Shown here piece by piece: positions 1-64,000 of a stretch of DNA of 64,000 bases. Below the pieces are notes generated by a model, which was not told the origin of the DNA, made no database searches, and saw nothing but the letters and a program-made list of their open reading frames with translations. Every line of letters begins with the position of its first letter. Position 1 is the stretch's first letter. The position numbers were made by a program, and so were the translations under genes. The DNA comes from Rhizophagus irregularis (taxonomy: Eukaryota), in the NCBI RefSeq assembly GCF_026210795.1, contig NC_089436.1:558001-622000 (forward strand), written 5' to 3'.

Positions 1-825
1 ATTAATCCAATCTTAATGTAATTTTTTAAACTAAATAATATTTAATTTTAAAGTTTATAAATTATTATTTTAATATAATTAAAATTTTATTAATAAATAT
101 AGTAAAATAAACTTTAAAAAAGAATAGATATTTTATAAAGAAATTTTTTTTTATATTTATATATAGTGGTTTCCAAAAAAACTGCATCAACTTTTTTAAA
201 ATTGTTAATTACCTTTATTAAATCTTTAATCCAATTAAAATAAATATTAAATCAAAAAAACCTGGTATTTTTTTTAGGCATTTTTTAAAATTTTTGAAAA
301 ATTAAACTTTTCATAAAAATTATATTATACTTCTATAATAAAAAAATGTAAAATTAATTATTAAATAAATTTATTTCACTTTAATTTATAAAAATTTTAT
401 TAAAATACCAAATTTCAGTAATTTAATAGTGAATTTCATTTTGATTTACATATATTACATTGAATTTTCAAAATTTTATGATGAAATTCATCTTTGGTGA
501 ATTTCACCTTAATTTATATAATATATAAACAAACTTTTAGCTTTAGAACACCATTTTTTTTTTATTTTTATAATTTTCTTTAAACAATAAAGAATTCTAA
601 TGATTATAATAAAGATATATATAAAATAAAATGCATTTTTATTATCACCATTTAATGATAATTTTACTATAAATTTTTACTTTTATTTTTTATTTTATTT
701 TAAATTGCATGTTTATTTTTATTTTCTTTTTCTTTTTCTATTTTATTATTATTTTTATTTATATTTTATTTGTATTTTATTATTATTGTTATTTTCTTTA
801 TTTGGTTTGTTATCATTTATATTTT

Positions 826-932
826 GATGATCACATCCTATTAGGTGGATATAGCTCATGATAATTTATTTATATGGTATATGAATTTAATATCAATAAA
901 GTATATATAGATCATTAAAAAAAAAAAAAAAA
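826..932 (+). mobile_element. 3' terminus of a non-LTR retrotransposon (LINE) with AATAAA and poly(A) tail
   Basis: The ~100 bp (gatgatcacatcc...ggtggatatagctcat...atcaataaagtatatatagatcatt + A-run) closely match 57373-57479, the poly(A) end of the RNase H-bearing LINE remnant. Confidence 0.7.
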
Positions 933-1530
933 TTCTATTTAATTACTTTATATTATTATTAGATATAGATGTTTAATAATAAAATAATACAAAATTTGAA
1001 ATTTTTTTTTGAGTTGCAAAGTTGCACTTATTATACAATTAGAGATTTGTAAAAAAAAATATTCTAAACATATATTTCATAAACAAAATGTCTATAATAC
1101 TATTTATAATTTATGTCAGAATAATAAAGATAAAAAATCTAACTCTATATTATTTCTTAATCTTTTATTTAAAAGAATCCATATTGAAAAGTTTTTATTC
1201 ATCATACTGGTAATAAAAATCACCTATCAAATATATTTTGAATGTTTTTCAATTAACAAGAATTGTATAAAGAATCCCACTTACTATTAAGATAGGTCAT
1301 CTTATAGCCCAGAGATAATAATTGCATAATTTTACATTAAATGTATAAATTATGCAATAATATATAATTTAGATTTATTGCATCATAAAATTACATAATT
1401 TGAATTCTTTCTATATTGGAACATATAATGCCATAATCTGCAATAAATTGATTTTAATTTATTGCTAATTAAATATTCATTACATGACTAATTTATAGAT
1501 TATTAATTACAATCTCTTTTTTTTCTTACA

Positions 1531-2190
1531 ATGCCAAAAAAATAAAAAATCATATCAGTTTATATTAAATATAATGAATATGAAAACATTTTTTAAGTTG
1601 ATGACAATATTTTCTTTTGTAATTATTGCAATATTTTTGTAAAATGAAAGCATAAATCTGTTGTAAATAATTATTATAATAATCAAAAATATATTTCTAA
1701 TGTAAAAAGCTATAAAAAAAAGTAATAAACTGTAGCAACTTATCTTTTCCTCTACTTAAACAGCTGCTGAATCAAAAAAAAACTTATAAAAGACTTTATA
1801 AAGCATTTCTGGTAGCAGATATTTCTCTTGAAAAAGTCAATTTACTTTTTCCATTTTTTAAAAAATACATTAAAAATAGAAGTTCTATTCTTCAAACTCC
1901 TACTCTCAGGTAAAATTACCTACCTAGTATTTTTGATGAATACTTTCAGTCATTTAAATTACTTTTTGAAAACCTATATCTATAATTATGGATGAAATCA
2001 CTGATGATTGTGTACAAAATGTTATAAATATACTTTTTTACTATCATAATGAAACAAAATTAGTTCCAATTAATTTTCTTGAACATGTTAATAATACTAT
2101 GATAGTAGGACAAGTTTTTACAATAATCCTTACTCACTTTAATATATCCTTCAATTTATCTTATTTATTTTTATCAGATTTAGCTGTGTA
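1531..2190 (+). pseudogene. Degenerate hAT-related (CGGBP1/DUF659-like) transposase fragment
   Basis: Broken frames read MPKNKK..FFCNYCN (Zn finger) and SIIMDEITDD..FLSDLAVY (RNase H-like core, ORF 1988-2209). There are many stops, and it is cut at 2190 by a TIR. Confidence 0.5.
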
Positions 2191-2374
2191 CAATCAACTT
2201 CCTTTATAGTTACTCCTGTTATAGTCATACTCTACTATATAGTCACACCAGTTGAATGTTCAAATACTTTATTATTAAAATCTATCCTATATAGTCACAA
2301 TCTATCTATAGTCACTATTACACCTATCCTTAAAAATCTTATATTAAAAAGAACCATTTATAATCACAGTTATA
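2191..2374 (+). mobile_element. Left arm of a Tc1/pogo-like non-autonomous element
   Basis: TA|caatcaacttcctttatagttac is an imperfect inverted copy of gtgactataaaaagagttgactg|TA ending at 23256. Both arms carry tatagtcac repeats. Confidence 0.5.
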
Positions 2375-3545
2375 CACAGGTCAAAAAAGAATCTATCATA
2401 CACATATCGGGTACCTATATATCGGTAACCAATTAGGTACATATCGGGTATATATACATATTAACAATATATCGGGTACCCGATTTGATTTTTAATGTGA
2501 AACTTCAAATATAGTTAAATTATCAGGTATCCGATATCTAAACTATTAGTTACCAGTATGTTATATAATATATATCAGGTATCCGATATGTGTATCACCG
2601 GTCAAAATCGATTCTATCAGGTACATATCGGGTACCTATATATCAGTGACTAATCAGTTATATATCGGGCATTTTTACATATCAGGTACCCGATTTATCA
2701 CATTAAAAATACTCCTAAAAATTGAGACCCTGATATCTAAACTATTAGTCACCAATATATTTCTAATAGATATCGGGCACCGATATTTGTATGAAATTCT
2801 AATAATCGGAGGTACTATGTGTGACACAAATTTTTCTATTTGGTTAAAATCTAATCGACAGTCATCTGACTGATCATTAATAATTTTTAAGATCGTTTAA
2901 ATATATATTTATTCTTTTTTTTAGAATGCTGGATCTCTTGTTTGTAGAATAACGGGACTTCTTTTTTCGCTGGATTTTTGAATGAATCTGGATTGGAATG
3001 TAGTAAGAAATAGAGAAGGGGAGAAGAACTTTTTGTTAATTTTAAAGAAACATAGTAAGGAATAGAGGGGAGATTTCCTTTTAATATTAAAGAAACGTAC
3101 TAACATTTCTTTCTTTCTTTTTTTAGGTTTTCAGACTTTTTGAATAGAACTTGAGCTTGAAATGTAAGAAATAGAGGAGGAGGGGGTTTCTTTTTAATAT
3201 TAAAGAAACGTACTAACATTTCTTTCTTTTTTTACTGATACTATATATATATATAAATGTTGATTCTTATAAGTACATTGCTTAAAAAAAACGTTACATT
3301 AATATTGAATACATCAATTTCTTATGTGCCATAGGCCAAAGATCGTGTTTTAGTAGGTTTTATATATAAAAGTTCCTTTAAAAATAAAATATGTATTGTG
3401 ATTACAAAATAATTCCTAATATATGGAATTTTTATAAAACTTTATTATTTTTTTTTTAAAAAAAAATTATATTAAAAATTATTCATACGATAAAAAAAAA
3501 TATAAAAAAAACATTATTGAATATTATAATATATTACGAAAAGAA

Positions 3546-3700
3546 CATCTGACCACAATCAGAATGCTGTTCGACCCCAATCGAACTAAGTCCAATTACA
3601 ATTGGACTAAAAAAAAAAATTTACATCTGACCACAATCAGAATACTGTTCGACCCCATCCCCCGACTAAGTCCAATTACAATTGGACTAAAGAAAAAAAA
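3546..3700. repeat. Two ~70-bp tandem direct repeats, each with the palindrome agtccaatt-ac-aattggact
   Basis: acatctgaccacaatcagaat..ctgttcgacccc..actaagtccaattacaattggactaaa occurs at ~3546 and ~3623. Confidence 0.85.
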
Positions 3701-3859
3701 TTTTTTTGCTGACCCAAAAAAAAAAGAAATTGGCTGCCCCACTTAAACATAAAAAAAAAATTCAGCCGATCTGATCTGAAAAAAGTTAAATAATTAGATT
3801 CAAAAAATTAGTAATAATAATTTTAAAATTTTACTTACAAAAATTATAAAAAAAAAGCT

Positions 3860-4603
3860 CTAGTGCCAAGGCTCTTTCTGTCTATTAGATTTACAATCCT
3901 TTGCTTGGTGCCTGGTACTTTTCCAACACTTTATACAACTTCCCCTATATTTTGGAGGTATTTGGTGGCAATTTACTAGCCAATGTGGGCCATAGCAATA
4001 TAAACAAAAAATTTTTGATGAATCACCTGTTTTTGTAATTTTAAAAATTTTTATATAATAAGTCATTAGATAATTTATAAACTTTAATTTCGTATTAAAT
4101 TAATAAATACTAGACTGGTGTAACGGTTGTAGTGGTTGTTGTTGTAATTGTTGTGGTTGTTGGTATGGTTGGTGCTTGGCAGCTGTTGTTACTAATAATA
4201 AATATAATGGAAATTTTTATATTAATAACTAAATTGATAGGACATTTTTTCTCAAAAGTGAATTGTTAAAAATTTCTTACTAATATTGCTAATATGAGAT
4301 AACGAAGAAATATATTTATCTGTTTCATAACTAAAAAATATATTTAAAATTATATTTAGGAATTTCTTTTTATTTATATTTTTATATTAATTATTTTACT
4401 TACGAATCATTCTTTTTAAGTGCGTCAACAGTAAGTTTATAAATTTCCTTTATTCCATCTTTATAAACTTGACTTGCGATCTTTTGAGCTTCTAACAACA
4501 ATATCTTATTTTTATCAGTTTTTTCAATTTTTTCATCTTCGTGACGAAACGTCTTACTTTTTTCAGGTTTTTCAATATTAGATTCATGGTTTTTTTTGTA
4601 CAT
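3860..4603 (-). CDS. Putative small multi-exon gene ending in two CCHC zinc-knuckle-like motifs (transposon cargo)
   Basis: ORF 3860-4066 has CLYCYGPHWLVNC and CIKCWKSTRHQAKDC. Upstream ORF 4400-4603 ends at a GTAAGT donor, with a Q/P-rich segment at ~4113-4190 in between. Exon joins are uncertain. Confidence 0.4.
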
Positions 4604-5003
4604 TTTAATAGAAATAAAAAAATGTAGGAAAAAAAATAAAAAACGCGTACATTTTATCTTTTTAAAAAAAACTCTTATGAAAAAAAAAAAAATTGATGTT
4701 AAAATGTTAAATTGGGGAATAAACCATTATTTTATAATATTTTTTAGAAAATCATGACGTTATAATTGATAATCTAAAGATTAAGAGCATGATAAACTTA
4801 GCTATATAAATCAATAAATAATGCTTTCCAGTAACCAAAAATGAATATCAGACAGTACCACATGAAAATACAGTATTTATATATAATCTTGCACATTAGA
4901 AATCAAATCGGATACCTAATATGTTGTTAATATGCATATATATATACCCGATATGTATCTAATTGGTTACCAGGTATCCGATATCTAAATTATTAGTTAC
5001 CAA

Positions 5004-5230
5004 CAGTGTTGGAAATTCAATGTGCGGAGTGTGCGCGCGCACAAATTTTAAAAACTCCGCACATGACCAAAAATTTTTGCGTGCGCTTTGCGCACACAAA
5101 AATTTGCATATCTGACACATTCTTGTATATTTTACACATTTCCGCACATTGCATATGAATTTGCGCACATAAAAATTTCAAATAATGTGCGCATTCTGCA
5201 CATGATTTAAAATCTGAATTTCCAACACTG
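5004..5230. mobile_element. hAT-type MITE, 227 bp
   Basis: Perfect 16-bp TIR cagtgttggaaattca/tgaatttccaacactg and perfect 8-bp TSD gttaccaa (4996-5003, 5231-5238). Internal tgcgcac repeats. Confidence 0.92.
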
Positions 5231-5549
5231 GTTACCAATATGTTATATAATACCCGATATGTGTAGGATTTTTTAATTTAAATAATATTTTGAAATTACA
5301 TGTTTGTTAATTAAAATTTTGTTCCAATTAATCTATTTCGATATTTTTTATAAGCTTATAATAAATAAAATATAACAAAATACATTGTTTTGCTAAATGT
5401 TAGCTTTTATGCAGATCAAATCAGATTAGATCTGTTCGATCTAAAGTTTAATCATTCAATTTATTATATAATCCAATAAAGTAAACTTATTTAAGACTAG
5501 ATTATAACAAGTATTACATAAAAAAAAGAATTATTTTGATTTATGTTTC

Positions 5550-6769
5550 TTATTTTTTTTTGATTTGACCTTTTTTTGGTTTTTTTTTCTTTTTTTTACT
5601 AGAATTTGTTCTGTTTTGAATTTCTTCTTCATTATTATTTTCATCTTCAATATCATTATCACTATTATTCTGATCATCAGTATTATAGTCATATACTGGA
5701 ATATTGACATTTGAATAGTTAAATTGTTCAAGTGCATCCTGATTAAGGCACCAACTTGGTACACCTATGGGTGGCACGTTAGATGTATTGTATCTTGATT
5801 GACTTGATTGAGCTCTTTTACGTTTTAAAGTTAATGGTTTCTTTTTTAATAATTCGACTGTTGGATCAATTCGGTCGTGTAATAATCTCAAAAGCTTAAA
5901 TAAATAAATTATTATTAATATTTTTAATAAATAAAACAAATAAAATAAAAATTATACATACTGCAGGAGAACGCCACCATTTATTATGAATGTATATTGA
6001 TGATGACTTTTGTTTTATAGCTTCCTCAATAATTTCATCATCTTCAACTACTGCAGATTGCGTAATGGGCCATTCTTCCTCAGGATCAGTTTCTTCCCAC
6101 TCTTCTGAGTGGTAACCTGAATCCTTAAGAATCTTTACTAGATCCTCCTCCGGATATCTGAGAATATATTTATTTTTATTCTCTATTAAGTAATTTGTTG
6201 CGTGCGCCCTTCTTTTCTTCTTCTAATAATGTAATTATAAAATGCAGTAAAGTTAACTAAAATTCTATTTCATATTAATTAAATATTTACTTACCTCTTG
6301 CATTCTTGAATTTTTACTTGATCTTCTCTTGTTTTGTTTAACTCTTTCATCTCCTTGATTTTTGATATTACTTGTACGATGTCTAGAACGCCACCGTCCA
6401 TACAACATTTTTAATAATTTTCTATTCGTAATGCTGTATTTTTTATTTACAATTTTATATAGAGGTGGCAGTAGCTTCGTAACTATATTCTCCTTTTGTT
6501 CGACCCAAGTTAGTTTTTCGTCTATTTTATAGATATCTTTTAGTTCGAGTCGACCCATATAAACACTTCTTGCTATAAAATAATAGGCAAACATAAATAA
6601 AATAAAAAAAACCAGAAATAATAAATAAATTATAATAAATAATACTTGCTTTAATCATTTTATATGATGATGAAGACGAAGATAAAGAGGAAGAGGAAGA
6701 GGAAGAGGAAGTAGAAGAGGAAGAGGAAGTGGAAGAAGAAGAAGAATTAGATTCCCGATCACTATCCAT
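5550..6769 (-). CDS. Spliced accessory gene of the CACTA element (hypothetical protein), divergent from the transposase
   Basis: Four exon blocks joined by short GT-AG introns: a Ser-rich start; RSVYMGRL..RWRSRHR..RMQE; KKKRR..HSEEWEETD..KWWRSPA; LLRLLHDRID..PPIGVPSWCL followed by an acidic then Lys-rich tail. Confidence 0.7.
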
Positions 6770-6914
6770 TATTACTTATATATTTTAGTTAAAATATAAA
6801 ATTTTGATTGAAAAGAGGAGAAAAGGGTTTGTGTAAATTTATATTGATTTCAGAATCATAAAGACACGAAAAACACGAATACGCAAATGTTATGATAGGA
6901 TGTGTGAATAAGAA

Positions 6915-7066
6915 TTAAACGCGAACTGATTCTAATCTAAAAAAAGAACGCGAACTAATTCGAATCTAAAAAAGAATTAAACGCGAATCTGATTTTGAAA
7001 GAAAAACGTGACCCTAAAAGAATTGAATGTGTAACTGGATTTCAAAAGGTGTTGAACGCGAACCCT
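6915..7066. promoter_or_regulatory. Cluster of AACGCGAA motifs in the bidirectional promoter between the accessory gene and the transposase
   Basis: aacgcgaa occurs 4 times, plus aacgtga and aatgtgtaa variants, within ~150 bp of CpG-poor DNA. Confidence 0.45.
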
Positions 7067-7149
7067 AATTTTGAAAAATAAGCTTCATTTAAGTAATTGT
7101 AACTTTAACTTTCTTGACACTTACATTTTAATAAATATATTTTAATAAA

Positions 7150-10100
7150 ATGAATAATAAAAAAAAGTAAAACCTCTACCTCTACCTCTGTGTCTGATTT
7201 AGTAAAACCCAAAAAAACTAAAATTGAAATCTCTGTGTCTGATTTAATAAAATCAAAAAAAAGTAAAGTTGAATCATCTGCCTCTGTATCCTATTTAATA
7301 AAATCTAAAATGGATAATTCAATAAAATCTAAAAAAACAAAGATGGTCGATTTAATAAAATCCAAAAAAAGGTACCTGTATCCATGTCTTTGTATTCGTT
7401 GTAATGGCACAAAGGTTGATTTTCGCACTCAAGAAAATCACACAAAGGAGAAAAGTTTATGGAACTCAGAGAATGCTAGAAAAAATCAGGCAGATACTAT
7501 TATAGCGAGAAAACAAAGAAAATCCATCATTATTCAAGATGCGAACCCTACAAAAAAGCGAAAAAGAAAAAGGGCATTAAATCCTAATCCTAATTCTTTC
7601 CAACAAAATAATGTCTTTGATCTTTTCAATGAAGAAACTGATTCATCCCAATCAAATAATAATGAAAACATACATACATTATTTTCATCATCACCATCAT
7701 TGCCAAATCCTTCTTATTTTCATATTCCAGCACCTGATGAAAATAAGGATAATGATGAATATATATATTATAATGAAGAAGAAGAAGAAAATGATGAATA
7801 TATATATTACAATGAAGAAGAAGAAGAAAATGATGATGATGAGGATGATGGTGATAATGATGAGGATAATGGTGATGAAAATAATGGTGCTGAGAATAAT
7901 GATGGTGAAGATGAAGGTGATTATAATGAAGATGATGATGATGATAATGATGGAAATGATGAGGAGGAGAAGGATGATATAGAAGAATTTTTTGCATCTC
8001 CTGAATTTGATAATAATGAAGTATTTGTAATGGAAAGCTTAAGTGATTCTATTAATACTGAGATTATAATATGGTTATTTAAATTTCAACAAAGATTTCG
8101 ATTACCTGATGTGGCACTTGAAGCATTAATAAAATTCTTACATATTGTACTTACTCGTTTAAATAAATCACAATTTAAAAATTTTCCAGCATCCTTATAT
8201 CTTGCAAAAAAAATGTTAAATATCTTTCAACCAAAAATGCAGTTAACTGTATGTAACAATTGTCATAAATTATATAATGTTAAAAATATTGTTGAATATA
8301 AAGAAGGAGGAAAAACTGCTATTGCAAATTGCCTACATGAAGAATTCCCAAATAATCCAGTACCCAGTCGTCGTAATAAATGCAATAATCCACTTTCTAT
8401 TCTTAAAAAAAAAGAAAGTGGAATAATTGCTGAACCTCGTATGATTTACCCTAAACCAAGTATTCGTCAACAATTAAGTATGTTATACCAACGACCTGGT
8501 TTTGAAAATATGCTAAAATTATCAGGAGTTCAAAGAGAAAGAGTTAATATCTATTCAGATATTTATGATGGTAATGTGTGGAAAACCTTTTCTTTTGATG
8601 GTAGTCCATTTTTTACATCAGAAACTGCCACAACCAATTTAGGTCTTCTTGTTAACCTTGACTGGTTTCAGCCATTTACATATACACAACACAGTACAGG
8701 TGCTATATATGCATCTATTTGTAACTTACCAAGATCAGAAAGGAATAAACCTGAAAATATTATATATTTGGGTTTTTTGCCAGGTCCAAAAGAAGTGGGA
8801 TTAGATCGTATTAATCATTATTTAGCCCCTATTGTAGACGAGCTTTTAGAGCTCTGGAGGGGCTGGAGAGTTCCAAAAACTTACCATTATCCTGATGGTC
8901 TAGACATTAAAGTTGCATTAATTGTTGGATCATCAGATATACCAGCCACACGAAAGTTGTTTGGACATGGATCTGCATTAATGAAATGCCATAGGTGTGA
9001 GAAACGTAGTGTTTATAGTGAAGAGTATAGAAAAAATCACTATGGAGGAGTTCATACTTATGAGTTGAGTAACGCAGAATCACATAGAAAACATGCATAT
9101 GAATGGTTGCAATGCAACTCAAAAAATTCTAGAGAAGATCATTTCAAAGAATATGGTATACGTTGGTCTGAATTGCTTCGTCTTCCATATATGGATCCCA
9201 TACGTTTTGCTGTAGTAGATCCAATGCATTGCCTTTTTCTTGGTGTAGCAAAATGGATAATTAAATCTATTTTTGTGAGCCAGGAAAAATTAAGTATGGA
9301 ACAACTTCGAGTGGCACAAAATAGAATGGATCATGTTAAATTACCTTCTGATATTGGTCGTATTCCTCCAAAAATTGCGATTGGAAGTGATGGATTTTCA
9401 AACTTAACTGCTGATCAATGGAAAACCTTTATTATGATTTAATTCTACAGCTATCTTGTGGGATATGTTAGATGATAATGACAGAAAGATTTTAGGATAT
9501 TTTGTTCGAGCATGTAATCTTTTGGTAACAAGAATTATTACTGAAGATGATTTAAAAGAAGCACAAGAGAGATTAAAAGATATGGCTTACCTTATAGAAA
9601 ACACATATGGACCAGAATTCATAACAAGTAATATACATCTTTCGCTTCACATTCCTGATTGCTGTCGTGATTATGGTCCTATATATAGTTTTTGGCTTTT
9701 TCCATTTGAGAGACTTAACGGATATATAGGTAGGATACTTGATGATTTTGTTGTCTTCTGATATCTTTTTTTAAAAAAAAATATAATCTATTATCTTTAG
9801 GATCATATCCCAACAGTAACCGAAAAATAGAACCTGAATTGATGAAAATTGTCCTTAAAAATACTTTAGTTGATTATCATCTAACATGTAAATGGACATC
9901 CGGCCTTTTAGATGAATCTCTTTGCTTTCTTGTAAAAAAAAAAGATGTAGGTAGTTTGGCACTTACAGCAGAAAGAGAAGAGTTACAATATTTCCTATCC
10001 ATGAGACATAGCACATCTAAAATATATGGTACTGAAGCAATACCAGGTCAACTGCTTAAACCATCATATTTAAGAGTTGTTATTCCTTCAGAATTGCGAA

Positions 10101-10609
10101 TGTTTCTATGTGAATGGTATGAAATGTTGTATGAGAAAGATCATGATGAAATATTAGGATTTATGGACTTACAAATTAACCAGCATGCAAGATTACAAAT
10201 TGGCTCAGAAATATTTGGATCTGTGATTGCAGGTCGTCATGAAACAAATTCAACTATTCTTGCGAAATGGAAAGCATTTAGTGATGAAACAATTGACATA
10301 TATCCAGGAGAGGTTCAATATTACTTTGAACATACACTTAGGTTACCTGAAGGGTCAAGAACTCATCTTTTGGCATATGTCAAATGGTATAAGAATGCAC
10401 CTTCCTCTGATATTCGGTTTAAACATAGGTTTATAGAACCAGAATTATCAAACACTGAATTATGGAAGGGTGAATACTATGAGGAAGGTTGTGATTCACT
10501 AATAGCGGTCCATAGAATATTATGTAGAGCCACAAAAATTAGAAACATTCGAGTCGGTAAACAAAATTATATATCAATAATGCCATTAAATAGAAAATTT
10601 AATTTATAA
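7150..10609 (+). CDS. EnSpm/CACTA Tnp2-family (Transposase_21 + DUF4218-like) transposase with two apparent +1 frameshifts
   Basis: Motifs DIYDG..W, NLDWFQPF, STGAIYASICNLP, GFLPGPKE, DIPATRK, CHRC, ELLRLPY, VDPMHCLFLG, TADQWK, HLSLHI..YGP..FWLFPFERLNG. Intron 9730-9800 (GTAGGA..TTTAG) joins GYIG/SYPNSNRK. An extra A in the A8 run 7159-7166 and an extra base at ~9441 (MIYSTAILW) break the frame. Confidence 0.9.
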
Positions 10610-11034
10610 ATATTAATTCCGGATTGAATGTTTTTTACAATTATACAAACAATAAAACGTGATGAAACATAATTGACTGAAACATTCCTTAATAGTTAAC
10701 TTGAAACTAAAAATAGTTAGTCTTATTAGTCAACATGTACATCCCTCACATACAGCACTATAACAGGTATGTCAAATATATCATTATACTGAAATTACTG
10801 ATATTACTTTTCTTATAGTGGATAAGTATATATGTTGAGTTATACATAATTAGATAATTAGATCTTTTAATTTGATATTAATCTACACCGTAAATGGAAC
10901 TTAATTCGAACTTAATTCGATCTTAATTTACACCGTTTTAGAATAGTATCAAACAATTAGACAAATGATTGATATACCGATATTACCGATATTTAATATA
11001 CTGATATTCAATATACTGATATATCAATATAGGT
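10586..11034 (+). repeat. Direct repeat copy 1 (transposase C-terminus plus 3' flank)
   Basis: ttaaatagaaaatttaatttata..gttgactgaaacatt..agtcaacatgtacatccc..tagaatagtatc..ataggt recurs at 19639-20035. Confidence 0.85.
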
Positions 11035-13324
11035 GGTCGAATAAAGAAGTATCTATATTTTTTTAAACGATGACTTTATTAGTGCTGAGAATTATCGATA
11101 TCTAGTGGCTTGAGTTTTCGCAACACGTTTCCTATTTACATTGATACAAACTACACATCATCTTTTTCTTTACCTACAATACCTGCCAATTCTATTTTCC
11201 CACCATTACCAACTATTCGTCACATCAAAATATTATTCGTCTTTCAACGTTCCAGATACGAGGTTGTTCAAATTAGTCCACGCCGTGGTTTGAAATCCCG
11301 TTTTTATTTATCAGCTCGTCCTGACTTCTTAGTTGTAATCCCTTTCCTAATTCATCTTCTATCCCGATTTGATATACTATTCATCATATCCTTTTCATTG
11401 GTGACGAATTTCGTTCTTAAGAACACCACATCTCCTTCTTCAAAATCTTCAATTTGAGTTACTTTAAGGTATACCACCCCGTCAGGTCAGCATCATTTAA
11501 TCTTATTACAACCATAACTTCCTTTATGATGTATTTTTGCGTTAAATGTTTGGTAGACTCATGGATGTAACAGATAATTGAGTTTTTGTTTTTAGTTTTA
11601 GTGGAATGTAATAAAAAATGAATAATCTAATGTTGTGAGTTTTATAGCTTTATTTTTTAAAGCTTCCAAATTCTAAATATTACGATTTGTTTATTTTGAA
11701 AGAAAAAAAAGGAGGAATGCGAAGCAATACGAATTTTTTCTCATGAAAAAAAAGTGGCTTCGCTATAATCACAAGAAGATGACAGTGAAAAAGAAATCTC
11801 ACACATTTTTCATAAGTTTTTTTACAAAATCCCTATATCTCATACTTCCTTATAGAAAAATATGAAATTACCAAATCATCATCTTAAAAAAAATACATGT
11901 TAAATCTTACATCTTTATAAACAAAAAAAAAATATTTTTTCTAATAATTTACAGAGACGTTTATTTTTTTTAATGAAAAAGGAGTATGAAAAATGGGGAA
12001 TTTGATTCTTTCTTAAAACGGTTCAGGCCCTTATAATTTACAAGGAATAAACCCGTTGATTGCAAGAAAGAAAATTTTTTTTCTTTTTGCAATTTATAAC
12101 CGGTTTAAATAATCGAAATAGAGCTGCATATTGTTTGAAAACGATAATCCAAATTTTTTTTTACTTGTATAACAAACATAAAAATGAATTTTTTTAAAAA
12201 AAAATTTTTTTTTATTTATAAGACCCATCTTCCCATGGGGCTATAATTTAAGATTCAATCCAAATAGAAATCGAAAAGGAATAGGAATCTGGATCTGAAT
12301 CGATTACATATTTTTTCCTATTTTGGCCAGGCAGATCCAACTAAAAAAGAATATACGTTGCAAGTGTTTTGAAGATCTTAACTCGAGAACTTTATGGGAA
12401 CATATAAAAATAAAAATAATATAGAATCCTTTAATAAAATTCATAAAAGGTATTTTGTAAAACATCTTACAGATTACAGAATAGGAAAAAGGCATTATAC
12501 CTGACGTAATATGCCATAATAATTACGGCTACAAATTTCTTTTTTTTTTTTATTTTTAAATAGTAACGCATTTTTATTAATTATTTATTAGTAAATACAT
12601 AATTATATAAAAATACTTAGAGCCTAATCCAAAAAAAAGATTAAACCCTATAACTAAGTATTCTGTAACAAAATCTAAAAAAAAATAAAAAATTTTAGTA
12701 TATACTAAACTCATGATGTAATGTTTATCAATATCTATTATTTTTTTTTTTGGATAAAAATTATTTATAACTGATAAGGTGCAAATTCGATAAAAAAGAG
12801 AATAAGCTCTACTCTATAATCTATAATCGAATCGAGGATTAAGAATAAATTTATAAATCAAAAAAAATCATAATTTTATATATAATCTAAATCTATAATA
12901 AATAGAAGAATATAAATTTTTCGAAGTTAATTTGTCTAGTAAAATCTAACCAAAAAAGAATATACTGGGTAAGTGTTTCGATGATCATTTAGACACTACT
13001 CCATAGTAATTAACTTTATTCGTACACTGTAATACATTTTTACAAAGTACAAAACCAATAAGAAATCAGTAGCTGTTTTCTATACCAGAATAAAAAAATT
13101 TTTTTTTTAAATTTCGGTTTAAAAAAAAACCGAAAAAAATAGATTTATTAAAAAAAAAAATTTTTTATTTATTATTTTAATCGTTTTTTTAAGAGAATAT
13201 ACAAAATCTATAAAATAAATCTTTATTTAGTTTGGTAATACCATTACCTCCTTCCATACTAAAGCCATTACACATACAGTAACGTTATACTGAATAGAAA
13301 TTTCTACAGAAGAAACTTTATTAA

Positions 13325-14600
13325 ATGGGAATGAAGATTATGAAATGGTTTTAAGAGCCGTAAATGTACTTAAATTTCAACTTGAACAAACAAAAGAAGA
13401 TATCAAAAAATAAAAGATATAAAATAACGTGCTCTATCAGATCCGGAAATGTTTATTGAAAAATTGCGCGATGGGACCCATGAAAAAATTTCCGAACGCC
13501 AGTATATATTTGGTGTTCCACAAGTCGATTGGAAATATCATACCCGGCCTTCACAGTATAAGCCACCGCCACGTCCAGGGCGAGAAGTTTCCAAGTCATC
13601 GACAAGTGATGATGAAAAATCACCTGACCCCGCTGAATTTGTTCATAAAAAAGCTCAAGTTAAGTTCCCCCAAATACGGTTTTGTCAACTCGTACTAAAA
13701 GGAAAACTAACCTAGTTTTTGATGATAACACACTTCCACAGAGCATTGGGTCAAATAAAAAAGGAAAACAGTCATTATATAGCACACCAGTTAAAAAAGA
13801 GGGGAGATAAGAAATGAATCGGCGAGTGCAGTTTCAAATAGATCAATGTTTAATACTCCTATTACTATTGCAAGCAGAGTTATTCACCTACTTTAACATC
13901 ATCAAATCGAAGAAATAATAAAAAGAAATCTAGTGATCTCAAATTATCAGAAGGTTCGCCAAAAACGGGAAATTATAATATACCTTGGACGGATGAAGAA
14001 CAACGTCGACTGGTAGAATTACTTGCGATTTAGAAAATTTCTGAAGCTTTAGGAACAAGAACACCGAAGCAGGTGGCTAGCAGGTTTGCGGCAGCAACAA
14101 CAAAAAATTCACAACCAAAGAATAAAAAAACTGGGACCAAAATCGATATTACCTTCCGAAAAAAAACCTCGACATTTGAGGATATCTGGATTATCGTATT
14201 TGGAAGCTCGACCACCACCAACAGTTTATATGCCCGATGATGATGATGAAAGTAGTATCAAGAATGTAATGATGTCAGTGGGTCGCCTACAGGACAATGA
14301 TATACAACAGATGTGTAATTTTATTACGGGACCAGTGCATTATGGTTTTTGTTGTGATGGATGTCATATGGATCCAATAATTGGAACACGATATCTTTTT
14401 AATGAATGTGATGAAAGTCTTGAAGTTGTTCTATGTGAAGAATGTTTTGTCGAAGGATCTTTTGAGAATGAATATCACTAGAAAACGCACAAGTTTACAT
14501 TAATCACAAATCCTATAACACCACATATTGATAAAGATTATGTACCAGAAAATGTTGGAGAATATAATTATTTAGGTGTTGCACCTCCCTCTACATCGTA
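13325..14600 (+). pseudogene. ZZZ3-like (Myb/SANT + ZZ zinc finger) host-gene pseudogene inside the transposon
   Basis: Broken frames: NEDYEMVLRAVNVLKFQLEQ..DPEMFIEKL; SANT NIPWTDEEQRRLVELL..ISEALGTRTPKQVASR; ZZ VHYGFCCDGCHMDPIIGTRY..LCEECF..YH. Several stops and frameshifts, no obvious introns. Confidence 0.75.
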
Positions 14601-14879
14601 ATATATTCTTACATCGTAATAACGTTTTTAAAAAAAAATTGTGCTATAATAGATGTGATTTTTTAAAAAAAAAGAAAAAAAAAAATTGTATCACGTAATC
14701 AGTTTGCCGATCGATCTTTTTTTTTCAATTCGATAAAAAAAGTCTAATAAAAAAAAATATCTTTACTTGAACCTGACTTCGTAAAGTATATTTTTTTTAA
14801 AAAAAAGTGTTAACATTTCGTTATAAATGTTTTTTAATACACTTAGAAAAAAAAAATAAAAAATTAAAAGAAAGTCCGG

Positions 14880-16250
14880 TTCATCATTTTATTAGGCAAC
14901 TTCTTGGAATTAGACGAACTGACAGTATGTAAGTAGGGTGACGTGCATATGTTTTTTTTTAAAAAAAAGTTTTTTTTAAAATTTTTCTCTTATTTTTTGT
15001 AGATATCGGTCCTTCGGCTTTGGACTTCGGATATTAACTTCTTGGACTTCGGTTGGATTTCTCGACGTTGGGGCCTTCTTTTGTAGGTCGGCAATGAATT
15101 GGTAAGTTTTGAAAATTTAAATTTATTTATTTTTGATTTTTTATTATTTTGATTTTATTTTGATTTTTTTTCTTTTTTTTTGCAGGTATTGAACTTTCCG
15201 AACTCTGGATGATATGATCGGTAAGTTTCGAAAGTTTAGTTTACTTTCGAAACATTTCTTGAAATTTTTTTTATTTTGTTTTGAAGAAACTAACCGTTTC
15301 TTCTTTTGTCTATTTTGTAGGAATTGTCTTTAAGATTTTTTGGATCAGCTTTTCAAGTAAGTTTCGAAGTTTCTCTTCGAAACTTTTTTTTTAAAAATTT
15401 TTTTTAAAATTAATTTTTTTTTATTGTAGGTTGTACTTATAATTAGACGTTATAACTCATGATGGGATCGGTGAAGTGTTTGGTAATGGTGACTCCAGTA
15501 AGGCACAGAAGCATATGACGACGAGGATGAACCTGATATATCTTGATCCAGCTTGAAACGAAACTGGACTTTAAGGTAGTGAGAAATGGGAAAAGGGGGT
15601 TTTTTTGTTATTTTAAACTTAAGAAACGAACTAACGTTTCTTTTCATTATTTTTTTTTTGTAGGACGCGTACTAGAAGGGCGCCGGCTTGAATACTACGA
15701 CGGACTACTTTAAGGTAGTAAGAACGGGAAAAGGGGGGATTTTTTTATTTTAAATATGAGAAACGAACTAACGTTTCTTTAATTATTTTTTTTTGTAGGA
15801 CGCGTAGAAAGGGGGATAGAGGAAGGTGATTTTGTTAGAACCAAGATTCTTATCTTGGTTTATTTATTTATTTTTTTATTTTATGGAACGGTTTACTAAC
15901 CGTTCCTTTCTTTCTTTTATAGGTTCGGGTAGACATCCGACGAATGGAACCAAGATTCGTAAGTATTCCGAATCTTGGTTTTTTTTTCTTTTTTTTAATA
16001 TTATGAACGGTTACTAACCGTTCCTTTTCTTTTTTTCATAGATTTGGGTGGGTTTCCAAAGAACCGAAAGAAGGAACCAAGATTCGTAAGTATATACGAA
16101 TCTTAACGGATTGGTAAGTTTCGAAGTTTCACTTCGAAACTTTTTAATTAAATTAATTTTTTTTTATTAATACTTTTATCTTTTTATCATAGGTTGTATT
16201 TCCTGGACACGAAGATTGGTAAGTTTCGAAGAATAACTTCGAAACTTTTC
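14880..16250 (+). ncRNA. Putative spliced transcript of ~10 mini-exons with repeated, hairpin-containing introns and no long ORF
   Basis: Regular alternation of GC-richer 30-150 nt exons with GTAAGT/GTAGT..CTAAC..(T)nTAG introns, e.g. 15102-15185, 15576-15663, 15715-15798. Introns recur as near-duplicates. Confidence 0.55.
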
Positions 16251-17154
16251 TTTGTCCCAGAGTATTGAGTTAATTTAATAGACTTTAGTATATAGATTGT
16301 TATAGTGTAATTTAATGTATATAGATTGTTTAATATAGTGTAATTTAATAAAATAATTTGTTATTCAATAATATTTAGCATCGTTATATTAACATATATA
16401 AATAATAGTAAAATATTGATATGATGTTTATTATCTTTAAAATAATGTACATCGTAATGTATGGGTAATGAACATTTTGAATTGGCGATGAACATCAAAT
16501 ATTGTGACATCGGTAGTACATTGCAGGTCAGCATTTCTTTATGATGTACATCAAGTGGCCGATGTACATTTGATGAACATTTTTCCCGTGACTTCCTGAT
16601 GTAATTATGTCAGTATAAATGAATTACGTTGCGTCAATACGCAATTCGGCATTGTGCCGTAATATTACGGCATTTGAAAATGAGAAGTATACTTATAAAT
16701 ATGTAAATTAGGATATATGGTTAGAATAATCTCATACTGTGTTCTTATGTAACCGATCTGCGCCAAGCCTAGATATCAATATTGCAAATCAGTGACATAT
16801 TGAGTATGACTAGTACCTCATTATTAGACCGGTGGCGATATTTATTTATTTTTATTAAGAACGTTCACACAGTAAGTTTTTTTCGCTCCAATCCTTCTAT
16901 TTCTTGCATTTTATTCTTTTAATGTTTCTTTTTTTTATGATATTTCAGTCTTCCAGTTGATTTTAAAACATGTAAATTTATTATTTTCATTTATTTTAAC
17001 TTCTTTGTTCTGTTCCTTATTAACTTTATTTTATTTTACCTTGATTTTATTCTTTAGTTTGTCTTTTGATTTTATTCTTTGGGTTTGTTATCTTGATTTT
17101 GTTCCTTGGATTTATCCTTTACTTTAGACTTACTTAGCTTCTTTTAAGAAAAAG

Positions 17155-19138
17155 ATGAAACGTTCAAGACATACCAAATACAATGCAAAGAAACGATTAC
17201 AAAAGACATCTATGGTACTTTTCATTTTACTTCTAAAAATATAAACAATTCCACTATAATCTAATATCAGAATTTTATAATTAAACAGCAAGTTCAAGAT
17301 ACGAATTCTTCTTCTCAAACAATAGCTTTTGATCTTATAGAGGTATATGATATTATCATTTATAAACTGGATGATTTACTGATCTAGTTTAATATATAAA
17401 TGAATCAGGATGATGATCTATTTATATACTACTAGATCTAATACTTATATAAATAAGTAATTTAACGAGACAAATTTTTTTTTTAATTTATAATTAAGCA
17501 ACAAACTCAAGATGATGTTAGTTCCTCATCTGTTAGTTCCTCCTCGCCTGTTGAAGTAAAAACAAACATAATATTTAATCCTTTGCAGGTATATATTATC
17601 TTTGATATGTCATAAAATATAAAATATAAATAAAATAATCTATATTGTATAATTTAAGCATCGAACTCAAGGAGGTTCCAGAGATTTAAGTACCTCAGAT
17701 ATAGTTCGATATATGAAAAATGAATGGTCAAGTGTTCCGCTTTGCGCTTTTTGCCGAATATTTTCTAATGTAACAACAATTTCAATTATGAAAGATATTT
17801 CAGTAATGGATTTATTAATTGAATGCTTAATAAGGGAATCAAGACAATCTAAAAATAATAATGACATTCCTGAAATTCCTTTAGAATTTTATAATCTTGC
17901 TAAAAGTATTACTGAATCAACTAATGATCAATTAATGAACAATAATAATGATATGTGGATTAAATTTGGTCAATGGTTGGAATTAAAAAAGCCAATTAGT
18001 AAAAGTGATGTACATCAACATCTTAAATCACAATGGAAGAGACTTTCACATGCTGCTGAAATTCGAAATTCTAAAGTTTTGGAAATATCCAAAGAAATTT
18101 TAGAAATTGAGAAAAAAAAATCAACTATAAATAAAAAAAATGATTGTATCAGCACAAGATAATAATATTAAGAACTTTCGTTATGTAACAAATTCTGAAT
18201 GTATTGTTGATGGTTGTGGTAAAACTTTGGTTCATCTGGATGGACTTGATGATTTTAATGCTGTCATTGAAGCAACCAAAGCCATAAATAGTTATTATTT
18301 TCATATGTTGGACAATCCAATCCATCGAAGTAGAAGTTTTTGGAAAAATCTTGCTGAACGATTTGGAGCTTTCATTAGTTATGGTGATCTTCCATATACT
18401 ACTTCTGATACTGCCAGCTCTCATAATATTGATCATCAGAATTGTGTTAACGATCTACTTTTTGCACTACAACCAATATCAAATAGTGTAAACAGATTTG
18501 TTAACAAATATTATGAACATTATTATACAAAACTAAGCAAGTTAACAATAGGACCATTTGTACCGAGAACTTTTGGAATTTTTCCCACAATAGCTATTAA
18601 TTTTAACGTAATCAGTAATTACCATTGGGATAGTAATGATGATCCAAATGGACTTTGTTTTTTGGTAGCTTTGGGAGATTTTGAGGGAGGCGAATTATGT
18701 TTTCCTCAACTTCAAATCCTGGTAAAATTAAAACCAGGACAAATTGTTGCATTTCCTTCTTATTTGCTATTACATGGCAACCTTCCGATTATTAGAGGGA
18801 TAAGATTCAGTATAGTTTATTTTGTGCATGCGAATTTTTTATCTAAAAAATTTGAGAATTTTCATAAAAATAATGATAATGATACAATCATTAAAATACA
18901 AGATCTTTATAATTCTCAAGGTCATAATCCAAAACGAATTTTACTTAAAAAAGCACAACAATTTCAAATTGAGGAGGAATCATCAGAAAATTCAACAGAT
19001 AAAAGAAGATACAAAGATGGTAAATATATATTTTTATTGTTTGTTTTTTTTTTAAATAAATAAATATCTAATTTGTAAATTATTTTAGATTTGATAAAAG
19101 GACGAAGAGGTTTAAGACATGAAGATCTTTTGGAATAG
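17155..19138 (+). CDS. TET/JBP-like 2OG-Fe(II) dioxygenase (spliced; one +1 frameshift in an A8 run)
   Basis: Exons 17155-17214, 17289-17342, 17499-17588, 17659-19019 and 19089-19138 join in frame except at A8 18133-18140. The core AINFNVISNYHWDSND..LGDFEGGELCFPQL..LKPGQIVAF..LLHGN..GIRFSIVYFVH has HxD...H...RxS spacing typical of fungal TET/JBP. Confidence 0.8.
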
Positions 19139-19638
19139 AAATCATAAATAAAATTAGAAATACGAAATTTTCTTTGAAGATTGTTTTGCTGTTTATGTTT
19201 GATAGGGTAAATTTCTGAATTATTTTTCAAGTAATTCATGGTAGGTACTTTGACTCCTGAATTGAAATTTGATAAAGTAATTTACTTAGTCACAAAATAA
19301 AAGAACAGTCTAAAAAGAATTTTTGATTAAGTCTAAAGTAATAGGAGTAATCATTTTATGTTCTTGGGGACGATTATTTCCTCCCATGCGACTTAATCAT
19401 TATATTTTATTATTTTATAAACTTTTTTAATTTAATTTTTATTTATTTATTTTTTTTTTATTCTAAATTTTTATTATTAAAATTATGATTCATTTAATTT
19501 AGCTGTACTTATTAAAGAATATTAAAGAATTATAGAAGGGTTGATTGGCGAATAATTAAATTTATTCATATTTTAGATAAAGAATTGAAATTTCACTTTA
19601 TTGCTTTTTTTATTATTACTTTTGCATTATTTTAATTG

Positions 19639-20035
19639 TTAAATAGAAAATTTAATTTATAGATTAATTCTGGATTGAATACGTATTTTACAATAAATTA
19701 TACAAACGATAAAAAGCGTGAAACATAGTTGACTGAAACATTTCTTAATAGTTTAAACCTGAAACTAAAATTAGTTAGTCTAATTAGTCAACATGTACAT
19801 CCCATCACATGCAGCATATATGAATTCTTTCATTTGATATAACTGGTCAAATATATCATTATACTGGAACTTAATTCGATTTTAATTTACGCCATTTTAG
19901 AATAGTATCGAACAATTAGACAAATGATTGATAACAAACTTATAAAATTAACTACACATGAAATTCGTATTGTCTTCAGTTGACATAGCGATATTTAATA
20001 TACTGATATTCATATACCGATATACTAATATAGGT
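19639..20035 (+). repeat. Direct repeat copy 2 (transposase C-terminus plus 3' flank, ~100 bp internal deletion)
   Basis: Matches 10586-11034 and still encodes LNRKFNL*. Confidence 0.85.
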
Positions 20036-20817
20036 ATAATTGTAATATAATTAAGGAATATGACTTAAAATATTACATTTTTTTTAAAGAAAAATACCTC
20101 TTAAATATAATTGCTTTGTTTTACAATCGATGAATAGCAAAAATATATAATTACAATTATTGCTATAACAAAAATATTAATTCTATATTTTTTATTTATA
20201 GAATTTTTTATTTAGATATTATTAACATGTTTCAAATAAATTGATAAATAAAAATATGTGTATGTGTAATGATCAGTTAAATATTTTTTAGTTTTATTGT
20301 AAGGTTAAAATTAACCAATAAAATCACATTGATCTTTATGCATAATGTAATAATATAAACCAATTAAGATCATTTTGATTATATGCATATGATATCTAAA
20401 AATAGATAAATTTTGTGTTTACTAATGCGTGATTTTTTTTGTTTATTTTCAAAGATACACTTTTCTTTCTTATTAAAAATACTATACTTTTCTTTACAGT
20501 ATTTTTGTTTGTCACTTCTTTTCTCTTTTATTCAAGTATACTTTAATTATCTTTTACAATATTAACAATACTTTACCACTTTAGTTTATATATTCAACAT
20601 AGTAAGACATATCTATTCACGAAATGTACCTACCATTCACATACAAAAGAAGAGAATAAAAGAAAAAAAAATGTACGCAACTACCCACATACAAAAAAGA
20701 GAAAAGCTGCTTTTAAATAATAGTAGAGCTATTAAGCAAGGTATGAAAATAGGATATACACGTATTTTTCATATTTTCTTTACAATATGTTGTGGTTTGA
20801 GTCTTTTTTTGTGGTAT

Positions 20818-20980
20818 AAGTGTGAATATATTTTTCAACGGCCATGTATCTATTGCTTGTTAAATATATTTGCAATTTCTTGTCTTTCTTTGTTAGACTG
20901 TGGTATTACAATATGAAGTGTAAATATATTTTTCAACGGCCATGTATCTATTGCTTGTTAAATATATTTACAATTTCTTT
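20818..20980 (+). repeat. ~62-bp direct duplication
   Basis: aagtgt(g/a)aatatatttttcaacggccatgtatctattgcttgttaaatatattt(g/a)caatttctt at ~20818 and ~20916. Confidence 0.85.
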
Positions 20981-21257
20981 TGTAATATTTGCTTTAGCCT
21001 GGAGGAAAATGTTATGAAATAGGGCTGGATATTTTATGACATTTTCTGCCTTCCAATTACTTTGTCCGGGGGTAGCCTGACAATTTGTCGTTATCCGTCA
21101 GTTGTAGCAACCAGCATTTTTTTACAATATTATGATTTTAAGAAACAAAATTTTTTCAAAAATTTAAAGAAAGAACTAATTTAAAAATATTATTTTATTA
21201 TTCTTTACAAATGCTGGCGCTGGAGTTATTTTTTCTCTCACTTATCAAATCCCAACA

Positions 21258-21438
21258 TGTCCAAAGACTAATCATGTAGTACGCTGTGGTCTGGAACCAC
21301 CCAAGATTTTTGACTACTTAGGGATGAAGTTGTAGGGTACTTGTACCTGATAGGCCAGCCTCCTCTGACTTAAGGTCTCATTAATTGGGAGACGAGGTGG
21401 TTCCTAAGTATCTTCCACATCAAGAGCGGACATTTTTT
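21258..21438 (+). ncRNA. Candidate structured RNA (~180 nt) ending in T6
   Basis: GC-rich island with nested complementary arms tgtcc/ggaca, cgct/agcg, gtgg/ccac, ggaaccacc/ggtggttcc and gtctc/gagac, immediately followed by TTTTTT. Confidence 0.4.
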
Positions 21439-22777
21439 GATACTATACATAAAGATGGTAATTCTATATCTGCGAATTCAAGAAAAAAAAATCTAAATCA
21501 AAAGATGTCAAGGTAATCTAAACATTCTTTTAGAAAAATTTAATCAAAGTTTAAATTGGTTTATATATAGTAATTTTAAGAAAAAGAAAATCTAATCATG
21601 TATTTTTAGAAGAATATGGAAGTAACGCATATCAAGGTAATTTAAATATTTATTTTTTTATTTTATTAAAAAAATAAATTAATATATTTAATAGCAAACT
21701 TCAAAAAAAGGTGAAATAAATATAAAGGTATATTTTTTACTAATTTTTATTTAAATTATTAATATTTTTAATACTTCTTTTCTTTTTTTTAACCTACTAA
21801 TGTTTGTTTTTACTAATATATTTTACTACTAAATATACTAACATTTTCTATTACTAACCATTTTTTATGTTTCTTTTCTTTTATTAACATTTCTAATATC
21901 ATTCCTTTTCTTTTACAAATTCGTTTAACAATATTTATACTAATATCTTTATTATTACTAATATACTTTACTATTTCTATTTCTTTCTTTTAAATATTAA
22001 AAAGATAAAAATAAGCAGCAAATAACCGAACACATTATTTGTAGATAACAGATATACATAATTCTAATTATTTATATGGCTAGAATAATTTTTATATACT
22101 TTTTTGTAATTTTATTTTTTTGTAATTTTTTATTATTAATTAAAAATAATAAAACTTTTAGTACTATTAAATAAATTAATATTATAATTGAATTTAAATT
22201 ATGGATTTATTAGTATTTATATTATTGCATAAAATAAATATTGTACAAGTGTATAATATCTATCCGATATTTTACTATAATATACCGGGTACCTGACAAT
22301 TGACTACCCGATATGTATATGATGTTTATAATATATGTCACTGATTTTCTATATTTCTACTACATATATCAGGTACCTGATATATGTAGTATTGTTAAAT
22401 ATCATACACATATTTCACATTTATTGTACACATATCAGGTATCCGATATGTACCCAAGTTTACCACAATTTTGACCAGTGATTCTATATCTATCTGTCTG
22501 ATATCTGTATGATATCTGTATAATATATATATGATATATATCATAATATATTGGGTACCCAATAAGTCTATAATATGTGACCAATATTTAACTACCCGAT
22601 ATATGTAAGATGTATATATGATGTTTGCAATATATGTCACCGATTTTCTACATTTCTACTACACTTATCGGGTACCCGATATGTGTAGTATTGTTAAATA
22701 TCATACATATATATCACATATATTGTACACATATCAGGTACCCAATATGTACCCGATAGCATTAATTTTGACCAGTG

Positions 22778-23256
22778 ATATAAAGAATATATTAAATAAC
22801 TTGACATCTAATAATCATACAAAAATGTATCATAGCTTGTTAGAATCGTCTTACTGAGATGAATTGAATGGTGGTAGTTTTATTATCCTTTTACGATCAC
22901 TAGCTGATAACAAAATATTAAACATCGGCATTATCATATTTCTTAATTTACATTTACTGCGCCATTTAATATTTTGCTAAATTTCTTGGTATTTAGTGAT
23001 TGTAAAAAGACGATTAATAGCTCGTTGGAATCGCCTCATTAAGACGAATTAAATGGTGGTAAGATTATCTTTCTACGATTAATATTGGCGGAATTACAAT
23101 ACAATAAAGTTTTAAGTATAATTTTGGCCAAAATTATGTTAATTTTTGGCCAGAATTATAATATACTAATATAAGAAATTTTTTATATAGTCACATCTCT
23201 TTATAATTACCAAATATAGACTGTTCCAAATGCGTGACTATAAAAAGAGTTGACTG
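22778..23256 (+). mobile_element. Right arm of a Tc1/pogo-like non-autonomous element
   Basis: Ends gtgactataaaaagagttgactg|TA. Internal duplicated gaatcg(t/c)ct..agacgaatt.aatggtggta blocks. Confidence 0.55.
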
Positions 23257-23258
23257 TA

Positions 23259-23591
23259 TATAGCTACTATCTGATATATATCTGACATGATATTAAATAT
23301 ACAATATTTATATATATATATATTACCAATATTTTACTACCTAATATATGTGTGTTAAATATATGATATCTATAAGATATGTCACTGATATTTGACTACC
23401 TGATATGTGTAAAATGTATATATGATGTTTATATAATGTATGTATTACCATTTTTTTACATTTATACTACACATATCAGGTACTATCCAATAATATGTGT
23501 AGTATTATTAAATATCATACATATATATCACATATATTATACACATATCAGGTACCTAATATGTACTCAATAGCATCAATTTTGACCAGTA
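23259..23591 (+). mobile_element. Solo, decayed right terminus of the same CACTG family
   Basis: Similar to 22481-22777 and ends ttttgaccagta. CpGs are converted to TpG/CpA. Confidence 0.75.
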
Positions 23592-24008
23592 TTAATAGAC
23601 TTTTCGAATGATTTAATAAAATACTATATGAATTATTAGCAAAATTGAATAAGATTGAGAATTGAAATCTAAAAATTTCAAATGTATTATTCATATACTG
23701 CACTAAAAAAAGTGATTTAATAAAGATGAAATTAGAATATTTTAGAAAATTTTTTGAATGCAAATCTATACAGATTTTTAGAAATTATTTCTGCACAAAC
23801 TTATACCTTAACATAAAGTATTGGAGGAAAAATCTAATAAAAACTGTGCAGATTTTTGGAAAAATGCAGAACTGCACAGTTCTGCAGGATTAAATTTATG
23901 CAGTTCTTCAAGTTATTAAAAATATGTGCAGAATTTTAATAATAAATCTGTGTATTAAATGTAATTTATCTACTACTATACAATATACATTAAAATATAA
24001 TATTAAAC

Positions 24009-27000
24009 CAGTGTTGGGTTTTGGACTTGTCCAATTGGTTTTTTGAATTGGACAGTTTTGGACGGTCCAAAACTAGTTTTGGACCGTCCTAAACTGTCCA
24101 AAAGTTCTATGGGTTTTGGACAGTCCAAAACTGTCCAAAACTGTCCAAAACTAGGTTTTGGACTGTCCAAAATTGTCCAAAACTGTCTAAAACCCATATT
24201 TAGTAAGACTAAGAGATTATATGTAGATCATTTCAAGATTATCTTTTTTTTACTTTTGTTCATAACTTCGTAATATTTTTTTTCTTTATACTCTGCTTAT
24301 AAGTTATAACCTTACTACATTTACACTTTAAAGTTTAAATTTAATAATATTTTAACTTATGCCACGTGGAGGCCGACCTAGGCATATTCTTTTTACATAT
24401 GTAACAATTTTGAAAAAAACTAATTCAGGAGACAAAGACCGTCAATGTATTTGCAATTGTTGTGCTGAGGTTTTAAAAGATGATGCCAAACCTATAGTAA
24501 ATAGAAAGGAAAGAATTAAAAAACATTTAACAAATTGTAAATATTTTTGGGACAAATATAAAGGAGAAGCAGAGGAAATACTTGGAAATTGTGATGTTGA
24601 TGAAGAAATGCCACCATCTAAACATATACGTATTGATGGTAAGCATATGTATTTTTTTTAAGATTTTTTAAAAAAATATGTTTATTAATTAATTGTTTGA
24701 TTGTATTTACAGATGATAGTGCATCTATTTCAAGTTTTTGTACAAATTCTATGTCCTCATCATTTAATTTAAGTCGCCGGTCATCTGAATCTTATTATCA
24801 ATCATCAATATCCAAATTTGCTGTACGTGATCCTAATAAATCCGAAATTCCTAAATTCCATGATCTTTTAATTAGGATAACAGTATCTAATGGCTGGTCA
24901 TTTCAATGGGTTAATAATCCTTCAACACATGCTTTTTTTCATTGGTTAAATCCAAAGTTAAAGTTGCCAGATCGAAAGCAACTAGCTGGTCCAATATTAG
25001 ATCAAGCTATTAAAGGTATTGAACAATTACGTAAAGAAAAGTTAAACCAGGTACATGAACAAGCTGGTATTACTCTTTCATTCGATGGTTAGAAAAATAT
25101 TGTAAATCAAGAATTACTTGGAATTATGATTATATTACCTTCTGGCGAAACTTTGATATGGAAAGCAGTAGATATAAGTGATCAAAGAGGACGTGCAATT
25201 GATGTTATACCAAAAATAGAAGAAATATTAAATGATTTAAAGGATCAATCAATTAAAGTAGCCGCACTTGTGAGTGATAGTGCTGCGGCATATGCTTCAG
25301 CACGGTAAGTTGATTGTGTATTTATTATTTATTAATTAATTTATTTTTTTTTAATTTATTTAATGAATTTTTATTTTATTTAGACAACAGCTTCGTCTCA
25401 AATACCCTCAATATGTATTTTTACCATGCTTTGCACATCAATGCAATTTAGCTGTTGGAGAGATTTTTAAAGAATCTAGTATCTTGAAAAATGCATCTAC
25501 TAATGCCGTAAAATTGGTTAATTATTTTAATCATCCTAATAATGTGTATTTTATTGGAAAATTACGAAATATTCAACGAGAACTTTACTCAAAATATTAT
25601 GCAATAATAAGACCCGGCGATACAAGATGGAATTCTTATTATGAATGTTATTTAAGTTTAATTCGGACTAAACAGGCATTGAGAGTAAGTGAAATTTATT
25701 AATTAAATATTAAAAAATTAAATACTAATTTATTATTTTTTAATAGAATTTAGTTACTCGTTATGAGCCTCTTGAAGAAACTTCATCAAGATCTACTGAA
25801 TTATACCTTCCAACTGATATCTGCCAAATAATTATGGGTGATTTATTTTGGTCCCGTATTTCACAACTTGCAACATTGATGAAACCTTATTGTGGAGCGA
25901 CTTGATAAATTGCAAACAGATAAGGCTCGACTACATGATGTTGCTTTATCTTTTGGATATTTTATTAAATTTTGGGAGCAGAATACAGATCGATTCTTGT
26001 CTGAAGGCATAATTTCACGTCTTGAAAAACGTTGGAATGACTGGGAACAGCCTATACTACTACTTTCTCTTGTACTTCATCCCAAATATCGCCTTAACAA
26101 ATTTAATCCTGACTTAGAAATAATCAATTTTGTAACAATGGGAACTTGGCTTGATTATTATTATAAAGCTTGGACATCTGAAAAGCCAACAAAACTACTT
26201 GCACAATTTGAATCTTATCAAGTTAAAAAACCACCTTTTAATAATGAAACATATGAGCAATTTGGTGATGATGTTTTGGCATATTGGTATTATTGTTCTA
26301 CAATGTGCAAGGAATTAGGATTTATAGCAACAAAAATTTTCAGTATTTGTGTGAATTCAGCCTCTGTAGAACGATTATTCTCATCTATGGGATTTTTGCA
26401 CACTCCTCGAAGAAACAAATTAAAGGCAATATTGTTTTGTTTTTTATATATTATTGATATTTACTAATTAATTTTTATTTATTTATTTAGCATGAAAGAG
26501 TTGTAACTATGGCTCAACTTCGAGCAGATATTCATCAGACTGAAAATGAAAAAAAAGGAAACGTGAATCTGAAAAAATAAAGGTAAATATTACGCCACCA
26601 ATTATTGAATCAGATGAACAAGAAACTGGTAATACAGAACAAAATGAAGCTGAAAGAATACTTGAGGACTTACAAGAAACATCCAATTACATAACAACTG
26701 AACAAGATTGGACTGAACGTCTGAATGAATGGAATGAGCTATTAATGGAAGAAGAAAGAGCACAGAATCTGAATGTTACAGAGGAATCATTAAATTGTAG
26801 TGATAATGATCTATTAAATTCATATATCCATCCTGCTATTAATGCTGATGCAAAGTGGAACTTACGAGATCTTTTTATTAGAGAATTGGAAAGGCCAGAA
26901 TTTATATCTGTGTCTTCAGAATTTAATTAGTTAAATATGTAATTAGTTTATTATAATTTTTTTCGTTCAATATATAATATAATGTTAATAATAAATATTA

Positions 27001-27223
27001 AATAATGGCTTAAAATTTAGTAATGCTAATATAAATTTGTAATTAACATTTATTTTATATAATGCTTACCAGAATTGGTTATAATTTTGGCCCAAATTAA
27101 TTTAATAATCACGTAATCTGTCCAAAACTTGTCCAATGAAAAAAGGTTTTGGTTTTGGACAGGTTTTGGACAGGGTTTTGGACAGATGTCCAAAACATCA
27201 AATTGTCCAATTGCCCAACATTG
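24009..27223 (+). mobile_element. hAT DNA transposon, near full length
   Basis: TIR cagtgttggg/cccaacattg. attaaac is duplicated at 24002-24008 and 27224-27230 (7 bp; 8 expected for hAT). Dense ttggac/gtccaa subterminal repeats at both ends. Confidence 0.9.
24359..26930 (+). pseudogene. hAT transposase (BED finger, DUF659-type core, dimerisation domain), spliced and inactivated
   Basis: CICNCC..KKHLTNC; ITLSFDG*KN (TGG>TAG at 25090); VSDSAAAY; PCFAHQCNL; TRWNS; NSASVERLFS. Four introns; frameshifts near 25898 and 26550. Confidence 0.9.
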
Positions 27224-28209
27224 ATTAAACTATATATTATCTTATAACATGTAATGTATGTTAAATGACTGAAAAAGGCAAAAAAACAAAATATTAGCAA
27301 GAATGTTTCTTAGAAAAAAAAGTTTTCAAAAGTAATGTAACATTAAAAACTTATCTAGGTTCTAATAGAAAATATTTTTAAAAAAGTTTTTGAAATATTT
27401 TTTAAAAACTCATTTAAATTTTCAGAATCGAAAGTTGAAAAGGAAACCTATAAAAAAAAGATAAAGGAAGTATTAGTAGTAAACACTTCCTAAATATAAA
27501 AAAAAACAGTTTTTTTTTTAAAAAAAAAATTGAAGTCAGATAAACTCATCTAATAATTTAAACCTAAAATTTTTTTTATATTAGTAACTGCAATTAGCAT
27601 ATGAAAATAATTATAAAAAGTATATATTAATCTTAAATTTTCAAGTGGATCTTATAGTCTATTAGGTTTAGTAGACATTATAGCAACATGTTAAAATAGT
27701 GTATTTCAAATGTTACCTATCTGATTAACTATTATAATCACTCAACAGTGCACATATGGAGTTTTATATCAAAATGATAAATAGACAGAATAGTTTACAA
27801 ATTTATAATAATATTAGAATAGTTTACATTAACGTTATTCTAATAGTATCATAGTTAGTAAAAAAAAAAAATTAAATTTTCAAGACATTAAAATTAAATG
27901 ATAATATATAATATATAAGAGTGATATGATTGTAAAAACATCTGATTGTATATATATATCATTGCAAATTTGCAATTATACTTTTAAAATATAGTAAATA
28001 AAAATAAAAAAGTTTATTTTTTATTATAATTTTATTATAATGATTTTTTTTTTTATTATAATTCATTATGAACACAAAAACAGTGTCCACATGACATGCG
28101 ATTTTCATCTATTTAAACAACTTTTACATTACTGTGCAACAATAAATATTCATTCTTTCCTCTTTCTAACGCCAACGTTTAAATAACAGTTTTTAACGTT
28201 ATAAAATTA

Positions 28210-29655
28210 ATGGCGGAAAATTTTTTATTAGATTTATCACAAGATATTGGTCAACTTCTTACTACTGGAGATGGCCATGATTTAATTATTCAAGCTGGGG
28301 AAGGTCAAAACATGAAAGAACTCATTGCGCATTCATTAATTTTAAGTGCTAGGTCAACATATTTTAAAACTGCATTATCAAAAGAATGGGCAAAAAAAGA
28401 AAATGGTGTAATTATTTTCAAAAAGCCAAACATTTCTCCGGAAATCATGGAATTAATTTTAAATTATCTTTATACTGGATTAGTTAATTTCGATAAGCAA
28501 AATAGTGTAAAGGTGTTGAAACTTTTAGTGGCATCTGATGAACTGAATTTGCAAAAATTAAGTGATTATATTCAGACTTATCTGATTGATAATCAAGCAG
28601 AATATTTAAAGAATGATCCTGTTGATGTTCTTCAAATTACATTTCGATATGAGAGTTGTGAAGGCTTACGTAAATTTTGTTTAGATTCTATCTGTGAAGA
28701 ACCTAAAATACTTTTTGAATCTCCAAAATTCACTTCATTGGAAAAAGATCTTATTATTCTTTTCTTAAAAAATAATGAACTTGAAATGGAAGAAATTGAA
28801 ATTTGGGAATTCGTACTTAAATGGGCTCTTGCAAGAATGTCGACTCAACATAATGTTGATAATTTATCCCAATGGACATCAAGTAATTTCGAGGAATTAG
28901 AAAAAATCCTACACGATTTAATTCCACATATTAGATGGTTTCAAATTCCTTCAAAACTTTTTTGGAGAAAGGTTAATCCATTTAAGTCAATCTTTCCAAA
29001 ACAACTTTATGAGGATATTATGGGATATTATTGTGATCCTGACACACCACCAACTAATGCAATATTACCTTTAAGACGTAATTTATCTTATATTGATTCT
29101 GTTCTTATCGAAAGAGATCATTTATCAATAATTGCAAGCTGGATTGATAAAAAGGAAGAGTCTTTTTATAATACTAGAAGTACTCCTTATTCATTCACAC
29201 TTCTTTATCGTGCAAGTAGAGATGGATTTGAAGCTGCAAAATTTCATGAGTTATGTGATAATAAAGGTTCGACTATTATGATATCAAAATTAAAAGAAAA
29301 TGGCAAGTTAATTGGAGGTTATAATCCATTAAGTTTGCATCCTTATAATTCTTATACTAATAGCAATGGAAGTTGGCAATCTACATCAGATAGTTTCTTA
29401 TTTTCTTTTACAAAAAAAGAAGAAATTAATTCGGCATATATAACAAGAGTTAATCTAGATTCTCAAGTTTATGCAGTATGTTATGGTTCAAATTACGGTC
29501 CAGCTTTTGGTAGTGGATGGGATTTAATTATAGATCGTAATAATATTATTAAAACATGTGGTAGAGGTACATATTTAGACGTATACAATATTATAAATTC
29601 TGGACATAATCATATTTTGGAAGATTATGAAGTATATCAAGTAGTAAAAAAATGA
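28210..29655 (+). CDS. BTB/POZ-BACK-TLDc domain protein, copy 1
   Basis: 481 aa intronless ORF. AHSLILSARSTYF..KPNISPEI..YLYTG (BTB); EIEIWE..LKW (BACK); LLYRASRDGF..FHELCDNKG..IGGYNP..SFLFSF..GPAFG..DYEVYQV (TLDc). Confidence 0.95.
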   Translation: MAENFLLDLSQDIGQLLTTGDGHDLIIQAGEGQNMKELIAHSLILSARSTYFKTALSKEWAKKENGVIIFKKPNISPEIMELILNYLYTGLVNFDKQNSVKVLKLLVASDELNLQKLSDYIQTYLIDNQAEYLKNDPVDVLQITFRYESCEGLRKFCLDSICEEPKILFESPKFTSLEKDLIILFLKNNELEMEEIEIWEFVLKWALARMSTQHNVDNLSQWTSSNFEELEKILHDLIPHIRWFQIPSKLFWRKVNPFKSIFPKQLYEDIMGYYCDPDTPPTNAILPLRRNLSYIDSVLIERDHLSIIASWIDKKEESFYNTRSTPYSFTLLYRASRDGFEAAKFHELCDNKGSTIMISKLKENGKLIGGYNPLSLHPYNSYTNSNGSWQSTSDSFLFSFTKKEEINSAYITRVNLDSQVYAVCYGSNYGPAFGSGWDLIIDRNNIIKTCGRGTYLDVYNIINSGHNHILEDYEVYQVVKK

Positions 29656-29810
29656 TTATTAAATAAACTGATGTCACGGTTATATCACATGACACGCCAT
29701 TCCGAATTTTATTTAATGTTCACGATACTGTGCAACAATAAATATTCATTCTTTCCTCTTTCTAACGCTAACGTTTAAATAACAGTTTTTTTGATAACGT
29801 TATAAAAATA

Positions 29811-31262
29811 ATGACGGAAAATTTTTTATTAGATTTATCCCAAGATATTGGACAACTTCTTACTACTGGAGATGGCCATGATTTAATTATTCAAACTGGA
29901 GAAGGTCAAAACATAAAAGAAATCTTTGCACATTCATTAATATTAAGTGCTAGGTCAACATATTTTAAAACTGCATTATCAAAAGAATGGGCAAAAAAAG
30001 AAAATGGTGTAATTATTTTCAAAAAGTCAAATATTTCTCCAGAAATCATGGAATTAATTTTAAAATATCTTTATACTGGATTAATTAATCTCGATAAGCA
30101 AAATGGTGCAAAAGTGTTAAAGCTTTTGATAGCGTCTGATGAACTGAATTTGCAAAAATTAAGTGATTACATTCAAACTTATTTGATTGATAATCAAGCA
30201 GAATATTTAAAAAATGATCCTGTTGATGTTCTTCAAATTGTATTTCGGTATGAGAGTTGTGAAGATTTACGTAAATTTTGTTTAGATACTATTTGTAAAG
30301 ATCCTAATATACTTTTTGAATCTCCAAAATTCACTTCATTGGAAAAAGACCTTATTATTCTTTTCTTAAAAAATGATATGCTTGAAATGGAAGAAATTGA
30401 TATTTGGGAATTCATACTTAAATGGGCTCTTGTAAGAATGTCAACTCAACATAATGTTGATAACTTATCTCAATGGACATCAAGTAATTTTGAAGAATTA
30501 GAAATAATTTTACATGATTTAATTCCGCATATTAGATGGTTTCAAATTCCTTCAAAACTCTTTTGGAGAAAGATTAATCAATTTGAAGCAATATTTCCAA
30601 AACAACTTTATAAAGATATTATTGGATATTATTGTGATCCTGACACAACACCAACTAATGCAATATTACCTTTAAGACGTAGTTTATCTAATATTGATTC
30701 TGTTCTTATCGAAAGAGATCATTTATCAATAATTGCAAGCTGGATTGATAAAAAGGAAAAGTCTTTTTATAATACTAAAAGTACTCCTTATTTATTCAAA
30801 CTTCTTTATCGTGCAAGTAGAGATGGATTTGAAGCTGCAAAATTTCATGAATTATGTGATAATAAAGGTTCGACCATTATGATATCAAAATTTAAAGAAA
30901 ATGGCCAGTTAATTGGAGGTTATAATCCATTAAGTTGGCATCCTTATAATTCTTATACTAATAGCAATGGAAGTTGGCAATCTACATCAGATAGTTTCTT
31001 ATTTTCTTTTACAAGAAAGGAAGAAATTAATTCGGCATTTTTAACAAGAGTTAAAAATTCTGGAGTTTACGCAGTATGTTATGATTCAAATTATGGGCCA
31101 GCTTTTGGAGACGGATGGGATTTAATTATAGAGCGTAAAAAATTTATTAGAACATATGGTTGCGGTACATATTCAGATGTATTTAAAATTATAAATTGTG
31201 GTAAAGATTATATTTTAGAAGATTATGAGGTACATCAGGTAGTAAAAAATGATGATAAATAA
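29811..31262 (+). CDS. BTB/POZ-BACK-TLDc domain protein, copy 2
   Basis: 483 aa paralog with the same motifs. Confidence 0.95.
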   Translation: MTENFLLDLSQDIGQLLTTGDGHDLIIQTGEGQNIKEIFAHSLILSARSTYFKTALSKEWAKKENGVIIFKKSNISPEIMELILKYLYTGLINLDKQNGAKVLKLLIASDELNLQKLSDYIQTYLIDNQAEYLKNDPVDVLQIVFRYESCEDLRKFCLDTICKDPNILFESPKFTSLEKDLIILFLKNDMLEMEEIDIWEFILKWALVRMSTQHNVDNLSQWTSSNFEELEIILHDLIPHIRWFQIPSKLFWRKINQFEAIFPKQLYKDIIGYYCDPDTTPTNAILPLRRSLSNIDSVLIERDHLSIIASWIDKKEKSFYNTKSTPYLFKLLYRASRDGFEAAKFHELCDNKGSTIMISKFKENGQLIGGYNPLSWHPYNSYTNSNGSWQSTSDSFLFSFTRKEEINSAFLTRVKNSGVYAVCYDSNYGPAFGDGWDLIIERKKFIRTYGCGTYSDVFKIINCGKDYILEDYEVHQVVKNDDK

Positions 31263-31362
31263 ATTAAATTGATTCGCTGTTACATATCACATGATATGTG
31301 ATCTTCATTTATTTATTATAAAGTTAGTACGACAATTCTTTCTCTAATTTTTGAAAATAAAA

Positions 31363-32823
31363 ATGGCGGAAAACTTGTTATTAGATTTATCACAAGATAT
31401 TGGTCAACTTCTTACTTCTGGAGATAATTATGATTTAATTATTCAAGCTGGAGAAGGTCAAAATATGAAAGAATTTTTTGCACATTCATTAATACTAAGA
31501 GCTAGGTCAACATATTTCAAAACTGCATTATCAAAAGAATGGGCGAAAAAAGAAAATGGTGTAATTATTTTCAAAAAGCCAAATATTTCTCCAGAAATTA
31601 TTGAATTAATTTTAGAATATCTTTATACTGGATTGGTTAATTTTAATAAACAAAATGGAGCACAAATGTTAAAACTTTTAATGGCATCTGATGAATTGGA
31701 TTTGCAAAAATTAAATGATTATATTCAAACTTATCTGATTAATAATCAAGCAGAATATTTAAAAAATGATCCTGTTGGCGTTCTTCAAATTGTATTTCGG
31801 TATGAGAGTTGTGAAAATTTACGTAAATTTTGTTTAGACACTATTTGTAAAGATCCTAAAATACTTTTTGAATCTCCAAAATTCACTTCATTAGAAAAAG
31901 ACCTTATTATTCTTTTCTTAAAAAATAATAAGCTTGAAATGGAAGAAATTGATATTTGGGAATCCATACTTAAATGGGCTCTTGCAAGAATGTCTACTCA
32001 ACATAATGTTGATGACTTATCTCAATGGGTGTCAAATAATTTTGAAGAATTAGAAAAAATTTTACACGATTTAATTCCACATATTAGATGGTTTCAAATT
32101 CCTGGAAAAGTTTTTTGGAGAAAGATTAATCAATTTGAGCCAATATTTCAAAAACAACTTTATAAAGATATTATTGGATATCATATTGATCCTGACACAC
32201 CACCAATTAATGCAATATTACCTTTAAGACGTAATTTATCTTATATTGATTCTGTTCTTATCAAAAGAGATCACTTATCAATAATTGCAAGCTGGATTGA
32301 TAAAAAGGAAAAGTCTTTTTATAATACTAGAAGTACTCCTTATTTATTCAAACTTCTTTATCGTGCAAGTAGAGATGGATTTGAAGCTGCAAAATTTCAT
32401 GAGTTATGTGATAATAAAGGTTCGACTATTATGATATCAAAATTAAAAGAAAATGACCGGTTGATTGGAGGTTATAATCCATTAAGTTGGCATCCTTATA
32501 ATTCTCATGTTAATAGCAATGGAAGTTGGCAATCTACATCAGATAGTTTCTTATTTTCTTTTACAAAAAAAGAAGAAATTAATTCGGCATTTTTAACAAG
32601 AGTTGCAGGTGATAATCGTTGTCAAATTTATGCAGTATGTTATCATTTAAGTTATGGACCAGCTTTTGGTTTTGGATGGGATTTAATTATAGATCGTAAT
32701 AACATTATTAGTACGGGTGGTAAAAGTACATATTCAGGCGTATATGATATGATAAATTCTGGACAAAATCATATTTTGGAAGATTATGAAGTACATCAAG
32801 TAGTAAAAAATGATTATAAATAA
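31363..32823 (+). CDS. BTB/POZ-BACK-TLDc domain protein, copy 3
   Basis: Paralog; the ATG at 31363 (MAENLLL) matches the other copies. Confidence 0.95.
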   Translation: MAENLLLDLSQDIGQLLTSGDNYDLIIQAGEGQNMKEFFAHSLILRARSTYFKTALSKEWAKKENGVIIFKKPNISPEIIELILEYLYTGLVNFNKQNGAQMLKLLMASDELDLQKLNDYIQTYLINNQAEYLKNDPVGVLQIVFRYESCENLRKFCLDTICKDPKILFESPKFTSLEKDLIILFLKNNKLEMEEIDIWESILKWALARMSTQHNVDDLSQWVSNNFEELEKILHDLIPHIRWFQIPGKVFWRKINQFEPIFQKQLYKDIIGYHIDPDTPPINAILPLRRNLSYIDSVLIKRDHLSIIASWIDKKEKSFYNTRSTPYLFKLLYRASRDGFEAAKFHELCDNKGSTIMISKLKENDRLIGGYNPLSWHPYNSHVNSNGSWQSTSDSFLFSFTKKEEINSAFLTRVAGDNRCQIYAVCYHLSYGPAFGFGWDLIIDRNNIISTGGKSTYSGVYDMINSGQNHILEDYEVHQVVKNDYK

Positions 32824-32987
32824 ACTGATGTCACAGTTATAATATCACATGACATACGATTTTCATCCGGAAAATAATCAATAAAGCTCCGAATTTTATT
32901 TAATGATAGCACCGTGCTACAAATTCTTTCTCTTTCTAACACTGACGTTAAATAACAGTTTTTTGATAACGTTGTAAACTGAAATTC

Positions 32988-34439
32988 ATGATGGAAAATT
33001 TTTTATTAGATTTATCCCAAGATATTGGTCAACTTCTTACTACTGGAGATGGCCATGATTTAATTATTCAAGCTGGAGAAGGTCAAAATATGAAAGAATT
33101 CTTTGCACATTCATTAATATTAAGTGCTAGGTCAACATATTTTAAAACTGCATTATCAAAAGAATGGGCGAAAAAAGAAAATGGAATTATTATTTTTAAA
33201 AAGCCAAATATTTCTCCAGAAATTATTGAATTAATTTTAAAATATTTTTATACGGGATTAGTTAATTTTGATAAACAAAATGGAGCACAAATGTTAAAAC
33301 TTTTAATGGCATCTGATGAATTGAATTTGCATAAATTAAGTGATTTTATTCAAACTTATTTGATTGATAATCAAGCAGAATATTTAAAAAATGATCCTGT
33401 TGGAGCTCTTCAAATTGTATTTCGGTATGAGGGATGTGAAGATTTACGTAAATTTTGTTTAGATGCTATTTGTAAAAATCCTAAGACACTTTTTGAATCT
33501 CCAAAATTCACTTCATTAGAAAAAGACCTTATTATTCTTTTCTTAAAAAATAATGAGCTTGAAATGGAAGAAATTGAAATTTGGGAATTTGTACTTAAAT
33601 GGGCTCTTGAAAGAATGTCAACTCAACATAATGTTGATGACTTATCTCAATGGACATCAAGTAATTTTGAAGAATTAGAAAAAATCCTACACGATTTAAT
33701 TCCACATATTAGATGGTTTCAAATTCCTGCAAAAGTGTTTTGGAGAAAGGTTAATCAATTTGAGCCAATATTTCCAAAACAACTTTATAAAGATATTATG
33801 GGATATCATATTGATCCCGACACGCCACCAATTAATACAATATTACCTTTAAGACGTAGTTTATCTAATATTGATTCTGTTCTTATCGAAAGAGATCATT
33901 TATCAATAATTGCAAGCTGGATTGATAAAAAGGAAAAATCTTTTTATAATATTAAAAGTACTCCTTATTTATTCAAACTTCTTTATCGTGCAAGTAGAGA
34001 TGGATTTGAAGCTGCAAAATTTCATGAATTATGTGATAACAAAGGTTCGACTATTATGATATCAAAATTAAAAGAAAATGGCCTGTTAATTGGAGGTTAT
34101 AATCCATTAAGTTGGCATCCTTATAATTCTCATGTTAATAATGATGGAAGTTGGCAATCTACATCAGATAGTTTCTTATTCTCTTTTGCAAAAAAAGAAG
34201 AAATTAATTCGGCATCTTTAACAAGAGTTAAAGACGATGATAATTATCAAATTTATGCAGTATCTTATAATTTAAATTATGGACCAGCTTTTGGTATTGG
34301 ATGGGATTTAATTATAGAGCATAATAATATTATTAAAACATATGGTAATGGTATATATTCAGGCGTATATAATATTATAAAATATGAAATAGATTATATT
34401 TTGGAAGATTATGAAGTATATCAGGTAGTAAAAAAGTGA
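32988..34439 (+). CDS. BTB/POZ-BACK-TLDc domain protein, copy 4
   Basis: 483 aa paralog with the same motifs. Confidence 0.95.
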   Translation: MMENFLLDLSQDIGQLLTTGDGHDLIIQAGEGQNMKEFFAHSLILSARSTYFKTALSKEWAKKENGIIIFKKPNISPEIIELILKYFYTGLVNFDKQNGAQMLKLLMASDELNLHKLSDFIQTYLIDNQAEYLKNDPVGALQIVFRYEGCEDLRKFCLDAICKNPKTLFESPKFTSLEKDLIILFLKNNELEMEEIEIWEFVLKWALERMSTQHNVDDLSQWTSSNFEELEKILHDLIPHIRWFQIPAKVFWRKVNQFEPIFPKQLYKDIMGYHIDPDTPPINTILPLRRSLSNIDSVLIERDHLSIIASWIDKKEKSFYNIKSTPYLFKLLYRASRDGFEAAKFHELCDNKGSTIMISKLKENGLLIGGYNPLSWHPYNSHVNNDGSWQSTSDSFLFSFAKKEEINSASLTRVKDDDNYQIYAVSYNLNYGPAFGIGWDLIIEHNNIIKTYGNGIYSGVYNIIKYEIDYILEDYEVYQVVKK

Positions 34440-34554
34440 TAATAAACACGATAAAATAAATTAAATTGATTCGCCGTTATATATCAAATCTTCATTTATT
34501 TATTATAAAGTTTAGTGCGACAATTCTTTTTCTATCGTTAATTTTTGAAAATAA

Positions 34555-35730
34555 ATGGCGGAAAACTTGTTATGGCCATAATTTAATTATTCAAGCTGGA
34601 GAAGGTCAAAGTATGAAAGAATTCATTAATATTAAGTGTTAAGTCAACATATTTTAAAACTGCATTATCAAAAGAATGGGTAAAAAAGAAAATGGAATTA
34701 TTATCCAGAAATTATTGAAATATCTTTATGCTGGATTAGTTAATTTTAATAAACAAAATGGAACATAAATGTTAATGGCATCTGACGAATTGAATTTGCA
34801 AAAATTGAGTGATTTTATTCAAACTTATTCGACTGATAATCAAGCAGGATATTTAAAAATGATCCTGTTGACGTTCTTTGAATGTATTTCGGTATGAGGC
34901 CATGAGGGATGTGAAAATTTACGTAAAATGTTGTTTAGATACTATTTGTAAAGATCCTAAAATATTAAATCTCCAAAATTCACTTCATTAGAAAAAGACC
35001 TTATTATTCTTTTCTTAAAAAGTAATGAGCTTGAAATGGAAGAAATCGATATTTGGGAATCCATACTTAAATGGGCTCTTGAAAGAATGTCAACTCAACA
35101 TGATAATGTTGATAACTTATCTCGATGGACATCAAGTAATTTTGAAGAATCCTACACGATTTAATTCCACATATTAGATGGTTTCAATCCCTGGAAAAGT
35201 TTTTTGGAGAAAGGTTAATCAATTTGAGCCAATATTTCTAAACCAACTTTATAAAGATATTATGGGATATCATGTTGACCCTGACAGGCTGACACACAAC
35301 CAATTATACAATACTAACTTTAAGACGTAATTTATTTAATATTAATTCCGTTCTTATCGAAAGAAATCCATTTATCTATAATTGCAAGCTGGGTTGGTAA
35401 AATGGAAAAATCTTTTTATAATAATAAAAGTCTTTATCGCGGATTTGAAGCTGCAATATTTCATGAGTTATGTGATAACAAAGGTTCGACTATTATAATA
35501 TCAAAATCAAAAGAAAATGGGAGATTATAATCCATTAAGCTGGCATCCTTATAATAGTCATGTTCAAATAATGGAACTTGGCAATTAACACCAGATAAGA
35601 TAGTTTCTTATTTTCTTTTACAAAAAGGAAGAAATTAATTCGACATTTTTAACAGAGTTACAGGTGATAATAATTATCAAATTTATGCAGTATGTTATCA
35701 TTTAAATTATGTGGTAGTGGATGGAATTTA
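34555..35730 (+). pseudogene. BTB-BACK-TLDc pseudogene, copy 5
   Basis: Colinear with its neighbours from atggcggaaaacttg, but with many small deletions, frameshifts and stops; 3' end truncated. Confidence 0.92.
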
Positions 35731-35836
35731 ATTAAATTGATCCGCGGTTACATATCACATGATATACGATCTTCATTTATTTATTATAAAGTTTAGTGCA
35801 ACAATTCTTTTCCAACGTTAAATTTTTTGAAAATAA

Positions 35837-37282
35837 ATGGCGGAAAACTTGTTATTAGATTTATCACAAGATATTGGTCAACTTCTTATTTCTGGAGATA
35901 ATTATGATTTAATTATTCAAGCTGGAGAAGGTCAAAATATGAAAGAATTCTTTGCACATTCATTAATATTAAGTGCTAGGTCAACATATTTTAGAACTGC
36001 ATTATCAAAAGAATGGGCAAAAAAAGAAAATGGAATTATTATTTTTAAAAAGCCAAATATTTCTCCAGAAATCGTTGAATTAATTTTAAAATATATATAT
36101 ACTGGATTAGTTAATTTTAATAAACAAAATGGATCACAAATGTTAAAACTTTTAATGGCATCTGATGAATTGAATTTGCAAAAATTAAGTGATTATATTC
36201 AAACTTGTTGGATTGATAACCGAGTAGAATATTTAAAAAATGATCCCGTTGACATTCTTCAAATTATATTTCGGCATGGGGGATGTGAAGATTTACGTAA
36301 ATTTTGTTTAAATTCTATCTGTGAAAATCCTAAAATACTTTTTGAATCTCCAAAATTCACTTCATTGGAAACGGATCTTATCATTCTTTTCTTAAAAAAT
36401 AATGAACTTGAAATGGAAGAAATTGAAATTTGGGAATTTGTACTTAAATGGGCTCTTGCGAGAATGTCAACTCAATATAATGTTGATAACTTATCTCAAT
36501 GGACATCAAGTAACTTTAAAGAATTGGAAAAAATTCTACACGATTTAATTCCACATATTAGATGGTTTCAAATTCCTGCAAAAGTTTTTTGGAGAAAGGT
36601 TAATCAATTTGAGCCAATATTTCCAAAACAACTTTATAAAGATATTATTGGGTATCATTTTGATCCTGACACGCCACCAGTTAATGCAGTATTACCTTTA
36701 AGACGGAATTTATCTTATATTGACTCTGTTCTTATCGAAAGAGATCATTTATCAATAATTGCAAGCTGGATTGATAAAAAAGAAAAGTCTTTTTATGACA
36801 CTAAAAGTACTCCTTATCTATTCAAACTTCTTTATCGTGCAAGTAGAGATGGATTCGAGGCTGCAAAATTTCATGAATTATGTGATAACAAAGGTTCAAC
36901 CATTATGATATCAAAATTAAAAGAAAATGGCCGGTTAATTGGAGGTTATAATCCATTAAGTTGGCAACGTTATAGTACTATTGTTCAAAATAATGGAACT
37001 TGGCAATCTACACTAGATAGTTTCTTATTTTCTTTTATAAAAAAGGAAGAAATTAATTCGGCATTTATAACAAGAGTTAAAAGTAATAAAAATTCTGCAG
37101 TAAGTTATGATTTAAAATATGGTCCTGCTTTTGGTGGCGGATGGGATTTAATTATAGAGCGTAACATTATTAAGATATGTAGTAATTATACATATTCAAT
37201 ATGCGTGAGTATAAGTATTGGAGAATACATTTTGGAAGATTATGAAGTATACCAAGTAGTAAAAAACGTAAAACTAAAGTAA
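35837..37282 (+). CDS. BTB/POZ-BACK-TLDc domain protein, copy 6
   Basis: 481 aa paralog with the same motifs. Confidence 0.95.
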   Translation: MAENLLLDLSQDIGQLLISGDNYDLIIQAGEGQNMKEFFAHSLILSARSTYFRTALSKEWAKKENGIIIFKKPNISPEIVELILKYIYTGLVNFNKQNGSQMLKLLMASDELNLQKLSDYIQTCWIDNRVEYLKNDPVDILQIIFRHGGCEDLRKFCLNSICENPKILFESPKFTSLETDLIILFLKNNELEMEEIEIWEFVLKWALARMSTQYNVDNLSQWTSSNFKELEKILHDLIPHIRWFQIPAKVFWRKVNQFEPIFPKQLYKDIIGYHFDPDTPPVNAVLPLRRNLSYIDSVLIERDHLSIIASWIDKKEKSFYDTKSTPYLFKLLYRASRDGFEAAKFHELCDNKGSTIMISKLKENGRLIGGYNPLSWQRYSTIVQNNGTWQSTLDSFLFSFIKKEEINSAFITRVKSNKNSAVSYDLKYGPAFGGGWDLIIERNIIKICSNYTYSICVSISIGEYILEDYEVYQVVKNVKLK

Positions 37283-37455
37283 CTTTAAACTTTATTAAAG
37301 TATTTACGCAAAATTTCAAATGACCTATTTCTAATATTCGCGGCGCGAGAAACAACTAAATCAACTACGAAACATTAAAAAATAATTTTTATTTGATGAA
37401 ATAAAAAAACTATTTTTCTTTATTATTGACTATAATAATACAAAATTACAATAAA

Positions 37456-39655
37456 CTAAATAGCGTTTACAGTACTTTCAGATAGTTGCAGTTGTTGTAG
37501 GTGTTGTGGTTGTTTTTTAGTGGCGCTTTGAAGTCGGCGTTGTTGTTTTAATAAATTATCCAATTTTTTTTGAGCAAGAGCGAGACCACCTTTAGAAGCT
37601 TTTTCATAACATTCTATAGCTTTAGGAATATTCTTTTTAATACCAATGCCATCTTCATAACATCTACCTAAATCCATTTGAGAAGTAACATTACCAGCTT
37701 CAGCACTAGCTAAAAATTGATCAAAGGCACTTTGAAGATTTTTGGTAGTACCATAACCTCTTTCATAGCAATATCCTAACATCCATTGTCCTCTACTATT
37801 ACCACTATCACTACTTTTTTTAAGTAATTCATATGCTTTCTTCCTATCTTGTTTAATACCATAACCCCAATAATAACATCTGCCTAAAAAATATTGGCCA
37901 ATGGAATCATTTGAATCCGATGATTTCTTATAATGATTGAAAGCTTCTTGTTTATCTTGTGCTGTACCAATAGCATTTTCAAAGAAAAATCCAATTAAAC
38001 AAGAAAATCTTAAGTCATCACGATGTCTTCGTAACGACTTAAATGTTGATTTGTGTTCTCTCATACGATTATGTAAATATTCTTTTAAACTTTGTATCAT
38101 TGTATTTGTATCTCCACTTATTTCTAATATTTCTTCAAAGAATTTTAATATTTCCTCAAAGAATGCTTTATCTGTATTTGCAATTATTTTTTTATTTTGT
38201 GTCAATGTTGTGGGAGAAGTTGGAGGTGAATTAATTGAATTAGTTGAACTACGACGAGAATTAGGCAATTTCGGACTTTTTAGTGGGGAAGAATTGCTGT
38301 TGAAGTCGTAATTGAGATTTGATATGGATATCGAGTGTATGCTCCTCCTTACTGAATGATTACTTTTTTGATTCATCGTATTTAATAAATCTGATGAAAT
38401 GTCCGAAATAGATGAAATACTCTTCCTATCAGTGATTCTCCTCTTTTGTGTTGTGCTATCATTACTTTTAATCTTCTTTTCGGAAATAGATTTCCCAAGA
38501 CTTTTCTCTCGTGTATTCTCAAGAGTAATCCCGTTAAGCTTTTCTAATACTTGAAAGATATTAGGACGCTGATTTGGAACGCCATCCCAACATTGAGAAT
38601 AAATATCAATATAAGCTTGTGGTGTTCCTTTAATAGGACGTTCTCTTTGTCCGTTTGATATTTTATTAGCAAGTTCTAATTGAGTTAATGATGTTGAAGA
38701 AGAAGTCGATTTAAATGGTGGTCTACCACTCGATAATTCCCATAATAAAACCCCAACACTATATACATCTGATTTATCGTTTCTTCTATATTGGGAATTT
38801 TTCAAACTTCGTGGTTCAATGTACATTATATATCCTTTTAAATCTGATGATGATTTGGACGTTTCACTTAATTGTCTTGAAGATCCAAAATTACTTATTT
38901 TAATTACACCTTCTCTTATTAATATATTACTAGAATTCTATAAGAAATTTGTTTTTAAATTGTGAGAAAATAAATAAATAGAATAAAAGTATTTAAAACT
39001 TATTCTTACCAAATCTCGATGAATTATTTTCTCTTTATGTAAACATGCTACACCACTTGCTAACTGTTTTGCAAAATTTAATTTATCAGTCCATGATAAT
39101 GATGTAAAATTTTTACTTAAATAATGACCAAGTGTTCCACCATCTGCATAATCCATCATTAATAAATATTTATTAAGGTTTGGTTCTATTGTTACGTTCA
39201 AACGTATTTAAAAAAGGAGGGGTTAATTAAATATATTAGTAGAAATATCGTAGGGCTATCGAAATAATTACAACTTCAAACTTTAATACCTTGACTAATT
39301 CCATAAAATTGTAATATATTAGGATGATAATCAACTTTCTTATGCAATTTCATCTAAATTAAAAAAAAACAATAAGTATATTGGTATAAATTTATTAACA
39401 AATAAAAAAAGATGATATACCTACATCATTGATAAATTTATCTAAGAGTTGCGTATCAGTTTTACTATTTCCTTCTTTTTTGATGAATTTACTTTTTAAT
39501 GCAACAATCATTCCATGATCATTCCACGTTGCTTTATATACAGCTCCTAATGATCCTCTCTCAATTACTTCTATATCTGAAAATTCATCATACGCATGAA
39601 ATTTTACGTGTCCCTCTTCTATAACTTGTTTTAATAAATTGGTTGTATTCTCCAT
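37456..39655 (-). CDS. Tyrosine-kinase-like (pseudo)kinase with C-terminal Sel1-like repeats
   Basis: Exons 39655-39425, 39353-39290, 39185-39010 and 38937-37456 join in frame: [39 protein letters not shown] Ser-rich linker follows, then Sel1 repeats ([30 protein letters not shown]). Confidence 0.92.
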
Positions 39656-41220
39656 TGCTTAATTAATTAATTTCTTGCGTAAAAATTTTTTTTTTAAAAA
39701 AAAAGGAAATAAATAAAAAAATTTTTTTTCAAATGAGGGAGGAAAATAAATTTATACATTTGTCAGGTTTTTTGTGAAATGTTGTACTCGGAATATCTAA
39801 ATATCTAACACCCTTGTTCATCGTGGCACAATCCTTCTGATACACAATATATTTACATATAAATAATTAGGTTTTAATAATTACGATAAGTGAATTGACA
39901 ATTGACATATGACGATCGTCGAATCTGATTTTTCAAACTACCAAACTCGTAAGATTTTTCATAAAGAAATACGAAAGCGAAAGGACGTGTCACTATAGCC
40001 TTCCCCACAAATAAATATATTTCAAAATTTGATGTTTCGCATAGAATAAAGTGCATGACATATTGTGCTTTGCAGAAATAAAATTTAGCCACATTTATTT
40101 TAAACGCTTAAAACTTCTAGAAAGAATTTTTTTGGTTAGCGATATTAATCACGTGATGCTAAGCCTTGGGCTGTTCTGTGTTCCACTACAGAAATTTGTC
40201 ACATATGTCAGTCATATTATCCTTTCAAAAAGACTAGTGTCACAGCTTCGGCACTGATCATAATTATTATTACATAGCCTATTTTATCTCGCTCACTAGA
40301 TAGTTTGTAGATGTTTTTAACCTTTACATTTATCTTTGATTTACGTAGTAAATAGCCGATAAATTTTATACGTCACACTCTAATAAATAATATTAGTCAA
40401 ATTGATCAAATTGATAAAAAAATCAATGTTCACGAAAAATCATAAAAGCCAACGGATGATGACATGATCTATAAAACATAGTATTATAGTATTATAAAGT
40501 AATATAAGCTGTTATTATACTATTTCAACTGCGCCTATATGCGCTGGGAGTTATGTTCTTAACACGTTGAGTATAATATATTTATTTGTTTGGCTACATC
40601 GGGATGTGGAATCAAAAAAATTTGTGAACCGAGGATGACATTAAATGAATGGTAGTTACCGATTTCTTGACTCAATACACATACATATAAATGGGTTCAA
40701 AAAAGATGTAATAACTAAGATATATTGGAAATAAATAAAATAAATAAGTAAATATTTACAAAATATAAAATTTCAATGATGCTTATACCCATCGCAATAG
40801 TTTTACTATCATGATCATAAGTTACAGCAGCTACGTAAATTTGCGGTTGACTCAATAATACTGCCCAATGTCCTTTTGTTCAGCAAAAAGCCAACACTGG
40901 GAACGCTATGACACATTATGTATCCTGACAACTGTGAATTCAATGTTTCAATGAACCAAAGAAAAGACAGAGACAAAAAGGAAAAATAGAAAATATATCA
41001 ATTTGATGCAGGAAAAAATCAATGATGCCAGAAAAAATGATGCCAGAAAGTAACAAACAGTCAAGTAGCAGAATAAAAGCAAAATTGACACTATCAATGC
41101 AGTGCCTTTATAACCAAGTAAAAGATTGTAAAATGCAAAGAAATGCAAACATTCTTGGAAGAAGAACTAGGATCCCGAATAATATATATATAGGCTAGCT
41201 GTAAAAGTTGCTTATTGGTC

Positions 41221-41563
41221 ATATAAAATTTTCAAAAGTTAATTATTTCAGGGGCATTTTTTCAAATTTTCTATCCTACACATCCCCTGTTTTTAAATAA
41301 TCTACTTATTGGATTTTAATGAATTTATATCATTTTAATGAAAGGAATCTAATGACAGTAAAATTGCATTTCTAGCACTGGTATTAGCTGAGTTATTATA
41401 GGTTAAAAATTTAACTATAATTATATATTTACTGAATTAAATGAAAGATGTTTAGAATCCTGAAAAACTGCTCTGAAAAATCTGAAATGATGCTTTGGCA
41501 TATATGTAGGATAAGAAAATTTGAAAAAATACCCCTGAAATAAACAACTTTTAAAATTTATAT
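41221..41563. mobile_element. Fold-back MITE-like element with ~60-bp imperfect inverted repeats
   Basis: ttatttcaggggcattttttcaaattttct.atcctaca vs tgtaggataagaaaatttgaaaaaatacccctgaaataa. Confidence 0.65.
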
Positions 41564-41783
41564 TCTTCCATTCAATAAAATCCTAAAAATATCAACACAG
41601 TTAATACATTTTTTTTATTTTCTTTATTTTATTATTGCTTTATTAATATTGAAATTCCAAACTAAATTTCAGAATCATTGCTCATACTGTCTAGTAAAGC
41701 AATAAAATTGTAGATTCTGGTAAAGTCACCTTGCAGTTATCTCCCTAAAGATGACTTTGCTTCTACCATCTATATTATGGTAA

Positions 41784-42232
41784 TAGAAATCAGAAAAGAT
41801 TCGATTAAAATCAAAACTATTGAAAATTGATAAGAATCGATTTTAAATCAAATCTCGAATAAAAATCAAATCTACTCAGTTTCGTTAATTAATGACCATA
41901 AATTATTATTTGTTCATAATAGTTTACAAGGGCGGATCCCTTAATTTTAGCCAAATTCATAATTCCAGCCGCGAATCACGTGATAGAACACAAACTTCCT
42001 AAAAAGGAAATTTTATCTCCCAATAAAATTCAAATTGCTATCGCACAAGGTTGTACAAATTTCCAAAAAGGAAATTTATTTGTTAATCACAGTTAATTTG
42101 TAATCACGTGATATGTGTTTAAACACCCCTATTATAAATAGTATAAAAAAAATCAGTATTTGCGAAATGATTAATCGTGATTAAATTGATTTTAGAATTG
42201 ATTCTAATAATGGGAATCGATTTCAATCCCTA
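41784..42232. mobile_element. hAT-type MITE
   Basis: 8-bp TSD tatggtaa at 41776-41783 and 42233-42240. Termini TAG../..CCCTA with aatcgatt repeats. Confidence 0.75.
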
Positions 42233-42240
42233 TATGGTAA

Positions 42241-42403
42241 TACTTATACATGCTGCCCAAATTATTTTGGGATGCCATAATTCATTCGGTTTATATATAA
42301 TTTACTATGTAAAGTGCCAAAATAATTTGGGATGCCATAATTGAATTTGGGATTTTACTTATAATTACGGCAGTCCAAAATAATTTGGGTGGCATATATA
42401 GTA
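42241..42403. mobile_element. Small MITE with ~35-bp inverted repeats
   Basis: atgctgcccaaattattttgggatgcc vs ggcagtccaaaataatttgggtggcat. Confidence 0.6.
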
Positions 42404-42426
42404 ATGCTCATTATTATATCTTTACA

Positions 42427-42704
42427 CACTGGTAAAAAAATGAAAAAATTCTATCTCACACTATTCTACACATATCTTACATATATCAGATGCTAAATGT
42501 AGAAAATTAGCAAATAATACACATATCATATACATACGAATACTTATATATATAGTATACCTATCAGGTACCTGATATATGTATGATATATATATTAGTA
42601 CCCGATATGTGTATGATATGTGTATTATTTGTGTATGATTTTCTACATTTTGAGTACCCAATATGTGTAAGATATGTGTAGGATAAATCATTTTTTTACC
42701 AGTG
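42427..42704. mobile_element. CACTG (CACTA-family) MITE
   Basis: TIR cactggtaaaaaaatga/tcatttttttaccagtg, 3-bp TSD ACA, and the same subterminal ggtacc(c/t)gatat repeats as the large element. Confidence 0.9.
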
Positions 42705-44592
42705 ACATTATTGTTATTTATTAAATTATTAGATAAAAGAATAATATAAGTAACATAAAAGAAAGAAGACATTTAAAAAAGTTTACCTTCTTTGTCTTAT
42801 CAAGTAATTGGTTGCTATACAGAACCATTTATGATTAAATTTTTTAAATACAAATTATTTTTTTAAAAAAGGTTATTAATAAATGATTTTTTTTAAAAAA
42901 AAAAGATATATATTTCCTTTATAAATATTTTTTCTAATTTGAAATTCTATTTATTTTAGTTAAACATTTAAAATAATATATACAAGTAATATATTTAAGA
43001 TATCTGCAAACATAAATTTCTTTTTTATTTAAAAATTAAAAATAATATATGCAACTAATGCAAGCAATAAGATTAAGATGCTCTTGCAAATATATTTATA
43101 TCAGATAATTACAAATAAAAAGTTATTATCTAAAATATCAAATAAATTCAATTATGTCAAATTTGAGTTCAATTTAAATTCAATTTGAATTCACAAACTA
43201 ATTTATTTTAACTAAATATTATAAATTTATTAATCATTTAATTCATTTATTTCTAATTATAAAATTAGATTATATTTAATTAAGTTAAATCTAATAAAAA
43301 TTAACAATTCCATCAATACAAATTTAAATTCAAATTCAACTTGAATTTAATGAGTTTGAAATGATTAAATTTGCAAGTATAATAATCTAACTACATTTGT
43401 ACATATCAATTATATTAATATTATAATATTATTAATCCTTACTTATATTTAATTGTAAAATACAAATAATACTAATATCATTAAAATTCTTAAATTTTGA
43501 TTTTTTTTAAACCTTTTAAATTGATTTATTATATAATATTCTTCAAAAATGAGATATTGAATAAAAATAGAAGATGAAATATAATATAAATATAAAAAGT
43601 TATTTATAAACTGATATGTAATTTATATATAATTTATGTGTAACTATTTGTATTATTTATAAAAATCATATCAGGATTATTAATCCTAAAATATCAGAAT
43701 ATAATATATGGATTATCAGGTATATAATTATTAGGTAATTGACATATTACTAATATTTTAATATTTGACCAATATATATCTGATATCTAGTAAAGTTTTC
43801 AAAAAAGTTTACTATACCTTTATAGTATTATTCAAAATGATCAGTTAGTCTTGTGATTTTTGATCAGTTTTGATAGTCTTTAAAAAATTTTCAGAAAAGT
43901 AATAATGCTATGTTTACAATTTTTTATGGTATAAAAAAGTGATAAATTTTAGTCTTAATCTAACCATTCAATATAGAATTAGGGAGGTTTTTGAATGTTT
44001 TTATTTTACTAAAACTAGTATTTGTTGTTTTTTTCAGTCTTTGGTTAATTTTACCTTTGCTAATTTTTAAAAAAAAAGTATAAAAGTCAAATTTTAGCAT
44101 TTATTAGTCTTAACTATAGTATTTGTTGCACACATCCTAAAAATTTAAGAATACATTTTTTATAACTTTTTCAAAAACTGAATAGGATCATTTAAAATTG
44201 AAAAACTGACTAATCATCACTAAGTATTGTGTCAGAACTCTAAATAATTATAATTAAGATTATATTTCTTATATTAAAAATTTTTAAAAATTTATTATTG
44301 CCATCTTGAATTTATTTTAAAAGATATAAATATAAAATTTTAATAAAAAAATTGGTTTTCTACTATTTATACTAATTTTGTAATTTAAAAAGTAATATTT
44401 AATAATGTAGTTTTTTATTTTTTTAAAAATATTTCTATGTATATTAATAGTAATGAAAAAGTGTATATTTTTTTGCCAAATTTTACCTTATTATATAAGT
44501 TTATCTTTAATTTTTAATTAGTATTAAAAGAATATATTATAAAATAATATTAAGATAAATAATATATAAAAATTTAAAACAGTTAGATATAA

Positions 44593-44759
44593 GGGCACTG
44601 TCAAATATTACCTAATATCACTTTAATATAAGAACTTACTCCCTCTTCCCTAGGTAAGATATGTTATATATATAATTCCTTATATAGTATTGTATGTAAC
44701 CTAAGATCTTTAGTTACCCTCCCTCCCCCTAAAATATTAGGTAATATCTGATAGCACCC
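44593..44759. mobile_element. PIF/Harbinger-type MITE
   Basis: TIR gggcactgtcaaatattacctaatat/atattaggtaatatctgatagcaccc with TAA TSD. Confidence 0.8.
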
Positions 44760-44920
44760 TAATTACTTTGAACAAATTAATAATTTGCTTTATATTCCAG
44801 CATTCTTTAACTTACATTACAAAAAAAAACTTATAAAAATATGTCTTAAGAAAGTATACTTCAACTAATTAAAGTTATAATAGCTGATTATTATGAAGAA
44901 TTATTTATACCTATTGCTTC

Positions 44921-45025
44921 CACTAGTAAAAAAATGATCTATCCTACATATATCTTACACATATTTTACATTTTGAGTATTTAATATGTAAGATATGTGT
45001 AAAATAGATCATTTTTTTACCAGTA
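44921..45025. mobile_element. Minimal (105 bp) CACTG-family MITE
   Basis: cactagtaaaaaaatgatcta/tagatcatttttttaccagta with 3-bp TSD TTC. Confidence 0.8.
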
Positions 45026-45139
45026 TTCTGAAAATAAAATTATAAAAAATTTACAATTTTAACTTAATAACATGATAACATCAGAAACACAAAATTATTT
45101 TTAGAATCTTTTTATACCTATTCAAAATCAGCAGCAATT

Positions 45140-45779
45140 TATTAGTACAAATGAATTAGATAATTATTTTAATTCTAATTCTTCTAGTAATGAAGTAATG
45201 CCAATGGAATGGTAAAGGATTTATGCAATTGAGTACCCAAAATTGTCCAAAATGGTAAAAGACTATTTGTTCATAATGTTAACATCTGTTTCCTGTGAGC
45301 AGTTTTTCTCAGTTGCTGGAAAACAGATAACTTGAACATGAAATAGATTGCATCCAGATACAACATGAGCATGCTTATGCTTAAAATCATGGTCAGAATA
45401 AGAAAAAATCAAATTTTGAATGTATACTTTATTGGTTTAGATATAAAATGAACAATATTAGTTAGTTTATAACAAATTCAGTTGTACATCAATATATTAA
45501 AATTATTAATAAAGACATATATTAAATATAATTAATAATTACTATCTAACTAATATTTTACAATAAAATTAAAATAAATAATAATAAATTATTATGATAA
45601 TAATAAAATATTTTATAGTCTTTTAAAGACTGCAGTCCTAAAAAGACTGGCGGTCTTATTGCTATTTGTAAAGACCATTTAGGGCCATAAGAGTTTGCAG
45701 TCTTTTTGGTCCAGTCTTTTTGGTCTTAAGACCAAAAAGACCATAAGTCCTGAGCTGATAAGACCATCTTTAAGCACTA
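45140..45779 (+). mobile_element. hAT remnant: dimerisation-domain pseudo-exon and right terminus
   Basis: ELDNYF..MEW*..EYPKLSKMVKDYL..TSVSCEQFFSVAG..NRLHPDT..CLCLKSW, then aagac repeats and terminus ..agcacta. Confidence 0.75.
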
Positions 45780-46011
45780 TGTCTAAAACTAGTAGCAAAG
45801 TCCTGAGCTTTGTATTTCTTTTTTGCATGTACTGTATTAATAAAAATTTTTTCTTGGCAAATTTTCTCTGACCTCGTGTTGCCATGAATCTTTTAATTTT
45901 GAATACAGTACTTAAACAGACTTTCAATTTATTAAAAATAACAAATAACTTGGTAAAATATTATTTAATATAACAAGATATATTAAAATTACATCAATAA
46001 AAGTATATATG

Positions 46012-46812
46012 TTATTGTCCAGAGCGAAGCGAAGGACTATATATATTTATGAACCTTAATGACATATTGGATCACGTGGCGATGTCTGTTTGTCATTTCT
46101 GATTAGTCTGCACAGATTGTGTCATTGAAATTTCGTGCTACTTCAAAAATAAACAAGTGTAATAATCATAATAAGTTTATGATAAACATGATTACCTGAT
46201 AATCACTTTTTTTGTTTGGTTTCGTCTAGTGAGTATATTTTTTTTTAATTGACTTCAAAGGAATGTTTTTGATTTATTTCTTATTCTTTTTCTAGGGTTT
46301 CTGGATTTCTTGTATATACTGGACTGGTAAGTTGTTTTTTTATTTGTTTTGCTTTAAAGAAACGTTTCTAACGTTTCACTTATTATTATTTCTAGAGACA
46401 CGGGATTTTTGTACACGCCAGATTTTTAAAGGTAATTTGGCTTTTCTTATTTGTTTGACTTTAAAGAAACATTTCTAATGTTTCATTTCTTACTTTTATC
46501 CTAGGGTTTCTAGATTTCTTGACTGGTAAGTTGTTTTTTATTTGTTTTGCTTTAAAGAAACATTTTTAATAACGTTTCATTTTTATTTTTTTTATCTAGG
46601 AATGCGGGTTTTTTGTATATGCTGGACTTTTAAAGGTAAATTGTGAAGAGGGGCTTTTCTTATTTGTTTAACTTTAAAGAAATGTTTCTAACGTTTCATT
46701 TTTTATTTTTTTTAAGGATGCCAGATTTTTTGTACAAATTGAATTTTTAAAGATATTTGGATTTTTGTACAAAATCTTTCGCTCTGGACTTACAACGGTT
46801 TCCGTTTCCTAG
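46012..46812 (+). mobile_element. Non-autonomous element with subterminal inverted repeats and 3' hairpin (Zisupton/KDZ-like or Helentron-like) carrying a mini-exon unit
   Basis: Perfect 12-bp subTIR gtccagagcgaa (46017)/ttcgctctggac (46778-46789), 3' hairpin aacgg-ttt-ccgtt then CTAG. Flanked by direct repeat tatatatg (46004-46011, 46813-46820). Confidence 0.65.
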
Positions 46813-47367
46813 TATATATGTGATGATTTGGGGTCATCGGATAAAAATTGGTGGGTGAAGGTGAATACGCATGTCCGAAACTTGAAACTTTGCATAAATA
46901 TTTCCTATATTATATATAATCTATAGTAAAATTGTAAAAATAATAAAGTAATCTGTTCCATAATACAGGTTAATTATTAATAAGTTGTACAATAAATTTA
47001 ATAAATTAATGTCACAAATTAATATACACAAAATTTATTGAATTTAATGTCATTGAATTTCTAAATTGCGTTACAAAATTACGAAATTTAATAAATTATT
47101 GCTGCGAAATTAATGATATGAAATTTAATAAATAATGCTAAATCACTATTTATATCAGTAAATTCTCAATAATGTTTCGATTTTTGCAAAAAAAATATAT
47201 CACATTTTTGGAATATGTTAGCTTGTGATTAAATGATCTGTAGAATTTTTATGTAAAAGTTTCCATTAATATAAAAAATAGACACCTCTTCTAATGTAAC
47301 AACATCGGAAAATGATCGGCAAAATGATCAATATGTCAGTGCTTAAACAGCTTAAACAGTGTAGATC

Positions 47368-47960
47368 ATGTCATCAGAGCTTGAAATATTGAGACAGCGT
47401 ACCACTGAGCGGTAGTGGATGGACAACCACAGAATGATCAGGAAGTGATATCGGAGGTATCAGCTATTGATATATCAGGTTCGCTAAAGCAAACAGACCA
47501 GCACAATAATGTCGACACCAAGACATCAGAGGAAATGGAGAAGGATGTTTCTTGGATGAGGTCCATAAGAAAAGTATTAGCGACGAGATTAGGAAACGAA
47601 ATAAGGAAAAGAAACTTAGTAAAGCAGGGCAAGATCAAGTATCATTACAAAAAATATCTGATACAGTTACTTCTGGTAATATCTTTTCTGAAAAACCCGT
47701 GAGTGCAAAAAATGGACAGGGATTAATTCAAGAAATTTCTCGTAACTTTAATGAATCCGGTACTCCTTCATCTATTCAGGATTATAACTCCACATGCGCA
47801 TTGCCTCTCGACCCCCCCAGAAATTTCGCTTACCTCGGGTAAGGAAAATATCATTCACTTATATCAAAGAGCCAGCGATACAGAAGGTCTCGCAATGAAA
47901 GCTAATCAAAAAGAGATACTAAGCTGGTCCAAAATCCGGAAAAGTTCTCTTGCGTAACTT
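47368..47960 (+). pseudogene. Fragmented hypothetical coiled-coil protein gene
   Basis: MSSELEILRQR.. and MDEVHKKSISDEIRKRNKEKKL..IIHLYQRA..KANQKEILSW lie in shifting frames. Confidence 0.4.
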
Positions 47961-49467
47961 AGCTAAAATTTTCTATATGGTCTATGTGAGAGGGAATGTT
48001 ATAGAAATGAAGTGTAGATATAGTTGCGGAAATATATTATCTATAGGGAAGGAATATGTGGGTGGGAATTGTCGTTTAGTTCATTTCGGAAATCTGATAG
48101 CAAAGCATTAATATTAGAGAAATAATATGACGCAGGGACTCTCATTACATGGCCTAGGATCCGCGTAATCTCTTTATTATGATATAATCTACTCCGATAT
48201 TCTGTAAAAAAAAAAATAATAAAATTAGAAATGAAATAAGCGAAATACGAAACCCGTTTCTTATAGACAAAAATAATCAACCTTTTCTTCTAGATTGCTT
48301 GAAATACTGCGAACTCCGCAAATTAACCACTCTGAAACCTTACAGTACCATGTTGCGTAACAATTGCGAAAAGACAAAGACAAATTAGAGCAATTTTTCT
48401 AAGGATCTCCAACTTCAAGGAGTTCGTTGAAGTCAATTTGTACGCGTATTTGCTCCGCGAACATATAGGCATCAGTACACAGGAATAAGTTTAGATGATA
48501 AGCATGTAAATCAAAGCTACATCAATGAAAAAAGGAAATTTTGAAATCATCACAGCTTTGAGACACTATTTACTACAAACCATCTTATTAGATATAGACA
48601 TCTACGCCCAGAATATACAACTGCTCGTGCGTGCCTTAGGGTCCTTTTATACCCGGCTTCCATTTCAACGAACTCTAGCCATAAACACAGAATTCAACAG
48701 AACAGATACGCATTAGGGTCCTTTACTCCTCTTAAACCCGGCTTCCGTTTCAACGAACTCCAGCCATAAGTATCTTACAGTTGGACTGCAGAGATGCATA
48801 TTCGGAATTTTGGTCCTGTTCTGCCAATCTGATAGTAGTAGTGTAAAAGGCGCAAATGTATCTTTCTTACACGTGTACGACATACTATCTCTGGCTTTGC
48901 GAGAGCGTGTTGTAGACACCATTTCAGGCCAAAGATACGGCTGGCATTGTTTTTCCGTATTAGGCAAGATACGTAGATGACACATTTTATGTAATACAAA
49001 CGCGAACGCGAACTAGTATAATTTCAAATCAATGAAATCATGAGTATGAAAGGATTACTTTCTCTCGTTTCTCACGATAGCTTCTATTTTTTGTCACACT
49101 GTGTTACGGGATGTCTTCGAAAAAAGAAAAAAAAACAGAAGAAACAAAAAAATGTCGGAAGTGAGAGTCATCCAAAAAAGTACCACAAAAATGTCGAAAG
49201 TACAAGTGAGAGTTCTCTAGCAAAAATCACACAAAGAAACGAAAAAATGAAAGTGAGAGCGAGGGTTCTCCGGGAGAGACTGCACAAAAAACTTCACGGA
49301 AACAGGCCACACAAATAGCCTCTCAGAAACGAAAAAAATTCGAAAGTGAAAGTGAAAGCTCTTCTGCACCTAAACGACGGTAAGAACGTATTGCCAGTCA
49401 AGTTTCGGATCTTGCAAGCGCCATTCGTGACCTTGGGCTTAATTCCACTTTTAGTTTTAGTTATGGC

Positions 49468-50629
49468 ATGGAGGACCTGCCCTCTTCGGCATCTCTAAGA
49501 TATGGAGGCATTAAGAGTGAACTTTTGTGAAGCCCCAGCCGAGAATGCTGTTATTCCTGATGTTGAAGGTATGAGTGATATTGTACCAGTAATCCTCTCA
49601 GTGACACTAATATTCATAATTAAGTATTTTTCCAGTTACCATTCCAGACACGTATATTCAACCTAATATCAATGGTGAAATGCTTTCAAATTTAAGATTC
49701 CGCGTTGCAAATGTCGCCGGACTTACGGATGTAGAAGTTCGAACATTCTTTAAGAAATTGCATAAATTTGTCACGAATGGTGTTCAGTTAACAGGCACAA
49801 CCGAGAAATTTACAGATACACTTGTAGATGATCTGCTTCGTATCGTTGAGCTGAATGACTTGCCCTTTAGCATCGGGTAGCTTCTACTTTCTTCAACTTC
49901 TGTTTTTGATAAATAAATACAATGATTCCTAAAATTGCAATTTCCAAACTCTAGCAATCACCCACTATGCAAATTATACATTGAAGATGATCCTTACGTA
50001 TCATCGGACTCTGAATTTGTAATAAATATGGAAGACGATAATATCGAATAATTTTCTATCCTTGTAGTAGAGGTCTGTTATTGATGTTTACTATTTTACA
50101 GGTATTATTTTTGTTGACTCAAACAATCTTTTTTACAGGATAAACACTTGAAAATGACCCAAACCAAAAAAAAAAGAATAAACTATATTTTTTGGGTTAA
50201 ATGAATAAAGTAGTTTTCATTTGGCGATATTTCTATCATAGTAATAGGTTTACCATTATGTCGTTCATCATCGAAGGTAAAAAATGTTGGACCAAGTACT
50301 GGATTTGGGGAAACGCAAATCTCTGCGGAAGTTCTTGTGTTAGTGAGAATATACGTTCCCTTGGCAAACGGAAATATGCAGATCAGATGTTATGGGTAGT
50401 TCGTGTAATTTCTACGTACGTTACTTTTTATAAAGCTGAGATTCCTGCAAGGTATCTAATGGAGCTTGATAAAGGCCTACCACAACGACAGTCAGTTAAG
50501 ATTCAAAGATGGCCGGCTAATAATGATTTGAGAGCTGGTTTCGATCTCGCAGAGCCAAATGGACGACGAAGTGTATTGACAGCATTTGCCAAAATTCGGA
50601 GTTCATTTTTGCATGAGAATGATGATTAA
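49468..50629 (+). pseudogene. Spliced, disrupted gene with a PD-(D/E)XK/Crinkler-effector-like C-terminal domain
   Basis: Exons read ..SDSEFVI..ILVVE|DKHLK..GFGETQISAEVL..VRVISTYVTFYKAEIP. There are stops, frameshifts and a ~130-bp insert after 50156. Confidence 0.45.
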
Positions 50630-51170
50630 ATTAACTGTGCAATTCATAGCATGCTTTATTTCAATACGTTTATTATAATAAAATATTAGCATTACGATAT
50701 TGATGAGGTGTTAATAATATGGAAATATGTGCATCTTCAGGATTAATTTACTATTGATAGATTATACCTTATACACTTATAAATAAACTCACGTTATATA
50801 TGTATTTTTGCCTCCTCTACAACTTTACTTACTATAACAGAAAGGTTTAATCTTCAAATACAGGTGCATTTAAATTTTAAACTCTAATAAATAAATCAAT
50901 TGACATATTTAAAAGCAAATTGTATCAATTGTTGCAATCTTTATTCTTTTTTATTAACTGATTAAAATAAAATAGTTCAATTTATCTAATTATAATAATA
51001 TTTGCACAATTCAATTTTGATGTATACAATTATTAATAATGAATTATCACAAAGTCAATTAATCAAATTCTCTTGCAAATCAACTGATTGATATATTTTA
51101 AATAATTAATTGTGAATAAGCTGATTGGTATATTTTGAGAAAATTTTGATTACAAATTGACAGATTGAAG

Positions 51171-52830
51171 ATGACAAGATCAAAGAAAAATTGCATTAAT
51201 AAAGATTGTTCAAAAGTGCATCTAAAACTAGAAATTTTATTGAATGCAATTGTTTGTTGTGTTATGGTAGTAGTAAGTTAGTGAATCCCAGAACATTCAG
51301 AAGAAGTTGACAGATTTCAAACAATTACTACTGGATTTCAGAATTCTTCTCAACTAAAAAGTACCAGAAATAAATCATATAATGTAGAATCTTTCAATAA
51401 AAAAGGAAAAAGAAGAATTAGAGTGGTAGAATATTTATCAGATAATAATGATAATAATAAATCACTTTTAACTAATAATGAATTGATGCCAAAGAAACCA
51501 GAAAGATGAAAGCATACCAATAAGATTCTTGATAATAATGATAATAATAGTTCTTTAACTAACAGGTCTTTAACAGAAAGTGATAGTAATAAATCCTTGA
51601 TAAAGATAATAATAGGACTTCTAAGGTATCTGAAAATGATAACTGTGGTTTAAGTGAAGATGAATTGCAATCAAACAATTTACAGTTTCTAATTTTAATA
51701 ATTATAATTATAAATCAGATCTTAAAATCTTGATACAAATATTGACTTCAATGATTTGTAGATACTTTTATGGATATTTAAATACCAGGTGAAATTTCAT
51801 CTTTCAGATGTTGCTATCAATTCACTTATTGGATTTTTTAAAATGGTTTTATTAGATGCTGATAAATGGTGATTTGAAAAATTTTCTATATCATCTTAGC
51901 AAAAAAAATTTAAAAAATCGTTAAATAAAAAAAGAAATATATAGTATATTCAGATTATAATACTATATATAATGTTTTAGAAATTTTAACATAAAATCAA
52001 AATATAGAGTTCAGATATATTTATATGGAGTTTTTAAATTATCTAAAGTATAGCAAAAAATAAGCTTATAAAGTAAAATTAATAAATAAGATCCTGATTG
52101 TTAACAGATTTGCCAAAAAATTTAAAATATTATTTCTAATACTATCTCTAAAAACCTAAATAATATCAATATATCAGTATTCAGATTTTGTAAATTACTT
52201 TAAAAATGATCAAATTGGATTAATATAACAAATCTAATATAATAAAAAAATATAAAAAATATTTATATTTTTTCTAAACAATCTGGATACTTGATTTTTA
52301 CAAATAAAACAACTAATTCTAATCTTAAGATCATGATTAATTTAGACTAGTTCTAACCATTTAATTTGTTAACTTACAGCTATATATAATCTTTTTTGTG
52401 AAATTATATTTAAACAAGAAAACATACTATATTTGAACTTCTTCTAGAACCAGAAAAGTTAAAATTACACAAAATAAATCATTATCTTAGTCCAATTATT
52501 GACAAATTGTTAGAATTTTGGAATGGTATCAATTTACTTTTTACTAATTTGCATTCAATTGGTAAAAGAATTCAAATAGCAGTAATTTGCTACAAAAATA
52601 ATATATTAGCTACTAGAAAATTATGCAGTCATATTTTAGTATTGGTTTAATAGCTATTATCAATATTATAAAATAACTAGGATTTGATGATATAATTTGG
52701 TAGTTTATGTAAAAAAATTTAAATAAACATTAATGTAATACTAAACATTAGTGACTATTTAAATCTAAGTATATATTTTTGAAACTTATGTATATTAATC
52801 AGAATTGTTAAGATTACTATATTTTAACAA
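51171..52830 (+). pseudogene. Highly decayed second EnSpm/CACTA Tnp2 transposase
   Basis: Remnants ECNCLCC, LLWIFKYQ..LSDVAINSLI, MINLD*F*PF, KINHYLSPIIDKLLEFW and ATRKLCSH are colinear with 7190-9442. Confidence 0.8.
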
Positions 52831-53169
52831 TTTAACCTGATCAGGCTTTTTGTGATTGATATTAAGTAAATTAAGTAAATCATTTATTTAATAAATATGT
52901 GGTATTTTTCTATAACTGTTATAACTAAAATTATATTAATAAAATAAAAGATATATATTAAATATATAAAATAAAATAAAAAAACAAATTAGGATAAAAA
53001 TTTTTTTTTTCAGTTTACAATTTATTATAAAATAATTGACAATATTTATTAAACTGATTAAATTTATTAAATTAAAATTTTTAATATTTAAAAGTTATAA
53101 AAATATTTTTAAAAACTCTATAAATAATAAAATATATACTAAAAAAATATTATATATAAAGAAAAAAAC

Positions 53170-54848
53170 TAGCCATCACCACAGGTGATTTTACCTGATC
53201 ATGTGAATTATTATTATGATATTATTTGATTAAACTATTAATAAACTTTTTTTCTCACGAATTGCCTTTTTTAATTTTTTTTCTTTTTCGTCAACTTACC
53301 TCCTTTTTTTTCATTACACATTTTAATAATGGATTGTTGTGAATATGTTAATGAAAATTTCACTTTTAGTGATAAGAAAAATGAACTTCGTATTATGTTG
53401 ATTTTAGGTGCAAAGTTTCAGAAATGGGAAGAACTAGAAGGTTATCTGAAATGATATGCTTTGCAAGAAGAATTTTTCTATAAAAAAGCAAGAGTTGAAT
53501 ATCATTTAAGTCCAAATGAAATGAAAAGTTTAACAATAAAGCAAAATAAGCATAAAATTAAATGAAGAACTTATGGTATGAATTAGGATAAGGATTAGAG
53601 TGTGGATTAGAATAAAAATTAGGGTAAAGATTAAGGTGTGGATTAGGGTAATGATTAAGATAAGGATTAGGATATGGATTAGGGTAAAAATTAAGGTAAG
53701 GATTAGGACGTGAATTAAGGTATTGATTAGGGTAAAAAAAGATCCCACTTACTTATAATAAAGGTCGCTGTAGAAAATTAGTCTTTTACTAATAGTTTTT
53801 ACCTTACTTTTTTCTTAAATTCTATTGGTTAATTAGTTAAAAAGGAAAAAAATCATAACAATGTAACATAAAATTTCCTTTTATAGTAGGATCTGCAAAG
53901 AATTTTATATATGATTTTTACTTAGGCCTGGAGGGGGTGACCTATCTTATAAGTAAGCGAGTCCCCTGGTAAAGATTAGGGTAAGGATTAGGATGTGGAT
54001 TATGAGAACCCCGCTTACTTATAATAAAGATTACTGTAGAAAATTCGCCCTTTATTAATAGTTTTTACCTTACTTTTTTCTTAAATTCTATTGGTTAATT
54101 AGCTAAAAAGGAAAAAAATCATAACAATGTAACATAAAATTTCCTTTTATAGTAGGATCTGTAAAGAATTTTATATATGATTTTTACCTTAAGCCTGGGG
54201 GTGACCTATCTTGTAAGTAAGCAAAGTCCTGGATTAGGGTATGATTATTGTATGGATTTCTTTGTTATATATCACTAATACTTTATTGCTTTTTACATTA
54301 TTATAATACAGATTATGATGATCATAAGAAGAGTTTCTGTAAAGATAATTATGACAATTACAAACTTTACTCCAACTCATAATTAAAAATGTATAAAATG
54401 AAATATTTATTGAAATTTCAAATGTTTATAGATGAAAAAAAGCAAGAATTACTCTATAAAAAGAATAGTAAAGAAATAATGAATCTAATATTATTTGTTC
54501 TAATCCAGTAACTTCAAGAAGGTATGGACGTCCTCCAAATCAATATCTGAGTGAAAAAGCAAAAAATAACTATTAATTTGGAATTATAACATATTTCAGA
54601 AAATAATAATAATGGAAATAATAAGAAACAAAGAAAATGTAAGAGATGTGAAAATTTAGGTCATGATTTACATAATTGTAAAAGTAAGATTTTTAGTGAA
54701 AGAAATTAATATTGTATTTAGATAGTTATTAGAATTTTAATTTATTAATAAAAAATAAAATTTACTGCGATACTGCAATTATTGCAGCATGATTATATGA
54801 TTTATTTATATCAGTGATATCACCTGTGGACTGTGGTGATAATTAGAA
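53170..54848 (+). mobile_element. Mutator/FAR1-like transposon remnant
   Basis: GAKFQKWEELE..YALQEEF (FAR1-like start) and GRPP..RKCKRCENLGHDLHNC (C-terminal knuckle). Inverted ends atcaccacaggtgat/atcacctgtgg..gtggtgat. Confidence 0.5.
53575..54260. repeat. Degenerate 12-bp GATTAGGGTAAA-type minisatellite interrupted by two copies of a ~225-bp TIR element
   Basis: Repeats at 53575-53736, 53969-54003 and 54230-54258. Inserts ~53737-53967 and ~54004-54229 are near-identical, with IR cgcttacttataa/ttataagtaagcg. Confidence 0.75.
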
Positions 54849-55721
54849 ATTTTCATATATATAAATATAATATTATTTTTAATTAAAATTTTTAAAATTA
54901 ATAAAACTTAAGTTGGCATTATAAAATTAATTAGTACTAAGAAATTTTGCTCAGAATTATAATTTAATAATTGGCAATTTAAAAAAGTTTAATAAATTTT
55001 AGTCAATTTTAAATTATATATATATACTTTATATTTAAAGGCAATATTATATTAAAAATTTTATTATAATAATATTGTATAAAAAATTAAATGTGATATT
55101 TCCTTTGACTATTAAGAAAAAAAAAATATTAAAATATTAAAGGATATTAAAAAACATTAAAAATATAAAAAATTATTAAAGAATATTAAAGATGTTAAAA
55201 AATATCAAGTTATCTATTTCTAATAAAAAAATTAACCAGATAATATCACCTACATTAAATAAATTTATATAATAAAAATTAATAGGTGATATTATCTAAA
55301 TGATTTTACACTGAGTGCAAATTAGTTATATTCTATATAATTTATATTATTATTATTATTATTTTATTGCAGTTTTCAGAATTCTGTATACGTTGTGATG
55401 ATTGAGTAATTATGATTGCAGGATGATTACAGAACGATTATAGGATAATATTATCCGATTTTTATCCAGTAATCGTCCTATAATCTAATATTTTTTTTAT
55501 TTGATAGTCTATAGGAGGTAGCATAATTTTGAAAAGTACGATAAATATTTGGAAATTAATCTGTAAAAAATTAGAATAATAAATTTTTTAAAAAAATATT
55601 CAAATAACTTAATATTTATAAATTGCAAAAAATATTTTTTTCTTTATTTTTACAAAAAGTATTAACAACTTTATTATAAAGTAAAATTTTATATATATAA
55701 AATAAATCAGGCAGAAAATTA

Positions 55722-57479
55722 TTGAAGCAGTCTAATTCTTTAATATTACTCAAGATAGATATTCTTTTACAAGAAAAAAAGATGGATCTAGTATTAGTAA
55801 AAGTTAAGGGATATAGTGGAGATGTTATGAATGAAATGGTAGATGATTTAACTAAGAACACAAGTAACAGTAGATGTTACTTTAACAACAGGTTTAACTA
55901 TAGCAATAGGACAGTTAGATTTTTTCCAATTTTTAAGCAGATTCCAATTGAATACAACTTAAGAAAATTTATCAAAACTCTAATGAATACCAGAATAGTA
56001 GCAGAATGGTCAATGCTAAAAACCAATAGATATGAAATATCAATTGCCTGGAACATAACTTGGAACTTAATTCATAGATATAAAAGGTTTAATTGTATTT
56101 CAGTTAAAAAACATTAGCATTTAATATTTATTATTAAACTATTTGCTAAACTTCTCCCTATAGGTACTACTCTTATATAGCGAAAACTAAATATATACAA
56201 AGATTTTGTTTATTCTATGTATAATGATAACAAAGAAGAAGACATATATCATTTTATTGAATGTGATGCCAATAAGGATCTATGGCCTATAATTAAAAAC
56301 AGAATGCAAGATGATGTGATTCATATAATTCAAAAATGGAGTAATATGGAAAAAAATACACCTAAAGCCATAAGGGAGAAACTAAAACAGATACTAGGAT
56401 CACAAAATGACAACAACAAATTTATTGACTTTTGCTTACTAGCTTTGGAACTTGGAAGCTAAAGTTAACACTAATCTTTTAAAGTATCAAAACAGTTATT
56501 TGGATTTTCAGAATCAAAGAACATTTTATTTCTGGCTTCACTTCTGGATTCTTTTATTATTTACTTTAAAGAACTAATCTGACTGCCAAGATGTAATTAA
56601 GGTTGCCTGCCTAAACCTCTCCAAAATTCTACGATTAGTTTCTCCAAGATTTTACTATAGTTTTATTATAGTTTCGGCAAGGTTTCAGCAGTTTTGGCAT
56701 TTATAATAAGTTTCATCAGGTTTCACTTTTCTCCAGAGTTTCACCAACTTTTTAATAAGACTTTCATATAGTTTTGGCAAAGTTTTGCTATTTCGGCATT
56801 TCGCCAACTTGCCAAAACCCCCTAGTTTCTCTAGTAACGTTAGATGTAATGCTACTAATACATGGGAAAAGGATAGAAATATTGAAAGAAAAAACAAATT
56901 AAATAAATCTAAATATATGGATCATTATTTAAAATTCTGTTACCAGCAAGAGAAACAGTCAAGACAGGATAAACATTCTTCAAAAAAGAATGATTTACCA
57001 ATTTCACAGAAAGATCAAACTGTAGTACTGGATGATATTATATTTGAGTTGGATTCAGTACAATCTGAAAACTCAATGAATGAAAATTTTATTTTATCAA
57101 AGTATTATAGTAGAATGGAGAAAAAAACTCATGTTCAGATGTGCTTACTGATTAGTAATAACTGGTGATATAGTTAAGCTTATAAGAAGACAAAAAATAT
57201 TATTGACAATGTTATAGCAGATCTAATAACAACATAACTAACATTATTCTGAATTTAAATTCATCAATTCTGAAAGGAAAAGGAATGGGAAAAAAAAAAA
57301 AAATTTTTTTTATATAGATAAAGTGATAAACAGTATTACTAATTTTATTTACTTTTATTTTTATTGGTATTTTGATGATTACATCCTTCTGGGTGGATAT
57401 AGCTCATAATAATTTGTTTGTATGGTATATAAACTTAATATCAATAAAGCATATATAAATCATTAAAAAAAAAAAAAAT
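55722..57479 (+). mobile_element. 5'-truncated LINE remnant (RNase H end, Cys/His region, 3' UTR, poly(A))
   Basis: LVKVKGYSGDVMNEMVDDL (RNase H C-terminal motif), EEDIYHFIEC, I*LPRCNATNTWEK, then AATAAA and an A-tail. Confidence 0.75.
56598..56842. mobile_element. 245-bp MITE inserted in the LINE ORF
   Basis: gatgtaat is duplicated at 56590-56597 and 56843-56850, with short imperfect TIR taaggttgc/gtaacgtta. Removing it restores LPRCNATNTWEK. Confidence 0.75.
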
Positions 57480-57910
57480 AATTAAAAAATTAAAAAAATA
57501 ATTTTTTCAAACAAATTCTTAAAAATTTTCTATCAAAAAATATTCCAAACGATCCTTTTAGTTAAAAAATTCTCAAAATAAAAATGCTTTAAGCGATTTC
57601 CTTAATTAAAAAATACAAAAAATAATTTTCCTAAACAAACTCTTAGAAATTTTTCTATTAAATAATACTTTCAGTTAAAAAATTCTCAAAAAATAATTTT
57701 TTCAAACAAACTCTTAGAAAATTCTCTATCAAAAAATGTTCCAAACAATCTCTTGGTTAAAAATTTTTCAAAAATAGTCTCTCCAAACAAATCCTTAGAA
57801 AATTCTTTATCAAAAAATGCCCTAAATGATTTCCTTAATTAAAAAATTTAAAAATTAATTTTTCCTAAATGAACTCTTAGAAAATTCTCTATCAAAAATA
57901 TTCCAAACAG

Positions 57911-59573
57911 CACCAATTTGTGGAATTATGTACTACATCTACAAAATAGATTTACCAAATGAATGCAAAGTTAAAAGTCATGTGGCAATGATGGATTTAC
58001 ATCATCTGATGTGCAAAATCAATTAGTTAGAGGCATGCCAGAAATTATGTGATTTAGTGGGTGGTGGGGTCAGATCCTGCAATCAGATATCACAATATAC
58101 CTTTTATGATAATAGTATATTTTTTATAGTAAATAATATATAATTTATTTATTAAGAAGCTTTTTTTGCAATTATCTCACCATCTAAAAGTCCAATTTCA
58201 ATGAAATTTTTTGTTTTATAGAGTATAAAGAGAGCTACAAAATAAAAAAAAAGTTTATGCAAATTGAATTATTGGATAATGAAATAATTGTATTCTAATA
58301 TATATGTAATATATAGTAATTTATTTATCGATTAATAAGCTTTTTTGCAATTATTTCACAACTAGTAGTCCAATTTCAATGATTTTTTTATTTTATAAAG
58401 CATAAATGGGGCTACAAAACAAAAAAAAAGTTTATGTAAATTGGATTATTAGATAGCAAACTAATTGTATTATAATATATATATATTAATATAATATATT
58501 ATATATTATATGTATTTTTTTAGCCAATCAGAATTCAGTCATATGGTGGGTAGGGTAATCACGTGATTTCTGGCATGCCCCTTATTTGAATTTTAATTTT
58601 TTTTAATACATACAAGTAACATTAAAATTATAAAAGGAAAATACAATTCTTGTAACAAAATTGTGAATATCTTGGGCTATATGTAAGATAAACAGATGAA
58701 TTTATATTCATTTGAAAGAAAAAAACAAGACCTATCTATCTAATGAATCCAAAATCAGACAAAAATAATCACTGGTTGCTAAATAAATGTGTTCAATGCA
58801 TTAATTTGCAATTTTTTGCTTTGATCGTAAATATCTCCGCATCTAGTGATTCAACTTGAATGTTGTTTAATTCCTAAGCTAGAGCAAGTTCACACCTTTC
58901 AAATAAATATAAAATTATTCAATTAGCATATATGTACATTGAGAAATTAACGATTATATAATTCACATAAAATCTGTTATAAAAAATATTTTAAAATTAC
59001 ATTTCTTACCAAAAAAATTATTTTCAAAAAGTTTTTAGAGTTCTTTTACCTTATTTAAAAAATTTATTTGCTTTTTAAGGACTTTAATTAAATAAATCTA
59101 ATAAAACAATAATAAAAAGTAATGAGTAAGTTGTATAAAATTAGTTTATTAAACAAAAAAAGAAAAAACTTTTTGAAACTCTTATATCTTTTATTTTACA
59201 TATATTTTTACAAAAAAAAAAGCAAAGAAAACCAAAGTTAAAATAAATAAAAAGATTTTTTTTCTATAAATAACAAATATTAATATATTTTTTTTTACTT
59301 ACTGTTTAAGAAATAACCGCTATATATACCTGCAAACTTTTTTGGTTTACTTAACGAAAAAGTGACTGAAAAGTGATTGAAAAGTGATTGAGTAAAAAAG
59401 TGCTTAATATCATTATTTTAAAATATAAATTAAAAATTTTTTTTTATTTTTAGATAATTCTGAACTGTTTAAATATGTAACACATATTTAATTTAAGTTT
59501 GTATAATGTAAATCCTATTATACAGCTAAATTTTTATAAAAATCTTAATTTAGGCCAATTTTACAGATCGGTG
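57911..59573. mobile_element. CAC-terminated TIR element (CMC/Transib-like, non-autonomous)
   Basis: caccaatttgtggaatt/aattttacagatcggtg bound the interruption of the satellite. No clear TSD. Confidence 0.55.
58030..58581. mobile_element. PIF/Harbinger-type MITE nested in the previous element
   Basis: TIR gaggcatgccagaaattatgtgat/atcacgtgatttctggcatgcccc, TTA TSD, internal ~180-bp tandem duplication. Confidence 0.8.
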
Positions 59574-60565
59574 GATATGTTTAGTTAAAAAATTCTCAAA
59601 AATAATCTCTCCAAACAAATTACGAATCCTTAGAAAATTCTCTCAAAAAATGCCCTAAATGATTCTCTTAATTAAAAAATTCAAAAAATAATTTTTCTAA
59701 ACAAACTCTTAGAAATTTCTCTATTAAAAAAATGCTCTAAATGATCCTTTTAATTAAAAAATTCTTTAAAAATAATTTTTCCAAACAAACTCTTAGAAAA
59801 TTCTCTATCAAAAAATATTCCAAACAATTCCTTGGTTAAAAAATTCTTAAAAATAACGAACCTTAGAAAATTCTCTATTGAAAATGCCCTAAACGATTCC
59901 CTTAAAATTCTCTATCAAAAAATGTCCTAAATGATCCTTTTAGTTAAAAAATTCTCAAAAAACCATTTTCCAAATGAACTCTTAGAAAATTCTCTATTAA
60001 AAATGTTCTAAATGTTTTCTTTAGTTAAAAAATTCTCAAAAACAATCTCTCTAAACAAATTCTTAGAAAATTCTAAAATGCTCTAAATAATCCCCTTAAA
60101 TAAAAAATACAAGAAATAATTTCTTTAAACGAACTTTTAGAAATTTCTCTATTAAATAATACCTTCAGTTAAAAAATTCTCAAAAAATAATTTTTCTAAA
60201 CAAACTCTTAGAAAATTCTTTATCAAAAAATATTCCAAATGGTCCTTTTAGTTAAAAAATTCTCAAAAATAATTTCTCCAAACAAATCTTTAGAAAATTC
60301 TCTATCAAAAATGCTTTAAATGATTTCCTTAATTAAAAAAATAATTTTTTTAAACAGACTTTTAAAAAATTTCTCAAAAATCTATCTAAAAGTTTCTTAA
60401 ATAAAATCCCTATTAATATTATTTAAATGGACTTTTAAAATTTCTTAAAAAATTATTTATAAAAGCAAGTTATCTAAAAAATGAATTTAAATAAAAAATT
60501 TTAGTTGAAACGGATTATATATAATACAGTATATTGTACAAAATAAAAATCTTATGTATTAAAAT

Positions 60566-60731
60566 TTACATATCGGATGTCTGATATGTGTAAGATAGAT
60601 CAATGCCCAATATACAATATCAGTGACTAATAGCTTAGCTATTGGGTACCCAATATATCCAATATTTATCCGATTAGCTACCGATATATAGGTACCTGAT
60701 ATGTACCTGATAGAATTGATTTTGACCAGTA
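60566..60731 (-). mobile_element. Solo inverted left terminus of the CACTG family
   Basis: The reverse complement matches 2596-2660 (..ggtcaaaatc.attctatcaggtacatatc.ggtacctatatatc). Confidence 0.8.
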
Positions 60732-61452
60732 TAAGAATGCCAAGTCATCTATAATTTATAATTAAAACATACAACTATAACTAAATAATTTTAAACAAAA
60801 AAAGAAATAAGGTTTCCACCTTATTGCACTGAAGTGTGAACATTTCTAACTTTTTATATATCAAATATAAGTTCAGAGAGATTTTTTTTTATGTTTATTG
60901 TTAAATATCATTAAAAGCCTATAATAAAAAAAGAAATGTGAATTTTATATTGATTTTAAAATAATGTCATAATGGTGAAAATTCCTTAAAGGCTTTTTTT
61001 TTAGGAATCCTTAAGGATCTGGTAATTTATAGAATCCTTAAGGATCTTTATAATTCATCTAAAGGTTTTTAAGGATTCTATAAATTACTGGATCTTTAAG
61101 GATTCCAAGATAATCTAAGAATTACTGATGTTTAAGCATTTCATATATTACGTTATCTTTCCAACAAGCTGGAAAATCATAAAATTTCAAGTCACGTGAT
61201 TGTTTGGCAAAATGTTTATCCAAATAATTGTTATCAGAAGTTGTTTGAACCGATATTTCAGCGATCTTCCCTTTTTGTTGTGTTGATGATTTCTTTTTTT
61301 TTGGATTTGTGGAGCCTATCATGGCTTTTTATCTTACTTTTCCGTTTACTGGAAGTGGCAATCTCGATTAGCTAAAATAAAAACGGTCAACAGGTTATAC
61401 TCAGTTTTGGAATTGGGCTATCTCAAAATTAGTAATACGTACATCTCACCAT

Positions 61453-61903
61453 AAGGCATGTCTGGAATGTGTGCCAGGTTGATAGTACAGTGTGGCGCAG
61501 TGATTTTTTCCAAAAAAATTAAATTGCAATTTTTTTTATTTAAAATAAAACCTTTAAATTCCTGCATTAGATGTATTTTTGTCCACTCTGCAAATTTACT
61601 TAGAGCATATACGGGTGGTTTAGAAGGCCATTTTCGAGTTATTTAACAAAAACTGTTCTTTCGACAAATCCAATTTTGAAAATGATCAGCAAAGACGATA
61701 AAATCGGTTGTTATATACTAAAGTCAAAATCTACTTCCAAAACCTCCTTCTATTTATAAGTGAATTTTGTAAAACGGATGAAAATACATTTAATGTGTAA
61801 ATTTGAAAGCTTTACATTGAAAAGAAAATCTTTAACTTAAATCTTTTTGAAATTACTGCGCCACACTACGTCCTCAACCTGACACACATTTCAGACGTGC
61901 CTC
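61453..61903. mobile_element. MITE with ~52-bp TIRs (unclassified)
   Basis: aggcatgtctggaatgtgtgccaggttga..agtgtggcgcagtgattt vs aaattactgcgccacact..tcaacctgacacacatttcagacgtgcct, with CAT on both flanks. Confidence 0.8.
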
Positions 61904-61973
61904 CATGAGTCACAATGATGTCATAAATGTCTTATATAATATTTTCCGCATTACATTATGTTGCACCAGAACC

Positions 61974-64000: not shown

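What the first reader, a model, noticed from the sequence alone, without database searches (positions are those of the whole stretch)
17155..19138. TET/JBP-like DNA dioxygenase carried inside a CACTA/EnSpm transposon
Seen: a five-exon gene with intact HxD..H..RxS core lies between the CACTG termini, on the same strand as a Tnp2 transposase. Established: fungal TET/JBP genes are known mainly as cargo of KDZ and Plavaka transposons in basidiomycetes and can oxidise 5mC (some also 6mA); AM fungi methylate their transposons. Inference: an element-encoded anti-silencing or self-marking enzyme in a different transposase family and lineage.
Basis: partly seen in the sequence, partly recalled or inferred. 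Interest (0 to 1): 0.78.

Follow-up and report, generated by a model that had tools for sequence, protein, structure and literature searches.

The report
Fungal transposon carrying a TET enzyme
A large DNA transposon, found in several copies in a plant-root symbiotic fungus, carries a gene for a TET-type enzyme that likely oxidises the methyl marks the fungus uses to silence transposons; such cargo was described in rusts, mushrooms and truffles, and we found no report of it in this fungal group, though this copy is frameshifted as assembled.

Summary
The gene is real. It has five GT-AG exons (17155-19138) and matches a Rhizophagus irregularis protein at 533 of 537 compared residues. It is TET/JBP-type, not P4H or AlkB: Tet_JBP is the only Pfam hit (just under the cut-off), and a homologue's model matches CcTet, NgTet1 and TET2 (Z 18-21) well above AlkB/P4H (Z ≤12). 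Its pocket is NgTet1-like, which predicts 5mC rather than 6mA. 'Intact' is wrong for this copy: a 2-base deficit in an A-run stops translation at codon 236, before HxD, and the transposase has two slips. Other DNA runs and one RNA run are in frame, so this is assembly error or one dead copy. Cargo status is well supported indirectly: accession numbers place TET, a Myb/ZZ fragment and the Tnp2 transposase side by side at several loci of public assemblies, and copies are 98-100% identical. The ends (CACCG at 2596, CAGTG at 22777) are plausible but unproven. TET-bearing EnSpm elements are already published for rusts and Agaricus (Kojima 2025), so the 'different transposase family' point fails. 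The new parts are the host lineage and the TET type.

The parts
2596..22777 (+). Likely extent of the composite EnSpm/CACTA element (about 20.2 kb); ends inferred, not shown
   Evidence: Most parsimonious pairing of the terminal motif: 12 of 13 bases match, 83% identity over 30 bp, AT on both flanks; no empty site seen
2596..2608 (+). Left terminal inverted repeat, begins CACCG; followed by subterminal palindromic repeats; a second, more diverged left end at 2375
5004..5230 (.). hAT-type MITE inserted in a subterminal-like repeat, with an 8-bp target duplication; source of the CACTG at 5226
5550..6775 (-). Multi-exon accessory ORF divergent from the transposase, no Pfam family above cut-off; membership of the element inferred from position only
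7150..10609 (+). Tnp2/EnSpm DDE transposase (PF02992 + DUF4218; C(2)C and H(3)H motifs); two +1 slips in this copy; full-length 1086-1130 aa copies, 89-100% identical per segment, exist in public assemblies
10586..11034 (+). 3' flank of the transposase, 80-94% identical to the 3' flank of the TET gene (19639-20035)
13428..14481 (+). Decayed Myb-like/ZZ zinc-finger gene fragment that travels with the element
   Evidence: Pfam ZZ; 97-100% identical copies next to TET or Tnp2 accessions
17155..19138 (+). TET/JBP-type dioxygenase gene, five exons; 538 aa in in-frame copies; frameshifted here
18132..18139 (+). A-run, two bases shorter than in runs X3, X12 and X15; causes a stop at codon 236
18623..18829 (+). 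Catalytic core: HxD (18623), Asp at H+5, distal His (18773), RxS with aromatic residue at R+6 and His at R+8 (18803-18829)
19639..20035 (+). 3' flank of TET, similar to the transposase 3' flank
22290..23591 (-). Three tandem right-end copies with subterminal repeats, ending at 22480, 22777 (both CAGTG) and 23591 (one mismatch)

Best explanation
The gene encodes a TET/JBP-type dioxygenase that sits beside an EnSpm/CACTA transposase at several loci in Rhizophagus irregularis assemblies, likely as cargo of one element of about 20 kb, and its in-frame copies are predicted to oxidise 5-methylcytosine and so would loosen the host's methylation silencing of transposon DNA. Shown: gene structure, fold class, conserved iron and 2-oxoglutarate ligands, purifying selection, multi-copy near-identity, repeated adjacency to the transposase, and splicing of one intron. 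Inferred: (1) the Tnp2 enzyme moves the whole unit between the CAC..GTG ends; (2) the enzyme flips 5mC into an NgTet1-like pocket (Asp at N4, Phe stacking, His at N3) and makes 5hmC/5fC/5caC; (3) the oxidised marks escape maintenance methylation or are repaired, which relieves silencing of the element. The window's copy cannot make the enzyme as assembled; it is either mis-assembled at homopolymers (more likely, since all three slips are A-run length changes) or a dead copy.
For: Tet_JBP is the only Pfam family for the core ORF, E 6e-8. Best PDB sequence hit is CcTet, E 8e-5. Model of P0002 (92% identical to the in-frame form; pLDDT 77.5): Foldseek lists TET-family chains first (E 4e-12 to 2e-6) before any P4H (4.7e-5) or FTO (8e-5); VIA Z 20.6 CcTet, 19.4 NgTet1, 18.2 TET2, against 12.1 ALKBH3 and 11.2 PHD. 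ESM Atlas: 27 of 30 hits are Tet_JBP clusters, top score 0.96. Of 39 aligned proteins: HxD 38, distal His 39, Arg 37, Ser 38, Asp at H+5 38, Phe/Tyr at R+6 38, His at R+8 36; these map on CcTet G331 and R393, which correspond to NgTet1 D234 and H297 (PMC11040006). dN/dS is 0.15-0.42 in the 36 of 45 comparisons where dS was not saturated. In the CAB5 series 4 of 10 TET accessions have a partner within 4; 0 of 200,000 random draws reach that. Seven copies are 98-100% identical. Depth of the main type is 6-9 times that of a diverged type in 2 runs (a hint only). R. irregularis TEs are CG-methylated, expressed TEs are less so, and CMC elements expanded recently (PMC8647823 passages).
Against: No enzyme assay exists. 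The Pfam score (32.5 bits) is under the curated cut-off of 34.9, and the family profile gives CcTet only E 0.004 with a bacterial P4H at 0.025. This copy is frameshifted. The ends are unproven: only a 2-bp AT flanks them, the left end is more similar to the copy at 60731 (90%) than to 22777 (83%), and the same terminal family forms a stand-alone 410-bp MITE in L011. 6 of 10 CAB5, 5 of 6 CAB4 and 3 of 5 OCT59 TET accessions have no listed partner, and no TET accession is listed beside the GET/GBC Tnp2-ZZ pairs; the lists were partial (15 of 41 TET and 15 of 47 Tnp2 members). Pairs from different assemblies may be one insertion. A relative 77% identical in the core (L001) has no Tnp2 or ZZ match in 10 kb upstream. 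No DNA-targeting domain was found, so action in cis is not shown.
Confidence: 0.62

Rival explanations
1. The enzyme oxidises 5mC but without targeting: it writes 5hmC and further marks across methylated repeats genome-wide, as a mark rather than an eraser, and any gain to its own element is indirect.
For: In Coprinopsis and Laccaria, oxidised mC covers retrotransposons and centromeres as well as TET-bearing elements (as summarised in PMC12730594). The protein has no recognisable DNA-targeting domain.
Against: Purifying selection together with persistent transposase linkage fits a benefit to the carrier.
Confidence: 0.17
2. TET is not cargo of one element. It belongs to a second, transposase-less derivative or a duplicated block that landed next to the Tnp2 element and was copied with it.
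For: The 3' flanks of the transposase and TET genes are 80-94% alike; there are three tandem right ends and two left ends; metagenome relatives sit beside other transposases or none.
Against: The same Tnp2-ZZ-TET neighbourhood recurs at several loci, two of them far apart in one assembly (OCT59_006619/20 and 030055/56), and no copy of the terminal motif lies between 2596 and 22468.
Confidence: 0.12
3. The enzyme is mainly a thymine hydroxylase (JBP- or dinoflagellate-like) that makes 5hmU.
For: Asp at H+5 is shared by NgTet1 and TbJBP1, and NgTet1 has minor activity on T (PMC11804724 and PMC4678852 passages).
Against: With Asp, Phe and His all as in NgTet1, the 5mC preference is reported as 32-fold. 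No glucosyltransferase or J-binding domain was seen in the window's ORF scan.
Confidence: 0.07
4. It is a prolyl 4-hydroxylase or AlkB-type enzyme, as several UniRef labels say.
For: UniRef names 'Prolyl 4-hydroxylase alpha subunit domain-containing'; weak profile hit to a Bacillus P4H, E 0.025 over 42 positions.
Against: No P4H or AlkB Pfam hit for the window ORF at E ≤1; fold searches place TET-family chains 6-9 Z units higher, aligned over more residues; the TET base-contact residues are conserved.
Confidence: 0.02

Closest known systems
TET+ EnSpm elements of rusts (PU type) and Agaricales (PE type), Kojima 2025, PMC12730594
   Same: TET/JBP gene inside a CMC/EnSpm DNA transposon with CAC..GTG ends; proposed escape from methylation silencing; TET genes passed between transposon superfamilies.
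   Different: Host is Glomeromycotina, absent from that survey. HxD, not the PE-type HxE. The one PU-type EnSpm TET sequence seen (EnSpm-1_PGr) has Ala at H+5 and no RxS, unlike this family. No 3-bp target duplication here.
CcTet and AG-type TETs of Kyakuja/Zisupton (PDB 7VPN, 7W5P, 8JKK)
   Same: Best sequence and fold match; transposon-linked fungal TET.
   Different: About 16% identity in the fold alignment; CcTet has Gly331/Asp337/Arg393, which allow 6mA, where this family has Asp/Cys/His; the carrier is EnSpm, not KDZ.
NgTet1 (Naegleria; PDB 4LT5, 5CG8) and human TET2
   Same: Z 19.4 and 18.2; Asp or Asn, aromatic and His base contacts at equivalent spacing.
   Different: Host-type enzymes; TET2 has a Cys-rich Zn domain and Asn at the N4 contact.
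VANC proteins of Arabidopsis VANDAL elements (from the introduction of PMC12730594 and recall)
   Same: Transposon-encoded anti-silencing cargo.
   Different: VANC is a sequence-specific binder, not an oxidase.

Membership tests
TET/JBP dioxygenases | HxD...H iron triad and RxS 2-oxoglutarate arginine in a double-stranded beta-helix | tested here: met
   HxD 38, His 39, Arg 37, Ser 38 of 39 aligned; present in the window; beta-rich core in the model
TET/JBP dioxygenases | Pfam Tet_JBP at the curated cut-off (34.9 bits) | tested here: inconclusive
   Window ORF 32.5 bits, E 6e-8, only family hit; close relatives pass (P0043 36.4; P0063-P0068 41.6-50 bits)
TET/JBP dioxygenases | Fold closer to TET/JBP than to AlkB or P4H | tested here: met
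   Model of homologue P0002: Z 17.7-20.6 for CcTet/NgTet1/TET2, 13.2-14.2 CMD1, at most 12.1 others (a re-ranking of Foldseek's top 1000); same order in Foldseek
TET/JBP dioxygenases | Base-contact residues (NgTet1 D234, F295, H297 equivalents) | tested here: met
   Asp 38, Phe/Tyr 38, His 36 of 39; mapped by sequence alignment to CcTet and the correspondences in PMC11040006, not by structural superposition of residues
TET/JBP dioxygenases | Oxidation of a 5-methylpyrimidine in DNA | not testable with these tools
   needs an assay
TET/JBP dioxygenases | Open reading frame through the catalytic core in this copy | tested here: not met
   stop at codon 236; in frame in runs X3, X12, X15 and in P0202, P0204, P0213
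EnSpm/CACTA (CMC) element | Tnp2-type DDE transposase with C(2)C and H(3-4)H motifs | tested here: met
   PF02992 43.3 bits and DUF4218 31.6 bits, both over cut-off; motifs located in P0341
EnSpm/CACTA (CMC) element | Terminal inverted repeats starting CAC, with subterminal repeats, enclosing the genes | tested here: inconclusive
   2596 and 22777 match at 12 of 13 bases and enclose both genes, but several copies of the end exist and the pairing is not unique
EnSpm/CACTA (CMC) element | Target site duplication (3 bp in EnSpm; 2-5 bp across CMCT per PMC12730594) | tested here: inconclusive
   Only AT/AT, uninformative in DNA about 75% A+T; no 3-bp match
EnSpm/CACTA (CMC) element | Dispersed copies of the whole unit | tested here: met
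   Indirect, from accession order: TET-ZZ at two loci of one assembly, TET-Tnp2 at three loci, Tnp2-ZZ on several contigs; empty sites not seen
AG-type TET (Kojima) | Gly/Ser at CcTet 331 and Asp at 337 | tested here: not met
   Asp (38 of 39) and Cys (39 of 39)
PE-type TET (Kojima) | HxE motif | tested here: not met
   HxD in 38 of 39
PU-type TET (Kojima) | Clusters with rust TET sequences | not tested

The most novel reading that the evidence does not exclude
Arbuscular mycorrhizal fungi have their own, fourth lineage of transposon-borne TET enzymes with a canonical 5mC pocket. It is swapped among EnSpm, hAT, RAG1/Transib-like and integrase-type elements, is still amplifying and expressed in R. 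irregularis, and puts 5hmC into genomes where no 5mC eraser was found in the papers searched, which would explain young transposon copies with low methylation.
Probability: 0.35. Interest if true: 0.75.

Novelty: new variant of a known kind. Interest (0 to 1): 0.55.

Why it matters
AM fungi are symbionts of most land plants, have TE-rich genomes and methylate their TEs at CG sites (PMC8647823, passages). A transposon-borne TET would give a concrete counter-measure and a testable reason why some young copies are hypomethylated. It extends TET-bearing transposons from Dikarya (Kojima 2025) to an early-diverging lineage, with a TET type whose pocket differs from the AG and PE types. The genes are hidden in databases under 'prolyl 4-hydroxylase' and 'calnexin independence factor' labels. 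Near-identical copies with and without an open frame offer a natural comparison in existing nanopore data.

Tried and rejected
No whole genome is held, so copies, boundaries and empty sites could not be counted directly. Read-laying covered only 17125-19380, so the transposase slips, the termini and the link between genes were not checked on reads; the best DNA holder X1 gave no record over the slip, so error versus real allele stays open. Viral contigs and prokaryote genomes hold no confirmed relative. A search for inverted repeats with target duplications around TET plus transposase in 7 metagenome loci gave one low-complexity candidate in L015, which I rejected. Gene models P0001, P0004 and P0205 skip the slip region with an intron; I first read this as a shared frameshift allele and rejected that, because the skip is 99 nt and in frame in the longer form; the segment is coding in relatives and retained in RNA contig 17. 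The TIR-like match in L011 first looked like a conserved element end but is a separate MITE. The hAT gene at 24356-26930 starts beyond the right ends and does not contain TET. The tree (48 rows, chosen by hand, partial and redundant loci left out) has no named reference TETs, so it cannot place the family among PU/AG/PE. Earlier findings: none returned. PMC13229309 gave nothing on pocket residues. Iyer 2014 is not held. My first exon boundaries were off by one and were corrected. No complex prediction was run.

Full report
Setting. No genome is held for the window. It is A+T-rich eukaryotic DNA with a BTB/TLDc-like gene array and a Sel1-kinase-like gene (names from my reading of the translations). 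The nearest named homologues of the gene and of the transposase are from Rhizophagus irregularis at 96-100% identity.

The gene. Five exons with four GT-AG introns are present. They match P0204, a 538-aa R. irregularis protein, at 226 of 228 residues before an A-run near 18132 and at 307 of 309 after it. The window's CDS is two bases short, so the first stop is at codon 236, well before HxD at residue 391. DNA runs X3 and X12 and RNA run X15 have two more A there; X1 had no record laid on the site. X15 also shows the last intron spliced out, so some copy is transcribed; contigs cannot say which or how much. The transposase has two +1 slips, while all 10 full-length database copies inspected read through the second one and start in frame. 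All three slips are A-run length changes, which points to consensus error in a repeat, but a dead copy is not excluded.

Family. Tet_JBP is the only Pfam match (32.5 bits, under the 34.9 cut-off), and CcTet is the only significant PDB sequence match; a family profile was weaker (E 0.004, with a P4H at 0.025). Structure settles it. An AlphaFold model of homologue P0002 ranks CcTet, NgTet1, CMD1 and TET2 ahead of all P4H and AlkB chains in Foldseek, with Z 20.6, 19.4, 18.2 and 14.2 for CcTet, NgTet1, TET2 and CMD1 against at most 12.1. The ESM Atlas agrees. The triad and RxS are conserved in 37-39 of 39 aligned proteins, and dN/dS is 0.15-0.42 in 36 of 45 comparisons, the other 9 being saturated. 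Positions equivalent to NgTet1 D234, F295 and H297 are Asp, Phe/Tyr and His. Passages of PMC11040006, PMC4678852 and PMC11804724 tie this set to 5mC preference, exclusion of 6mA and minor T activity. Named relatives are in Rhizophagus, Glomus, Gigaspora and Diversispora.

The element. The Tnp2 gene lies 6.5 kb upstream of TET on the same strand, with a decayed Myb/ZZ fragment between them. A 13-base terminal motif occurs 5 times (0.10 expected): left-facing at 2596 and right-facing at 22480, 22777, 23591 and 60731, with none between 2608 and 22468. The pair 2596/22777 is the simplest reading, but only AT flanks it, the left end is closer to the copy at 60731, and the family also forms MITEs. 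The CACTG at 5226 belongs to an inserted hAT-type MITE.

Do the genes travel together? Accession numbers, which by convention follow gene order, say yes. TET lies 2-4 numbers from a full-length copy of this transposase in three cases, and 1-4 numbers from the ZZ fragment in five; the ZZ fragment lies next to the transposase on several contigs. In the CAB5 series 4 of 10 TET accessions have a partner within 4 (0 of 200,000 null draws); in the OCT59 assembly 2 of 5 have an adjacent ZZ (null 0.002 for one). The CAB4 series (1 of 6 paired) and the PK and GET/GBC series were not put in the null. Lists were partial (15 of 41 and 15 of 47 members), and pairs in different assemblies may be one insertion, but the two OCT59 pairs are separate loci of one genome. 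Seven TET copies are 98-100% identical, and contig depth of this type is 6-9 times that of a diverged type (a hint only).

Wider relatives. The metagenome scan kept the best 80 of 243 confirmed stretches; L001-L055 are clear relatives. After merging near-identical loci, 18 groups have at least 2 kb on one flank. Six have a transposase-like neighbour, all downstream of TET: Tnp2 in L015 (Pfam) and L034 (41% to the window's), a distant CMC-like one in L028 (E 2e-6), a hAT-like one in L018 (Pfam E 0.014, weak), an rva_4 integrase in L017 (E 1e-81) and a RAG1-like one in L038 (Atlas lead). L015 and L018 TETs fall in one supported clade despite different neighbours. This resembles the swapping seen in rusts, but there is no background control, these genomes are TE-rich, short or split ORFs could be missed, and no enclosing ends were found. 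L001 lacks the window's arrangement in 10 kb upstream.

What is known. Kojima 2025 (PMC12730594; I read parts 1-5 of 7 of the text, and keyword-searched text and supplement; supplement cells are cut at 400 characters) describes TET genes in 11 transposon lineages including EnSpm, in rusts, Agaricomycetes and Pezizomycetes only. A 2026 review lists the same range (PMC13297926, passages). Oliveira 2024 (PMC11075540, passages) and Dallaire 2021 (PMC8647823, passages) cover R. irregularis TEs and methylation without TET cargo. PMC4738411 names the species only in a legend (passages). Searches listed no paper on AM fungal TET genes; I saw only the top 10-20 listings of each, two phrase searches returned nothing and may miss the slash spelling, the library lacks most subscription papers, and Iyer 2014 could not be read, so its supplement may list Rhizophagus genes.

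Verdict. A real TET/JBP gene, very likely cargo of a recently amplified EnSpm element in an AM fungus, with a broken reading frame in this assembled copy. The kind of system is known; the host lineage and the TET type appear new. Family about 0.93, cargo about 0.85, 5mC-directed anti-silencing about 0.62 overall. Interest 0.55.

Noticed in passing
window 5004-5230: 227-bp hAT-type MITE with an exact 8-bp target duplication, inserted in the element's subterminal-like repeat.
   Followed up: yes
window 24009-26930: hAT transposase gene (Dimer_Tnp_hAT) starting with the same CAGTGTT end as the MITE, just beyond the right termini.
   Followed up: partly
window 28183-37282: Tandem array of six BTB-type genes about 90% alike at 1.4-1.6 kb spacing; five have long ORFs, the fifth copy appears broken.
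   Followed up: no
window 42427-42704 and 44921-45024: Short CACT-ended MITE-like elements related to the terminal family; the first has a 3-bp ACA duplication.
   Followed up: partly
window 51738-52635: Fragments of a second, diverged Tnp2 transposase.
   Followed up: no
window 10586-11034 versus 19639-20035: The transposase and TET genes share an 80-94% similar 3' flank; TET may have entered by replacing a transposase in a duplicated cassette. Part of it also occurs, reversed, beside the TET of L020.
   Followed up: partly
window 14900-16250: Run of very short GT-AG-flanked segments with repeated intron-like units and no long ORF; a similar sequence lies upstream of the TET in L001.
   Followed up: no
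window 3863-4099 (-) and L015:12767-12979: Small CCHC-like ORF, 51% identical to one upstream of the Tnp2 in L015 in the same relative orientation; a weaker match lies in L012.
   Followed up: partly
L017:7191-10293: Two TET genes in tandem, the second frameshifted, followed by an rva_4 integrase ORF.
   Followed up: partly
P0150, P0174: Distant relatives: one fused to three PHD fingers, one carrying both a Tet_JBP-like and a PF20515 Tet-like domain.
   Followed up: no
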